Origin: a candidate division FCPU426 bacterium
Lineage (GTDB): Bacteria > Oederibacteriota > JAAXVQ01 > JAUVAV01
DNA length: 64,000 nucleotides
NCBI GenBank assembly: GCA_030637655.1
Contig: DAOWGI010000090.1
Coordinates: 1 to 64,000, forward strand
Direction of reading: 5' to 3'
Part shown: positions 1-64,000 of the stretch, in pieces
Layout: every line of letters starts with the position of its first letter
How positions within the stretch are numbered: the stretch's first letter is position 1
Translations under genes and position numbers: made by a program
Notes under the pieces: model-generated
The model's database searches: none
Seen by the model: only the letters and a program-made list of their open reading frames with translations
What the model was told of the DNA's origin: nothing

Positions 1-1
1 A

Positions 2-3000
2 CTGGCCGGGGATGGTGCGGATGAGGATGGATACGGCGTTATTGGGCGCAATGAATTGCGCCCCTACGGCGTCTTTTGCAAAGACGCTGTCTGCCGGGGC
101 GAGGATGATTTCAGGGCCGGTTGCTGTCATGCCGTCTTCATTGGCGACGAGTTCGCGGCCTTGCATGATGAGATTGCCGTCTGCGTCTTCGAATACATTG
201 AGGATTTGGACGTTTTGTAGAGACGCCCTATAGGGCGTCTCTACCTTTATACCAAAGATACTGTTCCATAAACCGGATATGCCCTTGCTCACTGAATTAA
301 TTGTATTAACTATTCCCTTTCCTATCGCTGCAAACAATCCGCCTATTGTTTCAAAAATATTGCCTGATTTTACGCTTTGTGTACTGCTGTCTGAAGGCTT
401 TTTCATCATCAAATGCTGTTTCGCTTGTGTCCCTGAAACAGCGTCTCTTCCGGCTGTTATTGGCTTTTTGGTTATATTAGCGCTTGATATTTGCAGGTGT
501 GATCTGTTTGGTTGAGATAGGTTTGGCGGCTGATTTTGCCCGCCGGTTATATTGCCCGCTCCTGGGCCGGGGTCTGAATTGAAATATGAGGGGACTTTTT
601 CTTCGTCGTCTGAGATTTTTTCCCGCTGTTCTATAGCTGCACCGGGGTTATGGACTGGTGAGCCTCGCACTACGCCGGCTTCCGGCAAGGCAAGTCCTGC
701 GCTTATTTTTTTCTGCCCCGGTTGGGGTTGCGCGCCCGCAATTTGGGCCACTGCTTTGGTGGTGCCGCCTACCAGGGCGCCGGTGGCGACTGCTATGCCT
801 GCGGCTTTGATTAAAGACTTGTCCGCAGATTTCGCAGATGACACAGATAGGTCAGCGCTTGTCTTTGAGGTCCGGGAAGCGGTCGAGGGCTTCGGTACGT
901 GTGATTTTGGTGTAGACAGCATGTTCGTAGTGGCCTTCACCTTCGATGGTTTTAAGCCAATATTGTCCACAGATTTCACACTGCTTGAGATATTCGTATG
1001 ACTTGTTAAAAGTGATTTTTTTGAGTTCACTTGTAAGTCCGTCAAAGTCTCTGTGTTCTTGTTTATTTGATTTTTTGTCACCTTCAAAACGTCCGATGAT
1101 GTCTCTTTTGAGATTACAGCAGTTGGTTTCCATAATATTTCTTTTCCTCCCTTATCTGTCAGCTTATAGACTTCAAGTATTTCACCGCCCTGGGATTGTA
1201 CATCTTTGATAGTGCCATTGTCCATTACCCATTCTCTAGCACCACCTTTGGTCAGGTTACCACCTTCCTGGTTATAATTCTTGAATCCTTTGTGATGGGT
1301 TGATTTCGGTGTTTTCAAGCTATCGCCGGGAAGCTTCATCACGATTACTACATTGGCGTCTTTTCTTAATACACCATCTGTTGTTTTTAAGGCTAATCGT
1401 TTACCCATTTCTTTTCCAGTGCGAACATCTGCAATATCATCTAATGCTGCTACAAAAACATCTTTACTTTTTGGATGTGATAGTTTTTCACCTGACTTAA
1501 CAAAATCCCATGAATCACTATCAACCACTCTCGCATACAACCCATTCTCCGGCTTCGTAATTTTAAGGATGCCAAGTTTACGTAAGCTCGACTGAACCAT
1601 GAATTTGGCTTTATCTCCAAACTTAATCGGATTGGTTTTTAGATTTGAGGCAAATTCTTTTATGCCTTTCCACTGTCCATCTAATGCTTTAAACACTTTT
1701 ACAAATGCTTTGTTCTCTGTAAACAGGGTCTTGAGTGCTGCTTTGAATTCATCGGCGTGTTTATATATTTTCGGGCCAAAGGTGAACAGGCCGATCAGGG
1801 GGACAAAGCGGACGCCGTTGAGTCCGAGATTGCCCCAATCGCCTAACTTCTTGCCTTGGTTCTGAACCAGGTTTTTGATGGCCGCACCGATGTCTCTTAT
1901 GTCACTTCCCTGATCTGCTACTGGTACAAAGTTCATGGCGATCTGGCCGATGATGGTCCAGGCATTGACGGCGCCTTCTTTGATAAAGTCGCCCAGTGAT
2001 GCGCCTTCGAGCAATCCGGCCATTTCTTCGGCTATGCCGAGTTCTTTGGCCATGGCTACGACTTCAGGGGCGATTTGTGCGATGTAGCCCCAGATGTGGT
2101 ATTTGGAGGTGAGGGCGTCGGTGACAGCAACTGTAGATTGTTGGGCAACCGCAAGGGTTGCCCCTACGGTTTTATCACCCTGATCTTTTAATCCCGCGAA
2201 GGATTTGTCCAATGCGTCTGCGGGCAAGGCATGCCTTGCCCCTACTGGTTTGCGGTTGGCGTCGAGGGCAAGGGCGGTTGTTTGGCCGTTTTTGTCGGTG
2301 CGGATGAGGATGGATACGGCGTCAACGTTTTGTTGTAGGGAACGGTCGCGACCGTTCCCTACGGTGGTGTTATTCATAACGGTTTTTGCGAATGCAGAAT
2401 CTGCCGGGGCGAGGATGATTTCAGGGCCGGTTGCTGTCATGCCGTCTTCATTGGCGACGAGTTCGCGGCCTTGCATGATGAGATTGCCGTCCGCGTCTTC
2501 GAATACATTGAGGATTTGGACGTCCCCACCATCCGGGATGGTGACAAATATCTTGGCGTCTTTGACATCCAGTTCAAAGCCCATGGTCTGGGCTTGTTTG
2601 GCAAGCGCTGCCATATTGAGGGCGTCCTGCATGTCTACAAGCTTGCTGGTGAGCATGGCCGGGTCCTGGTCATTCATGACAGGGAGTGAGGCTATGATAG
2701 TGTTTTGTTCGTCTGTGGTGAGGTCGTTGAAATTGATGACGTCAATGTTGTTTTGGGCAACCGCAAGGGTTGCCCCTACAAAGACAACGACCTGTTCTTT
2801 ACCATCTGCGGATTTGGTATACACGTATCCGATCTGACCTTTTTCATTACTTGATATTTCCCGGGTAATCGTCTCACCAATTGTTTCCTGGTACACAATG
2901 CGGTTTTGGGCAGGTTTGAAACCTGCCCCTACGAGGACGTCGAGAACTTTGCTGCCGGACATGCCGGTAAATTTCTTTATAGTAAAATCTGCTACTGACA

Positions 3001-6000
3001 TTGAACCATATTCACCATTCTTGCCTGTGAATACTTTTCCTTTAGCCAGCATGCCTTCGGCTAAGTCATCGTAGTCATAGACCAGCATCTTCATGGTGCC
3101 GTCTGCCAGTAGGGATTCGCTGACCAGAGCTTTGCCTTCTGCGTCCATATAGACCTGGCGTTTACTTTTCCCAACTTCTTCGACATACACACTTTCGGCT
3201 TTGTCGAGTTTTTCAGCCACCATATCGTTGGTGATCCGTTCTTTGGTCTTTTGCATGGCAGCTTTGAATTCCTGTGAATTGCTCTTGGCAAAGGTAAAGC
3301 TGCCGGCCGGCGTGAGCTTATTTCCCACCAGGCGGAATATCCGGCCGGTGACCACAGAAATTTTGCCGTCATCTCCATATTTGAAATCAAAGGTTCTTAC
3401 TTCCTTTTGACCGGCTGCGTTCATCATGGCTGATGCTTTCAGGGTATCTCCGTCAAAGAACAATACCATTTCTTTGCCATTTACCATGACGGCCATAGCC
3501 TCAAGATCAGCATTGCCGAGCAGGCCTTTGATGGTTTTAATCTCTTCGGCATTAAATAAAATTGATTTATTTAATTTTTCAATGCCCATGGTTTTGAGTA
3601 ATGCTTCTTTATCTGCTGCCGAGAACTCGCCATCTTCTGTCATTTCTTTGATCAGCATGAAGAATGATTGACTATCATCTGCTGATATTGTTTTGTCGGC
3701 AATAGAGGTATCTTGGGTCTTAACAGCTTTGGCATCTGTGGATTTGGTTGCAAACATTTCTGATAGTTCACAGCCTGCAACTGTCAGGCCATCGGCCATA
3801 TTATCAATTTTGATATCATTAGCCAGATCCATGACAGTCTGTTGATAGACTGCTTGCACTCGTTTGTCTTCATTCAGTTGGCGTAATTCATTATCTGCTG
3901 ACCGGGCATTAACACCTGTTTTGATGGTATAGGTTTTGGCACCTGCATTGTTCCGAACATTCAGTATAAAACCTTGTTTAAAACCTTGGGATAAGACACT
4001 CATTAAATGAGTAGCAAAGTTTTGCTTAAATAATTCCGGTGCTGTAAATGGCCCCACTTTATTTGCGTTTGCTGCTTTACTTGCTGTTGAAAATCCATTA
4101 CTAGCCACACTTATTGCTGTCTGCAAGATTACTGAAGTCAATACCTGGCCTTCAAAACCCATGACTTCATCCAGTAAAGTTGCCACCGCAGTTGCCACCA
4201 AGGCACCGACAAATAATAGGCCAATCTCAAGTAAATCAGTTGTATATTGGGGCTGACCTTTGTTTCCGGTTCCACCACTACTAAACCCGGCTGCAATGGC
4301 TAATCCGGCAATCAATAATAACTGTCCGGCGTCCTCCACACCTTCGATTGCAGCGGCACCAACATTGATCGCTGTGATCAATAGCACTTTGCCAACAAGG
4401 TCCATCCCACTGCCTCGTATCGCTCCAACAGCGCCACTGACAGCTCCGGCTGCGGCTGCTTTCCATAACTCTGCATTATTGGTCACGCCTTGTAATAAAG
4501 CTTTGGCAACTGAGACTATTGCAGTAGCTGCCATACGAGCGGCTATGGTCACTGCTTGTTGTATTGCGTCACTTGCAGCTTTTAATCCGCTGCCAATACC
4601 CATGGTTGCTATTTGAGCACCTAAATTGATCACTGCATTTCTAAAGCTCTCACCAAACTCTGTACTAAGTAATGCCCCTCGAACCAGTTCTACTACAAAG
4701 CTTAATGCTAATCCAATGGCCGGATTTATGAACGTGGCGACTATTTGGACTGCTGTTAGTATTAAACTAAAGAACTGACCCCAATCCGATAATCCGGCTC
4801 CTTCGAATTCTCCGATTTCAGTTGTTATATCCGAAGCTTTTTGTGTTGCTTGATTATTGAGATTGCCATAGGCGTCGTAGACATATTCATTGCTGCCGCG
4901 GGAGCTTTCTTCGTGGGGATTTATTTCCGATTCATTTTTATCATAGATAAGTCTATAGATACCACCGGAATCGCCTAAGTTCCATGCGTCTCGAGCACTG
5001 CTAATATATCCCAGGGTTGCTTCCTGACGCTCTCGCCATTGAATTGCTCTGATTATACTGGAATTCGACGGCGCATCGCCTACATGGAGATAATATGTTG
5101 TATTGCCGCTTGTCGTTGAAATCTTGCGCTTATTGTCATAATAGCTAATGCCCGATAGCTTCTCATTACTATCAGTTTGGTTGTGATCTGTACTTCTCGA
5201 TTTACTGGATGATTCTATTGCCCGTCCATAGCCATCAAATTTGTTCACACTATTCCTGGTTGCCGTGCCTACCAAGGCTACAACTGAGCCCACTGTTTTT
5301 GCTTCCGGATTATTTCCTGTTGTCATCCAATAAATAGTCGATTTTTTTACTTGCTCGGTATAGGTCCATGAGCTTACTTCTCGTCCATGCCGGTCATAGC
5401 CGATGTCATTCTGGATATAGGCAAATGATATAGTTCGGTCTTCTTGCTTGAATTGTCTTTCATCATCAGGGATATTCGCTTGATCTTCCCAGGCAATCCC
5501 ATCAACTGCTTGTTGATATTCACCACCCAGCAATTCCCAATTGCCATAAGTAACAAGTTTAGTTTGTGGATGAGTTGTTTTCGTACGATAAAAATAGGCA
5601 TTGTCTATCACCCAATCCCAATGGTCGCCTGTTCCACCATTAATAGTAACTTGCTGCCCGGCCAATCGATTGCTATTAGTTTTGTAACGTTTGTCAGTAG
5701 TAACAATCACATCGCCATTGGTCCAGCCGCTGTCTAACCCGGGTATTTGTCCCCCGCCATAATTACTCCAGAGACGGTTTTCTGTTTGTTGCGTCATCAA
5801 TTCATCATCATTGTAGCTCGTGGATGTGACTAGTGTTGTGATTTTGCTTTTTTCTTCATATTGATCATATAAATTACTTAAAACGTCCCTGACCGTTTCA
5901 CCCAAATCCGAGCCACTGCCTCCAAGGTAACGGTTGATCAACCCACTCAGGGTTACATTGCTAAGTTCAGTATTATTACTATCTTTTATATCCGCCCAAG

Positions 6001-9000
6001 AACTGTTAAGCACCTGGTCAAAGATATTTTTAATACTTGTTCCATCAGCCTCATGGGTGAATATCCTAAAGAGAATCTGGACTAATGAAGACTCCAGCAT
6101 GCCCGCGTCACGTTCATCGCCATAGTTTGTGTTGGGGTCATCATCAAGATTATAGGCAACTTGCAGGCTGAATATTTGTGCTAATGTAAGATCCATTAGA
6201 TTGTTGGCCGGATCCACATTATCCATATAGGTCAATCCATCAATTAATTCATCGGCTAATTGATTTACCTGAGCTTCAGTGAGACTATTGTTCGCTGATT
6301 TGAATGCTTCTTTTAATAATGATTTTAATACACTACCCAATGATTGATTCGCATAGGCAGGATCTGCCTTAACTAACTCCATGATGTTCATATCAGCTAA
6401 AGGATCGCCACCGAGGGTTGCTTCTTTTGCTGTCCAATGATCTTTGAGCAAGGCAAAGACAATGGTAGCACTGCTTAGATCACTCAATTTTATCTCTTCA
6501 TTGCCGCCTATAGGTATATTGATTTCATTGGGTGCAAAGGTGGCAACCAACGCGTTAGCGGCTTCCTTGGCCAAGCTTGCAGCAGCTTCAGGTGTTTCAT
6601 TTTTGGATAGAAAATTCGCCTGGATGCCTTCAAACAACACATCATAAATCATGCTATACACATCAGAAGTCACCAACTGATTAGTATCCAGTGTTGACAT
6701 GATTTGATCTAATGATAGATTGACCAAGGCTTGATTATTGCCATCAACTGCCAGGGTAAAATCATCGACATTAATCTGTGCTAACTTTTCTCGATTTGGA
6801 TTGTTTTGGTAATACTCCTGTTTGTACTGATCAAGCTGACTAATGGTATTGTAGGTCGTCCAGTATCGTTCTGTGTTAATGGTAGTGCCGGCCATTATGC
6901 CGCTTATATCTTCTTGATATGTTTTTTGTGAAAAGCTGAACTGTCTGCCTAATGAATCATAGCTGATGCTACTTTGTTCCATAATCATGATTCGATCAGC
7001 AGCGCCACTATCATTATAGGTTTTGGTACGTTGGTTTGTAACTTGACCTAACTCATTGTAGGCTTGATTGATAGATTCCTGTCGATAAGTACGATCTATA
7101 TTTAGCGTGGCATTGGTTTCAGTAATTCTTTTTTGCTCAGTTAACAGACGATTGCTTTGATCATAAGTATTGCTTTTTATTGATTCTTCTGTTTTGACTT
7201 CATCTCTTTCAGTTGTTTCTTTCTTTTCCTTAACAACCTGATCCAGCCAATTATAGATAATATTTTTGCGAACTATAGTATAACTGCGATTAAGATTATC
7301 ACCTGTATCCGTGAATTGCGTATTGCTGTAAACCAGATTGCCATAATTATCATAGCGCTGATCCGCTTGGCTTAGTTCTCTGGTGCCGCGATTATTCTTG
7401 GCAGTGGTTCGGTCAATACGGAGAATTTGATCGTCTGAATTATAGGTATTATTGGTGGTTACGGTATAACCAAGAGCGAGACTATTAATGCCAACTAACT
7501 TTGGACAATCGGCAGGTTGAACAGACGTGGCATTATCAAGCCTGCCGGTTTCAGCAAAAACACTTATTGTCTTTTTTATTTGATTGAGCTGATTGTATTC
7601 GACTGTTGCAGCATTTTCTACAATGGTTTTTACCGGCTTTACAACCGGCGGCCGATTGGTTGGATTGTTTTGTAAATACTCGTCTGTCGATTTGCGATAG
7701 CTGGTGACACGACTATCTTGATCAAAACTATGATTCTCAGTGGTCACTATAGTGTATAAATGTAAATCAGCACCATCATTAAAACTATCCTTTATTTCTT
7801 CCTTGGTCGTCATATTGATAATGCGGCCTAAGTCGTCATATATGATTGATTGATTAACAATCTGGATGGTGCGTTTGCCTAATGCATCTGTGGTTTTGTG
7901 ATAGGTCAGCAGTTGTTCTTGACTGTTATACACTTGATCAATAACTGTTTCAGTAGTTACCCGTAATTTGTCGGTTGTTGTTCGGGTATAATCTTCTACC
8001 TGACCAAACTCATTATACTCATCATTGACAATCGACAGGCGATAGCCATGATCCAGATTGTCTCCTGTTTCATGAATGACACTGTTTTGTTGCTTAACTA
8101 ATCCATTTTCATAAATGACATTACTAACTGTATCTGAAGTCACACGATTATTATCAGTAGTTGTCTTGGTATAACCACTCATTTGACCAAATGCATTATA
8201 GGTCGTATTGTCGGTCTCCACATCATAGCTATGCTTCAATACGCCATTACCACAGTCACCGGTTTCAGTGAAACGACTATTGGAATAAGCTAATTGCCCA
8301 TTCAAATTATACGTCATATCAGCCAGTGATTCTTCTTGAGTGGTTTTTAATCCTGAAACTGTTTCTTTCTCATAGGATTTCATCTGACCTAAATTATTAT
8401 AGTCGATTGATTTGGTATCAGTGGTATAGCTGCGATTGAGTTGAGCGCCTTCGTTACTTGTTGAAATATTCTCGAATTTAATACCTGTCAGTTCATCCGT
8501 ATCAAGAACACGATAGTTGATCAGAGAAGCTTTCATTTGTCCTTGCCCGTTGTATGCCAAGGAGGTCGCTTCTTCAATGGTGGTTTTAGCACCTGCTGTT
8601 ATGACTTTCTTATAACTTTCAACTTGGTCCAAATTGTTTAGGCTATTTTTTCTTTGGATTGATGTTATCCGACCATTGATATTACGATCTGTAATGGTTT
8701 CAATCACATTGCCTTTAGCATCCATATCTTCCACCTTGATGATATCAATGGTCACACTAAGATCATCTGTGGTGGTTTTGGTGGTAATTAAAGCGCGATC
8801 CCAGGTATCAAACAATTGGGTTTCTATAATCGTGTTATAGCTGTGATTAAGTAAGGCTGCGGTGGGATCTTTTTCAGTAATTTGGCTCTCAACGCACGTC
8901 ATCCGACCTTGATTGTCATAAACTATAATATCAGCACGCTCAATGGTGAGTTTAACTTCACCGGCTTCTTGGCGAGTACGGGTATAACCGGTTAATACAC

Positions 9001-12000
9001 CATTTTGATAACTATTATCTGTTGTAACCCTATAACTATGATTCAAATCATGAATAAGCTTTTTATCTTTTTCATTAAACGCAATTTCTGAATGACTCAA
9101 TCGTTCATCATTATCATAGTTCAGGTTAGAGGCGGTTTCAGTACTAATTTCATGATCATAGATAGTCTGCTTTTCGTAACCGCTGACCTGGCCAAATAAA
9201 TCATACTGATTGGTTAATACAACATCATACTTATTGTAATAATCAGCATTTTGGCCATCCCGGTCTTGCTCAACAACATGAAAGATTTTTTGTTTGATCT
9301 GTCCTAATGAATTGTAGCTAATGTTAGAACTGCTCTCGATGGTTTGTTTCCTGCCTTCAGTCCTGGTCAACGCATACCCGGTATTTTGACCCAACAAATT
9401 ATAGTCTGAATAATCAGCAATTTCCGTCCAACTTTTACTATAAATGCCGGCAACAGATTCAGTATAGTCAGATTCCTGATGCGTCACCTGACCGGCTGCG
9501 TCGAATGTAGCCTTGGTTACATGATGCTCAGTTACTTTATTATCTTTGGTGGTGGTTACTTGATATTGATCAGCCAACCCCTGATCATTGTAATGGCTAT
9601 TAATGGTATCAATTTTGTAGGTTGATAGATGATCTTCTGATAGGCCGTTTATTTTATACAGGTTGATGATGGCATGCTTAAATGTAATTTGATTGGCGCC
9701 ATTATAGGCAAGCGCAGACTTTTCAATCGTTTTTCTCTCATTATCAATAGTAGTGGTAATTTCATATTCAGGCTGATAATCTGCAGGATCAACAGGATTA
9801 GCTTTATAGATGTATATGGTATTACGCTCATATTTTCTGTTCAAATTACCGCCACTTTCAGTAATGATCTTATTAATAGTTGATAACAAACCATTGCTGT
9901 TAGAGTAGGTCTGTTTGATAATTTCTTTAGTTATTTTTTGACCAACAGTAGTCGTTACTGTTATATCAGCCATGCGTCCTATTCCATCATAGTGATCAAC
10001 TTGCAGCACTTTTGTGGTTAAATGTGTATCTAATCCAACTGTATCAGTAATCACCAATGTCCGATTTTTTATACGACCATGACTATCATAGGTGATATTG
10101 CTTGCTGTCTGGCTGGTGATTTTGCCGGGTGTATAGGCACTGTTGATGGTTTCAACATAGCCGATTAGTTGACCGGTATTTTGATCATAGGTCATAACAT
10201 CCCGCACAGTTGTAGTTTTGTACAAATCTTTGTTCCAGTTAATAGTTGTTGTTTTGGATAATCGTCCGGTACTGTCATCATAGCCCATATCCACTTCTTC
10301 AAAACCAAGTTGACCGGCTAAATCAGTACGATTGGTTTTGGTGTTGGATAATTTGCCATTAGTATAACCGTATTCACTATTCTCTAATGTTTTTCGACCA
10401 CCACCGGTATAGTCCATAAATCCATCCTTAGGTGAGGTTGATATAACAATTTCATTATTAATATCCAGGTAGATTTCTTTACTAGTACTTTGGAGTTGAT
10501 TCTGCGAATAATTAAACTCAGTTTTTTCAACACTAATGACCCCGGCCGGATCTTGTTTAACAGTAACAGAGTGGCTAACAATACCTCGACTGTCATAGGT
10601 TAATTTTGAATCTTCAATATTCTTAAGCCCTTTACTCTGATCATAAGTCAGCTTATTGTCAACAAGGCCAATGCCTTGTGGCTGACCGATTTTGATAGTG
10701 CGGGTAGCAACCGGCTTGCTATCCTGGCTACTAGCTCCATAGTAATAATAAGTGTCTTCCACGGTGTCTATGCCGGTAGCATCAGTATGTACTTTGATAG
10801 TCCGATTAGTTCTTGAAGCATCAGCTTCATAGAAAAATTCCATCAAGTCGGTTTCGGTTCTCGTGGCATTGGTAAGATCAGCTACCTGCGCTTCACAAAT
10901 GGATTTCAAATCAACAGTTGGCGTTAATTCATTTTGAATATTATTAGCCAATACTTTAAAATCCTTGGTGCTAATATCGTCAGCAATTCTTTTGACAGAG
11001 CCATAAGTTGATGTCGTCAGGGTTCTTCCAAACACATCCTGATTGCCGGTATGTTTATACGTTTCTACCTTGGTGTATTCCGCTATCCAGGTATTATTAT
11101 CATCCTCTGATTTGGTTAATTTGTATAATTCATTAGCACGTTTGGCATCATCATAAGTGAAAAAGGTATAGGTTTCAGTCTTAACACCATTAGCGCCTTC
11201 ATGAATTTCATGGGCGGCTATCTCTTTGCCATCTGTACGGTTGACGGTGTGCAACCTACTTGAAGATGAGTTGCGATTAACAGCCAAATTAACTTTGCCA
11301 TCAATCGGCGTGATGCCGTGTTTCAGTCTTAATTGTAATTCCAGTTTGGACATGTTCCAGGTCTGCATATCACCACGGTCAGAATATTTAATATTGCTCA
11401 TCTGAGTATAGGTCACAAAGTTATTAGGAAATAAACCGACTTGATCATTGTCGATCATATCGCTCTTGTTATCACGCGCGACTTGCCAGGCATTGAGTAC
11501 TTCTGTTTTATCAGCCACATCTTGCCATAACGTAAATGCACCATTTAAGATAAGACCATTACCGTCAAGCGTGATTTCATCAAAGGCTTTAGCTTGATTC
11601 AATGAATTAAATGAGGTATTTAATCTCACCGTGGTGTTGATTGTGTCCAGCGGTATACTGACATCAAGATCTTCGACTTTGTAGTCCTGACCCTTAGCAC
11701 TAATGGTGGTTGTTTCAGCAATGGTCCCGGTTGCAACGTCAATGACGGCGATCTTTTCACTATCAATTAATGAACCAAGATCAATCACATCACCACTGTC
11801 ACGGATAATCAAATCACCTGTCCCCAAGGTATCATTAAATGCTTTTAGCTTGTCAGCATTAGCAGTAGGTCCGGTGCCGAAATCCCGGCCTTCAAATGTA
11901 GCTTTCAAGAGTATATCCAGTTCTGTGACCACAGGACCTAACATCCTGGCCGACCCTATCCATGATTTCATTTGACCATTAGGATCATATTGAACATCAT

Positions 12001-15000
12001 TCATACTATTGACAACAACGAACATATCTAATTTATCTTTATCAGTACCGTCAATAATATTTTCTTTTTCTGTTTCAGTTAAGCTACTCCAGGCGACAGA
12101 TCTTTTTGGGTTCTTTAGTTGTAGTTTATTGCCTTCGTAGGTGATGGTCGTGAATTGTTCCATATGATCAGCGTTATCATAGCCTGAAGCAGGGACTCTG
12201 GTGATGGTGGTGGTAACTTTACCATCGGCCGGTACTGTTTCATAGCGATTGCCAGTCACCGCTGATTCTCTAAGCCTGCCTTTGAGATCATAATCAAAGT
12301 TGCTTTTTTCCTCTGTGTAATAGTCGCCATTGCTGTCAGTATAATGAGTTTTTTTGGTCACGGATGCTAATTGACCGAGCGAATCATAGACCATGTCAAA
12401 TTCCGTTGAAGTGTAGGTTTTGCTGTAGGGTGTCGCGTCTGTTGGATTACCAATAGTCTCTTCAATCACTTCAGTAACTTTTTTCTCAATATTACCCTTA
12501 TCATCATAGGTATACGCTTCAGTGTTTTTGTTTGATTCTTCTATGCGTTTATTACCGTCTATAGTGATACGTGTTTGCCTGGCAATTCTATCTTCATTAG
12601 TATAGTCATGCATGGTGGTCTCTACCGTATAGATATGTTCCGGATTGGTTCCCACTGTTTCTGTAATAGTATTAAATGAATGGATATTTCTACCGGCTGT
12701 ATCGTAGGTCATGTTGGTCAGATGCTCTAATGTCACTTTGGCGCCATTAGTGGTGGTGCGCTTCATTTCAGTCACATCACCATTCTCATTAAAACTAATA
12801 TTTTTAGTATCTACAATATAGCTGCGATAATATAATCTCCCCTCCTTGTTAGCCAATTTTCGAATACCTGACTCTAAAACAGTACTTCTGATGGTTTTGA
12901 GATCATCACCATCATAGGTCATATCAGACAAGCGCTCTTCAATGCGACGATTGGCATCAATGGTTGTGCGTTGCATGCTAATGGCCTGACCACGAGCATT
13001 ATATTTGGCATTCTGCATAATGGTTTGTTTGACTTGAGCTTTGCTCCCAAATGATGATTGAGCTTTTTCTCTGTCTTTTACAGCAATAACATCGTCAACA
13101 GTAATACCTGACGATTTATCAGTCGCAATGGTTAAGATATTGGAATAAATCGTTTGATTATCCTGATTGTATTTCATCCGGGCTAATGTTTTTTCATATA
13201 TCCGCTTATCACCTTCTCTGGTTTCGCGAACAAATCCGGTCATTTGATCAAGATGATTATAGGTCATGCTGCCGGTAATTATTTCCTGAACCTTAGTCCT
13301 GCTTTTGGTGGTCTCGGTGATCATTAAATGAGAGAAGGTTAACCGATTCTCATTATCATAGGCCAAGCCGGACTTGGTCTCTTCGATAATCGTTTTGTCT
13401 TTTTCTTTGGTTTCTTTACGATAGTGTAATTGGTTACCCTTGTCATCATAATCAGAAATTCTTGTTTCAACGGTATAGGTTTTTTCTGCTTTTTCTTTGC
13501 CCTGATAGCGGGTTTCTGTTATTGAAACTTTATTGGCTTTCATCCTGCCTTGTCCATCAAATTGATGCCACAAGGCTTTGGTAACTGAGATACTACCATC
13601 ACCGGGCAACTCAGCCTGGATTGAACCGGCAAAAAGACCGGCTTTTTCAGTATCACTTAATTGATCCCAGGTCTTGATTGCATTACCAACAATGATGTCC
13701 TTACCGGTAAATTTGATTTCTTCATAAGTATCAAGGTGACCTACATTGTTATAGGTAATATTTTGCCTTGAGGATGTCGTGACTCCCGACGCACTGATTT
13801 TGATTTGAGCATCCTTGGCCAGATCATTCAAATCATAGGTTCCGGTTTGTAAGGTGATACCGGAACCATCAACCAAAGCATCAACTTGAGTTTGATCCAA
13901 TTGATAGGTTTGATTATTAATTTGAAAGGTATATTCCAATAGCTGCGTGGCAGTAACTGACTTCAGATCAGCCATATCATTGATCATTTTTAACTGATTG
14001 TTGCTTTCTTCCTGCAAGTCTGCTGTGACTAATTCGATTTGATTAATATGATTTAACATCATATCAAAGCCGGTTTTGATATCTGATTGTTGCTCTTTGG
14101 CAATGACTAAATTTTGTGCAGCAGCATCGACTAGATCCGAAAATTCACTAATATCACCTACAGCTTCTAAGTATTCAGTTGTTTTTGCGAGATAGGCATC
14201 TTTTTGACTTTGGTTATTATTGGTTTCTTTTAATTGATTATAACTGTCAACTAATCCTTGATTGGTTAGATCGCTATGATAATTATCAGCAGCCTTTTCC
14301 CTAAATATTTCTATTTCATTAAACAAGGTAGTAGTATCCTCATAATGTTTTTCAGCATCTTTTAATTTGGTATTTGCTGTTTCATATTCGGTTTTAGCAG
14401 TCTCCCATTGGTATTTCAAGGATGATTCATAAGGTCCGGTTTTTTTCACAAATGCGTCATTGCTGTACCATTCAGTAGACGTATCCTGTGTAGCATACAA
14501 CTCGAAATGTTTGTCTTGATACTCTTTATGAGCAGTAATCATCAATGCTTCGTAATTAATATTGCTTTCAGTACCATCACCCTTTAAATTTGTTTCAGCA
14601 ATATCCATAAGTAATTTTTTATCTTTCATTTCTTTTTCAGATCCAGACAAACCAATTTCATCACCGTGTTGTATAATAAAAAGCGCCAAATTTCTTGCTT
14701 GTACCTGACCATATGCATCACTATTAATCTCAGCCGGGCGGTTATTACTTGAATAGGTTTTTACCTCCACTGAATAATCAGCTTGTAATAAATACTCAAA
14801 ATAAACTGTAGACGAAAAAAAAGAATGTGATCGTTTTATTACTGTACCGACCGGAACCATATTTAATTTTGCTTCACTTTCTTTAACTATCTCTACTTGA
14901 CCGTCATAATTATTTTTGGCTAGGGTATATGCAATTTCTGCAGATGAAAAGGGTTGATATTTTATGTTATATTCACCATATTTCCCCTCATATTCACCTT

Positions 15001-18000
15001 TTTTAATCTTCAGATCTCCAACAGCAACATTATACTCACCTTCAATACCACTATCATTGGGATCATCCGGATCACCTTTTAAGTATATTTCTTTCGCTGT
15101 AAATATAGCGCGCAGTCCACCTGCATCATTTATCGCATGATCTATACCGGATCGTATCGACGATACAATAGCGCCTAATTCATTTAATCCATCTTTCAAT
15201 TGCAGCGCCCGGTTTATTAAGGTGTCAAGATCTTTTTGGGAAGTTAGTTCAGTTTCTAATATTTGTTGATCATTTAAACCAACGTCAATATCATTCTTGT
15301 AATCTTTGTGTGTCCAATTTATTAACACTTGTTGGACAAGGCCAACTGCTTCATCCAGAGCCCTTTCGTCAATATTGATATTATATTTAATGATTAGCTC
15401 TTTTAAAGTTGTTACTTCAGTTAGTAATCCTTTGCCGTTATTTCCAAAATAGTCCTTGATTTGTTTAATTAATTGATCTTGCTTTCTGATTAAAGCACGC
15501 CAATCATTTTCACTAATGATCAAATTCTTCATAGCACCAGCTAATTCAGCCGACGCTGTTGCCAGGACTTCATAGGCATCATCGAGATTATCGCGAGCAG
15601 TATCTTTCGTGTTTTCTTTTTCAGCTACATTAAGATTTTGCGTTGTTAGACGAGCAGTGATGGCATCCATTACAGCTTGCTGATCACTGGCTGGTGGCAA
15701 TTCGTTGTTGAAGTATTTATTTATTAAATTATAGGATTCAATCCATTTATCGTTAGCCGACTTTAAAAGACCTTGCTGAGCATTAATGACTAATTGTTGC
15801 TTGTTGATCATGTCCTGTTGTTGTGACAAGGTTTGGAATATATTACCAGCCTCTGCAAAGTCCTGATACGTATACCCCCGCTTATGGGTGGTGAGATCAT
15901 AGCCGATCATTTGGTTGATGGCATTGTAGGTGACGTTGTTCCATAGATTAATTGTGGTCAGTTCTTTTACTTCTGCGGTTTCATTGATTAAGGCATCGAT
16001 CAGGGTGTTGCGGTCTGCTATGGATAGATTGGACCAGGTGACAGTAAAAGATTGAGTCCCTGGATCCCGGATCAAGTCCGGGATGACGGCAGGTGGGGCG
16101 GTGATGAAAAGATCATCGCCGTTGATGATGGCTTCGGTGTAATCTGTGGCCTGGTCAAAGGTGTTATAGATGTAATTGTACCGGTAGAGATTGGTGATTT
16201 TGCCGTCAGTGGTTTTGCCGACAGTACGTTCATTCATGCGCGCGCTATAGGTGGCTTGGCGCTGGGTATGGCCTTGGTAGGTTACTTCCACATCGGTTAG
16301 GGTTTCTTTTTCCGGTCCGGCGGTATTGCGGGTATTTTCCTGCCAGCTTTCCGGACGGTTGTAAGTATCGTACATGGTATTGACTCGGTGTGTTACTGTG
16401 CCGATATAGTCAAAGGGTTTGAGTTTGGCATAGGCGGTTAGCCAAGCAGGCATATTGCCTTCATCTGTATCATCAATACCGGCAACTGCGTTTGAAAGAT
16501 TCACTACCCCAGCATACGCGGGGCAGGCCAAGGCGCCAAGGGCACCAAGGTTTAAATAATTATTGGTAAGAGCAAAAAGATTCACCACCAGGCTACCTAG
16601 GTCACCAAGGAAAGATAAATCTAAAATACCGGCAAGACCATTAAATAATTCTGTAATATTAGCTGTCATGTCATCAGGTAAACTACCCAGCTTAAGTTTG
16701 ATCCAAGTAATGACATTGGTGATTAAATTTTGCGGTTCAATAGCCAACATGGTGGCGAGTTCGAGGGCCTCAACAATCCAGGCTTTGCCCAGGTCACTAT
16801 TTGGATCCAGAGTCCCCAGTCCCTGTGTGCTTACCAGCCAGGCTGAGAATCGGCGTAAGGTGGCATTGGTCAGATCTTCATCTGCTGTGACATGCACATA
16901 AGAGGATTGTTGTCCTAAATGATTATAGGTGATGCTGTTCATGATGGATTGGGTGGGTTTTTCAGAGGCCTGGCTGCTGAGGATGAGTTCCTGGTAGCCC
17001 GATTGCATGCCCTGGTGCTGCCAGATACGGCTGGAAACATCCGGGCGGATACATGGATCCGCCCCTACGAATTTAATCCAGGTTGTGCCGCCATCTTCTG
17101 AATATTGGGTTGTATCAATATATTCAATATTGGACCGGATCAGACTGGTGGTGGTTTCCTGGGTATCCGCTCCGCTGGAAATAATATTGGTTGTGGTCTC
17201 ATGATAACTGTCCAAAAGGCCATTGGCTTTGAACAGACTGTGTGCGCGCTTTGTTCGTGTGGTTTTGGTTCCCTGGGCGGTATTATGAACAGTCTCACTC
17301 TCAAAGCGGCGCAACTGACCGTGGTCGGTATAGCTGTCACTAAACCCGGCCTGCCAGGTAGTTGTGTAGGTCTCGATCTGTACGCCGTTTTCTTCTATTG
17401 TGCCTTCTTCAGTAGAATCAACAAGCTGCCCCTTGGTGTTATATGACTTGGCTCTTGCTGTCCAATCGAGAGTAATTATCTGATTTTTATCAATGGCATT
17501 GGTTACTTGATGATAATACTCGCGCTGGCCAAGAATGTTATAGGTCTGGTTGGTTACTGTTTTGGTATAGGTGCTGTCAGCTAAATTCCAGCCGACTTCG
17601 CTATAATCAGTTTGTTGTGACAAGTAATTATAGATAGTATCATGCTGGATTTTTTCGTAATAGCCGGATTCGGTCCAGCCGGTTTCTGTAGATGCAAAGA
17701 CGCGGCCTAAAAGATCAAAGGCATTCACCACAGAGAGCACAGAGGACACGGAGGAAGGATTGGTTTGGGTTAAAATCGTTTTATCAATTCCTGCCTGCCA
17801 TTGGCGATCTATGTATTTGCTGCCGCTGATGCCTGATTCTTCATAACCGGTTAGCCAGCCGTGGTCGTCGTAAGTCATATTGGTTCTGGTTAAATCGGTA
17901 TTAACACCGCCTGCTTCGGAATAACCGTTTTCGATGGTATGGGTGGCCCGGCCTTGGTCATCAAAGGCTGTTGCCTGCCAGGTTTTATCATAATTGCCGG

Positions 18001-21000
18001 TCAATGCGCTGCTGCCGGTTTCTTCAAAATAATTCAGGCGGCCAAAAGTGTCATAATCCATGTTAGAGCGGGCGGCGGTTTCACGGGCGAACACCAGGTT
18101 CGCCCCTACGTCGATTTTATCAATTGATTCTTCATAGCCGGTTAATTGATTATCATTATTATAAGTTGCATCGAACCAGTTTTTTTCTTCTTTCTTCTGA
18201 TCTATTTCCTGTCCTGTCTGCGGATCATAATAAGTGGTTAGCGTGCTCTCCAAATAATGCTTCTGATTGCCGGATAAATCATAACTGTCGGAAAAATCCG
18301 CCTGCCAGTCGGTAATGGTTTCTTCGATTAGCAGGGGCACGGCACGCCGTGCCCCTACATGGTGATATCCTGTTAATTGGCCCAGATTATTGTACTTACC
18401 TTGTGACCATTCCTTTTCTGTAACAATACCTAAATCACTGGTCACTACTTCTTTATAATGTTGCATTTGGCCCAAGGTATTATAGGAATCAGCAAAGTCC
18501 GCTTGATAGGTTTTGCTATAAGACGGCATGGTTGTCGTTGACCCGGTCTCACTGTAGCCTGTTTGTTGGCCTTTATTATTATATACAATGCCGGTCTGCT
18601 GTTTGGTATAGTCCTGACTGCCATTGTCAGTGGTTATATAGGTTTCATCCAGAGCAATTACCTGATCTAAAGTATTGTACTCTCCGCTCCACTTGGTGGC
18701 ATAGGCACCGGTAGCAGGTGAGGTTCCGGTTTGAGTATAACCAGTAGTCCTTCCGAAATTATCATACGCCGTTATATTCCAATCCTGAACAATGGTTCCG
18801 CTCTGATTTTCCTGATGGTAGTTATCCAGCTCGCCTTGAGTATTGTAGGTCATTAGAGATCGAATATTGATTTGAGTTTGATCCAGCTTAACTCCGCTTT
18901 GACTGTCTGTTCCAATACGATTAATGGTTTCTTCATAACCAACGATTTGTGCCAGAGTATTGTAATTTATCTGGTTTTTGGTGATCGTTGTTTCTAAGTC
19001 AGGCGAGGCATTGGAAGAGTTGGATTCTGTATAAGCAATCTCGCGACCGGCATCATCATAGGTTGTGCTTTGACGGTTAATACTCTGTATAAGTGATAAT
19101 GTGCCATCCTGTGTATTCTTACTGATTGTTTTGGTATAAGTCAGGCGCTCTCCGCGATGGTTATAAGTAATATCTCCCAAAGTGTCGGTTACAATAACCT
19201 CCGGCTCCTGTGATCCGGCCTGTTCTTCTTGTTGACCTATGAGCTGACCTGACTGATTATAACTTGTGCTCAAACGCTGAATGGTTGTGGTAATAGCCGG
19301 AGCATTAATACCTGCCAAACTATCGCCCTGTTTGATAATGGTTTGATCAAAAGTGTTTAATTGGCCCAGATGATTATACTTGGCATTGCTGTAATCAGTT
19401 ATGGTAGTTGTATTAATATCACTATTTGTGCTTTCTTCCTGCCAGGAAATTTCCTGATTGAATTCATTGTAGGTGATCTTATCGCGGGTGGTAGTTTCTC
19501 GGGCGAACACAAGGTTCGCCCCTACATTTATTTTGTTGATTAATTCTTCATAAAAAATTAATTGACCATAGGTGTTATAGGTTTGTGAGTTTCTTGTGCG
19601 TTCATTAATAACACCTGTAGCTGCAGAACTTGTGGTCTGCTCTTTAAAGCTTATTTCCTGATTATGGGTATTATAAATAATGTTCTGTTTGCCAATAGTA
19701 TAAACCCGCCTCATCGGACCGGTTGCTGATGTTGTGGTACTTTGATTGGTATAACCTGATACCCGTCCTGCCAAATCAAAACCCGCCACAGCATAAGCTA
19801 TTGTTTCTGTCAGATCGGAAGTTAGGGAGCTTTCTTTGGTTTCTGTATAATGAATTAATCTTCCCTGATTATCATACTTCGTGCCCTGGCGCGTAATAGC
19901 AGTTGTCCGGTCCAGCAGGGGCGACCGGCCGGTCGCCCCTACATCCTGTTCATGTTGGGTTTCACTATAGGTTTTTATTCTGCCAAACGCATCATAGCTC
20001 ATTGACGCGCGATTAACCGTTGTAATAACATCATGCCAATCTTCGGTGGTTGTTTCAGTAAAGTCCGTGACCCGGCCTAATACATTGTAGATCGTGGCAA
20101 GTCTTCGGGTTTCTTTCTGAATACTATAAGGCTGATTAACATTTTGGCCCAGAATGGTCTGGTTTTCCAGCCAGGTTTCAAGCTCACCCATATTATTGTA
20201 GGTCTGATCATGCCGGATAACAGTGATTAACAAATCCGCCTGATCACTGCTGCTTAAGTTGTCTTCATATCCTGTTACCCGGCCTTGATTGTCGTAGGTA
20301 ATGGCAGTGCGGTTGGTGGTGGTTTGTAAATCCACAAGAGGGCGGATACTTGGATCCGCCCCTACAACAACCTGGTGATGTTTTTCCTGATACCCGGTTT
20401 GTTGATTCAAGGTGTTATAAAATATTTGATCACGAGTGGTAGTGGTGATTTCATTACCTTTTAGCCTGGTTTCTTCGTATTCTGTCAATCGGCCTTGGTT
20501 GTTATAAATACCTTTCCAGCTACGGGTTGTGCCATCGGTTGTCGCATTAGACGTGATTTCTTCTGTATAACTTTTGATCATCCCGGCCGGATGATAAAGG
20601 ATGGCGCTTCGTACAATGGTCTGAGTGCTATCCAGCGTCTCGGTTCCGGTATTCCCGGTTTGATGCGTGGTTTCTGTAAAGGCGATTTCCCGACCTTGCG
20701 CATTATAGGTCGTACTTTGACGGTCTGTTCTTGTCAAAATCCCCTGAGGAGCTACAGAGCCTTTGGCTCCTTCAAACTTTAAATTCATCCATGCCAGTCG
20801 TCTGCCATGAATGTCATACGCAATGGATTGCAGGGTTTCAACAATGACTTTGTCCGGGGCATCGCTGGAAATGGTTTCTTCAGTACTTAGACTTAATTGG
20901 CCTAATGGATTGTATTCCGTGGCAGTGCGTTTTTTGGTTGTGCTTTTTTGCAATCCCGGCCCTCTGATGCGTGTTTCCTCTTCAAAGGTTTCCAGTTGCC

Positions 21001-24000
21001 CGAATTGATTATACCGGCCTTTGGCCCATAAAACCGTGGTTTGTGTATCCAGCCCCTGGGTTGTTATGGTATCTATGCTGTGGGTTTTCTGACCTAATCC
21101 ATTATAACGCTGATGATTAATAGAACGATTTTGGATGGTTTCATAAACCAGATCGGTTTGTTCATAGGCCCTGGTTGTAATGGTTTCTTCCCGGCTTTTT
21201 TCCTGTGCAAGTCGATTGGTTTTGATATCTGTCACATTGGTCAGTACAATCAGGCCTTGGCCGTCATCCTGTTTTTCAGCATAACCAATCATATGACCCT
21301 GATCATCATACAGCATGTTATAGCGCTCGATAGTTTTGATCACCCCGGTTAAGTCCGATCGTCTGATCTGCTCTTCATAACCAGCTAATTGTCCGCTAGC
21401 ATTGTAGATCATACCCCAACGGCTGGTGATGATCTCAATATACAAATCCACTCCATTGCCGGCCTGCTGAACAAGGCGTTCTTTATAACCTGTCATCTGT
21501 CCTAACGCGTCATAATTAAGCTTTGTCATCCACCGTTCTACAGTCATAAGCGGTGTCATACTGGACCACTGCGTTTCATGGTAACCGGTGATTTGATGTT
21601 TTTTGTTATAGGTAATCTGATCGCGCACATTGGTGTCGATTTTATCTAATCCATCACCTTGGGTGTGAATGGTTTCTGTATAACCGGCTAAGCGCCCGGT
21701 TTGGTCAAAATCTGCCTGAAAACGGGTTCTGGTAATGGTGAGGTCCATGCAGGTCTCAACCATGACAACTGCGCCGGGAGCAAAACTCAAGGTAACATCT
21801 GATCCGCCCGGGGATGTTATCTGAACGGATTTGCCTTCCAGAAGTTCTTGCTGCTGCGTTTGGGTTACTTGATCCCACTGTAGGGGCACAATATTTTGTG
21901 CCCCTACAAATAATGTCATGCCTTCCAGCATAGCCTCGTTCAACTGCCCATAATCAGGCAGTCTATCTTCGGTTGTGCCGACAATACGCTCTACTTCATT
22001 CTGCTGCGCCAATCTTCCCAGACTGTCATAAGTTCTGTTGGTTATATTTCTGGTTGTAATTAAATCAGGAGACTGGGTATCTGTAATGGTTTCAGCATAG
22101 CTCAGAAGCTGACCAACCATATTGTAGGTCATCGCATTGCGATTGGTTGTTGTAATACGTGATTGTAGGGGCGTATTGCCATACGCCCCTACGGTTGTTT
22201 CAATGGTTTCTGCTGCTACCAATCCCGCTGGGGTAAATCCATCTGCTTGCCATGTCACGGTTGTTTTAGTGGGATTCCCCAGGGTTTCTTTTTCTTCGAC
22301 ATACGAGACCATACGGCCGGCGATATCATATTGGATCGGTTGCCGCACACTGCTCTGGGTCAAGTAAAGTACGATCTGCAAAACACCGGTTGTCTGATCT
22401 AATTTGAGTGAACCCAATTCTCCGATGGTCACTATTTCTTCGTTTAGTAGGGGCACAATGCATTGTGCCCCTACTAAATCCGTCCAGTTGATGCCATTGC
22501 CTATACCGGCAATCTGCTTTTCCAGTTCCTGGAGTTTCTCTTCTTCTGTCATGGCGTCCCAATTAGCAGGAAGCGTCTTCACGCCTTCTCCGGTTCTTTG
22601 CGTAATCGAGGTAACAGCAATCTGTTGACCAAGTCCATTGTAAAGCAGGCCACTGATAAAACGCTCACTAACCAGGCCGGTAATATCCGTGACCAACTCC
22701 TGATACCCCATGATTTCATGGCGGCTGTTATACACTGTTCCGCTGCGTTGAATCATGCTGACACCGGCCGGTGTTGCTTCGTCCCATATCTCATCCGTAT
22801 AACCTGTGATCTGACCAAGCGCGTTTCTTATAATATCTGTTCTGGTTGTAATTACGGTATGATCCAACCCGGGCGCTTGTGTGCAACGGGTTTCAATTCT
22901 TGAAAATAGCGTGATATCGGTTACAGTTAAAGTAACCTGCCAGTCCAGTATAGTGCCGTTGGGATCAAGTCCTGTGGTTTCTGTGATTTGGGTGTAGGCC
23001 TGTAATTGTAGGGGCACGGTGCACCGTGCCCCTACCCCCGTATTATTAAATTGAACATTGTCAAACCAGGTACGTGTGGTTAAATTAACGAGTTTATTAT
23101 CATGAGTTGTTCCTGATATTGTCTTAATTTCTTCTCCGCCGCATATTTCTCCATAACCATCATAGTCGCGATCGACAACTTCAGTTACAACTTCGACATT
23201 GGGATCTTTCTGACTAATACTGCTTTTGCGCGATCGCGTAACACGCCCGTATCGGTCATATTGTCCCGCTTGCCAAATCGTGTTTGTACGGTCGGGTTTC
23301 AAACCCGACCCTACGTCTGAAATCGGATTGGTAATCGTTTCTTCATAACCAATCATCTGATGCAGATTGTTATAGGCGGTACATTCCTGAATTCTTTCGG
23401 TCACATTACCGTTCGAGTCTTCAAAGCGCTCTTGAACACTTTCCAGCCTGCCTAATGCGTCATAAACTGCTCCAAACCAGTCATGGCTGGATGTCAGGCC
23501 CCCGGGGTATGTCCAAATTTCTTTATATTTAATCAATCTTCCCAATTTATCATATTCCGCATTCTGCCAGGTTTTCCGGCTTTCGCTGCCATCTGCGCTT
23601 ATATATGTTTCCTGATGGCTTTGAATGCGGCCATATTTGTCATACGTACCATTGCTCCAGACGCGATAGGATACCTGCCCGTAAATATCCGTTACTTCTT
23701 CAATATAATCCGTAAGCTGGCCGTATTGGTTGTAGCCGTTTTGTAGAGACAAGACATGCCTTGTCTCTACGGTGTTATCAAACACATTGGTAGCATCCCC
23801 GTCAAATTGCCCGGCACGCCATTTTGTTTGTGTGCGATGACCGAATACATCTTCACGAATTTCCGTATAGCCTGCCTGATGATCAAATTCATCATAGCGG
23901 GCTTCCTGCCACCAGCGCTGTGATGTGTTGCCCAAAATATCAGTGGCAGACTCATGATAGCTGATAAGCCGGCCCAAATAATCGTATGTTCCCTGATCCC

Positions 24001-25585
24001 ATATACGATAGTTTTCATTACCCAATGGATCAATGGTTGTTTCCTGGTAACTTAAAAGATGATCAAGACTGTCAAATTTTGCCTGACCCCAGATCCGGAC
24101 ACTGATATTGCCCAAGCTGTCTTTTTTGCTTTCACAATAGCTGCTAAGTCTTCCATATTTGTCATAGCTGCCGTCTTCCCGGTAAATCTCATAGGTGTTG
24201 CCAATAGGATCTGTTACGGTTTCCTGGTAATTTAATACATCACCTAATCGGTTATAGACAATACCTTGACGAATGGTCGTTGTATTCAATCCAAGCGCGT
24301 CAGTACGTTTTTCCGCAAATCCGGTTAAACGGTTTTGCTTGGTATAACCTGCTGCTGTCCATTCGATCGAAGTCATGGTTTTGTCTATTGCAACGCGCAG
24401 TTCACTGTAACCAATCAGCCGGCCAAAATTATCATATTGGCCTTTGCTCCATAAAGTCTGACGCTGACGGCCCAGGGCATCAATAATAATCTCTGTATAG
24501 CTTGCTAATTGACCATACCGGTCATACTCCACGCCTTGCCAGAAACGGGTGGTCTGATAACCTTCGCTGTTGGTTATCACTTCTTTATATCCAACCAGCA
24601 AATATTCCGGCGCGGACTGACTGACTCCGGCTTTGGCTTTTGATTTGCTGTATGCCGGATTTTTAATATAAGTACCGCCGCTCCACAGACGATGTGTCCG
24701 GTTGCCTTTGGCATCTTCTATATCTTCCTGAAATTCGGTTACCTGACGGTTTGCATCGTATTTGGCGCCATACCAGTGCTTGGTAGTTTCATTGCCCCTG
24801 ATATCTCTATAGGTTTCTCTGTAATTGATAAGTAACTTGCCATCATACTCGCCATTATTCCATACGATTTTGGAATGATTTCCAAAGGAATCAATAATTT
24901 CCTGAGTATAACTTGTGATCAGCTTATGGGCATTGGTCTCATCACTTGCATAAAAAACAGAATCATCGGTATAGGTTGCGCCGTACCATTTGACATAGGT
25001 TACATTACCCAGGCTATCAGTTGTTTCCGAGTCATAGTTAATCAGCATTCTTTTGCTGTTATACTTCATATCGTATGTTTGACGAATGGAAACATTACCA
25101 TGAGCATCTATCACCCGCTCGTTTTCCACGAGTACTGCCAAGCCGTCTTTGAACCAGATGCGCTTGCCGTCATCGTACTGAACGTAATTGAACATGGCCT
25201 GTTGGCCTAAAATAGCAAAAACCTTTTGTCTGGCCATCTGTGCTTCTCTGGAAAGCCGGGCCATGCTCTGCTGGTGCAGAAAGACCGATTCGTTAACGTT
25301 TTTCGCGATTTTTTGAGTAACTTTGTTTTTTTTCTTATCCAGCATCTGCTCCATGCGATTTTGATAATCAATAATCGCTTTCTTTTTATTCATCCGGTTT
25401 TGGACCGCGTCCGGAGTGAAATAGCCGGAATCATACCGGTCATGCTGCTGCCGGAATTGACCGCTTATCACAAAAGCCTGCAATACCGGCTCGATGACAA
25501 TTGATTGAATAAACGACATCATCACCAGCATAATAATGCTTTTCTTTACTCGTTCCAGCAACGGTCGGGATAATTTGATTTTCAT
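2..25585 (-). CDS. Giant (>=8528 aa, 3'-truncated by window) secreted YD/Rhs-like repeat polymorphic toxin
   Basis: ATG at 25585 with GGAGG at 25591-25595; starts MKIKLSRPLLERVKKSIIMLVMMSFIQSIVIEPVLQA. I read the frame by hand over most of 2-2100 and at spot checks elsewhere and found no stop. The ORF track lists no minus-strand ORF in this frame anywhere in 1-25585, as expected if no stop occurs before the edge. Many Y[DN]xxG[QR]xxxYxE-type repeats. Confidence 0.9.
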   Translation of the reverse strand, partial: MKIKLSRPLLERVKKSIIMLVMMSFIQSIVIEPVLQAFVISGQFRQQHDRYDSGYFTPDAVQNRMNKKKAIIDYQNRMEQMLDKKKNKVTQKIAKNVNESVFLHQQSMARLSREAQMARQKVFAILGQQAMFNYVQYDDGKRIWFKDGLAVLVENERVIDAHGNVSIRQTYDMKYNSKRMLINYDSETTDSLGNVTYVKWYGATYTDDSVFYASDETNAHKLITSYTQEIIDSFGNHSKIVWNNGEYDGKLLINYRETYRDIRGNETTKHWYGAKYDANRQVTEFQEDIEDAKGNRTHRLWSGGTYIKNPAYSKSKAKAGVSQSAPEYLLVGYKEVITNSEGYQTTRFWQGVEYDRYGQLASYTEIIIDALGRQRQTLWSKGQYDNFGRLIGYSELRVAIDKTMTSIEWTAAGYTKQNRLTGFAEKRTDALGLNTTTIRQGIVYNRLGDVLNYQETVTDPIGNTYEIYREDGSYDKYGRLSSYCESKKDSLGNISVRIWGQAKFDSLDHLLSYQETTIDPLGNENYRIWDQGTYDYLGRLISYHESATDILGNTSQRWWQEARYDEFDHQAGYTEIREDVFGHRTQTKWRAGQFDGDATNVFDNTVETRHVLSLQNGYNQYGQLTDYIEEVTDIYGQVSYRVWSNGTYDKYGRIQSHQETYISADGSESRKTWQNAEYDKLGRLIKYKEIWTYPGGLTSSHDWFGAVYDALGRLESVQERFEDSNGNVTERIQECTAYNNLHQMIGYEETITNPISDVGSGLKPDRTNTIWQAGQYDRYGRVTRSRKSSISQKDPNVEVVTEVVDRDYDGYGEICGGEEIKTISGTTHDNKLVNLTTRTWFDNVQFNNTGVGARCTVPLQLQAYTQITETTGLDPNGTILDWQVTLTVTDITLFSRIETRCTQAPGLDHTVITTRTDIIRNALGQITGYTDEIWDEATPAGVSMIQRSGTVYNSRHEIMGYQELVTDITGLVSERFISGLLYNGLGQQIAVTSITQRTGEGVKTLPANWDAMTEEEKLQELEKQIAGIGNGINWTDLVGAQCIVPLLNEEIVTIGELGSLKLDQTTGVLQIVLYLTQSSVRQPIQYDIAGRMVSYVEEKETLGNPTKTTVTWQADGFTPAGLVAAETIETTVGAYGNTPLQSRITTTNRNAMTYNMVGQLLSYAETITDTQSPDLITTRNITNRTYDSLGRLAQQNEVERIVGTTEDRLPDYGQLNEAMLEGMTLFVGAQNIVPLQWDQVTQTQQQELLEGKSVQITSPGGSDVTLSFAPGAVVMVETCMDLTITRTRFQADFDQTGRLAGYTETIHTQGDGLDKIDTNVRDQITYNKKHQITGYHETQWSSMTPLMTVERWMTKLNYDALGQMTGYKERLVQQAGNGVDLYIEIITSRWGMIYNASGQLAGYEEQIRRSDLTGVIKTIERYNMLYDDQGHMIGYAEKQDDGQGLIVLTNVTDIKTNRLAQEKSREETITTRAYEQTDLVYETIQNRSINHQRYNGLGQKTHSIDTITTQGLDTQTTVLWAKGRYNQFGQLETFEEETRIRGPGLQKSTTKKRTATEYNPLGQLSLSTEETISSDAPDKVIVETLQSIAYDIHGRRLAWMNLKFEGAKGSVAPQGILTRTDRQSTTYNAQGREIAFTETTHQTGNTGTETLDSTQTIVRSAILYHPAGMIKSYTEEITSNATTDGTTRSWKGIYNNQGRLTEYEETRLKGNEITTTTRDQIFYNTLNQQTGYQEKHHQVVVGADPSIRPLVDLQTTTNRTAITYDNQGRVTGYEDNLSSSDQADLLITVIRHDQTYNNMGELETWLENQTILGQNVNQPYSIQKETRRLATIYNVLGRVTDFTETTTEDWHDVITTVNRASMSYDAFGRIKTYSETQHEQDVGATGRSPLLDRTTAITRQGTKYDNQGRLIHYTETKESSLTSDLTETIAYAVAGFDLAGRVSGYTNQSTTTSATGPMRRVYTIGKQNIIYNTHNQEISFKEQTTSSAATGVINERTRNSQTYNTYGQLIFYEELINKINVGANLVFARETTTRDKITYNEFNQEISWQEESTNSDINTTTITDYSNAKYNHLGQLNTFDQTIIKQGDSLAGINAPAITTTIQRLSTSYNQSGQLIGQQEEQAGSQEPEVIVTDTLGDITYNHRGERLTYTKTISKNTQDGTLSLIQSINRQSTTYDDAGREIAYTESNSSNASPDLETTITKNQINYNTLAQIVGYEETINRIGTDSQSGVKLDQTQINIRSLMTYNTQGELDNYHQENQSGTIVQDWNITAYDNFGRTTGYTQTGTSPATGAYATKWSGEYNTLDQVIALDETYITTDNGSQDYTKQQTGIVYNNKGQQTGYSETGSTTTMPSYSKTYQADFADSYNTLGQMQHYKEVVTSDLGIVTEKEWSQGKYNNLGQLTGYHHVGARRAVPLLIEETITDWQADFSDSYDLSGNQKHYLESTLTTYYDPQTGQEIDQKKEEKNWFDATYNNDNQLTGYEESIDKIDVGANLVFARETAARSNMDYDTFGRLNYFEETGSSALTGNYDKTWQATAFDDQGRATHTIENGYSEAGGVNTDLTRTNMTYDDHGWLTGYEESGISGSKYIDRQWQAGIDKTILTQTNPSSVSSVLSVVNAFDLLGRVFASTETGWTESGYYEKIQHDTIYNYLSQQTDYSEVGWNLADSTYTKTVTNQTYNILGQREYYHQVTNAIDKNQIITLDWTARAKSYNTKGQLVDSTEEGTIEENGVQIETYTTTWQAGFSDSYTDHGQLRRFESETVHNTAQGTKTTRTKRAHSLFKANGLLDSYHETTTNIISSGADTQETTTSLIRSNIEYIDTTQYSEDGGTTWIKFVGADPCIRPDVSSRIWQHQGMQSGYQELILSSQASEKPTQSIMNSITYNHLGQQSSYVHVTADEDLTNATLRRFSAWLVSTQGLGTLDPNSDLGKAWIVEALELATMLAIEPQNLITNVITWIKLKLGSLPDDMTANITELFNGLAGILDLSFLGDLGSLVVNLFALTNNYLNLGALGALACPAYAGVVNLSNAVAGIDDTDEGNMPAWLTAYAKLKPFDYIGTVTHRVNTMYDTYNRPESWQENTRNTAGPEKETLTDVEVTYQGHTQRQATYSARMNERTVGKTTDGKITNLYRYNYIYNTFDQATDYTEAIINGDDLFITAPPAVIPDLIRDPGTQSFTVTWSNLSIADRNTLIDALINETAEVKELTTINLWNNVTYNAINQMIGYDLTTHKRGYTYQDFAEAGNIFQTLSQQQDMINKQQLVINAQQGLLKSANDKWIESYNLINKYFNNELPPASDQQAVMDAITARLTTQNLNVAEKENTKDTARDNLDDAYEVLATASAELAGAMKNLIISENDWRALIRKQDQLIKQIKDYFGNNGKGLLTEVTTLKELIIKYNINIDERALDEAVGLVQQVLINWTHKDYKNDIDVGLNDQQILETELTSQKDLDTLINRALQLKDGLNELGAIVSSIRSGIDHAINDAGGLRAIFTAKEIYLKGDPDDPNDSGIEGEYNVAVGDLKIKKGEYEGKYGEYNIKYQPFSSAEIAYTLAKNNYDGQVEIVKESEAKLNMVPVGTVIKRSHSFFSSTVYFEYLLQADYSVEVKTYSSNNRPAEINSDAYGQVQARNLALFIIQHGDEIGLSGSEKEMKDKKLLMDIAETNLKGDGTESNINYEALMITAHKEYQDKHFELYATQDTSTEWYSNDAFVKKTGPYESSLKYQWETAKTEYETANTKLKDAEKHYEDTTTLFNEIEIFREKAADNYHSDLTNQGLVDSYNQLKETNNNQSQKDAYLAKTTEYLEAVGDISEFSDLVDAAAQNLVIAKEQQSDIKTGFDMMLNHINQIELVTADLQEESNNQLKMINDMADLKSVTATQLLEYTFQINNQTYQLDQTQVDALVDGSGITLQTGTYDLNDLAKDAQIKISASGVTTSSRQNITYNNVGHLDTYEEIKFTGKDIIVGNAIKTWDQLSDTEKAGLFAGSIQAELPGDGSISVTKALWHQFDGQGRMKANKVSITETRYQGKEKAEKTYTVETRISDYDDKGNQLHYRKETKEKDKTIIEETKSGLAYDNENRLTFSHLMITETTKSRTKVQEIITGSMTYNHLDQMTGFVRETREGDKRIYEKTLARMKYNQDNQTIYSNILTIATDKSSGITVDDVIAVKDREKAQSSFGSKAQVKQTIMQNAKYNARGQAISMQRTTIDANRRIEERLSDMTYDGDDLKTIRSTVLESGIRKLANKEGRLYYRSYIVDTKNISFNENGDVTEMKRTTTNGAKVTLEHLTNMTYDTAGRNIHSFNTITETVGTNPEHIYTVETTMHDYTNEDRIARQTRITIDGNKRIEESNKNTEAYTYDDKGNIEKKVTEVIEETIGNPTDATPYSKTYTSTEFDMVYDSLGQLASVTKKTHYTDSNGDYYTEEKSNFDYDLKGRLRESAVTGNRYETVPADGKVTTTITRVPASGYDNADHMEQFTTITYEGNKLQLKNPKRSVAWSSLTETEKENIIDGTDKDKLDMFVVVNSMNDVQYDPNGQMKSWIGSARMLGPVVTELDILLKATFEGRDFGTGPTANADKLKAFNDTLGTGDLIIRDSGDVIDLGSLIDSEKIAVIDVATGTIAETTTISAKGQDYKVEDLDVSIPLDTINTTVRLNTSFNSLNQAKAFDEITLDGNGLILNGAFTLWQDVADKTEVLNAWQVARDNKSDMIDNDQVGLFPNNFVTYTQMSNIKYSDRGDMQTWNMSKLELQLRLKHGITPIDGKVNLAVNRNSSSSRLHTVNRTDGKEIAAHEIHEGANGVKTETYTFFTYDDAKRANELYKLTKSEDDNNTWIAEYTKVETYKHTGNQDVFGRTLTTSTYGSVKRIADDISTKDFKVLANNIQNELTPTVDLKSICEAQVADLTNATRTETDLMEFFYEADASRTNRTIKVHTDATGIDTVEDTYYYYGASSQDSKPVATRTIKIGQPQGIGLVDNKLTYDQSKGLKNIEDSKLTYDSRGIVSHSVTVKQDPAGVISVEKTEFNYSQNQLQSTSKEIYLDINNEIVISTSPKDGFMDYTGGGRKTLENSEYGYTNGKLSNTKTNRTDLAGQLGFEEVDMGYDDSTGRLSKTTTINWNKDLYKTTTVRDVMTYDQNTGQLIGYVETINSAYTPGKITSQTASNITYDSHGRIKNRTLVITDTVGLDTHLTTKVLQVDHYDGIGRMADITVTTTVGQKITKEIIKQTYSNSNGLLSTINKIITESGGNLNRKYERNTIYIYKANPVDPADYQPEYEITTTIDNERKTIEKSALAYNGANQITFKHAIINLYKINGLSEDHLSTYKIDTINSHYNDQGLADQYQVTTTKDNKVTEHHVTKATFDAAGQVTHQESDYTESVAGIYSKSWTEIADYSDYNLLGQNTGYALTRTEGRKQTIESSSNISYNSLGQIKQKIFHVVEQDRDGQNADYYNKYDVVLTNQYDLFGQVSGYEKQTIYDHEISTETASNLNYDNDERLSHSEIAFNEKDKKLIHDLNHSYRVTTDNSYQNGVLTGYTRTRQEAGEVKLTIERADIIVYDNQGRMTCVESQITEKDPTAALLNHSYNTIIETQLFDTWDRALITTKTTTDDLSVTIDIIKVEDMDAKGNVIETITDRNINGRITSIQRKNSLNNLDQVESYKKVITAGAKTTIEEATSLAYNGQGQMKASLINYRVLDTDELTGIKFENISTSNEGAQLNRSYTTDTKSIDYNNLGQMKSYEKETVSGLKTTQEESLADMTYNLNGQLAYSNSRFTETGDCGNGVLKHSYDVETDNTTYNAFGQMSGYTKTTTDNNRVTSDTVSNVIYENGLVKQQNSVIHETGDNLDHGYRLSIVNDEYNEFGQVEDYTRTTTDKLRVTTETVIDQVYNSQEQLLTYHKTTDALGKRTIQIVNQSIIYDDLGRIINMTTKEEIKDSFNDGADLHLYTIVTTENHSFDQDSRVTSYRKSTDEYLQNNPTNRPPVVKPVKTIVENAATVEYNQLNQIKKTISVFAETGRLDNATSVQPADCPKLVGINSLALGYTVTTNNTYNSDDQILRIDRTTAKNNRGTRELSQADQRYDNYGNLVYSNTQFTDTGDNLNRSYTIVRKNIIYNWLDQVVKEKKETTERDEVKTEESIKSNTYDQSNRLLTEQKRITETNATLNIDRTYRQESINQAYNELGQVTNQRTKTYNDSGAADRIMIMEQSSISYDSLGRQFSFSQKTYQEDISGIMAGTTINTERYWTTYNTISQLDQYKQEYYQNNPNREKLAQINVDDFTLAVDGNNQALVNLSLDQIMSTLDTNQLVTSDVYSMIYDVLFEGIQANFLSKNETPEAAASLAKEAANALVATFAPNEINIPIGGNEEIKLSDLSSATIVFALLKDHWTAKEATLGGDPLADMNIMELVKADPAYANQSLGSVLKSLLKEAFKSANNSLTEAQVNQLADELIDGLTYMDNVDPANNLMDLTLAQIFSLQVAYNLDDDPNTNYGDERDAGMLESSLVQILFRIFTHEADGTSIKNIFDQVLNSSWADIKDSNNTELSNVTLSGLINRYLGGSGSDLGETVRDVLSNLYDQYEEKSKITTLVTSTSYNDDELMTQQTENRLWSNYGGGQIPGLDSGWTNGDVIVTTDKRYKTNSNRLAGQQVTINGGTGDHWDWVIDNAYFYRTKTTHPQTKLVTYGNWELLGGEYQQAVDGIAWEDQANIPDDERQFKQEDRTISFAYIQNDIGYDRHGREVSSWTYTEQVKKSTIYWMTTGNNPEAKTVGSVVALVGTATRNSVNKFDGYGRAIESSSKSRSTDHNQTDSNEKLSGISYYDNKRKISTTSGNTTYYLHVGDAPSNSSIIRAIQWRERQEATLGYISSARDAWNLGDSGGIYRLIYDKNESEINPHEESSRGSNEYVYDAYGNLNNQATQKASDITTEIGEFEGAGLSDWGQFFSLILTAVQIVATFINPAIGLALSFVVELVRGALLSTEFGESFRNAVINLGAQIATMGIGSGLKAASDAIQQAVTIAARMAATAIVSVAKALLQGVTNNAELWKAAAAGAVSGAVGAIRGSGMDLVGKVLLITAINVGAAAIEGVEDAGQLLLIAGLAIAAGFSSGGTGNKGQPQYTTDLLEIGLLFVGALVATAVATLLDEVMGFEGQVLTSVILQTAISVASNGFSTASKAANANKVGPFTAPELFKQNFATHLMSVLSQGFKQGFILNVRNNAGAKTYTIKTGVNARSADNELRQLNEDKRVQAVYQQTVMDLANDIKIDNMADGLTVAGCELSEMFATKSTDAKAVKTQDTSIADKTISADDSQSFFMLIKEMTEDGEFSAADKEALLKTMGIEKLNKSILFNAEEIKTIKGLLGNADLEAMAVMVNGKEMVLFFDGDTLKASAMMNAAGQKEVRTFDFKYGDDGKISVVTGRIFRLVGNKLTPAGSFTFAKSNSQEFKAAMQKTKERITNDMVAEKLDKAESVYVEEVGKSKRQVYMDAEGKALVSESLLADGTMKMLVYDYDDLAEGMLAKGKVFTGKNGEYGSMSVADFTIKKFTGMSGSKVLDVLVGAGFKPAQNRIVYQETIGETITREISSNEKGQIGYVYTKSADGKEQVVVFVGATLAVAQNNIDVINFNDLTTDEQNTIIASLPVMNDQDPAMLTSKLVDMQDALNMAALAKQAQTMGFELDVKDAKIFVTIPDGGDVQILNVFEDADGNLIMQGRELVANEDGMTATGPEIILAPADSAFAKTVMNNTTVGNGRDRSLQQNVDAVSILIRTDKNGQTTALALDANRKPVGARHALPADALDKSFAGLKDQGDKTVGATLAVAQQSTVAVTDALTSKYHIWGYIAQIAPEVVAMAKELGIAEEMAGLLEGASLGDFIKEGAVNAWTIIGQIAMNFVPVADQGSDIRDIGAAIKNLVQNQGKKLGDWGNLGLNGVRFVPLIGLFTFGPKIYKHADEFKAALKTLFTENKAFVKVFKALDGQWKGIKEFASNLKTNPIKFGDKAKFMVQSSLRKLGILKITKPENGLYARVVDSDSWDFVKSGEKLSHPKSKDVFVAALDDIADVRTGKEMGKRLALKTTDGVLRKDANVVIVMKLPGDSLKTPKSTHHKGFKNYNQEGGNLTKGGAREWVMDNGTIKDVQSQGGEILEVYKLTDKGGKEILWKPTAVISKETSSDVLKVTKNQINKNTETLTDLQVNSKKSLLTSHTNISSSVKSVDNIGLKPSKVKATTNMLSTPKSHVPKPSTASRTSKTSADLSVSSAKSADKSLIKAAGIAVATGALVGGTTKAVAQIAGAQPQPGQKKISAGLALPEAGVVRGSPVHNPGAAIEQREKISDDEEKVPSYFNSDPGPGAGNITGGQNQPPNLSQPNRSHLQISSANITKKPITAGRDAVSGTQAKQHLMMKKPSDSSTQSVKSGNIFETIGGLFAAIGKGIVNTINSVSKGISGLWNSIFGIKVETPYRASLQNVQILNVFEDADGNLIMQGRELVANEDGMTATGPEIILAPADSVFAKDAVGAQFIAPNNAVSILIRTIPGQ
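14..213. repeat. Direct repeat A, copy 1 (continues off left edge)
   Basis: 14-39 matches 2297-2322 and 90-213 nearly exactly matches 2400-2523; same reading frame. Confidence 0.9.
852..1133 (-). CDS. Nested out-of-frame 93-aa putative immunity protein (CxxC-containing) inside the giant ORF
   Basis: GGAGG at 1146-1150 upstream of ATG; begins where the toxin-like domain ends; QCEICGQYW motif; the overlapping giant frame is S/T/K-rich and linker-like. Confidence 0.75.
   Translation of the reverse strand: METNCCNLKRDIIGRFEGDKKSNKQEHRDFDGLTSELKKITFNKSYEYLKQCEICGQYWLKTIEGEGHYEHAVYTKITRTEALDRFPDLKDKR
1124..1560 (-). other. Ntox10-like toxin domain within the giant ORF
   Basis: Translates as YARVV...DVFVAALDDIADV...KRLAL...GF...GGNLTKGGAREWVMDN, matching from memory the ARV / DVFVT-xxDDI / GGxTxGGAREFV pattern of novel toxin 10. 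Confidence 0.6.
1745..2030 (-). other. PT-TG-like pre-toxin segment within the giant ORF
   Basis: LGDF...IIGQIAMNFVPVADQGSDIRD...WGNLGLNGVRFVPLIG, immediately N-terminal to the toxin-like domain. Confidence 0.55.
2297..2523. repeat. Direct repeat A, copy 2
   Basis: Near-identical to 14-213 except for the intervening palindrome-containing segment. Confidence 0.9.
4090..4790 (-). other. Hydrophobic Gly/Ala-rich multi-helix region of the giant protein (putative membrane translocation domain)
   Basis: WGQFFSLILTAVQIVATFINPAIGLALSFVV..., AAAAGAVSGAVG, LLEIGLLFVGALVATAVATLL; directly follows the last YD-like repeat (YVYDAYGN). Confidence 0.6.
16061..16087. repeat. Intragenic palindrome of a second class (GTCATCCCGGACTTGATCCGGGATCCA), in frame as VIPDLIRDP
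   Basis: Hairpin atcccgga-tcaag-tccgggat seen directly. Confidence 0.7.
17043..23770 (-). repeat. Twelve intragenic REP-like GTAG palindromes (CTAC ends at 17068, 18109, 18358, 19525, 19942, 20365, 21907, 22192, 22474, 23035, 23314, 23770)
   Basis: e.g. gtaggggcacggtgcaccgtgcccctac and gtaggggcgtattgccatacgcccctac; variable stems with constant ends. Confidence 0.9.
25475..25585 (-). other. Predicted Sec signal peptide of the giant protein
   Basis: Basic n-region, hydrophobic h-region (SIIMLVMMSFIQSIVI), ends in VLQA. Confidence 0.6.
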
Positions 25586-25630
25586 AGAATCCTCCATTTT
25601 TTTGGGGATGGCTTTATAATATCAAAATCA

Positions 25631-25768
25631 TTCACCACAATACCCAAACTACGGGCACAAGAGTCACCAAGGCACTAAGCTCCACAGAGTTCTTATCGTT
25701 TTTTCTTTGTATGCCTCTCGTGCCCGTAGTTTGGGTACTGTGCCTCCGTGCCTCTGTGGTGCATCTTT
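25631..25768. repeat. Inverted pair of CACCAC-(AAGGCAC)n repeats, each carrying a 24-bp ATACCCAAACTACGGGCAC insert
   Basis: Same family at 29682-29803, 30215-30283, 33514-33556, 33690-33762, 34876-34985 and 36417-36542. Confidence 0.8.
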
Positions 25769-25777
25769 TAAAATCAT

Positions 25778-25952
25778 GTAACATGTCAGTGAATTGCGGT
25801 TAAACAAAGGTTGTCATTCCCGAAGGTTTAATCGGCCCCAACCGGAAAAGATATATAGGGACGCCTTCGGCAGGAATCTGGTTTTTTAAACCATATCCCC
25901 GACACAAGCATTCGGGGATGACAAACAAAAAAACGCATGACTAACATGTTAC
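25778..25952. mobile_element. MITE-like element, copy 1
   Basis: Terminal inverted repeats GTAACATGTCAGT...ACT(A/G)AC(A/C)TGTTAC and internal hairpins; four copies in the window. Confidence 0.75.
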
Positions 25953-25993
25953 AAAATCGTTTAAATTCAACGATATTTTTTGCGGCTAAAGTA

Positions 25994-26022
25994 TTAGACT
26001 AAAAAATTGAGATTTCCTTGCA
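25994..26022 (-). promoter_or_regulatory. Putative ECF-like promoter upstream of the giant gene (TGCAAGGAAA-N13-GTCTAA)
   Basis: Same motif and spacing at 36889, 37562 and 38081. Confidence 0.55.
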
Positions 26023-26167
26023 TTTTTTTTACTTTTTTTTAATAAAATTTTCAAAGCGAGGCATTGTTTATTATGAGGTATTGTTTATTATGTTGGGCAC
26101 TAATCATACCAACTAAACAATAATTCTGTCTAGTTCATTTTGGGGACAGTCTTCAACTTACTTAATC

Positions 26168-29100
26168 TTAGTTTGCTTCCGGTTTTACGCAAGCCGGATT
26201 TTCCGCCGGAACCCTTTTTATTATGCTTATCTTTCTCAAAGACTCAATAGCGCAATAAAAACACGGCACTACAAATAAAGTGAGCACAGTTCCGGTTATT
26301 AATCCTCCAATAACGGTAATGGCCAAAGGCTGCCAGAGACCGGCTGACTCGCTTTGATCCAAAGCCATAGGCAATAAACCGCACATGGTTGTGACAGTTG
26401 TGATGAAAATCGGCCGAATGCGCTGTTTGCCTGCCCAGCTAATAAGTTTGAATAATGAAATATCAGGATGTTCTGCTTTGAGTTGATTAATCCGGTCTAT
26501 TAATATAATACCATTATTGACAACCATCCCGCCCAGCATCAATAGTCCTATGGAAACCCCTAAGGTCATGGTGGTATGAGTCAGCACCAAGGCTGTGACC
26601 GCGCCTATACCTGAAAGTACTACTGTAATCATAATGATAAAAGGCTGGATCAAGGACTCAAATAAGCCGGCCATGACCATAAATACCAGAATAATGGTCA
26701 GGCCAAGCGCCAGTTTAAAACTTTTATCTGCTGCTACCATCTGCTCATAGTCTCCGCCTATATCAGCATAATAATCATCAGGGAAATTTATAGCATGAAT
26801 CGCCGCTTTGATATCTTCGGCCGCGTCGCCCAGGGGGCGTTTACCCAGGTTGGCGCTGACCTGGATCATTCTTGACTTGTTACGATGCCATATCTCCGAT
26901 GGTGATAACCCGAAATGCAGCTTGGCAATGTGCTCTATTGGCATATGACCGTCTTTTTCAGACATAAGCATGATCTGCCTAAGCTGTTCAATGGTCTCGC
27001 ATTGTTTGGGATCAAGGCGGACAATAGTCTCCACTTCTTCCTGCTTATCATAAAACTTAGTAGCCCGCAGGCCTTTTAACTGGGCATGCATGCTTTCTGC
27101 TACAGTTTTATTGTCCAGTCCCATCAGGGCTACTTTATTGCGATCAAGTATTACCTTTACTTCCGGACGACCGGGACGATAGCGGACTTTGGTATCGGAC
27201 AAGCCTTTAATTTTCGACATCCTGTTAGCCAGCTGCATGGCCAGGCCGGCTAAGGTTTCATAATTATGACCAAAGACCTCGACAAATACTTCTTTGCCGC
27301 TTTGCGGTTCGGAAAAATAAATAAAGGTCTCATATTCTTCTCCGATATTGACCAGCTCTTTACGCAGCCTGGCAATTACCCTGGCCGTGCTAAGTTTCCT
27401 TTCAAACCGGGGTTTTAAGGTTACATAAATTTTAGATGACCAGCCTTCCACCTTGGATGAAATACTTTTGATCTCATCCTTTACGCCCGCATGATTCTGG
27501 ATGCGCTCTTCAATGTCTTTTACAAGTCTATTGGATATATCGAGCCGGACACCTGATGCCATCTCTATAAACACAACAAACTCATTCTGCTCCTGAGATG
27601 CCATAAAATCTTTTGGTACGCGATACCAGAACACTGCTGCTGAGAGCGCAAATAAAAGCAACACTACGGACAACACTTTACCTTGGTGTTTCAACAGCGA
27701 ATTTAAAACCAGCTTATAGCGCACGAGCATAAGCAGGCCGGCCGCCAGCACAGTGATTACCAGCGCGCTGTATAAAGAGAGTTCCAGTTTATAACCTGCG
27801 ATAAAATAAAACACAGCGCTTAGGAAAATCATGGTTAAAAGAGCTGGATAGATTCTGTGGCTGCTTATAAAAGACCAGGTTTTTTTTATAAGCGCTCTGC
27901 TTTTTTTAGCCTGTGTAACATCCCCTCTTTTATCCAGACCTTCTTCACTGCTTACGCTTTTATAGCGATTGAGCAAGGCCGGCACCAAAGCTATGGCTGA
28001 AAATAGCGAGGCCAGTAAAATGGTAGTAACTGTAAAGGCTATGCCGGCATATAAAAGTTGAGCTTGTTTTTGCAATAATGAAAAAGGCAGAAAAACAACT
28101 ATGGTTGTAAGCGTTCCGCCTATCATGGGATTGATCATTTCCTGGGTCGCCTGATTGAGTTGTTCTTCTTTTAATTTGCCCGGTTTTTTCTTTGCCAGAC
28201 GTTCATAGTTTTCCAGCACAACCACCGCGTTATCTACCAGCAGTCCTATGCCCAGCACCAGACCTGACAGGGATATGACATTAAGCGTGACGTGATTGAA
28301 ATACATAAAACCCAGTGTCAGCAGCAAAGAAACCGGAATGGAAGCAGCCACTATAAAAGCGGGCCACAGATCTTTTCGCCAAAGGGCTGTGATAAACAAA
28401 GCCGCTATCATGACTATAACTACAATTATTGTTTTTTGCAGCGGCACACCAATAATAGTCAGTACCAGCAACAATCCCAGCAGGAGTGTCAAGCCAATTG
28501 CCGAGAGATTTCTGGTGATTACGGTTTTACTTAAAAACAAACTCAAGATCAAAATGACCAGGGTCATACCGTAAAAAAGTGTCATCATTACAGAATACAG
28601 AGCTGCTTTGATCAGCTTGCCTTGATTGGAAACGACCAGCATCTCTACATCAGAGGTGAGTGTTTTTTCGAATTTCTTTAATACTTTTTGCACCTGTTCT
28701 ACCACGGCAACTGTATTGGACAAACTTTCCTTCTGAATATAAAGCGTCACAGCTGCTTGGCTGTTAAGACGTGAATAGGACTCAGCTTCTAAGTAATCAT
28801 CTTTGACTGTGCCCAGATCAACCAGCCGGATAACACCGCCTGTTTCCGTCACCGCCACACCGATCTTTTTAATATCCTCAATAGTCTTGAAATCCCCTAA
28901 GGTCCTTAAACCAAAGGTGGAGGACTGCGCTGATACCTCGCCAACGCGGACGTTTAAGTTGTTCCGCTCCAGTACCGAGACCACTTTTTGAAAAGGCAGA
29001 CCTAACGCAACCAGGCGCTGCCGGTCGAGTTCAACCAGTATCTTGCGCTGCCGTCCGCCGCCGATTTCCACATTAGCCACACCGGAAACACGCAGTAGTT

Positions 29101-29653
29101 TTTCTTCCAGCGTCTCTTCCACCATCCGACGCAAGCTTTCGGAAGTATGATGTGGTGAAGTTAAGGCGGCAATCACAACCGGCGCGTCAGCTTCTTCATA
29201 ATGAGCAATGACCGGTTTTTCTATTTCTTTGGGCAGCCGGTGTTTTACCCGCAAAAACTTTTCCCGCGTTTCCAGCGTGGCCAGATCCATATTGGTGCCT
29301 GGTTCAAACTCCAGGGTTACAATAGCCCGGTGTTTTTTTGAGGTTGAGATAATGTTTTTAAGCTTGGAGACTGTACCCATGGCTTCTTCTATTGGTTTGG
29401 TAATCAGGCGTTCCACTTCCGGAGGCGGCATACCGCCCCGAACGTCTACAAAAATGGTGACATTGCCATACGCGATATTGGGCATAAGCTCTAAGGGCAG
29501 CCGCTTCATTGCTGTAAGACCGGCAATAACAATGAACGCGATAATCATTAAAAATGCGATAGGCCGCTTCAGGCTGAAGTTCGGCAGTCTTCTGGCAAAA
29601 AGCAGAATGATAAGCCCCAACAATCCGCATTGTAGCAATTGATTAAAATCCAT
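26168..29653 (-). CDS. AcrB/AcrD/AcrF-family RND permease with extra hydrophobic segments
   Basis: GLLVDNAVVVLEN, VVNNGIILID and RIRPIFITT motifs; 1161 aa. Confidence 0.93.
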   Translation of the reverse strand: MDFNQLLQCGLLGLIILLFARRLPNFSLKRPIAFLMIIAFIVIAGLTAMKRLPLELMPNIAYGNVTIFVDVRGGMPPPEVERLITKPIEEAMGTVSKLKNIISTSKKHRAIVTLEFEPGTNMDLATLETREKFLRVKHRLPKEIEKPVIAHYEEADAPVVIAALTSPHHTSESLRRMVEETLEEKLLRVSGVANVEIGGGRQRKILVELDRQRLVALGLPFQKVVSVLERNNLNVRVGEVSAQSSTFGLRTLGDFKTIEDIKKIGVAVTETGGVIRLVDLGTVKDDYLEAESYSRLNSQAAVTLYIQKESLSNTVAVVEQVQKVLKKFEKTLTSDVEMLVVSNQGKLIKAALYSVMMTLFYGMTLVILILSLFLSKTVITRNLSAIGLTLLLGLLLVLTIIGVPLQKTIIVVIVMIAALFITALWRKDLWPAFIVAASIPVSLLLTLGFMYFNHVTLNVISLSGLVLGIGLLVDNAVVVLENYERLAKKKPGKLKEEQLNQATQEMINPMIGGTLTTIVVFLPFSLLQKQAQLLYAGIAFTVTTILLASLFSAIALVPALLNRYKSVSSEEGLDKRGDVTQAKKSRALIKKTWSFISSHRIYPALLTMIFLSAVFYFIAGYKLELSLYSALVITVLAAGLLMLVRYKLVLNSLLKHQGKVLSVVLLLFALSAAVFWYRVPKDFMASQEQNEFVVFIEMASGVRLDISNRLVKDIEERIQNHAGVKDEIKSISSKVEGWSSKIYVTLKPRFERKLSTARVIARLRKELVNIGEEYETFIYFSEPQSGKEVFVEVFGHNYETLAGLAMQLANRMSKIKGLSDTKVRYRPGRPEVKVILDRNKVALMGLDNKTVAESMHAQLKGLRATKFYDKQEEVETIVRLDPKQCETIEQLRQIMLMSEKDGHMPIEHIAKLHFGLSPSEIWHRNKSRMIQVSANLGKRPLGDAAEDIKAAIHAINFPDDYYADIGGDYEQMVAADKSFKLALGLTIILVFMVMAGLFESLIQPFIIMITVVLSGIGAVTALVLTHTTMTLGVSIGLLMLGGMVVNNGIILIDRINQLKAEHPDISLFKLISWAGKQRIRPIFITTVTTMCGLLPMALDQSESAGLWQPLAITVIGGLITGTVLTLFVVPCFYCAIESLRKISIIKRVPAENPACVKPEAN

Positions 29654-29806
29654 AAAATAACCCTTCTTAAAACATCAAAAGATTCACCACTAAGTCACTA
29701 AGGCACTAAGGTTCACTAAGAAAACAAAATATAAAAACATTTTTACCTTTGTGTTCCTTTGTGGGCCTTTGTGTCTCCGTGCCTCTGTGGTGCATCTTTT
29801 AAATCT

Positions 29807-30214
29807 TTACAATATTACTCTTCTGATTCCATTTTTTATTAACTCAACATTAAAATTAATCAGCAATCCTAATCTTTTTCCAGATAGTTTTAAATATGTT
29901 AATAATTGTGCCCTATGAATAGGCAAAATATGTTCAACAGACTTAATTTCAACAACAAGTATTTTTTCAATTAACAAATCCATTCTATAACCGGCTTCAT
30001 CCAAACATTTACCATTATAATAAACCGGAAAGGATACCTGCCTTTCAGTATTCAATCCTTTGACTAATATTTCTTCCATCAAAGCAAGTTCATACACCTT
30101 TTCCAATAATCCACTGCCAAGTTGTAGATGCACTTTAAATGCCGCATCAACAACCGCTTTGGATAACATATTTAACTCAACAGAAATTTCTTTTTGTTTT
30201 GCTTTTTCAATCAT
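29807..30214 (-). CDS. GxxExxY protein (PD-(D/E)XK-like)
   Basis: LGSGLLEKVYE, YRMDLLIE, VVEIKS, QLLTYLKLSGKRLGLLINF. Confidence 0.93.
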   Translation of the reverse strand: MIEKAKQKEISVELNMLSKAVVDAAFKVHLQLGSGLLEKVYELALMEEILVKGLNTERQVSFPVYYNGKCLDEAGYRMDLLIEKILVVEIKSVEHILPIHRAQLLTYLKLSGKRLGLLINFNVELIKNGIRRVIL

Positions 30215-30283
30215 ATTTTTTCTTTGTTTCCTTTGCCTTTCTTTGTGAACCTTTGTGTCCTTTGTGCCTTTGTGGTGGATCTT

Positions 30284-33200
30284 TTAAGCCTTTATCCTTT
30301 TTCTTTTTTTCATGATTCTTTCTTCTACAAATATGACCATCACCGGCAGGATAATAAGTGTCAGCATGGTTGAAACCAGCAATCCCGATACCACCACTAC
30401 TGCCATGGGCGCTTGCATCTGGGTTCCCTTACTAAACCCTATAGCCAAAGGAAGCAAGCCTAATATGGTGGTGGCGGCTGTCATGACAATAGGACGCATA
30501 CGTATGTTACAGGCTTCAAGCAATGCTGCTTTAAGCGTGATTTTCTCTTCTTTTCTTCTTTGATTCACAAAATCAATAAGTACGATACCGTTATTTACCA
30601 CAATACCGCTTAAGAGGACCAAGCCCATGCCGGCCATGGCGGATAAGGAATGACCGGTGATCAATAATGCCGGCGCCATACCAATCATGGCCAGGGGAAT
30701 CGTAAACAATATCAAAAACGGCTGCCAGAGCGACTCAAACAAGGCGGCCATGATCATGAAAACAAGCAGCAAAGACAAAATCAAAATATTGCGCAGACTC
30801 ACAAAAGACTCCTGAACCTGCACAGCTTCTCCGGTTAAATCAAGAGTGAAGTCAGGATGTTCCTGTTTAATGTCTGCCAACGCTTGCTTAATTTGCGGTT
30901 TAATATCATCAAGATTTTTTTTGAAAAGCCCGGCTGATACAACCACTGTTCTTTGCTGATCAATATGATAAATCTCACTTGGACCCAACGAGGATTCTAT
31001 GTCAGCAACAGCTTCTAAAGGCACTGTTAGTTCCAAGGGAGATCTGACCATCAACCGCCGCAGGGCTTCATTACTGTTTCGCTGGCTTTCTTGCAGTTGA
31101 ACACGAATGTCGATTTCTTTCCCAGCTTCCCGATATTTTGAAGCAAGGCTGCCTCTTATAGCTGCCAGCAGGGTTTTAGCCAGATCCGCTACTGATAAAC
31201 TGTAGCTTGCTGCCTGGTCGCGCTTTATCCTGATGCCGATTTCAGGCGCATTTAAACTCAAGGTGCTTTTGATATTAGTCAGACCTATAATCTCTTCTAA
31301 GGCAGCTATGACCTGGTCATTAATCACCTTGGTTTCCTTCAGGTCATAGCCTTTGATCTCAACCATCACAGGATCAGATGAACCGGCCAGGGCTCCGAGG
31401 CCGCTGCCCTGCGTTTTAAAATTGATCCGACCACCCTTCAAATCTAAAGAAGCAAATTGGGCTTTTAACTCTTCCCTAATCTCATCCGCGTTTCTTTTGC
31501 GTTTTGACTTTAGGGTGACCACAATCTTGGCTTCATTGGTCCCAAGTGGCTGCAAACCTTCCAGAGGAAGCGAACCAACACTGACCAGACGATGTTCAAC
31601 TTCTCGAAGCTGCTGGAGTTCTTTCTCTATTTCAAGACAGGCTTGATTAGTGGTTTCAAGCTTCGAACCAATGGGCATGGTCAAATGAATGACAAATTCA
31701 TCCTGATCGATTTTCGGGAACAATCCTTTTGGCAAAAAAGTCATCAGAGTGATACTAAGTCCAAAAACAATCAGACTTGCCAGCAATACCTTACCGGGAT
31801 GTTCTAATGCTCCGCTCAAAAATTTATTCAACCCATCTTTACTTTTACCGGCCAGATTTACTAACGGCTGTTGCCATTTCTTCCTTTCTTTCACTGCTGT
31901 TGACCAGACACCGGCCAGCATTGGTATCAAGGTAAACGCCACAAATAAAGAAGCTATTTGTGAAAAAACAATGGCCCAGGAAAGATCTTTAAATACTTGC
32001 CCGATAATGCCAAGAACGAATATAAGCGGAAGAAAGACGACCACGGTTGTTCCAATCGAACTGGCTACTGCTCCGAACACTTCCTGTGATCCGATAATTG
32101 CCGCGGCAATTTTACCTTGACCTTTTTCCCGATGGCGGGTGATGTTTTCAATAACCACAATCGCTCCATCAACCAGCAGACCTATACCTACTGCCAGACC
32201 GGCCAGTGATACCGTGTTTAATGTTATGCCCTTCAGGTTAAGTAAAAAGAGCGTGGCCAAAATCGATGTTGGTATAGCAGTACTTACAATGAGTGCCTGA
32301 CGATAACTTCCTAAAAATATATACAGCACCAGAAAAGCCAGAAAAGCGCCCATCACTCCGGCTTGTATCATCTGTCTGATTCCGGTTTTAATAAATGTTG
32401 ACTGATCATAGATAAGATCAAGTTTTACGCCAACCGGTAATTTGGAATTAATATCCGGCAGTCGCTTTTTCACCCGTTCTGCTACAGCAACGATATTGGC
32501 ATCCCCTTGTTTTAGTATAGACAAGGAGATATTTTCCTGACTGTCATAACGTGAAAAACTTGTCTTTTCTTTGTACGTATCTTTGACTTTGCCCAAGGCT
32601 CCAACTCTAATAGCCTGTGCCCCGCCATATTTGGCTGACTGTTGATTGGCTGTCTGGCCGGTTTTTTTTACGTCCCGTTGCCGGCTGCTGCTGAGAAGCC
32701 GTTTCTCCCGGTCAATATGAACAATAACATCTTCAAGTTCTCCGGGTTTATTAATCGCTCCTGCAATTCGCACTACATACTCATAAACAGCATCTTTGAT
32801 ATTACCGGCTGGATAAGTTATGTTTCCTTTTTTCACTGCCTCCACAACATCAAGTATAGGCAGATGATGAGCTGCCAGACGACTTTGATCAAGCTCGACC
32901 AGTATCTCACGCTCCAAACCTCCGGTTAAGGACACAACAGCAACACCGGGTATCTTTTCCAAAAGTTCGGCTACCGGACGTTTGGCAATTTTCAAAAGTT
33001 CCTGAGGAGTACGCTTGCCGCTTAAACTAAGCACCACTACCGGGAGCTCAAAGGGATTGAACCTCTCAATACGCGGTTCTTTAGCCTCACGAGGCAGTTT
33101 GATTTTTACCAGATCGATTTTTTCACGCAGATTGAGAGAAGCAAAGTCCATATTAACGCCCCATTGAAATTCTACGGTTACTACTGATACACCTTCTTTG

Positions 33201-33451
33201 GATATTGAATGCAGCCTGCGGACACCTTTTACTGTTCCGCCGGCTTCTTCCACTACTTTAGTAACCAGATTTTCGATTTCCTGACTGGAGGCATTGGGAT
33301 AACTGGTGACAACCATTAATTGGGGAAATGCCAACGAGGGCATAAATTCCTGCGGTAGTTTCTGCCAGGCAATAAATCCCAGCAAAGCTACCAAGGTATA
33401 AATCATGCTTATGGTTACGCGGCGTCTGACCGCTGTTTTTATAAAATCCAT
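30284..33451 (-). CDS. AcrB/AcrD/AcrF-family RND permease
   Basis: GLLVDGAIVVIENI, GIVVNNGIVLID, RMRPIVMT; 1055 aa. Confidence 0.95.
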   Translation of the reverse strand: MDFIKTAVRRRVTISMIYTLVALLGFIAWQKLPQEFMPSLAFPQLMVVTSYPNASSQEIENLVTKVVEEAGGTVKGVRRLHSISKEGVSVVTVEFQWGVNMDFASLNLREKIDLVKIKLPREAKEPRIERFNPFELPVVVLSLSGKRTPQELLKIAKRPVAELLEKIPGVAVVSLTGGLEREILVELDQSRLAAHHLPILDVVEAVKKGNITYPAGNIKDAVYEYVVRIAGAINKPGELEDVIVHIDREKRLLSSSRQRDVKKTGQTANQQSAKYGGAQAIRVGALGKVKDTYKEKTSFSRYDSQENISLSILKQGDANIVAVAERVKKRLPDINSKLPVGVKLDLIYDQSTFIKTGIRQMIQAGVMGAFLAFLVLYIFLGSYRQALIVSTAIPTSILATLFLLNLKGITLNTVSLAGLAVGIGLLVDGAIVVIENITRHREKGQGKIAAAIIGSQEVFGAVASSIGTTVVVFLPLIFVLGIIGQVFKDLSWAIVFSQIASLFVAFTLIPMLAGVWSTAVKERKKWQQPLVNLAGKSKDGLNKFLSGALEHPGKVLLASLIVFGLSITLMTFLPKGLFPKIDQDEFVIHLTMPIGSKLETTNQACLEIEKELQQLREVEHRLVSVGSLPLEGLQPLGTNEAKIVVTLKSKRKRNADEIREELKAQFASLDLKGGRINFKTQGSGLGALAGSSDPVMVEIKGYDLKETKVINDQVIAALEEIIGLTNIKSTLSLNAPEIGIRIKRDQAASYSLSVADLAKTLLAAIRGSLASKYREAGKEIDIRVQLQESQRNSNEALRRLMVRSPLELTVPLEAVADIESSLGPSEIYHIDQQRTVVVSAGLFKKNLDDIKPQIKQALADIKQEHPDFTLDLTGEAVQVQESFVSLRNILILSLLLVFMIMAALFESLWQPFLILFTIPLAMIGMAPALLITGHSLSAMAGMGLVLLSGIVVNNGIVLIDFVNQRRKEEKITLKAALLEACNIRMRPIVMTAATTILGLLPLAIGFSKGTQMQAPMAVVVVSGLLVSTMLTLIILPVMVIFVEERIMKKRKRIKA

Positions 33452-33769
33452 CGAACTTCTCCGATCAAAATTTTCTGGGGGTTAAACCGCAAAGTCAAAA
33501 ACAAATTCAAAATATTCACCACAAAGGCACTAAGGACACGAAGATTCACAAAGAAAACCAAAATCTTTTTAGGGTGAAATCCTGAACTCGAAATCTAAAA
33601 ACCAAAACCATTTAAATAAGATTTTTAAAATTCATACAGCTTTTATATTTAACCCCTCAAAACTTTTGATTTTTCATTATTTTGCCTTTGCCTTCTTTGT
33701 GTTCCTTGGTGTCCTTAGTACCTCTCGTGCCCGTAGTTCGGGTATTGTGGTGCATCTTTTAAGTCTTTT

Positions 33770-34843
33770 TTATTTCGTATCAGTATACACTTCCGGTTTT
33801 CCAAAGCGGATGGTTTCTCCGGGCTTGACATCCGCATAGGCCGGGCGCATGACAATCAATTCGCCTTCTTCCAGACCTTGTAGTGCGGCAGTATAATCTC
33901 TTGATTCATAACCCATTTTTATTTCACGCTCTGCTATGGTTCTATCTCCTTTAACAACCAGCACTTTTTCCTGCCCTTCCAAAAGCGCTGACTTAGGAAT
34001 AATGGCAGAGGTCTGATCATAGGTAATAATCCTGCATGTCGCTGATAATCCGGGACGCAGCTTATTACTGAATTTTTTATCCAGCTTAATGCGAATAGGT
34101 ATCATCCGGCTGCTAGTCGTTATTTCAGGTGATACACTGCTCACTTCTCCTGATATAGGTCCATCTGAAATTGCTGTAACATGAACCTGCGCTTTTTGGC
34201 CCACATAGATTTCAGACAAATGGTTTTCAATAATACTGACTTCAAGATAGAAATAATCATCATCACTGACAAAATAGGCTATTGGGCTTTGACGATTTAC
34301 CAGCTCACCTTCCTGCACTAATATCTCGCCTAATTTGCCATTTTTGGGCGCTCGGATAAATGTATCATCATAATCCTTCTTGACCACTTTGACGATTTCA
34401 TTAGCTTCTTCCAGTTCGGTCTGCGAGGCTCCTCCGACCTCAAACAAAGACTTTTTTCTCTTCAAGCCTATCTGGGCTTGTTTTAATTTTGACCTGGTAC
34501 GAGTATGATCCTGCTCGGCAATAATCTGACCTTTTTTGACAAAAGCTCCGGGTTTGAAATTGTACTTAACCAAAATCTCTTCCTGCGTAGATTTCAATTC
34601 CAACGATGAGCTTTTGACTGTTCCCAGCAAACCGGTCAAGGCATCCTCAAACTGCTTTTTCTCTACTTTAAACACCTGCACATATTTCAAATTGCCGTCT
34701 GCCTGCTGAGCGGCTTTATTCTGCCGATATTCCCTGACTGCCCTGGCTTGGTTCCATTTCCACAACATCCCAAGCGCGGCAATAATTAATATGCAGCCGA
34801 TCACCAATACTTTAAAACGATTCTTCAGCAATTGTTTAATCAT
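33770..34843 (-). CDS. RND periplasmic adaptor (membrane fusion protein)
   Basis: N-terminal TM, lipoyl-like GAFVKKGQ and IRAPKNG...VQEGELV, LRPGLSA; located between TolC and RND genes. Confidence 0.88.
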   Translation of the reverse strand: MIKQLLKNRFKVLVIGCILIIAALGMLWKWNQARAVREYRQNKAAQQADGNLKYVQVFKVEKKQFEDALTGLLGTVKSSSLELKSTQEEILVKYNFKPGAFVKKGQIIAEQDHTRTRSKLKQAQIGLKRKKSLFEVGGASQTELEEANEIVKVVKKDYDDTFIRAPKNGKLGEILVQEGELVNRQSPIAYFVSDDDYFYLEVSIIENHLSEIYVGQKAQVHVTAISDGPISGEVSSVSPEITTSSRMIPIRIKLDKKFSNKLRPGLSATCRIITYDQTSAIIPKSALLEGQEKVLVVKGDRTIAEREIKMGYESRDYTAALQGLEEGELIVMRPAYADVKPGETIRFGKPEVYTDTK

Positions 34844-34908
34844 ACTATCTCCCTATATTTCATTATTTTAAATAATCCACCACCAAGGCACTAAGCTTCA
34901 CCAAGTTT

Positions 34909-36378
34909 TTATATTCTTTCCTTTGTGTTCCTTTGTGTACTTTGTGCCTCTTGTGCCCGTAGTTTGGGTATGGTGGTGGATATTTTATTTTGAATACTAT
35001 ATCCTTCTATACCCACTGCTTTATCTAATGCTGCTAATGCCAGAAGATAATAGACTTTAGCTTCAGTGAGCGCTGCCAGGCTGTTTGCCAGCTTGTTGTT
35101 GGCTTCCGCTACATCGGATATACCTACTTTTTCATCTCTTAAATGTATTTTCTGAATAGCCAGCTCGCTTTTAGCCAATTCAACTTCCAGCTTGGCATGC
35201 TCTACCTGCGCTTTGCCCTTGTGCACATTATAAAAAGCTTCCCGCACTTCCACCATTAATGTTTGCCTGGCTTTTTTTTGATTATATTGCGCCTGCTGAA
35301 ATTGCCAGCCGGCTTCTTTCTTTTCAGCGGCTGATTTGTAGCCATCAAGAATGCCTAATGTCGCGCTTGCTGTTCGTGATTCCGTCCGTGATGACTGTCC
35401 CAGCTTGGGACTTGTCTTCTGATCAAATCCCGATAAGGCCAGAGAATTCCAGGCAAATTTCTGAGTAAGTTTGATGCTGATATTGTAATCTTCATCGAGC
35501 TCCATATCTTCGCTGTTATATGCTCCGCCACTTCTGCCGTAAAAACCGTTTAATTCGATTTTGGGCCAGTCCTGACTATAATGAATTTTCTTTTCATATT
35601 CCCCGGCTTTTAATGATAACTGCTGCACCAGGTAATCAGGATTATGCTCCTCGGCTTTTTGCAGGCATTCTTCCAACGTAACCGTGCTTTCGTAATAAGG
35701 TGTTGCTTTTACCAATTCCCATGCTGTTGGTTTATCCACTCCCAGGGCCGCGGCCAGATTCCAGCGAAACTTTTCCATCTCCGCTTGAGTGCTTTGCTTC
35801 TGGTACATATTACTGTTTTTCCGGGTTTCCGTTGCAATAAGATGTCTCTTGTTAATGGTACCGTCTGCGAATAACTTCTTTGCCATTTTCAAATAGCGCG
35901 AACTGTCTTTTAAGGTTTCAGCATACTGTTTATAGTTTTGGTTAACCCGAACAAGATTCCAGTACGCTTCCTGCAACTGATAGTTCATATCAAGCTTGGC
36001 TTTGCGGTATTTCTCTTCCGCTATTTTTTTATTAAGCTGAGCCTGTTTGTAAGTTGACCATAGTTTACCTCCGCTAAACAGCGTCTGGGAAAGCTGTAAT
36101 CCATAACTGGCTTCGCGAAAACCCGGTGTGCCAAGTTCAACAATTGAAGCGCCGTCTGTAAACTCACCTTTGGCACTTAAATTCGGCCACAGCGCTCTGG
36201 CTGCTTCCGCTGCTTTAGCGTCACGAACTCCAATCTCTTCCTTTGCCAGTTTTAAAGGACTGTAGTTTTCTTCTGCTATAGTTTGACAGCGGCTCAGAGT
36301 AAGCTGATCCTTTTCCGCCAAAACCTGCGTTGTTACTGCCAGACTTAAAATGAGTGCTATCGCTATTTTTTTCATCAT
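34909..36378 (-). CDS. TolC-family outer membrane efflux protein
   Basis: Signal peptide MMKKIAIALILSLAVTTQVLA with AAGGA RBS; two OEP repeats (ALWPNLS, DWPKIEL). The track's longer N-terminus is repeat-derived. Confidence 0.88.
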   Translation of the reverse strand: MMKKIAIALILSLAVTTQVLAEKDQLTLSRCQTIAEENYSPLKLAKEEIGVRDAKAAEAARALWPNLSAKGEFTDGASIVELGTPGFREASYGLQLSQTLFSGGKLWSTYKQAQLNKKIAEEKYRKAKLDMNYQLQEAYWNLVRVNQNYKQYAETLKDSSRYLKMAKKLFADGTINKRHLIATETRKNSNMYQKQSTQAEMEKFRWNLAAALGVDKPTAWELVKATPYYESTVTLEECLQKAEEHNPDYLVQQLSLKAGEYEKKIHYSQDWPKIELNGFYGRSGGAYNSEDMELDEDYNISIKLTQKFAWNSLALSGFDQKTSPKLGQSSRTESRTASATLGILDGYKSAAEKKEAGWQFQQAQYNQKKARQTLMVEVREAFYNVHKGKAQVEHAKLEVELAKSELAIQKIHLRDEKVGISDVAEANNKLANSLAALTEAKVYYLLALAALDKAVGIEGYSIQNKISTTIPKLRAQEAQSTQRNTKERI

Positions 36379-36571
36379 AAGATTCCTTTTATTCAAATTG
36401 GTATTGTCAAAAATATCTACCACTATACCCAAACTACGGGCACGAGAGGCTCTAAGGCGCCAAGGTTCACAAAGTTTTTTAATGTTTTCATCTTTCCTTT
36501 GTGTTCCTTTGTGCCTCCGTGCCTCTGTGGTGCATCTTTTCATTCCTTTTCTTTTTTTAATGATTCACCAC

Positions 36572-36862
36572 TCATCTTTGCCTCTCATTCAGCCGGTTAA
36601 TCTGCTCTACCTGATTTATAGCCTGCTGATGCCGGTTTACATCCTCCGGCAAGCCGGTATTTGCTGCTGGATTATACTGTCCCGGCAGGCTCATTCCCGG
36701 TCTTTTTTCTATCTCTGCCAGCTCTTCCCTGGTCAATTCCTTTTTTCCTTCTTTGGATACAACCTCAACGTTTGTACTGTTTCCATTTATAATTTTATAA
36801 ATAATAACCCCGCTTACAATCAACGTCATGGCAATAATAATAATTACCGGCAGCCTGTTCAT
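36572..36862 (-). CDS. Small single-pass membrane protein, first gene of the TolC/RND operon
   Basis: GGAGG RBS, N-terminal TM helix, 96 aa. Confidence 0.75.
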   Translation of the reverse strand: MNRLPVIIIIAMTLIVSGVIIYKIINGNSTNVEVVSKEGKKELTREELAEIEKRPGMSLPGQYNPAANTGLPEDVNRHQQAINQVEQINRLNERQR

Positions 36863-36888
36863 TTCAGCCTCCTTTGATACTCTTTTTA

Positions 36889-36917
36889 TTAGACAGTAAA
36901 ATTTAGTTTTCCTTTCA
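36889..36917 (-). promoter_or_regulatory. Putative ECF-like promoter of the TolC/RND operon (TGAAAGGAAA-N13-GTCTAA)
   Basis: About 27 nt upstream of the ATG at 36862; motif repeated four times in the window. Confidence 0.6.
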
Positions 36918-37086
36918 TTTTTTTTTATTTTTCTTTGATTACAGCAAAAGTGGGTATATTACTATAATAATGTAAGAAACTTGAACAGTTCTTTTTACGC
37001 GAACTTTTTGACAAACTTAATCCGCATCATTCACACCCTTGCCGTCCAGCTAACACTTCAGCAGGGGCGCCCTACCGGGCGCACAT

Positions 37087-37125
37087 AAAAAAAGCCCTGA
37101 AGGATTGAGTCCTCCAGGACTTTTT
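37087..37125 (-). terminator. Intrinsic terminator
   Basis: Minus-strand stem AGUCCUGGAGGA/UCCUUCAGGGCU followed by a U-tract, just after the stop at 37141. Confidence 0.8.
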
Positions 37126-37140
37126 ATTTTTTTATATTAA

Positions 37141-37506
37141 CTAGGCCGCTTTGCTCTCTAACCTGGCTACGCGCACTTCCAGTTTCGCAAACTCATCACG
37201 ACCGACTTTTTGTTTCAACTCATTTTTAATCTCAGTCTGACCTTCATGCAAAAGCACAGACTGCTCTTTCAGTGTACTGACATCGGTTTTCAGTATACTG
37301 ACATCGGTTTTCAGTGTACTGACATCGGTTTTCAAGACATTGACAGCTACTGTCAGAATACCCATTTGTTCCTTTAAAACAGTTCTTTCTTCTTTTGCCA
37401 CCCCAAATTCATGCAGCATAACTTCGGTTACTCTTTTTATATCTGATTTGATATCTTCCACTACTGTTTTAAATTCGGACAACGTAATCACCTTCTTTTC
37501 CTTCAT
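37141..37506 (-). CDS. 121-aa coiled-coil protein with LKTDVST heptad repeats
   Basis: GGAGG RBS before ATG 37506; 21-bp tandem repeat x3 at about 37268-37335. Confidence 0.8.
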   Translation of the reverse strand: MKEKKVITLSEFKTVVEDIKSDIKRVTEVMLHEFGVAKEERTVLKEQMGILTVAVNVLKTDVSTLKTDVSILKTDVSTLKEQSVLLHEGQTEIKNELKQKVGRDEFAKLEVRVARLESKAA

Positions 37507-37561
37507 AATCAACCTCCAGAATTGTAGTATGGGCTGCCTGGAATTGGCAAGCCCTATTTGG

Positions 37562-37590
37562 TTAGACATGATTCTGGAGATTTCCATGCG
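37562..37590 (-). promoter_or_regulatory. Putative ECF-like promoter (CGCATGGAAA-N13-GTCTAA)
   Basis: Same core and spacing as the other three copies. Confidence 0.45.
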
Positions 37591-37709
37591 AAAAATCTCA
37601 CCGCAAAGACGCAAAGGAAAGATAATTAAAATAGTAAACTTCTTTAACTTAAATTGACTGCTTTAGCCCAAATTTTTGTCGTTGAGGTGGTATTTCAGCC
37701 TTTGTTACA

Positions 37710-37928
37710 CTATCCTTCGTCAACGCCCATGTGGGAACAAAACCGTATTTTATTCCGTATCGTCTTTGCCGCTTCCCAACCGTCCATAATTGGCATATTC
37801 AAATCCATGAGGCAAAGATCATATTTCTTCTCAGATGCCTTCCTCATAGCCTCACAGCCCCGGTCATCCATTAAAAAGCGGATCGCTTCCTGGAGAAGTT
37901 GTCTGTCTTCGGCAATGAGGATTTCCAT
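37710..37928 (-). pseudogene. Degenerate response regulator receiver domain
   Basis: ILIAED...[18 protein letters not shown]; internally shortened and loses frame before the ALT/KP region. Confidence 0.75.
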
Positions 37929-38080
37929 GTTATGCTCGCCCTCTTTTTCTATCCCTACGGTAATTTTTTCTTAACAAATTTAATTTCCCTAACTCTTATT
38001 CGTGCCCGACCCCCTTTTACCCCTGGACTTCCCCCAAAACACAAGACTTTGCCTGGCGCAAGACACCGTCCACCAACAAA

Positions 38081-38109
38081 TTAGACAGAGTTTTCACCTT
38101 TTCCTTTCA
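38081..38109 (-). promoter_or_regulatory. Putative ECF-like promoter (TGAAAGGAAA-N13-GTCTAA)
   Basis: Fourth copy of the motif. Confidence 0.5.
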
Positions 38110-38181
38110 TTTTTTTATCCAAACATTCAAACTCCGGCACCAATCATTATTTACCAATCATCATTTTATTACTGTTGCTGA

Positions 38182-39291
38182 TCACTCCATCCGCAAATCG
38201 TAGCTTGTGCTTCGGCCGCGACCTGAGCGCAGTTTGATCAGCTTCTTTTCCAGCAGTTCGTTGATCTCCCTGAAAGCCGTGGCGCGGCTGGTCTTGGTCA
38301 TGGCGGCGTACTTGCGCGTGGTCAGTCCGCCCTCGAACCCCTTGGGCTCCTGGTCGAACAGTTTGTTGAGTACTTTACGCTGTCTGGCGTTGATATCCAG
38401 ATTATCATGCCTACTCCAGAACTTAACCTTGGTCCACACCGTCTCCAAGTTTTTGGCGCCGTCCTGCATCGCCTCCAGCAGCGTCTTCAGGAACCATGCC
38501 AGCCAAGGCGTCACGTTGAGACCGTTCTTCCCTGTTCTTTCGAGTATTTCGTAATAGGCCTTGCGATTCCTGAAAATCGCCTGAGAGAGGGAGTAGAAAC
38601 GCTGTCCGGCGTCCTCGTCCTGGGCCAGCGCCGTGTCCGCCAAAGTCCGGGCGATCCTGCCGTTGCCATCGGCGAAGGGGTGGATCTGTACAAAATAGAG
38701 ATGCGCCAAGCCTGCCCGGATCAACCCGTCCACGCTTCCCCGGCTCTCTCTCCACCATTTGAAGAGCCCCGCCATCTCTCGGTAAACGTCTTTTGCCGCC
38801 GGTGCTTCATAGTGCACCTTTTCCTTGCCGATTGGGCCTGAAACTACATAGACCGGCCCTGAGCGCCATTTTCCCACGTCGATCTTGGTTACACCTGAGA
38901 ATCCCAAAGGGAATAATCCGGCCTGCCAACCGAACAGCCGCACATCAGTCAGCGGCTCCTCGTAGCGGGTCGTGGCGTCCAAGAGCATTTCCACCACGCC
39001 GTCAGCCTTGCGGTCGTGGATGTCCTTGACGCCCAGATCGATCCCGAGACGCCTGAACACCGAGGATCGCAGAGCTTCTATATCGAGCTTCTCACCCTCG
39101 ATGGCCGAGGTTTGCAGGGCTTCTTCGACCAGAACGTGACCGCGCGAGGTCTCTTTCTCTCTCAAACCGAGGATAACCAGCTGGCCCTTCAAGAATCCCT
39201 GAGCTTGCCGGCAGGAACTCAGGAGAGACGACAGGGCCTGCCAATCCCACCTGAACTTCGGCCAGGCAGCGGCTTGCCAAATGTACTTCAT
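38182..39291 (-). CDS. Fic family protein (DUF4172-type N-terminus, C-terminal HTH)
   Basis: HPFADGNGRIAR Fic motif; MKYIWQ...WPKFRWD start; visibly GC-richer than its neighbours. Confidence 0.93.
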   Translation of the reverse strand: MKYIWQAAAWPKFRWDWQALSSLLSSCRQAQGFLKGQLVILGLREKETSRGHVLVEEALQTSAIEGEKLDIEALRSSVFRRLGIDLGVKDIHDRKADGVVEMLLDATTRYEEPLTDVRLFGWQAGLFPLGFSGVTKIDVGKWRSGPVYVVSGPIGKEKVHYEAPAAKDVYREMAGLFKWWRESRGSVDGLIRAGLAHLYFVQIHPFADGNGRIARTLADTALAQDEDAGQRFYSLSQAIFRNRKAYYEILERTGKNGLNVTPWLAWFLKTLLEAMQDGAKNLETVWTKVKFWSRHDNLDINARQRKVLNKLFDQEPKGFEGGLTTRKYAAMTKTSRATAFREINELLEKKLIKLRSGRGRSTSYDLRME

Positions 39292-39317
39292 CGCTTCTCC
39301 TATTCACTTCAATATGC

Positions 39318-39390
39318 GAAGCGATTGATGGTGTTAATCGCTTCAGCTAATTGCTTCATTTTTAAGGCGATTATAGCACTTAATCGCTTC
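39318..39390. promoter_or_regulatory. Putative operator repeats upstream of fic (GAAGCGATT-N9-AATCGCTTC, two pairs)
   Basis: Several (A)ATCGCTTC half-sites seen directly between 39290 and 39390. Confidence 0.55.
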
Positions 39391-39529
39391 ATGGTCAATA
39401 GGCCTTTGTAGACTTCAAAAGTAAGAGCATTGGTGGCTGGCACTGTCTCCAGAATACAACTTTAATTATTTTCTCAAGTCGCTAAGTAAACTCCTGCATT
39501 TTCCCCAATTCGTTAACTGATCATTTTAA

Positions 39530-39823
39530 CTACTGGAGTTCCCCCATCTCAAGGACGCCGCTCCCTTGAACTACCGGGACGTACGGACACCATACTTGAT
39601 TTTTCCTAAATCGAATTAAGTATGGTGTCCCCGGAACTCCCCCGGAACTCCCAGAGTAATATGCTTGCACGGTTGCCCATTTATACCCTGATTGTGTAAA
39701 AGACATTTTTGCCGTTTTATAATCATCCTCGGCGATCTTGAGTTCTTTGGAAGCGAGCGTTTTCCCACGCGAAAACTCCATAATCTTGTTTTTGCTTATG
39801 CACTCTTTAAAGCCGGCATTCAT
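39530..39823 (-). pseudogene. Truncated HEPN-domain protein
   Basis: KELKIAEDDYKTAK...YKWATVQAYYS is a HEPN-type N-half; similarity ends at a palindromic insert (about 39586-39652); ATGA overlap with the MNT gene. Confidence 0.7.
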
Positions 39824-40359
39824 TTATTCGCCTCCCAAAGCACCAGTCCGCGGGATAGCTCTTCAAAATATTCCCGGTCCTTTTTCTCCATCTCAACGAA
39901 AGCCAAAGGTGATTTAAAAACAAGCTGAACTTTTTTCTTCAGACCAATCCGTCCGGCGATTTTTCCAGCATCATCCAGGGCATTGCTTATTATTAGTAAA
40001 TCAATATCACTAGCCGAGGTATCCTCGCCGCGCGCACAACTTCCATATAGAATTATTTTTTCACAAACGGTTTTCAATTTGTTGACCAGCGGCTGGAGTA
40101 TAAGCAGGTTTTGCATGACTTTTAATTGCTTGATCAACGGCTGGTTGGTCGTTTTAACGGAATAAAGATAAATTTTCGCCTTTTTCTCGCGAATAATTAA
40201 CTTCTCATCCGCCAGCTTCCTTAAAGTCGTGTTGATTCCTGCTTTGCTGATTTTCGTACCCGCTTGTATTTCATTAGCTGTAAATTGTTTTATTGGTTCC
40301 CGGATTATAAAGTCCAATACCTTTTGCGGATTGGTCGCAACCACTATTTCGTTAAGCAT
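39820..40359 (-). CDS. HTH + minimal nucleotidyltransferase (MNT antitoxin-like)
   Basis: LYGSCARGEDTSASDIDLLII motif; N-terminal winged HTH. Confidence 0.88.
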   Translation of the reverse strand: MLNEIVVATNPQKVLDFIIREPIKQFTANEIQAGTKISKAGINTTLRKLADEKLIIREKKAKIYLYSVKTTNQPLIKQLKVMQNLLILQPLVNKLKTVCEKIILYGSCARGEDTSASDIDLLIISNALDDAGKIAGRIGLKKKVQLVFKSPLAFVEMEKKDREYFEELSRGLVLWEANK

Positions 40360-40371
40360 GCATTCCCCGCC

Positions 40372-40448
40372 AGTCTAATATATTATACGTACATCTATTT
40401 ATTTAGACGTATGTATAATATATTAGACTTAAATAAATTTAGTGTCAA
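40372..40448 (-). promoter_or_regulatory. Sigma70-type promoter (TTGACA-N17-TAATAT) overlapped by a long inverted repeat (40372-40429)
   Basis: Seen directly upstream of the MNT gene; layout typical of an autoregulated TA operon. Confidence 0.65.
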
Positions 40449-40575
40449 GCAGTTTAAAAATATCCGGGAGGACTTTCACTAAATGTCAACCAAATAGACC
40501 TGGCTCTTTTTCGTGGGCAGATTGCCGAGAGAGAGAGAGAAACGAAGTCCTACCCTGAGATGTGAATGGTTTTTA

Positions 40576-41325
40576 TCAATCGAATTTTTCCTGGTCTTCC
40601 GACGTGCCCGCCCCTCTGGAATCATAGTCATAAATTTCCAGACCAGCATAGTACCAGGGAAACATATCACGCCGCAGTTTGGCGCGCCAGGTTTTATTCT
40701 GTGATTTGCGCTTGAGGTTGTAAAAAACAATGCCTTCCGCGAAAATCATTTCTTTGGTTTCCGACTTTTTGGATAATTTGGTAAAAAAGCGGGAAAAAAG
40801 ATGTTCTTTAAACCAATTGCTCCAATTTTCCAAGGTCCGGGCGTGTTCCTGAAAGGATCGATAGCAAAGGTCCGCGACGGCTTTTTCAAAAGGATACCAT
40901 AGGTGGTTCGCCAGGCGATAGGGATTACCCTGGACCTTGGGGCCGATAAGTTCCCCGGCCTGTTCCCCGGTCTCCTGGACATAGCCTTTTTGGGCTGCTT
41001 GCCAGATCCCATCCAAAATATAAGTTTTTCCTTTGATGATTTGAAGCGGATCAATTGGATTCAGGCGGTTTTGTAAAGCAATCAGCCGTCCCCTGTCGGT
41101 TTCAAGCTTGATGTTAGTTCCGTTCAGCTTTTCGACGGCAAAGGTTTCCTCGTCTTCAAAAACCCATTCATAACCCGGATTGACTTGATTGACGACCAGG
41201 TAAACTTCAGGATGTTTTAAACTATATTTGCGCCCGATGTCGGCATGCTGCGTTTGATTGACTTTGAATGTTTGCCGAATAAAAGGGCAATACAATTTCG
41301 GGAAATCTGTTAACCGGATAGTCAA
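40576..41325 (-). CDS. ATP-dependent RNA ligase-like nucleotidyltransferase
   Basis: Motif I EKLNGTN, GELIGPKVQGNP, EGIVF, AKLRR. Confidence 0.75.
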   Translation of the reverse strand: MTIRLTDFPKLYCPFIRQTFKVNQTQHADIGRKYSLKHPEVYLVVNQVNPGYEWVFEDEETFAVEKLNGTNIKLETDRGRLIALQNRLNPIDPLQIIKGKTYILDGIWQAAQKGYVQETGEQAGELIGPKVQGNPYRLANHLWYPFEKAVADLCYRSFQEHARTLENWSNWFKEHLFSRFFTKLSKKSETKEMIFAEGIVFYNLKRKSQNKTWRAKLRRDMFPWYYAGLEIYDYDSRGAGTSEDQEKFD

Positions 41326-41344
41326 CGGAAAAGGCTCCTAATTG

Positions 41345-41560
41345 GTAACATGTCAGTGAACTGCGGTTAAACAAAGGTTGTCATTCCCCGACCGGGAAAA
41401 TATCGAAAAGGGACGCTAACGCAGCCCCGACCGGTAAAGATATATAGGGACGTCTTTCGACAGCCCGAAGGTTTAATCGGGAATCTGGTTTTTTAAACCG
41501 TATCCCCGATAAGAGCATTCGGGGATGACAAACAAAAAAAACGCTCCACTGACCTGTTAC
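41345..41560. mobile_element. MITE-like element, copy 2, with two nested ~39-bp inserts
   Basis: Same TIRs and core as 25778-25952. Confidence 0.75.
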
Positions 41561-41592
41561 ATCTCTCTTTTGATTTTATTGGATACGCTCTT

Positions 41593-42090
41593 TTAACGAT
41601 AATTCACAAATTGCACATGTATGTTCAATTCAGCCTCCGGGATTTTTTGCTGGATCAATTGCAGATCATCCAACACCTTACCTGAGATGCGAACCTGATC
41701 TCCCTGAATCGCGGCCTGTACTTTAATTTTTAAATTTTTTACCAGCTTCACGATCTCGCGCGCTTTTTCAATCGGAATTCCGGTCTGGAGTTGATATACC
41801 TGCCTGGCACTCCCGCCGGAGGAAACTTCAATCTTATCCCGGGTAATGGCGGCTAAAGGAATTTGCCGTTTGGCCATCCGCATTTCCAGAATATCGGCCA
41901 GTGATTTCAGACGAAACTCACTCTCTGCTGTAAGGGTTAAATTCATTTTATTCTGATCGAACTCAATATTTACGGTTGCGCCTTTAAAATCATACCGTTG
42001 ACTGGTTTCACTCATGGTTTGTTGAACCGCATTCACAACTTCTTGTTTGTCCAGCTTACATACCACATCAAAAGAGTGTTCTTTAGCCAT
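41593..42090 (-). CDS. yajQ: YajQ family nucleotide/c-di-GMP-binding protein
   Basis: SFDVV...EVVNAV...RYDFKG, KVQAAIQGDQVRISGK, QFVNYR. Confidence 0.93.
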   Translation of the reverse strand: MAKEHSFDVVCKLDKQEVVNAVQQTMSETSQRYDFKGATVNIEFDQNKMNLTLTAESEFRLKSLADILEMRMAKRQIPLAAITRDKIEVSSGGSARQVYQLQTGIPIEKAREIVKLVKNLKIKVQAAIQGDQVRISGKVLDDLQLIQQKIPEAELNIHVQFVNYR

Positions 42091-42107
42091 TTGCTTCTCC
42101 CCCAATT

Positions 42108-42183
42108 GTAGGGACGATCCTTGCTTGTACCCGTATTTTGGGTATGATCGCCCGTTGAGGGCGAATACAAGATTCGCCCCTAC
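42108..42183. repeat. Intergenic REP doublet with nested 24-bp element
   Basis: gtagggacgatc...gatcgccc / gggcgaatacaagattcgcccctac. Confidence 0.75.
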
Positions 42184-42189
42184 AAAAAA

Positions 42190-42999
42190 TTATTCAATTT
42201 CCATTTCCGGTTTCAAAATTGGTTCCGGTCTTTCAAACACCACTTCTTTGCATACTTCGCCGACCTTGCCCAAGGGCGGCTGCAACGCACCATTAAAATA
42301 GACTTCAATCCCTCCGGCATTACCAGTCCACAGCACAAAACGTTCCTGGGCTGACCACCTGCGCTCCTGACCGGGATTTAGCGTAATGTCCGGTTCCTGG
42401 CGGCCGTCAGCCATGATCGTGACCCAGGTTTTTTCTTTACCCCGGATTTCAAGCGTCATTGGCTCATTCGGTCCCGGCACACGCGCCCTATGGACATCTT
42501 CAAAACCCAGCGCCATGTTATCTGAGACCACCACTGCGTGACTGGTGACCGGTTCCTCCGGCGCATTGGGCCATAATAGGAATAACCCAGCGCCGGCACC
42601 TGCCAAAAGTAACATCACCAGCAACGGCACCCAGACGCTCTGATTGTTTTTCTGTTCTTTCTCATTACTGCTCTCAACAGGTATTTCTTCTGCCGTCTGG
42701 TCATCCCGGGAACCACGGTATTGTCGGATCAGGCTTTCATCATCCAGCTCTAAATACTTGGCATATGCGCGCAAGAATCCTTGAATGTATGTCTCACACG
42801 GCATCGCGTCGTAACTGCCCTCTTCCAATGCTTCTAAATATTTTTTCCCTATCTTGGTGTGCTCGGACACCTCGACCAAGGAAATCCCTCTCGCTTTTCT
42901 CTGATTCCGAAGTTGTTCTCCAATACTAATTGTTGTTTCCTGTTTTTGATTGGTCATTGCTTGTTCCTCGCTATTGGTCGGTTGTGTTATTTCCGTCAT
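42190..42999 (-). CDS. rodZ: RodZ-like protein (HTH, TM, DUF4115-like)
   Basis: IGEQLRNQR...YLEALEEG...YIQGFLRAYAKYL, TM, GNAGGIEV. Confidence 0.85.
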   Translation of the reverse strand: MTEITQPTNSEEQAMTNQKQETTISIGEQLRNQRKARGISLVEVSEHTKIGKKYLEALEEGSYDAMPCETYIQGFLRAYAKYLELDDESLIRQYRGSRDDQTAEEIPVESSNEKEQKNNQSVWVPLLVMLLLAGAGAGLFLLWPNAPEEPVTSHAVVVSDNMALGFEDVHRARVPGPNEPMTLEIRGKEKTWVTIMADGRQEPDITLNPGQERRWSAQERFVLWTGNAGGIEVYFNGALQPPLGKVGEVCKEVVFERPEPILKPEMEIE

Positions 43000-43051
43000 G
43001 GCTATTACTGCCTTTGCCGGTAATATGCATTATTTACATATTTCAATTGTT

Positions 43052-43113
43052 GTAGGGAACGGTCGTCCGTCTTTGTCAAACAGACTGCGCCGGGACAGGC
43101 GACCGTTCCCTAC
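43052..43113. repeat. Intergenic REP (same as 2335-2362) interrupted centrally by a ~34-bp insert
   Basis: gtagggaacggtcg[...]gcgaccgttccctac. Confidence 0.75.
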
Positions 43114-43123
43114 GAACTAAACT

Positions 43124-43891
43124 TCAAAACATCTGTATTACTTCTGCGTCTTTGGGCGGTTCAAACCGGAAGGTTGATGTTGGTACGCCTTTTTCCGGTT
43201 CCCGCACCAGTTCTTCCAGGGTATGAATTTCCACCTCGCTAAATTCAACCCGAACCTGCCGGACTGCCTGGACCACCACTCGCACAGGTAATAAATTTTT
43301 TCCTTGTACCCACAATTTCACTTGTGTAAATTCCAACTGGGTACCGATATTGGGAACCAGGATATAGCCTGATACACCTGGCATGTTTTTTTCTACCGCA
43401 AACCGCTTTACTTCACACTGTTTGACCAAAGCCGGAAGGCCGCCGCCTAATTCCAGAAAAAAATCATTCGCATTACCAGCTGGAGGCAATGACTGGATCT
43501 GTACCTGGTTGATCTTTTCCAAATACAACCATCGCTTGTTCCCGTCTGAAACCAGACGCTGACGCTCTGGTTGTTCGTACTGTACTGCATACTGTCGGCC
43601 GGTAGTTAGCCACATTTTACCTTGCGCAGTAAAATCCTCACCATTCTTGCCGGCACCGGTAATAATGAGGGCAAATTTTGCGGTCAAATCACCAATTCCT
43701 TGTTGCGCTTCCATTAATTCCTTTCCAGCCGCACTTTGCTTTATAATGACCGGTTTGGCAGCAACCGGTTGTGCTGCCAATGACGTGGCGCTGGTAATAG
43801 GCGTGGAAGCCACAGTGGGCCGGCGTGCCGCGCTGGTAATCAATACCGCGCAGCAGAGTATGATAAGACCTAACATGGTATTTCGCATCAT
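43124..43891 (-). CDS. LolA-like outer membrane lipoprotein carrier protein
   Basis: YEQPERQRLVSDGNKRWLY...QV, FRFEPPKDAEVI; directly after ftsK. Confidence 0.75.
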   Translation of the reverse strand: MMRNTMLGLIILCCAVLITSAARRPTVASTPITSATSLAAQPVAAKPVIIKQSAAGKELMEAQQGIGDLTAKFALIITGAGKNGEDFTAQGKMWLTTGRQYAVQYEQPERQRLVSDGNKRWLYLEKINQVQIQSLPPAGNANDFFLELGGGLPALVKQCEVKRFAVEKNMPGVSGYILVPNIGTQLEFTQVKLWVQGKNLLPVRVVVQAVRQVRVEFSEVEIHTLEELVREPEKGVPTSTFRFEPPKDAEVIQMF

Positions 43892-46359
43892 TTTTCCTCC
43901 TGCATTTCCCCGGCGCTAACACCTGCCTCTTCGGGTTCAACGAGTACCTGGCGCGGCTTGCTTCCCTCCGGAGGACCTACAATCCCTTTTTCCTCCATCA
44001 AATCCAAAATCCGGGCTGCCCGGGAATACCCAACCTTTAGACGCCGTTGCAGCATAGAAGTGCTCGCTTGTTTGGCTCGAATGACCCAACCAACAGCCTG
44101 TTCAAATAACTTGTCCTCATCGCCATTTACCTCTGCTGAAATTCCGGCAGCTTTAAGCTTTTCTCCGGAAAAAGAAGGATCAAATACCGGGGTCCCTTGC
44201 TTTTTCCAGAATTTTACAATACTGTCCACTTCTTTGGTAGTAATAAATACGCCCTGCACTCGAAGTGGCTTGGTGGCCGAAGCAGGAGCATAGAGCATGT
44301 CCCCGCGACCCAGCAGCGCGTCCGCTCCATTGGCATCTAAAATGGTTCTCGAATCCACTTTGGAGGATACTTGAAAAGCAATGCGTGATGGAAAATTCGC
44401 TTTGATCACTCCAGTAATAACATCCACCGAAGGACGCTGGGTTGCCAATACCATATGTATTCCCACGCCGCGAGCCATTTGAGCCAATCGTGTAATGGTA
44501 TTTTCCACCTCATTGGCCGAGACCATCATCATATCTGCCAATTCATCAATAAAAATCACGACCAGAGGCATATGTGGAGGAATATCATTTACCGCCAACA
44601 AAAGTTCTTTCTCGTTTTCCGCGGCTTCGGCCTCAGCCCGTAATTCATCGATACGCTCATTGTACGAGGCAATATTCCGCACTCCCATTTTTGCGAATTT
44701 ATTATATCGTTCTTCCATCTCACGGACCATTAATTTCAAGGCCACCGCAGCTTCACGGCTGTCGGTAATCACCGGACTCTGCAAATGCGGAATCCCGTTG
44801 TACACGGTTAATTCCACCCGTTTGGGATCAATCATAAGAAATTTTACCTGATGCGGTGTCACGCGGTAAAGCAGACTGCTGATAATTGAATTGATACAGG
44901 CACTTTTTCCTGATCCGGTGGCACCGGCAATCAAGAGATGCGGCATATTCTCCAACTGTGCCAGAATATGCTCGCCCCCAATATCTTTGCCCACTGCAAA
45001 GGTCAATAAAGAATCAGCCTGCTGAAACGCTTCCTGGGCAATGAGCTCTTTTAACACCACAATCTGTTTTTCCTTATTCGGCATTTCAATACCCACCGCG
45101 CCTTTGCCCGGAATAGGCGCCTCAATGCGCACGTGCGCCGCTTTCATGGCCAGGGCAATGTCGTCTGCCAAAGAGAGAATGCTATTGACCTTTACCCCGG
45201 GCGACGGTTGTAATTCATACCGCGTCACCACTGGTCCTGGACAGACTTCCACCACTTTGGCAGCCACGCCAAATTGACCAAGCGCGTTTTCCAAGGTCTG
45301 GCTCATGTCCTCAAAATATTTTTTTGAAAGATTCGCCGGCACCTGGGGATCTGTCAAGAGATTTAAGCTCGGCAAAGTATACGAGCGTTGATCCCGCTCC
45401 GCAGTAGCCGAAGATTCCAAATCCGCTGTCGTGTCACTATTAGAGTTCACGCTTAAGGCTGGTGGTTTCGCGCTCTCCGGCGTCCGGCTTTTTTCAGTGG
45501 TTGCGGCCATGGGGGGCATGGATATCGGAGGCGGAGTACTAATTTTTATTTTGGGACGTTCTTCCAGTGTATTGCCGGCCTGAGGAGTAACTACGGTTTT
45601 GTTATTTTTTCCGCTCAACGATGCCGTTTTCACCTCAGGTCGTTTGGCGGCATAATTAAAATTTATTGTTGACGCATTACAGGTTGAATGAATGGCATTT
45701 TGTATACGTTCCTTGATTCGTTTGATTAAGGCCGCCAGATAGGGTTCGACTTCCAGGAAATACAGAGAGATGATAAAAACCGTTCCACATACAATATACG
45801 TTCCAACCGTGGAAATGATGGTCACCAGCACAGCAGCCAGGGCATGCGCAATCAAGCCACCGGCCGGAATGCCCAGGGTTCCCCACAAGCGCAAGGATTT
45901 GGGAATTTGGGCCCAAAATTCGGAAGCACCTTGCCAGGAATAAAACGATTTCACCATTTGAAAAGCAATTGGTTCCGGATGAACCAACTCAATTAAAACA
46001 GTCAGGGTGATAAGCGCCAACACCAGACCCAGCATTTTAAACGGCCGACGTTCAATCTCGTGTCCGGCGAATTTTAGCCAGCCGTAAAAAATAGTGATGA
46101 TCGGCAAAAAATAAACCAACACCCCCAGCACCGCAAACCCGGTTCTGAAAAATATTTCACCAGCCGGACCCAGCGCATTGTTCTCTACCGAATGCGGCCA
46201 ACACGCTACCAACATAAAAAGACTTAACGCCCACCAAGCGATCCCCTTGATCTCATTGCTTCGCCGACCGCTGAATATTTCCCACAAAGTCAAACCGTCT
46301 TTTTTGGAGCTGGTTTTACCACGCCCCTTTTTTCGTGCTTTCGCAAATAAAGTTACCAT
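43888..46359 (-). CDS. ftsK: DNA translocase FtsK
   Basis: N-terminal TMs, PHLLIAGATGSGKS, DELADMM, ATQRPSVDVITG, gamma domain LQRRLKVGYSRAAR. Confidence 0.97.
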   Translation of the reverse strand: MVTLFAKARKKGRGKTSSKKDGLTLWEIFSGRRSNEIKGIAWWALSLFMLVACWPHSVENNALGPAGEIFFRTGFAVLGVLVYFLPIITIFYGWLKFAGHEIERRPFKMLGLVLALITLTVLIELVHPEPIAFQMVKSFYSWQGASEFWAQIPKSLRLWGTLGIPAGGLIAHALAAVLVTIISTVGTYIVCGTVFIISLYFLEVEPYLAALIKRIKERIQNAIHSTCNASTINFNYAAKRPEVKTASLSGKNNKTVVTPQAGNTLEERPKIKISTPPPISMPPMAATTEKSRTPESAKPPALSVNSNSDTTADLESSATAERDQRSYTLPSLNLLTDPQVPANLSKKYFEDMSQTLENALGQFGVAAKVVEVCPGPVVTRYELQPSPGVKVNSILSLADDIALAMKAAHVRIEAPIPGKGAVGIEMPNKEKQIVVLKELIAQEAFQQADSLLTFAVGKDIGGEHILAQLENMPHLLIAGATGSGKSACINSIISSLLYRVTPHQVKFLMIDPKRVELTVYNGIPHLQSPVITDSREAAVALKLMVREMEERYNKFAKMGVRNIASYNERIDELRAEAEAAENEKELLLAVNDIPPHMPLVVIFIDELADMMMVSANEVENTITRLAQMARGVGIHMVLATQRPSVDVITGVIKANFPSRIAFQVSSKVDSRTILDANGADALLGRGDMLYAPASATKPLRVQGVFITTKEVDSIVKFWKKQGTPVFDPSFSGEKLKAAGISAEVNGDEDKLFEQAVGWVIRAKQASTSMLQRRLKVGYSRAARILDLMEEKGIVGPPEGSKPRQVLVEPEEAGVSAGEMQEEK

Positions 46360-46392
46360 TCGTTTTTATTACTCCACACCTTTTTTTATACC

Positions 46393-48087
46393 CTATATTT
46401 CCATAACTACCGGAATAATCATGGGAAAACGCATCAAGGTTTTTTTAAAATACCGTTTGAGCGCCCTTCGAATCGTATCTTGCAAGACTGAAGCATCCGT
46501 GAGACCGACCAGCGTTTCATGCTCCAATACGGTTTTCAATTCCGCCACCGCGCCTTCAACCAAGCGGGTGGTTTTCGCGGCATCCGCAATGCCCCGCGCA
46601 ATTAAATCCGGACCATTAACCACTTCACCGGTTTGTCGGTCCAGGCCCAAAATCGCGATCACCATGCCGTCTTGCGCCAGATGTTGCCGATCACGTAAAA
46701 CCACATGTCCCACATCACCGACACCCTTGCCATCCACCAGCACATTGCCGGCAACGACCTTGCCTATTTTCCGTAACCCCTGGGTTGTGAGTTCAAGCTG
46801 CTCGCCATTATGCAAAACAAAAACATTTTCTGCGGCCAGGCCCAGTTCTTTCGCCAGTTCAGCGTGACGCACCAGATGTCGGGTTTCACCATGAATCGGC
46901 ATAAAATACCGGGGACGAACAATGTTGTGCAGCACTTTCAGTTCTTCCCGAGCAGCATGCCCTGAAACATGGATTTCACTCACACGTTCGTAATGCACAT
47001 GGCAACCCAGCTGAAATAAATGATTGATCATATTTCCGATTCGCCGTTCATTCCCGGGAATGGTACGGGCTGAAATAATCACGGTATCTCCAGGTTGCAA
47101 ACACAAATCCGCGTTTTCTGCTACTGCTGCCCGGGCCAAGGCGGACTTGGGTTCCCCTTGACTTCCGGTGGTCATCACCACTGTTTTTTCCGCCGGCAAG
47201 CGCGTCATATCGTTCCAGCGCAACCATAGATTCTCCGGAATTTTCAGATATTCCAATTCCCGGGCAGTGCGCATATTTTTTACCATACTCATGCCCACAA
47301 CACCCAGTTTCCTGCCAAAGTGCGTTGTTGTATTCACCACTTGTTGAAAGCGATGCACATTGCTGGAAAAACACGCAATCACCACACGGCCCTTGGCCTC
47401 GCGCATAATTTCTTCAAAAGCCACTCCCACTTCACGTTCTGAGAGTGTGTACCCTTCCCGTTCCACATTGGTTGAATCAGCCAACAAAAGATTCACACCC
47501 CGTTGACCCAATTCCCCAAACTTGCCTAAATCCGTAAGCTGACCATCCACCGGGGTAGGGTCCAGTTTGAAATCACCGGAGTGAACAATTAAACCGGCCG
47601 GCGTGGTTATCCCAAGTCCAATCCCATCCACAATGGAATGTGTAACCCGGATAAACTCGAGTTTAAAACAACCCATATCCAATGTTTCAGTGGCATTAAT
47701 TTCATGCAACTCAGTCCGCGAAAGCAGATCATGCTCTTCCAGTTTATTCCGGACAATCCCCAAGGTCATTCGGGTTCCATAAATTGGCAAAGACAGCTGG
47801 CGCAAAATAAAGGGTAAGGCACCCACATGATCTTCATGTCCGTGGGTCAGCACAATTCCCAGTATCCGTTCCCGGTTGTCCAGCAGATAGGTAATATCAG
47901 GAATGATAAAATCAATACCAGGTTGATCTTCGGTTGGAAAAGCCAAGCCGGCATCAATAACTATTATGTGACCTTCACATTCCAAGGCCAGCATATTTTT
48001 GCCAATTTCACCCAACCCACCCAAAGGTGTTAAGATGCAACGTGTTTTTTTCATACCACCTGGACCATTTCTGCTTTTTTTGCCCAA
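46393..48087 (-). CDS. rnj: Ribonuclease J (start may be ATG 48054)
   Basis: PLGGLGEIGKNM, THGHEDHVGA, HVSGHA. Confidence 0.96.
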   Translation of the reverse strand: MGKKSRNGPGGMKKTRCILTPLGGLGEIGKNMLALECEGHIIVIDAGLAFPTEDQPGIDFIIPDITYLLDNRERILGIVLTHGHEDHVGALPFILRQLSLPIYGTRMTLGIVRNKLEEHDLLSRTELHEINATETLDMGCFKLEFIRVTHSIVDGIGLGITTPAGLIVHSGDFKLDPTPVDGQLTDLGKFGELGQRGVNLLLADSTNVEREGYTLSEREVGVAFEEIMREAKGRVVIACFSSNVHRFQQVVNTTTHFGRKLGVVGMSMVKNMRTARELEYLKIPENLWLRWNDMTRLPAEKTVVMTTGSQGEPKSALARAAVAENADLCLQPGDTVIISARTIPGNERRIGNMINHLFQLGCHVHYERVSEIHVSGHAAREELKVLHNIVRPRYFMPIHGETRHLVRHAELAKELGLAAENVFVLHNGEQLELTTQGLRKIGKVVAGNVLVDGKGVGDVGHVVLRDRQHLAQDGMVIAILGLDRQTGEVVNGPDLIARGIADAAKTTRLVEGAVAELKTVLEHETLVGLTDASVLQDTIRRALKRYFKKTLMRFPMIIPVVMEI

Positions 48088-48162
48088 AAACCAACAAAGG
48101 GATGATTTTTTGATATTATAACAAACCGCGGGTATCCCGCCAATGAAAAAACACGGTTACCC

Positions 48163-48301
48163 GTAATATGTCAGTCATGCGTTTTTTTGTTTGTCATCCC
48201 CGAATGCTCTTATCGGGGATACGGTTTAAAAAACCAGATTCCCGATTAAACCCTCGGGAATGACAATCTTTGTTTAACTGCGCAGTTTACTGACCTGTTA
48301 C
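48163..48301. mobile_element. MITE-like element, copy 3 (inverted)
   Basis: Reverse complement of the core in 51427-51563. Confidence 0.75.
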
Positions 48302-48362
48302 AGTTACCTTGGAATATAAAAACCCAGCATACTTATTATATGCGGGTAGTATGGTATGGTAA

Positions 48363-48408
48363 AATAAAACAACGTAGAGCGAATTCCGCCGCTCTACGTT
48401 GTTTTATT
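48363..48408 (-). terminator. Long hairpin downstream of the Lys-rich micro-ORF
   Basis: aataaaacaacgtagagcg / cgctctacgttgttttatt inverted repeat. Confidence 0.65.
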
Positions 48409-48432
48409 GGAAATTTCTTGAGGTCAGAAAAG

Positions 48433-48501
48433 TTATTTTTTCTTTTTCGCGACTTTCTTTTTCGCGACTTTCTTCTTTACCACTTTTTTCTTTGTCGCCA
48501 T
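48433..48501 (-). CDS. 22-aa lysine-rich microprotein MATKKKVVKKKVAKKKVAKKKK
   Basis: ATG to TAA read directly; purine-rich GGGGG/GAGG upstream; hairpin downstream. Confidence 0.6.
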   Translation of the reverse strand: MATKKKVVKKKVAKKKVAKKKK

Positions 48502-48692
48502 TACCTCAATTTCCCCCTTTTCTAGATAATGTGTACCTGCTGGTAGCAAGCACTAAATATTGTTACCAAAATATTTGCTTTTCGTCAATAAAATGAAGGA
48601 CTTGATTTTACTGAATATTGCCAAAATTCGCTGTTTTTTCTTCATTATGTCTTTTTTCGGTGTTTTTTATCCATTTTCTAGCTATTTCTCGG

Positions 48693-50006
48693 CTATTGAA
48701 TTTTTAAGCTCTGCAGCTGCTGAAGCGCTGTTCTCGGAATTTTTCCAATAACCGCAGAAGCAATGGGTGTCTGCCGGAAAAGTTCACGAGCCAGTTTTTG
48801 AATATCGGTTTTTTTTATTTTTTGAATGGCTGACAAAATAGACGCTGGTTCCGGTTGGTGTTGTAAATACATTTCTTGTTGAATCATGTTCCACATATGC
48901 GTCGAGGAACTCTCGAGCGAAATTAAATAATTGCCACGCATCTGTTCCCGGACATCATGCCATTCCTGATCAGTGATGGAATGTGAACACAAGTGTTGCA
49001 GCTGGGTTGCTATTATTTTTAACGTTGCTTTAATCTTACTCGGATGACATGCAAAATAGATGCCACCCATACCGGTATCATAATAAAAATCCACAAAGGA
49101 ATAAATGGAATACACTAATGCTCTTTTTTCACGCACCTCATAAAACAAGCGTGAATTTGTCCCTGCTCCCAAGATGTTGGAAAGCGCTAAAGCCGTGATA
49201 CGACGCTGATCGGAAAAGGGCAATCCCGGCACGCCCAGACAGATATGGGTTTGTTCCAAATCCCGCAACTTTATTTGCGATTTCAATAACGGTCTGGGTG
49301 CTGTTGCCAATTGATTCGTGCCCGGTTGATTTTGGCCGAAGTTATTAAAATAACGCCTGGCCAATCTAACCACCTGGGCAGGCGCAATGTTACCGGCTAC
49401 TGAGAGTATCATTCGGTTGGCACGGTAATGACGTTGTACAAAGGAAAGGAGATCAGCACGCCGGATTCGCGCGAGACTCTTCCGGCTTCCTAAAATCGAA
49501 CGCCCCAAAGCATGGCGCGGCCAGAAGGCCTGAAAAAGTAAATCATGTACCAATTCATCCGGATCATCTTCATACATCCGAATTTCTTCGACAATGATCT
49601 GTTTTTCTTTTTCCAACAGCGTGCCGGTCAAACGTGAATTGAGCAGCATGTCCGCCAACACATCCATGGCCAGTGAAAAATATCGGGCCGGAACTTTGGC
49701 ATAAAACGCTGTGCTTTCACGGCCGGTACACGCGTCCAGGGTTCCTCCCACCGCGTTGATCACACGCGAGAGTTCGCGCGTATCACGTTGGCGCGTGCCT
49801 TGGAAAAACATATGTTCCACCAAATGACTCAGCCCTGCTTCTTCCTCAGCTTCGTCGCGTGACCCAACCGCCACACTGAATCCTACCGAAACAGAGGCAA
49901 GTTGCGAAATAGGTTGTACGAGGATGATCAAGCCGTTGGGTAAGACCGTCCGGAACAATCTCGGATTTTTTGAACTAGATGGTTTCAAGCAACTTCCGTC
50001 CTTCAA
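48693..50006 (-). CDS. M16 family zinc peptidase (start uncertain)
   Basis: GLSHLVEHMFFQGT (HxxEH), EEIRMYEDDP, SRLFYEVREKRALVYS. Confidence 0.93.
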   Translation of the reverse strand: MKDGSCLKPSSSKNPRLFRTVLPNGLIILVQPISQLASVSVGFSVAVGSRDEAEEEAGLSHLVEHMFFQGTRQRDTRELSRVINAVGGTLDACTGRESTAFYAKVPARYFSLAMDVLADMLLNSRLTGTLLEKEKQIIVEEIRMYEDDPDELVHDLLFQAFWPRHALGRSILGSRKSLARIRRADLLSFVQRHYRANRMILSVAGNIAPAQVVRLARRYFNNFGQNQPGTNQLATAPRPLLKSQIKLRDLEQTHICLGVPGLPFSDQRRITALALSNILGAGTNSRLFYEVREKRALVYSIYSFVDFYYDTGMGGIYFACHPSKIKATLKIIATQLQHLCSHSITDQEWHDVREQMRGNYLISLESSSTHMWNMIQQEMYLQHQPEPASILSAIQKIKKTDIQKLARELFRQTPIASAVIGKIPRTALQQLQSLKIQ

Positions 50007-51393
50007 CTGCCAAGCGCTCTAAATTCTTGATAGTATTTGCTTCTAAATAAAGACGCGCCACCGGCTCGGTGCCGGAAAGCCGAATACCCAGCCAGGACCC
50101 GTTGTCCAAAAGATATTTATAGCCATCCATGGTATCCACAGAGACCACTTTATATCCCGCCAAAGTGCCGGGACGGTAACGATTTAAATAATGTCTCAAC
50201 TCATCACCTGCGGTTTTTGCTTTCAGCTGCACATTAATACGGCTGGTGATGATACGGCCCACTTGCGAATACACATCCTGCAAAATGGCTTTAAGACTAC
50301 GCTTCTCGCGAGCCACCAGTTCCACCATGAGCAGGCAGGCCAGTATGCCGTCTTTTTCAGGGATATGCCCAGTGATGGTTAATCCTCCGCTTTCCTCGCC
50401 GCCAACCAGAAATCCTCCGCGCTGCATACTCTCGCCAATATACTTAAATCCAACCGGTGTCACTTCAACCGGTAAACCATATTGTTTGGCAATCGCATCC
50501 ACCAAATGACTAGTCACCACCGACCGGACTACACGTCCGGAAAAGCCGCGATGACGAACCAGCAGATAGACAGTCAGAGCCAGGATTTCATTGGGAGTCA
50601 GATAAGTGCCGTCTTGATCCACCACACCAAAACGATCAGCATCACCGTCCGTACCCAACGCCAGCCGCGCCCGTTTTTGTTTCATAACCTGCGCGGCTTC
50701 TTTCAGATATTCCGCATTGGGTTCCGGCGGATGTCCTCCAAAACGCGTATCCCGCCAATCATGCAACACCTGCACTTGGCAACCGGCCCGACGCAAACAG
50801 TCGTCCAAATATCCCCGCCCAGCTCCGTATAACGGATCAGCAACCACTTTCAACCCGGCCTGCCGCAACAAACGCATGGGCAAGATGCGATTAATCCGTT
50901 TGAGATAATTGGGCTTCGGATCATAAACACTAATCTTTCCCGGGCGCACACCGCGTGGCGGCTGCCCGCCGTTTTGTTGCAACAAACGGTTGGCCTCTTT
51001 TTCAATGGGCGCTACTTCATCTTTGCCGGCAGGTCCGCCATAGGCATTGGACCACTTGAAGCCCTGATACTGCGCAGGGTTGTGACTGGCAGTAAAATTG
51101 ATGCCACCGGCTAATTTTAAATCAATAATAGCCGTGGACAAAACCGGGGTCGGAGCCGCAGCGATCACTACATGCACACGAATGCCCTCACTCTTCATCA
51201 CTTCAGCTGAAAGATGGGTAAATTCCTCGGCTAAAAAGCGGGGATCATGTCCGATTAAAACACCTTTTTTGGCCAGTCCGCGTTTTTTTAAGTAACGCGC
51301 TGTGGCCCGCGTAATTGCCGTGACTCCGGTAAAAGTAAACCCATCCGCTATAATATCCCGCCAGCCGGATGTGCCGAAATGAATTGGCGCCAT
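49975..51393 (-). CDS. Phosphoglucomutase/phosphomannomutase
   Basis: FGTSGWR, TASHNP, DGDADR, GEESGG, RLSGTEP. Confidence 0.95.
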   Translation of the reverse strand: MAPIHFGTSGWRDIIADGFTFTGVTAITRATARYLKKRGLAKKGVLIGHDPRFLAEEFTHLSAEVMKSEGIRVHVVIAAAPTPVLSTAIIDLKLAGGINFTASHNPAQYQGFKWSNAYGGPAGKDEVAPIEKEANRLLQQNGGQPPRGVRPGKISVYDPKPNYLKRINRILPMRLLRQAGLKVVADPLYGAGRGYLDDCLRRAGCQVQVLHDWRDTRFGGHPPEPNAEYLKEAAQVMKQKRARLALGTDGDADRFGVVDQDGTYLTPNEILALTVYLLVRHRGFSGRVVRSVVTSHLVDAIAKQYGLPVEVTPVGFKYIGESMQRGGFLVGGEESGGLTITGHIPEKDGILACLLMVELVAREKRSLKAILQDVYSQVGRIITSRINVQLKAKTAGDELRHYLNRYRPGTLAGYKVVSVDTMDGYKYLLDNGSWLGIRLSGTEPVARLYLEANTIKNLERLAVEGRKLLETI

Positions 51394-51426
51394 TATTTAT
51401 ACCTCCAACAAAAATAATGAATAAAA

Positions 51427-51563
51427 GTATCATGTCAGTGAAGTGCGCAGTTAAACAAAGATTGTCATTCCCGAGGGTTTAATCGGGAATCTGGTTTTTT
51501 AAACCGTATCCCCGATACAAGCATTCGGGGATGACAAACAAAAAAACATGACTGACCTGTTAC
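51427..51563. mobile_element. MITE-like element, copy 4
   Basis: Same TIRs and core, no nested insert. Confidence 0.75.
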
Positions 51564-51573
51564 GAATAATCTG

Positions 51574-51601
51574 GTAGGGGCGCGATTAATCGCGCCCCTA
51601 C
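51574..51601. repeat. Intergenic REP-like palindrome
   Basis: gtaggggcgcgattaatcgcgcccctac. Confidence 0.85.
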
Positions 51602-51623
51602 GATAATAAAATGTCCAATTAAA

Positions 51624-54122
51624 TCACGCCTGCCATTCCTGTATCATTTGACAATAACGCAAGGCCAGTTGTTGTGATTGTTCAGGATTGACCCCTTCGG
51701 CATTCACATGAAAGATGGGTTTGTCCGCGTCTGGAATGATAATAACCCAGGATTTTCCATGCCAAATCTTCACACCATCCAACAGTTCTACTTTTTCATT
51801 ACGCGTATTCTCGATCAAACGCCGCATGATTGTGCCTTTCTTTTCCCAAGCACAGGCAATGTGTCTGCGTTCCAAATGAATGGGCGGAATTTGATCAATT
51901 ATAGTAGACAAAGGTGCTGCTGCTATGGCTAAAAGTTCTAACAATTTGGCTGTGGCCATCATTGAATCAAAAGCAGGTTGGAAATTAGGAAACACATATC
52001 CGCCCTTGGACTCACCCACAAAATCCAGACGCCGCCGGTCCGCCGCATCCAGCATGGCGGCATATTGCGTCTTAGTACGAACGATTTTCGCGTGGTATTT
52101 TTCCGCCAGATCATCAATCACCCGAGAGGCGGAAATAGGAACAGCCAAGCGCGCACCGGACTTGGCTTTCATTACCAGTAATGCCATCAAGGCTAAGGCC
52201 CGGTCACCATCCAAACTCCGGCCTTTATCATCAGCAATATAAATTTTTTGCGCTCCTGCATCCATCATAACACCCACGTGGGCTTTGAGCGTTCCCACCA
52301 TTTCACCCATGCGGTGAAATGATTGCTCCAATTCCGCGGATGAGCGGGTCAAACGCGTACCGTTGGCATAGGAATTTAAAGCCACAACATCACAATGCAT
52401 ATCACCCAGCACTTGCGGGAAAATACCTACCGCACTGCCCCAGGCATAATCAATCACGATTTTAAAAGCAGCTTTACGAATCCGCTCATGATTAAGAGAA
52501 CGGATAAATCCTTCTTGATAATATTCCAAGGCACGGGAGGGAAACATAATCTCACCCGCATGTTCCATATCCGCCCGGGGAAAATCTTCGCGAAAAAATA
52601 AATTTTCCACCCCTTTTTCTTTGGCCCTGGACAATTCTTTGCCATGCGGATCAAAAAACTTAATATCCATTAGTTTGTCATTATAGGGCGATTTGCGGAC
52701 ATGAAAACCACCGGCAACTTTTAAGGCCCTAATGGCATAACGTGCCACTGGTATGGGCACCACCCGCAAATCATATACATTCACCCCCACAGAGCCCAAA
52801 CCGGTCATAATGGCACGATCAATGATACGCGAACTCTTATGATTGTCCCGGCTGGACAGCACAAAATCACCTTTTTTGAGCGAGGCTCCAAAAGCAGCTC
52901 CCAATTTGGCGGCAAATTCCGGCGTGATTTCAATATTGCCCAGACCCGAAACCCCATACGCGTCAAAAATTTGTTTTGACCAGCGTTCGCCCCAGATCAG
53001 TGACGTGGATAAAGTGGTGCCGTCTTCAATAATTTTATACGGCCACACTTTCACTTCCGCTTTTACGGTAGCGTCCTCGCCTATAGTACAGCGATCCGAG
53101 ACCACCGCGCCCACTCCAATGTAGGCCCTGGCTCCGATACGGCAATCATTACAAATTGTGACTTCTTTTAAATTGGCGCCATTGCCAATGGAAACATTGT
53201 CCCAAATCACAGAACCGATAAGCTTAGAACTCTCCCCTACCCGGCAGGAGGAACCTAAAATCGAATTGTTGATCCGGACGTGGGGTCCGATCCAACAATG
53301 CTCCCCTAAAATGACACCGGCTTCCAACACTGCGGTCGGATCAATAAAACAGCCTTCGCCAATCCAATTACCCTCTTTGAATTCACCTGTGCCGGGATTC
53401 GCCAATTCCACGCCAATACGCTTGGCATCATAATGTGCCAGACGGTATTCAGTAAGATTCCCAACATCCTTCCAGTAGGTGTCTTCCGCTACATAACCAT
53501 ACAAGGGAGCTTTGGCAGCCAAAATTTCCGGAAAAAATTGTTTGCTAAAATCATATTCCTGGTCAGCTGGAATGCGTCCCAAGACTTGGGGCTCAAAAAT
53601 ATAAATACCGGTGTTGATGGTATCGGAAAACACTTCGCCCCAACTGGGTTTTTCCAAAAAGCGTGAAATACGCCCATTCTCTTTGGTAATAACCACACCA
53701 TACGACAAGGGATTTTCTTCCCGCGTTAACACAATAGTTGCTAAAGATTTTTTCTCACGATGGTATTGAATAGCTTTAGTAAGATCAACATTAGTTAACA
53801 CATCTCCGGAAATAACCAGAAAGGTGTCCAGACCCAAAGTCTCTTCCGCTTTCTTCACACAACCGGCAGTACCTAAATCCGAATCCGGCAGGATATAGGA
53901 AATTTTAAGTCCCCACTGCGAACCGTCGCCAAAGTATTTTTGAATTACTTCCGGCTGAAAGTACAGCGCTACCACCAATTCGGCAAACCCATGCTTTTTC
54001 AACAATTCAAAAATATGTTCCAACATAGGCCGATTGACCATAGGTACCATGGGTTTCGGAATGTTGCAGGTCAACGGACGGAGTCGGGTTCCAAAGCCGC
54101 CGGCCATAATCATTGCTTTCAT
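51624..54122 (-). CDS. Mannose-1-phosphate guanylyltransferase-like NTP transferase fused to hexapeptide and degenerate PGM/PMM domains
   Basis: AGGFGTRLRPLT...PKPM, hexapeptide repeats, PGM-like C-half lacking SHNP. Confidence 0.9.
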   Translation of the reverse strand: MKAMIMAGGFGTRLRPLTCNIPKPMVPMVNRPMLEHIFELLKKHGFAELVVALYFQPEVIQKYFGDGSQWGLKISYILPDSDLGTAGCVKKAEETLGLDTFLVISGDVLTNVDLTKAIQYHREKKSLATIVLTREENPLSYGVVITKENGRISRFLEKPSWGEVFSDTINTGIYIFEPQVLGRIPADQEYDFSKQFFPEILAAKAPLYGYVAEDTYWKDVGNLTEYRLAHYDAKRIGVELANPGTGEFKEGNWIGEGCFIDPTAVLEAGVILGEHCWIGPHVRINNSILGSSCRVGESSKLIGSVIWDNVSIGNGANLKEVTICNDCRIGARAYIGVGAVVSDRCTIGEDATVKAEVKVWPYKIIEDGTTLSTSLIWGERWSKQIFDAYGVSGLGNIEITPEFAAKLGAAFGASLKKGDFVLSSRDNHKSSRIIDRAIMTGLGSVGVNVYDLRVVPIPVARYAIRALKVAGGFHVRKSPYNDKLMDIKFFDPHGKELSRAKEKGVENLFFREDFPRADMEHAGEIMFPSRALEYYQEGFIRSLNHERIRKAAFKIVIDYAWGSAVGIFPQVLGDMHCDVVALNSYANGTRLTRSSAELEQSFHRMGEMVGTLKAHVGVMMDAGAQKIYIADDKGRSLDGDRALALMALLVMKAKSGARLAVPISASRVIDDLAEKYHAKIVRTKTQYAAMLDAADRRRLDFVGESKGGYVFPNFQPAFDSMMATAKLLELLAIAAAPLSTIIDQIPPIHLERRHIACAWEKKGTIMRRLIENTRNEKVELLDGVKIWHGKSWVIIIPDADKPIFHVNAEGVNPEQSQQLALRYCQMIQEWQA

Positions 54123-54202
54123 TGCTGCTCTCCCTCGGGAAGAATCAAAATACGCTACTGGTTGGTTCGCTTACACAAAGTTCTTCACAATTGAACCGAA
54201 AT

Positions 54203-56887
54203 TTATTTGAATAGATTCTTAAAATCGAGCTTTTTAATGGATTCCTTGGCTTTTTCCACTTCTTTGTTCAAATTCTCCTGAACTTCTTTGGCGGATTTTC
54301 CTTTTTGCTGCTCCACAAATTGTTTGGCTTTCTTTTCAGCCTGTTTCTGCGCAGCTTTGGCCTTCTTTTTCGCATAGGATCCCAGCTGATTTTTGATCCA
54401 CTCCCAGTCCGGATTCACCCGCGGTTTTTTTATCGGCCCATCCAGGATCACAGGAATGGTAAGCCACCCGCGATCGTCTTTTAAAATCTCTGAGTATTGC
54501 CGGAATTCCGGCGAAATTGTCCCGGCAGCACGAGGATTTAAACGCGGACGCAATTTGAATTTCTCAAACTCGGCTTCAAAGGTTATTTTTCCTTTAGCGG
54601 TCATACGAATATCCCCGGATTTCCCTTGCACTCCTGATTCCATGATAAACTTGGTGAGATTCACTTTTTTCCGTCCAATCACAAATACGATGTCCGTATT
54701 ATCAAAGGGAATGTCCTGCCGGAACTTATCCGATCCAAACCATTTGGCCAGATTATCCTGGAAAGCAAATTGCCGTATCCGCCCGGCTTTCAGCGCAAAC
54801 TCTCCCTTGCCGTTCAGATGTTTCATAGCATTTTGGGTACGTATACCTTTACCGGCTATTTTCAGTTTGCCGGTCAGGCGGCCTGTCAATTTATCTTTCA
54901 ATTCGGAGATGATTTTCGGTTTCTTCAGTTTGGCAGCCACAAAAGTGTCCACCATATCATTCATCAGGGTTTCCAGATCAACCCCGGTTACCTTGGTACT
55001 CACAGCATAGCTCAACCTGGATTTGGAATAATCCAAGACCGTAGCATTTTCTATCCGGCCCTGGTAGCCCCGCACACTAGCGGTGGCATTGATTTTCTGT
55101 TTGGCTTGCCGCATGGAAAAATCAACTTGCCCAAGTTTTACCTGTCCGAATTTGATCCCGCCCAACGAGGCCTTACCATTTATTTTTAATCCTGGCGGGA
55201 TGAATTTACGCACATCCGGTTCAGGCCTATCAGAGATGACTTCCGCTTCAGATGCCAATACTGCATCGGCTTGCTGGCCGCCCTTTTCCGGCTTTTTTTT
55301 CTCTTGCCTGGGAAGCAAGGCGAACATGGCATCCAAATCCAGCATTTGGGAATTCAATTTCCATTTCATCTGCGCTTGTAAAGTGTCCGGTTTCAAAGTC
55401 CGGGGATCTCTCAGATCCAGTCCGGTTACTGTCAAATACCCATCCAAAGGCTGACCGGTTAACTTGGCCTTGATTTTTTTGATCGCGATCTGTTTGGGCT
55501 GGATGGTGATGTTCGTTCCAAAACCTTCCAGCAACATCTTGTCTTGGTAACTGACCTGAACATCCCGGACTTTAACACTACAATCCAGATCTAAGGCTTT
55601 AGGTTTTTCCATCTGACCTTGTATTTTTAGCTTATAGGAAATGCTGCCATTGGTCTGCAGGTGGGTTATTTTTTTCATGATCGCAGGCGGTATCAATTTA
55701 GCCGCACATTCGGCCACATTGATTTTGCCGTTCACTTGCGCCCAGAGTTGCCGGGTTTCCAAAATATCATTGAGTTTGGTCTCCAACTGAGCGGAAATCC
55801 CAGGCAAAGTAATAGCCTGCTTTATTTTTACATTCGAGGACTTCAGGCTTATATCGCCCTTGATGCCCAGCGGCGCCTGCAGACCTTTTATGTCCAGATT
55901 CACAGCCAAATCATTGTTAGCTGTAATCTGCAACTGATCAACCTGTTTGGCCGGTCCTTTCACAGAAAAGGTAACCGCAGCTGTTCCTTTAACCTGGATG
56001 TCTTCCGGAATTTTCTTTTTTACATCCAAAGGAGTCAGTTTGTTTATGACTTTTTGAAAATCAAGATTGGTTTTTCCAGCCAGGTTCAAGTAAGGAGCAG
56101 AGACTACATCGGAAACCTCCCCGGCTGCTTCCAGCCGAATACCGGGCAATGTCACTTGCACGCTATCCAGTTTAAATTTTTCTTTAGCATAGTTAAAGCG
56201 CCAGCTGGTATCGAGATTTAAGGGATACGTTTGACCCAACGCCTTTAACTTGGCATCCACATGGACTTTGACTGGGATTAATCCGGCCAAGGTTAAATTT
56301 TCCACCAAGAGGTTTAAAGTTTCAATGGTATATTCCTGTTTCCGGCCCAGATCCCTGTACACAACCTTGGCGTCGTTAATGGCAAACTTAGAGATCAATA
56401 ATTCCACCGGAATGGCTGGTAGTCCCTTTTTTGCCTCCAGAGCCTCCACTTTGGCTGCTTTCTCTTTTTTGGCTGGAAGCATGTCTGAAAAATTAAAGGT
56501 GTTGTCCGCCTTTTTTTCAATCAGCACGTGTGGTTTGTTCAGCACCACGGCTTTGATGGCTACTTTGCCCACCAACAGAGGCAATAAACGATACTGTACA
56601 CTCACCGATTCATCGGTTAAAAAAGGTGTTTCGGAAAAACCCTTGGCATTCTCGATGCGTAATTTCCGCACTTCAATTCCTTTGAACAGATTAAAGCCAA
56701 TACTTTCAATAGACACCTGATGATGTATTGCTTCGGAAATTTTAGCTTGCGCTTGAACTTTCAGTTTTTCCCAAGGAATAAAACGAGGAACAATGAGCAG
56801 CGCCGCTCCGAGCAGAATCACCGCAATCAACCCAGTGATAAGAATAAGACGCAGCAAACTGAATTTTCGTTTTATTTGCCCACCCAT
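54203..56887 (-). CDS. AsmA family protein
   Basis: N-terminal TM, VQYRLLPLLVGKVAIKAVVLNKP...FNFSD, C-terminal IPVILDGPIKKP. Confidence 0.8.
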   Translation of the reverse strand: MGGQIKRKFSLLRLILITGLIAVILLGAALLIVPRFIPWEKLKVQAQAKISEAIHHQVSIESIGFNLFKGIEVRKLRIENAKGFSETPFLTDESVSVQYRLLPLLVGKVAIKAVVLNKPHVLIEKKADNTFNFSDMLPAKKEKAAKVEALEAKKGLPAIPVELLISKFAINDAKVVYRDLGRKQEYTIETLNLLVENLTLAGLIPVKVHVDAKLKALGQTYPLNLDTSWRFNYAKEKFKLDSVQVTLPGIRLEAAGEVSDVVSAPYLNLAGKTNLDFQKVINKLTPLDVKKKIPEDIQVKGTAAVTFSVKGPAKQVDQLQITANNDLAVNLDIKGLQAPLGIKGDISLKSSNVKIKQAITLPGISAQLETKLNDILETRQLWAQVNGKINVAECAAKLIPPAIMKKITHLQTNGSISYKLKIQGQMEKPKALDLDCSVKVRDVQVSYQDKMLLEGFGTNITIQPKQIAIKKIKAKLTGQPLDGYLTVTGLDLRDPRTLKPDTLQAQMKWKLNSQMLDLDAMFALLPRQEKKKPEKGGQQADAVLASEAEVISDRPEPDVRKFIPPGLKINGKASLGGIKFGQVKLGQVDFSMRQAKQKINATASVRGYQGRIENATVLDYSKSRLSYAVSTKVTGVDLETLMNDMVDTFVAAKLKKPKIISELKDKLTGRLTGKLKIAGKGIRTQNAMKHLNGKGEFALKAGRIRQFAFQDNLAKWFGSDKFRQDIPFDNTDIVFVIGRKKVNLTKFIMESGVQGKSGDIRMTAKGKITFEAEFEKFKLRPRLNPRAAGTISPEFRQYSEILKDDRGWLTIPVILDGPIKKPRVNPDWEWIKNQLGSYAKKKAKAAQKQAEKKAKQFVEQQKGKSAKEVQENLNKEVEKAKESIKKLDFKNLFK

Positions 56888-56929
56888 CGGTCAATATCCT
56901 CTCTTTTTAAATAGTAAACTATGGTATTA

Positions 56930-58003
56930 TTATCGCCGGCCGGCCCGAACACGTTCAACCACATCTTCCTTTTTTTCCTCAGGTTGACCGTTACCACCTT
57001 CCGCTTCTGTAGATTCAACAGAAAGTAGTTTATTCCGCAGCTTTTCCTCGATCTCTTGCGCCATTGCCTGGTTTTCTTTGAGAAATGCCTTGACTGCTTC
57101 CCGGCCTTGGCCGATTCTCTGACCTTGGTAAGAGAACCAGGAACCGGATTTCTCAACAATTTCGTTCTGAACACCCAGATCCAATAAATCGCCCTCTCTG
57201 GATATTCCTTCTCCAAACATAATATCAAAAGTAGCAATGCCAAAAGGAGGTGCCACTTTGTTTTTAACCACTTTCACTTTAACGCGATTCCCCACAGCAT
57301 CTTGACCCTGTTTAATGGTCTCGATTCTGCGAATATCCAAACGCAGGCTCGCATAAAATTTCAAAGCGCGGCCACCGGGTGTAACTTCCGGATTTCCAAA
57401 CATCACGCCGATCTTTTCCCGTAACTGGTTAATAAAGATCACCGCGGTCTGCGCGCGGCTGCTGATGGCTGTTAACTTTCGTAGAGCTTGCGACATCAGG
57501 CGTGCCTGCAATCCCATATGCGAATCACCCATATCCCCCTCAATTTCAGCCCGGGGAACCAAGGCAGCTACTGAGTCAATCACAATAATATCCAACGCAC
57601 CGGAACGAACCAAGGTCTCGGCAATATCCAAGGCCTGTTCACCGGAGTCCGGCTGGGAAATGAGCATATTATCAATATCCACTCCGATTTTTCTGGCATA
57701 TTCCGGATCCAAGGCATGTTCCGCGTCAATAAAGGCGGCATGGCCTCCGGTTTTTTGTAACTCAGCAATAATATGCTGGGCTAAAGTGGTCTTACCGGAT
57801 GATTCGGGTCCGAACAATTCAACAATTCTCCCGCGTGGAATCCCTCCCACACCAAGCGCTATATCCAATGAAATGGACCCTGTGGGTATGGCTTTGACAT
57901 CCGCCACCGGACGCTCACTGAATTTCATAATAGTACCTTTGCCGAATTGTTTCTCAATCTGGGAAATTGCGAGTTCTAATGCTTTTGATTTTTCATTTGC
58001 CAT
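56930..58003 (-). CDS. recA: Recombinase RecA
   Basis: [35 protein letters not shown]. Confidence 0.99.
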
Positions 58004-58103
58004 GGTTCAACCCTCCGTAGTGTGATAATACCTTGTCTCAGTGAGGGATTACGAAATAGACGATGCCCAACAGATACGGTAAAACAAGGCTTGTAAAGGC
58101 AAA

Positions 58104-58132
58104 ATTTTATCATGCCCCCCAAGGGGTGTCAA
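58104..58132 (-). promoter_or_regulatory. Sigma70 promoter of recA (TTGACA-N17-TAAAAT, extended TG)
   Basis: Near-consensus hexamers with a 17-nt spacer, about 100 nt upstream of the ATG. Confidence 0.75.
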
Positions 58133-58333
58133 GGGCTTTGAAATCTGCTTTCAAATCCGTAAAAATCCCTATAAATGGCGCTTTTTGCGATATAACCAGC
58201 AATCAAAACCTGTTGCTAAAAGCCTGACAGGTACATGTTTTTTATAAAAAACCAGAACGGATTCGAAATCAGATAAGCTATAGAAAAAAGTTGCTGCGAG
58301 CGACTACAAGAAGTGATCAAGCATATCGTTTGT

Positions 58334-58361
58334 GTAGAGGCGTTTAATTAAACGCCCCTAC
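58334..58361. repeat. Intergenic REP-like palindrome
   Basis: gtagaggcgtttaattaaacgcccctac. Confidence 0.8.
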
Positions 58362-58403
58362 ATCCCTACCGGGATTTTTCCGGTTGTTATAGCAGCCGGA
58401 AAA

Positions 58404-59375
58404 TCACAGATAAGGATCATCTTTTATGAGGTAGTTTTGTACATAATCACGAATTCCGTCTTCCAGGGAATGAAATTCTCCCGGATACCCGGCTTTTTTT
58501 AATTTATTAATATTGGCTTCAGTCCGGTACTGATACCGATCACGCAATGTTTCCGGCATTTCAATGAATTCAATCCTGGCATCGCGAGCCAGGGCCGTAA
58601 ACACCGCATAGGCGAGATCCTGCCAGGTCCGGGCACACCCCGTGCCCACATTATACAATCCGTTGACCGCAGGATTGTTCACAAACCACCAGAGCACATC
58701 TACCACATCTTTCACATAAACAAAATCCCGGACTTGCTCCCCATCCTGATACTCCGGACGATACGACTTGAACAATCGTACGGATCCTTGTTCCTGAATT
58801 TGCCCAAACGCTTTGTGAATCACACTCCGCATATCCTCTTTGTGGTATTCGTTAGGGCCGTAGACATTGAAAAATTTCAGTCCCACCATGTGCTGAATAG
58901 CGCCGGATTTCAAAGCCCATATGTCCAGCAGCTGTTTGGAATAACCGTACATATTGAGCGGTTTTAAGCGCAGACTGGTTTCGTCAGCATCCGAATATCC
59001 TTGCGAGCCATCGCCATAGGTAGCGCCGGAGCTGGCATACAAAAACCGGATCTGATGGCCGCAGGCCCACTCAGCCAACAAGCGCGTGTACTGATAATTG
59101 TTGCGCATAAGATAATCCGAGTCGCGTTCTGTGGTAGCGCTACAAGCGCCCATGTGTACTAAAGCGGTAATGTTTGGCGGCAGACAGTCGGCCTTGACTT
59201 TTTCTAAAAAGTCTTGCTGATCCAGATAATTCGCAAATCGGCGATTGACCAGATTTTTCCATTTGTCACTACCATCCAGGTCATCCACCACCAAAATATC
59301 TTCAATGCCCTGGGTATTGAGCTTCCAAACAAATGCGCTGCCAATAAATCCGGCTCCGCCGGTAACAATAATCAT
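58404..59375 (-). CDS. hldD: ADP-L-glycero-D-manno-heptose 6-epimerase
   Basis: IIVTGGAGFIGS, HMGACSATTE, YGYSK, FNVYGPNEYHKEDMRS. Confidence 0.95.
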   Translation of the reverse strand: MIIVTGGAGFIGSAFVWKLNTQGIEDILVVDDLDGSDKWKNLVNRRFANYLDQQDFLEKVKADCLPPNITALVHMGACSATTERDSDYLMRNNYQYTRLLAEWACGHQIRFLYASSGATYGDGSQGYSDADETSLRLKPLNMYGYSKQLLDIWALKSGAIQHMVGLKFFNVYGPNEYHKEDMRSVIHKAFGQIQEQGSVRLFKSYRPEYQDGEQVRDFVYVKDVVDVLWWFVNNPAVNGLYNVGTGCARTWQDLAYAVFTALARDARIEFIEMPETLRDRYQYRTEANINKLKKAGYPGEFHSLEDGIRDYVQNYLIKDDPYL

Positions 59376-60472
59376 ACGTTCCTTCCTTTGCTAGACTTTC
59401 TTATGTTGTGCTCTATATTGACTTTCACCAATCGTTTTATCTGATCGCTCATGGTATGAATGGGATACACCTTATCCGCCATTCCGGCTTCTATAACGGA
59501 TTTCGGCATGCCAAAAATCACACAACTGGATTTGTCTTCTGCCAATACTATTCCGCCGTTTTTATGAATCACTGCGGCACCCTGGGTCCCATCACGCCCC
59601 ATACCGGTTAATACCACACCCAGGCAATTCCGGCGATACAATTTAGCAGTCGATTCCATGGTTACATCCGCAGCCGGTCGAACACTGTTTCTGGCCGGAC
59701 CTTGATGCAAACGAATCACTTCTTTGCCGGCGAAGCCGGCAACCACCATATGAAAATTACTGGGAGCAATGTACACATGCCCGGCCAACACTTCATCCCC
59801 GTCTTCCGCTTCTTTTACGGATAAATTACTGACACGATTCATACGTTCGGCCAGTGATTTGGTAAATCCCCGGGCCATGTGCTGGACAATTAAAACAGCC
59901 GCGGGAAAATCAGCCGGTAATTTCGGAACCACTTCGTAGAGTGCGCGCGGACCTCCGGTTGAACTGCCAATGACCACAACTTGCCGACCGGCAATCATGG
60001 TTTCCGGCAGCATCTCCACTTTTTCCAGTTTTTCGTACTCAATAAATTTCAAGCGGGAAATATCCACTTGTGCTGCCGCGCGAACTTTATTAATTAACTC
60101 TTCACCGACTTTGGTCAAATCCAGACTAATCGGACCGGATGGTTTGCAGATAAAATCCACGGCGCCATACTCCAGCGCCTTTATGGTCATCTCCGCGCCT
60201 TCTTCCGTATAGGCCGAGAGCATAACCACTGGTGTCGGACATTCACTCATAATATACCCAAGTGTGTCCAACCCGTTCAACCTGGGCATCTCGATATCCA
60301 GAGTGACAACATCCGGGTGATAATCCGTCACTTTTTGGACCGCCTCATAACCATCCCGGCCGGTGGCCACCACTTCTATGTCTTCAGCTGAATTGAGAAT
60401 ACTACTGATCGTTTTCCGCATGAAAGCAGAATCATCAATAGCGAGTACTTTTATTATCCGCTGCGTATCCAT
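59372..60472 (-). CDS. cheB: Chemotaxis methylesterase CheB
   Basis: Receiver domain plus GSSTGGP, VQHM, LTGMGRDG. Confidence 0.97.
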   Translation of the reverse strand: MDTQRIIKVLAIDDSAFMRKTISSILNSAEDIEVVATGRDGYEAVQKVTDYHPDVVTLDIEMPRLNGLDTLGYIMSECPTPVVMLSAYTEEGAEMTIKALEYGAVDFICKPSGPISLDLTKVGEELINKVRAAAQVDISRLKFIEYEKLEKVEMLPETMIAGRQVVVIGSSTGGPRALYEVVPKLPADFPAAVLIVQHMARGFTKSLAERMNRVSNLSVKEAEDGDEVLAGHVYIAPSNFHMVVAGFAGKEVIRLHQGPARNSVRPAADVTMESTAKLYRRNCLGVVLTGMGRDGTQGAAVIHKNGGIVLAEDKSSCVIFGMPKSVIEAGMADKVYPIHTMSDQIKRLVKVNIEHNIRKSSKGRNV

Positions 60473-60496
60473 GGGAAACGATGCCTGAGGGGGTAA

Positions 60497-60862
60497 CTAC
60501 TTAGCCAACGCGCGTTCCACAGCTTCGAGCACCCGTGGAGGTTGAAACGGCTTGATGACAAAATCCTTGGCCCCGGCGGCAATGGCTTCGATAACCATGG
60601 CCTGCTGTCCCATCGCACTGCACATGATGATAACCGCCTTGGGATCCACTCGTATAATATCTTTTACCGCCTCTATGCCGTTTACTTCCGGCATGATGAT
60701 ATCCATAGTGGTCAGGTCCGGTTTAAGCTTGTTATACAATTCCGCCGCTTCACGACCGTCCTTGGCCTCTCCCACGATCTCATAATTTTGTTTTTCCAAT
60801 ATTCCCTTGATCATTACCCGCATAAAAGCAGCATCATCGGCGATGAGGATTCTGGCTGGCAT
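60497..60862 (-). CDS. cheY: Chemotaxis response regulator CheY
   Basis: ADDAAFMR, MDIIMP, CSAMGQQ, KPF. Confidence 0.92.
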   Translation of the reverse strand: MPARILIADDAAFMRVMIKGILEKQNYEIVGEAKDGREAAELYNKLKPDLTTMDIIMPEVNGIEAVKDIIRVDPKAVIIMCSAMGQQAMVIEAIAAGAKDFVIKPFQPPRVLEAVERALAK

Positions 60863-61398
60863 TAGCTTTCCTCCTGAATAAGATTACTTGAATTTTCCGG
60901 GGTTTTCCCGGGCAAACTTTCCATAGACACCTGTGTAACTTGCTGTGTTTCTTGTTCTGATAATATTTTATCGAAATTCAACATAATTAAAATACGTCCC
61001 GGGAGTTTTCCAACACCCGACAAGTATTCTCCGGCAATATCCGCAACCATGGCCGGCGCCGGCTCAATACCGTCAATCGGAACCCGCACCACTTCATTTA
61101 CTTCATCAACAATCATCCCCAACACCTGGCCCTCCACTTCCACTTCCATGATTCGCTGCTTATTTTTCGGCGATGCATCTACAGGAAGATCAAACCGTCG
61201 CCGCAAGTCCAAAACCGGTATAATCCTACCACGCAAATTCACCACGCCCTCAATAAAACGCGGAGCACGAGGAACCCGCGTAATTTCCACCAAGCGTAAT
61301 ATTTCGTGCACTTGATGAATGGGCGCGCCAAATTCCTCTTCACCCAGGCGAAATACCACCAACTTAATCTCGTTTTTAATTTCCCGGTTATCCGGCAT
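60862..61398 (-). CDS. cheW: Chemotaxis coupling protein CheW
   Basis: VVFRLGEEEFG, GVVNLRGRIIPVLDLR, GMIVDEV. Confidence 0.95.
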   Translation of the reverse strand: MPDNREIKNEIKLVVFRLGEEEFGAPIHQVHEILRLVEITRVPRAPRFIEGVVNLRGRIIPVLDLRRRFDLPVDASPKNKQRIMEVEVEGQVLGMIVDEVNEVVRVPIDGIEPAPAMVADIAGEYLSGVGKLPGRILIMLNFDKILSEQETQQVTQVSMESLPGKTPENSSNLIQEES

Positions 61399-61400
61399 AA

Positions 61401-61901
61401 TTATATTTCATGCTCGCCGGACAACGCGGTTCTGATCTTCATCATGCCTGTCTCGGCGTAAAATTCCACCAAACGCCCTGAAGATCCTCCCGTGTCTTCC
61501 GCCACCAGCGGAATACCGACTTCTTTTAGTTTTTCTTTCACAGCCACAATATTGCGCTCGCCAATATTCATGCTTTCCTGATTGGACATCTTCCCACTAA
61601 ACATAAACATATTGGCACCACCGGCGAGTTTGGCTTGCAAATACGTTTTGGGAATTCCCAATTGCGGAAAACGCTCCAGCATTGCCATGATTGCCGTATC
61701 GGCAAACTTGGCAGGATTGACTTCCTGCTGAAGCCGCGTCTGTTTGGAATCCGGCAACATAATATGTGCCATAGCAGCAATTTTCGATTTAGGGTCCCAG
61801 AGTCCCAGTCCCGCGCACGATCCTAATCCAAAAGTTACCAACACATCCTGGTCACGCGCAATTTTCCAATCTGCCATTCCTACTTTAATACGTTCAGGCA
61901 T
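61401..61901 (-). CDS. cheD: Chemoreceptor glutamine deamidase CheD
   Basis: GLGSC, HIMLP, KFAD, AKLAGGA, IGERN, EDTGG. Confidence 0.95.
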   Translation of the reverse strand: MPERIKVGMADWKIARDQDVLVTFGLGSCAGLGLWDPKSKIAAMAHIMLPDSKQTRLQQEVNPAKFADTAIMAMLERFPQLGIPKTYLQAKLAGGANMFMFSGKMSNQESMNIGERNIVAVKEKLKEVGIPLVAEDTGGSSGRLVEFYAETGMMKIRTALSGEHEI

Positions 61902-62526
61902 CAACCACTCCGGAGACTTTTTTAATAGCGCTTACAATAATGTCCAGCGACCCGGCTTCCGGTATCAAAAAGAAGGTTCCGGAAATCCTTGTCTCAATTT
62001 CAGTAATCTCGGTACGTAACATCAAGGCATATTGGGTCTCAGTAGAAATCTCCACCAAAATAGTTTCCAAGATGGCAGTCATAATATCAATGGCCAAAGC
62101 CGGAACCGATGGAATCATGCGCATGTCCAAGAATTTTGCCAAAGCATTGAGATAGGCTCCGGACAGAATAGTCCCCAGCTCTTTCAAGGCTGAGAGTTTC
62201 ATTTCACTCATCAACTCACTGGAGCCTACGGTCTGACCCAAGAGCATGTCTGTCAGTTTAATTAAATTGCTATGTGGAAAGGTAACTAATATTTTCGAGG
62301 GCAGATCGCCAAAGACTTCCAGATATATGCCTGCCACGATCTCTTCTGAACCGCCAACCTGTTCAGGAACCTTTTCCACTGGAATAATCATAACCTCCGG
62401 AACAGACATATTAATGGTCCGGCCCAGCAATTGCGACAATGCCGTAGCCGCGTTACCGGCTCCAATATTTCCCAATTCACGCAATGCATCCCGGTAAAAT
62501 TCGTTGATTTGGTTCGGATCCTTCAT
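61894..62526 (-). CDS. cheC: CheY-P phosphatase CheC
   Basis: DALRELGNIGAGNAATALS, SALKELGTI, PSVP. Confidence 0.93.
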   Translation of the reverse strand: MKDPNQINEFYRDALRELGNIGAGNAATALSQLLGRTINMSVPEVMIIPVEKVPEQVGGSEEIVAGIYLEVFGDLPSKILVTFPHSNLIKLTDMLLGQTVGSSELMSEMKLSALKELGTILSGAYLNALAKFLDMRMIPSVPALAIDIMTAILETILVEISTETQYALMLRTEITEIETRISGTFFLIPEAGSLDIIVSAIKKVSGVVDA

Positions 62527-62531
62527 CGTGT

Positions 62532-62903
62532 CTACTCCTCTTCCTGTTCGACTTTTTGAATCGCTTCAACCACCCCGGTCGGCTGAAATGGTTTAATGAT
62601 AAAATCCCGCGCACCGGCTTGCATAGCTTCCACCACCAAAGCTTGCTGTCCCATGGCGCTGCAAATAATAATTTTGGCTTTGGGATCTGCTTCGATAATT
62701 TTTTTCACAGCTTCAATGCCACCCATCTCCGGCATAATCAAGTCAATTAGAGTGATATCCGGAGTTAGCTTTTGGTACGCCTCAATGGCCACCTTTCCGT
62801 TTTCCGCCTCTCCGACAATCGCATAACCATGGCTGGTCAAAATATTTCTAAGCATCATACGCATGAATGAAGCATCGTCTACAATGAGGATTTTACTCGC
62901 CAC
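62532..62903 (-). CDS. cheY: Chemotaxis response regulator CheY (second paralog)
   Basis: VDDASFMR, IDLIMP, CSAMGQQ, KPF. Confidence 0.92.
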   Translation of the reverse strand: MASKILIVDDASFMRMMLRNILTSHGYAIVGEAENGKVAIEAYQKLTPDITLIDLIMPEMGGIEAVKKIIEADPKAKIIICSAMGQQALVVEAMQAGARDFIIKPFQPTGVVEAIQKVEQEEE

Positions 62904-62950
62904 GTTTCATTTCTCCTCTCTTTATCACTAATTGGTTTCGAACTGCACCG

Positions 62951-63289
62951 CTATAAAGCAGCATCACCGTGTTCACCAGTACGAACCCGAACCGCGTCTT
63001 CCACGTGTGAAACAAATATCTTCCCGTCGCTCAAATGACCGGTTTGGGCCGTCGAGATAATTAATCGGATGATTTTCTCCACTTCGGAATCTGCCAGTAC
63101 TATTTCTAACATAATTTGGGGTTGGAATTCAACTAAGTAATTGCGACTCACTTTCCGTGTCAGTTGCGAGCGATGAATCCCAAAACCCTTTACATCAAAT
63201 ATAGTCATGCCCTGCACGCCTTCATTGAGCAAATTTTCTTTCAATATCTCCAATTTCGCGGCCGGCACAATGCATTTAATTAATTTCAT
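62951..63289 (-). CDS. P-II family signalling protein (divergent)
   Basis: 112 aa, GMT...VKGFG, TGxxxDGKIFV, RVRTGE. Confidence 0.92.
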   Translation of the reverse strand: MKLIKCIVPAAKLEILKENLLNEGVQGMTIFDVKGFGIHRSQLTRKVSRNYLVEFQPQIMLEIVLADSEVEKIIRLIISTAQTGHLSDGKIFVSHVEDAVRVRTGEHGDAAL

Positions 63290-63316
63290 CGGTCACTCCC
63301 GCCTCTCACCAGATCC

Positions 63317-64000
63317 TCACTTAATGACACGTCGATTACTGGCCCCGGGTGAATAACGGAATTGATCCAACCAATCCTGTGCGCTGCGCAAACATTCCGT
63401 AGCCCGTATAGCCGCTTCTGTATTCGGCGCCAATTGAATGAATTTATCCCAGGCCGCTATAGCCTCATCCCACCAGTTCCGCTGACCGTATATTTTTCCC
63501 AAGCGATCATGTACTTCTATGTGCTTGGGATTCAATTCCAAGGCCCGGCAATATTCCACTTCCGCTTCGTCAAACCATTCCTTCTGCAAATACACTTCTC
63601 CCAGATAATAATGCGCATCCGGATAATTCGGATTAAGCGAAACCGCGCGCAACAAGACCTCCAGCGCTTCATCGGCTTTTTCCAGTTTTTTGTAGATCAA
63701 ACCCAAATTAGTACAAGCCTCGACATAACGCGGATTAATCTTTAAGGCTTTTTGATATCCAACAACGGATTCTTCAAAACAATCCGTATTGCGATAGACG
63801 TTGGCCAGATCATAATGCGCAGCCGCATTGTTCGGATTGGCCTTAATGTCCGCTTGTAATTTATCTATAGCCTCGTTGAAGATATCCTTCTTTTTAGCCG
63901 CGGCGACCAAATTCTTTTTGGCTGTATCATAATTCGGATCAATTTCCAGGGCATGATTAAATTCTTCGATGGCTTTATCATACACACCTTTTTGATAATA
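63317..64000 (-). CDS. Tetratricopeptide repeat protein (5'-truncated by window)
   Basis: Repeated A..NLG..Y...A...ALxxNP TPR units; the frame stays open to the right edge. Confidence 0.9.
   Translation of the reverse strand, partial: YYQKGVYDKAIEEFNHALEIDPNYDTAKKNLVAAAKKKDIFNEAIDKLQADIKANPNNAAAHYDLANVYRNTDCFEESVVGYQKALKINPRYVEACTNLGLIYKKLEKADEALEVLLRAVSLNPNYPDAHYYLGEVYLQKEWFDEAEVEYCRALELNPKHIEVHDRLGKIYGQRNWWDEAIAAWDKFIQLAPNTEAAIRATECLRSAQDWLDQFRYSPGASNRRVIK

Follow-up and report, generated by a model that had tools for sequence, protein, structure and literature searches.

In polymorphic toxin systems a toxin is followed by a separate immunity gene, and recombination replaces the tip (PMC3482391, section 41, in the part covered here). 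The same article (Zhang et al. 2012) gives Imm27, a small immunity family, as the primary partner of the Ntox10 toxin in the sections covered. The locus described here resembles the RHS/CDI polymorphic toxins with Ntox10/Imm27 of those sections in its long constant body, variable tip, toxin-then-immunity order, strings of immunity genes and Ntox10-family domain (PMC3482391). However, in RHS/CDI systems, as far as the covered text goes, the toxin ends the ORF, the immunity ORF is separate and the tip is replaced (PMC3482391), whereas here the toxin is internal, the predicted immunity gene lies inside the giant gene in the +2 frame and the cassettes share one frame. Moreover, the RHS/CDI Ntox10 partner is Imm27, whereas the small protein encoded here has no Pfam Imm27 match. 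Very long proteins with several toxin domains also include those with MARTX effector cassettes, whose effectors act on eukaryotes and are not known to come with immunity genes. Such multi-toxin proteins are likewise represented by SACTE_5178 (13,652 aa) and the Xanthomonas fuscans 'polytoxin' in the covered part of PMC3482391, which makes no mention of nested immunity genes for them and does not contain the words 'reading frame'. The orphan rhs-CT/immunity modules of Salmonella Typhimurium, as presented in the covered part of PMC7043789, are alike in their extra homologous downstream cassettes and internal translation signals, but they are separate ORFs without a delivery part, whereas the cassettes here are fused to one. 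Omnitrophota are another group of uncultured bacteria for which giant ORFs containing RHS-like beta repeats have been described (bioRxiv 10.1101/2023.11.21.568195), in a preprint whose main text, in the version covered, contains neither 'nested' nor 'ADP-ribosyl' and has 'immunity' once, in a reference; 'nested' is likewise absent from the covered part of a second giant-protein preprint. Small same-strand genes in a shifted frame, tied functionally to the larger gene around them, include comS in srfA (B. subtilis) and gndA in gnd (E. coli), which are the nearest nested-gene precedents in the covered part of PMC11230408. Both are single short genes in that source, whereas the gene described here has 85-100 codons, an apparent free-standing ancestor, a copy in each module and a predicted ability to bind a domain of its host protein.

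The window, i.e. the whole analysed stretch of 64,000 nucleotides, is G000:C8:1-64000, its position 1 being the end of contig C8 in a genome of 3.28 Mb and 120 contigs. On its minus strand, a giant ORF of 8,532 codons (2..25597) is stop-free and runs off the contig end. The encoded protein starts with a hydrophobic, signal-like segment, continues into a stalk of about 6,700 aa with 59 YD-like motifs and carries hydrophobic segments near aa 6,945-7,140, after which the cassette region follows. The giant ORF had no Pfam match at E < 0.06 and its window chunks had no NCBIfam match; RHS/YD, secretion and protease domains were not detected on it with either collection. A test for trafficking domains (RHS/YD, FilH, LXG, PAAR) accordingly gave no Pfam or NCBIfam match, and the YD-like motifs and the hydrophobic N-terminus are what is present. 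We consider it quite probable that the giant protein is a polymorphic-toxin-like polyprotein, the tip of which is a chain of toxin modules with overprinted immunity genes.

In the cassette region, all on the minus strand, arm copy A (2297..2523, with a GTAG palindrome at 2335-2362) is followed by a pre-toxin segment (1601..2119), an internal Ntox10-related toxin domain (1112..1588), a nested gene (852..1133), a linker of the giant protein (214..851, with a GTAG palindrome at 217-244) and arm copy B (14..213), beyond which the contig ends 13 nt on. Thus toxin, nested ORF and linker lie between the two arms just as an earlier note on this DNA had described. That note had also called the pre-toxin segment PT-TG-like, a label that had to be given up: the Pfam PT-TG profile (PF14449) has no match at the locus (E<=10) nor in homologous segments. 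The segment is about 77-86% identical in nucleotides over 1638-2038 to that of a second cassette on contig C82 of the same genome and also occurs in G008, one of the other genomes of the order.

The near-identical recurrence of 2297-2523 at 14-213, likewise claimed earlier, is real and in frame, but the identity covers only 150 of 200 nt. The copies agree in 123/124 nt between 90-213 and 2400-2523 and in 26/26 nt between 14-39 and 2297-2322, whereas the middle part differs (50 vs 77 nt), each copy having its own GTAG-type palindrome. The offsets of the two blocks, 2310 and 2283 nt, are each divisible by 3, and the copies stand 770 codons apart in one stop-free ORF. Palindromes aside, the arm DNA was found nowhere else in the 3.28-Mb genome. 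At the protein level the arm is conserved in the C20 paralog as well as in G005 and G008, the 2 of 14 other genomes of the order with the arm region; these align with the giant up to the arm and right after it diverge, also from each other, and the tail of the C20 paralog has no comparable nested gene. Furthermore, in the G005 ortholog a 123-nt 3' piece of the same arm is duplicated in frame, 897 codons apart. Sequence comparison thus supports the arm as a module boundary, at which we infer recombination.

The duplication could be an assembly artefact or a strain chimera, with C82 belonging to another gene and a single cassette at this locus. We find this very improbable, although copy B takes up the final 213 nt of the contig. 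Support from reads was sought in contigs of public cold-seep runs (4 runs of 1 study, of which X1 may be the source sample; X5 and X6, with shares of 0.11 and 0.10, are outside this set). The 124-nt arm core forms a separate contig, roughly twice as deep as the adjoining ones (26.2 vs 12.7-16.8 in X1, 10.7 vs 5.3-6.7 in X3); depth of a contig in public runs is not a copy number, but the doubling fits a real two-copy repeat and speaks against an artefact, as do the different palindromes of the copies and the in-frame duplication of the same arm in G005. No variant letters were listed between positions 1 and 2118 in these contigs. On the side of the artefact, no listed piece of the public runs bridges the junction of linker and second arm, and one X2 contig joins 141 to 2466 via 14 other letters, dropping exactly one 2,310-nt unit. 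This joint may reflect a strain that lacks the cassette, an arm present in a third copy or an assembly collapse, and we do not count it as proof of recombination. Another public-run contig extends 1,618 nt past position 1 with roughly doubled depth, which would account for the break in the assembly there. Four short peptide motifs from the read ends matched neither the genome nor the retrieved loci, hence the next 1.6 kb appear to be absent from the bin. The result on the nested gene is independent of the linker-arm junction.

Contig C82, which begins inside a 1,678-codon ORF, holds two cassettes of toxin and nested gene in one frame and then a third module of another kind, which is first hydrophobic and then coiled-coil and contains a nested ORF that differs from theirs and is in the +1 frame; their presence in a single contig likewise argues against an artefact. 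The C82 nested genes (538-801 and 2188-2472) are both preceded by GGAGG, and the cassette tails contain a common 282-nt repeat (88%, 557 codons apart); the first part of the window's linker is also shared with these tails. Together with many cases in other genomes, the two cassettes in one C82 frame bear out, at sequence level, the earlier suggestion that cassettes are concatenated in one polypeptide. By contrast, the different toxin predicted for the next cassette did not turn up on C82 as another family: the C82 toxins appear to be divergent paralogs of the window toxin (39% identical in cassette 1, 65% in cassette 2), followed by the third module. Among long or open ORFs inspected by eye, no giant of the family but that on C8 lacks an end, and no matching end but that on C82 lacks a start, which also counts against the artefact; C82 therefore probably continues the giant gene of the window, though no contig bridges C8 to C82.

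The toxin domain of the window reaches 16.3 bits against Ntox10 (PF15520; E 0.0095), below the gathering cut-off of 26.8, whereas Ntox10 lies above the cut-off in C82 cassette 1 (33 bits) and in the homologous loci L021, L022, L033 and L037; by sequence, the domain thus appears related to Ntox10 but under the family cut-off. In the giant frame the domain shows purifying selection (differences by codon position 45/30/78). With a profile built from the three genome copies, 181 representatives were retrieved at E<=0.001, and a late conserved motif was found in 126 of the 150 relatives listed. In 117 of these 126 the protein ends within 45 residues of the motif, like ordinary C-terminal toxins; the other nine run on for at least 100 residues, one of them being the C82 protein itself. 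In the window, the giant ORF continues for at least 370 codons beyond the toxin, through the nested gene. The locus therefore has a domain above the Ntox10 cut-off in its paralogous C82 cassette and homologs, a predicted immunity gene directly after the toxin and a constant body with a variable tip. A C-terminal toxin with a stop before a separate immunity ORF is missing. Hence the locus would work like a polymorphic toxin system, yet without the defining terminal toxin and separate immunity ORF.

A first structural model of the toxin, from 3 sequences (pLDDT 59.5), was set aside as too poor; a model from 88 sequences reached pLDDT 89.7. Its best fold matches were SPN NADase (Z 6.5, rmsd 3.5, 126 aligned residues) and Tne2 (Z 6.3, rmsd 3.6, 99 aligned), with 9 chains at Z>=5 and none at Z>=8, and a Foldseek search with the model returned nothing at E<=0.001. 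We take the 50 fold matches listed, judged in part by title, to be ART-fold NAD+ enzymes or similar domains, except 2aua and 6aqk, which we could not place. SPN-IFS (3pnt), Tne2-Tni2 (6b12), TreX, Rhs1-CT, RhsP2 and TreTu are the best though middling matches (Z 4.3-6.5) and are NAD+-using toxins with immunity proteins; their identity to the toxin here is only 9-15%, from which the substrate is not inferable. To our knowledge, the partner genes of these six are not nested. In ADP-ribosyltransferases of the R-S-E type an Arg sits on the first strand and a Glu on a late strand. In our model R20 (codon 1529-1531) and E119 (codon 1232-1234, minus strand as well) sit on strands; E119 is at least 90% conserved over the 88 sequences, and R20 is absent from the list of positions with at least 90% conservation. 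Since the best structural matches use NAD+, the modelled fold makes an ADP-ribosyltransferase or NADase activity of the toxin likely.

The same matches leave some room for a chain that is real but whose domain is no inter-bacterial toxin, acting instead as an NAD+-depleting or ADP-ribosylating anti-phage suicide module or, from within, on a host or prey cell, with the nested protein as a regulator. The fold matches include NADases and the DarT/RES toxins of toxin-antitoxin systems, searches of the giant showed no known secretion marker, and the conserved Glu is replaced by Gln in several homologs (L031, L032, L034, L036). Nevertheless, we regard such a role as improbable: in 117 of the 126 relatives scored the domain is C-terminal, the giant begins with a signal-like segment and possesses a repeat stalk, and in G005 the ORF ends with an HExxH-type domain, behind which lies a small lipoprotein-like gene, a toxin-immunity-like arrangement. 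In addition, Ntox10 is C-terminal in RHS toxins according to the table in the covered part of PMC3482391.

We see the main novelty in the nested gene as a predicted cognate immunity gene, more than in the arm repeat. The ORF of 93 aa, with the pattern CC...CxxC..W, starts inside the last codons of the toxin in the +2 frame, its ATG standing 12 nt after a GGAGG ribosome-binding site (1146..1150, minus strand) that lies within those codons, while the giant frame across it stays open as a Ser/Thr/Lys/Pro-rich linker. Between the window and C82 cassette 2, 60/94 residues are identical in the nested frame (64%) vs 40/92 in the giant frame (43%). The differences by nested codon position are 26/21/43 in this comparison and 36/28/49 between the window and L021 of another phylum. 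Judged from these sequence comparisons, the nested frame and not the giant frame is the conserved one, and the nested gene is under selection in its own frame. When synonymous codons were redrawn with the nested protein kept, about 3-6 giant-frame stops were expected per +2 gene, and the probability of an open giant frame was 0-0.0006, 0.015-0.026 and 0.002-0.005 for the three genome copies, which are not independent trials because of their shared ancestry. In ordinary genes of the same genome the corresponding frame was open in 54 of 5,704 windows. Openness is less surprising in GC-rich copies (P 0.057 and 0.47), and a within-gene control for codon context was not significant in the +2 family (0/43 vs 1/25; 0/16 vs 1/31). 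None of the 6 runs listed by a DNA-directed search for the stretch was an RNA run.

Several observations connect the nested protein with the toxin. In L024 a free-standing homolog (E 1e-5) lies directly behind a terminal Ntox10 toxin. The model of the complex of toxin and nested protein scored 0.80 vs 0.00 for the best control, a mark reached by 116/157 solved vs 2/215 mismatched pairs, counts that are only rough for the alignments used here. The runs agree in at least 86% of contacts, the pLDDT of the partner is at least 85 and the modelled interface takes in the conserved toxin positions 65, 67, 101 and 113. We thus predict that the 93-aa protein is the cognate immunity protein of the toxin. 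The label Imm27 (PF15590) was rejected for it, with no Pfam match in its own genome (E<=10) or in any homolog scanned; the sole lead towards this family was an Atlas value of 0.89 for the C82 copy, with none for the window copy.

The same arrangement recurs outside the phylum. In an Elusimicrobia genome, two contigs have an internal toxin with a nested gene in +2 (E 4e-16 and 5e-11), and an alignment of the immunity proteins gave 15 matches in 5 of 401 Elusimicrobiota genomes. Thirteen of these are nested in +2 in a long open host frame, directly behind a toxin or another nested copy (G099 three, G485 four, G381 three, G361 one, G102 two), and the remaining two make up a single two-domain immunity ORF, L041, which does not follow an intact toxin. 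L032, L035 and L037 contain nested strings of two or three immunity domains, across which the host frame is open all the way. At the protein level, the host-frame shadow of the nested CxxC..W lies within 100 residues after the toxin in 7/10 internal-type proteins, one of them named Omnitrophota, with 2 matches in 15,621 other residues, for a motif composed after inspecting the same sequences. As to the three misses, the nested gene of P0027 is present in the DNA, P0005 carries its immunity sequence in frame with the toxin and P0031 shows the motif only upstream of the toxin. A first locus scan with a pre-toxin-weighted alignment found 0/62 candidates, later ones 3/29 (one a weak unrelated match, L023) and 1/62; an immunity search with three sequences found 0/44 and one with six 8/387, two of them query inputs. 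The toxin was found in 0/98 other genomes of the own phylum, and the nested gene in 0/60 relatives.

In the order itself it is the third module type that recurs. In G005 (10 contigs) it occurs twice in frame, the two 27% identical and each starting at a duplicated arm piece, and both carry a +1 nested ORF. This +1 family, unrelated to the +2 family, thus has one copy on C82 and two in G005. Here too the nested frame is conserved more strongly, and 8-14 giant-frame stops are expected per gene. Codons that would make a stop are avoided where the host frame would stop (0/99 vs 21/120, p 2e-6, a value inflated by internal repeats). The coiled-coil family had no match among 8,000 candidates and occurs in 2/99 genomes, both sources of the query; a protein-level search for its shadow found 0/12 proteins.

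These stop counts bear on the idea that the toxin-immunity pairs are separately expressed internal modules, toxin-antitoxin-like, the full-length polyprotein not being the delivered form. In its favour, Salmonella rhs-CT/immunity pairs are known to be expressed internally (PMC7043789, in the part covered), L021 is a 1,082-codon version beside ORFs that we read as recombinase-like and primase-like, and the G008 ORF, which reaches the arm and pre-toxin segment where its contig breaks, begins after a stop without a long stalk. A sigma-70-like site matching 10/12 positions at 1224-1195 (minus strand) would fit as well, yet 7 such sites occur in the region, against 3.3 +/- 1.9 after shuffling, so that we dropped the site as evidence, and by eye it is not kept in C82 cassette 2. 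Separate expression gives no reason for a host frame that is open despite 3-6 (+2) and 8-14 (+1) expected stops, nor for the avoidance of stop-making codons in the +1 family only where the host frame would stop, and we judge it unlikely.

Gene order, dual-frame constraint and recurrence are observed directly; for the polyprotein reading we propose the following route. An ancestral toxin-immunity cassette may have lost the stop codon of its toxin, stops being purged across the immunity gene, the shifted frame of which would have become a low-complexity linker of the giant protein. The immunity protein would be made by internal initiation on the same mRNA and would bind and block its toxin domain, which would consume NAD+ as a transferase or glycohydrolase. 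The giant would be exported, its YD-like stalk presenting or delivering several warheads freed by some processing; with neither a secretion nor a protease domain detected, this mechanism is weakest at delivery and processing. New cassettes could be added without silencing downstream ones, and the repeated arms and linkers at module borders may be the sites of cassette gain and loss.

We found no description of immunity genes nested in this layout in the literature searched, which comprised titles and abstract starts from a collection with few subscription papers; 'Ntox10' occurred there only in PMC3482391. On even terms, in our judgement, stands the wider proposal that giant-protein bacteria have a general and so far undescribed class of 'read-through' polymorphic toxins, with immunity genes, or strings of 2-3 of them, overprinted on linkers and with two or more nested families (+2 zinc-ribbon-like, +1 coiled-coil) that are unrelated. 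The toxin-stop-immunity order, pervasive in polymorphic toxins, means that recombination replaces a single active tip (PMC3482391, in the part covered). An overprinted immunity gene would remove that limit, so that one giant protein could hold many toxins with their antidotes. If true, arsenals grow by addition and not by replacement, and poorly conserved linkers of many giant proteins are unannotated immunity genes, for which the shifted frame of Ser/Thr/Lys/Pro-rich linkers offers a search rule to recover missed toxins and immunity genes. The locus also adds to the few well-supported cases of long dual-coding DNA in bacteria, and its ancestry is visible because the same gene pair is found unnested elsewhere. 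Moreover, the activity of Ntox10 becomes testable with a defined partner, and the finding suggests a function for the giant genes of uncultured bacteria.

Efflux-type genes lie immediately upstream of the giant ORF on the same strand (window 26168-36543, minus strand), encoding an outer-membrane efflux protein, a membrane-fusion protein and two AcrB-family proteins, with a PD-(D/E)XK gene sitting between them. The genome of the window contains dozens more ORFs of >1,500 codons, most of which belong to another giant family with a common N-terminal domain. A complete paralog of the giant, 9,469 codons long, was located on a second contig (G000:C20:22807-51213, loci L002/L003) and shares 35% identity with the window giant across about 8,000 aa. 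The tips of the two proteins differ; that of the paralog, for which no Pfam matches were obtained, seems to comprise several small enzyme-like domains.

Within the giant ORF a GTAG-type motif was matched 19 times (window 67-23770, minus strand), the majority of the matches being palindromes. All 19 start in the identical codon phase and translate into short Val-Gly-Ala-type inserts, and a simple pattern search counted 229 GTAG-type palindromes genome-wide. The motifs of the giant ORF resemble REP-like insertions that are tolerated inside coding sequence.

A second family of nested genes, in the +1 frame, is present on another contig of the same genome (L001:4356-4739) and in two copies in the relative G005 (L016:4306-4713 and 7093-7482). 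Its products are coiled coils with 7- or 11-residue repeats, both frames being open, and the host sequence is a hydrophobic/coiled-coil module. Possibly, this family provides immunity against a membrane-acting toxin. No further homologs were found beyond the query sources (8,000 candidates; 99 genomes searched). ORFs or fragments starting inside giant-homologous sequence were also identified in G005 (L016:12841-13137) and in a further relative, G008 (L017:2621-4581). Both start at one and the same position within the giant, roughly 450 aa ahead of the in-frame repeat (arm) that precedes the toxin cassettes, and resemble orphan cassettes carrying a long homology arm.

Among the internal toxins, the conserved Glu is replaced by Gln in one subgroup (host ORFs of L031, L032, L034 and L036), which retains the nested genes; the Ntox10 match was absent in two toxins of this subgroup that were scanned. 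In the internal-type toxin protein P0005, residues about 261-341 are immunity sequence in the same frame as the toxin, after which the protein is back in the linker frame known from its relative P0007. Judged from the protein sequence, P0005 could be either a natural toxin-immunity fusion that arose via two compensating frameshifts or a product of assembly errors.

The interval L021:1110-10600 holds a short version of the layout, made up of the toxin, the nested gene and a putative C-terminal GHSQG hydrolase-like domain, followed downstream by a putative lipoprotein-like gene. The adjoining ORFs, putatively recombinase-like and primase-like, suggest that this short version resides on a mobile carrier.
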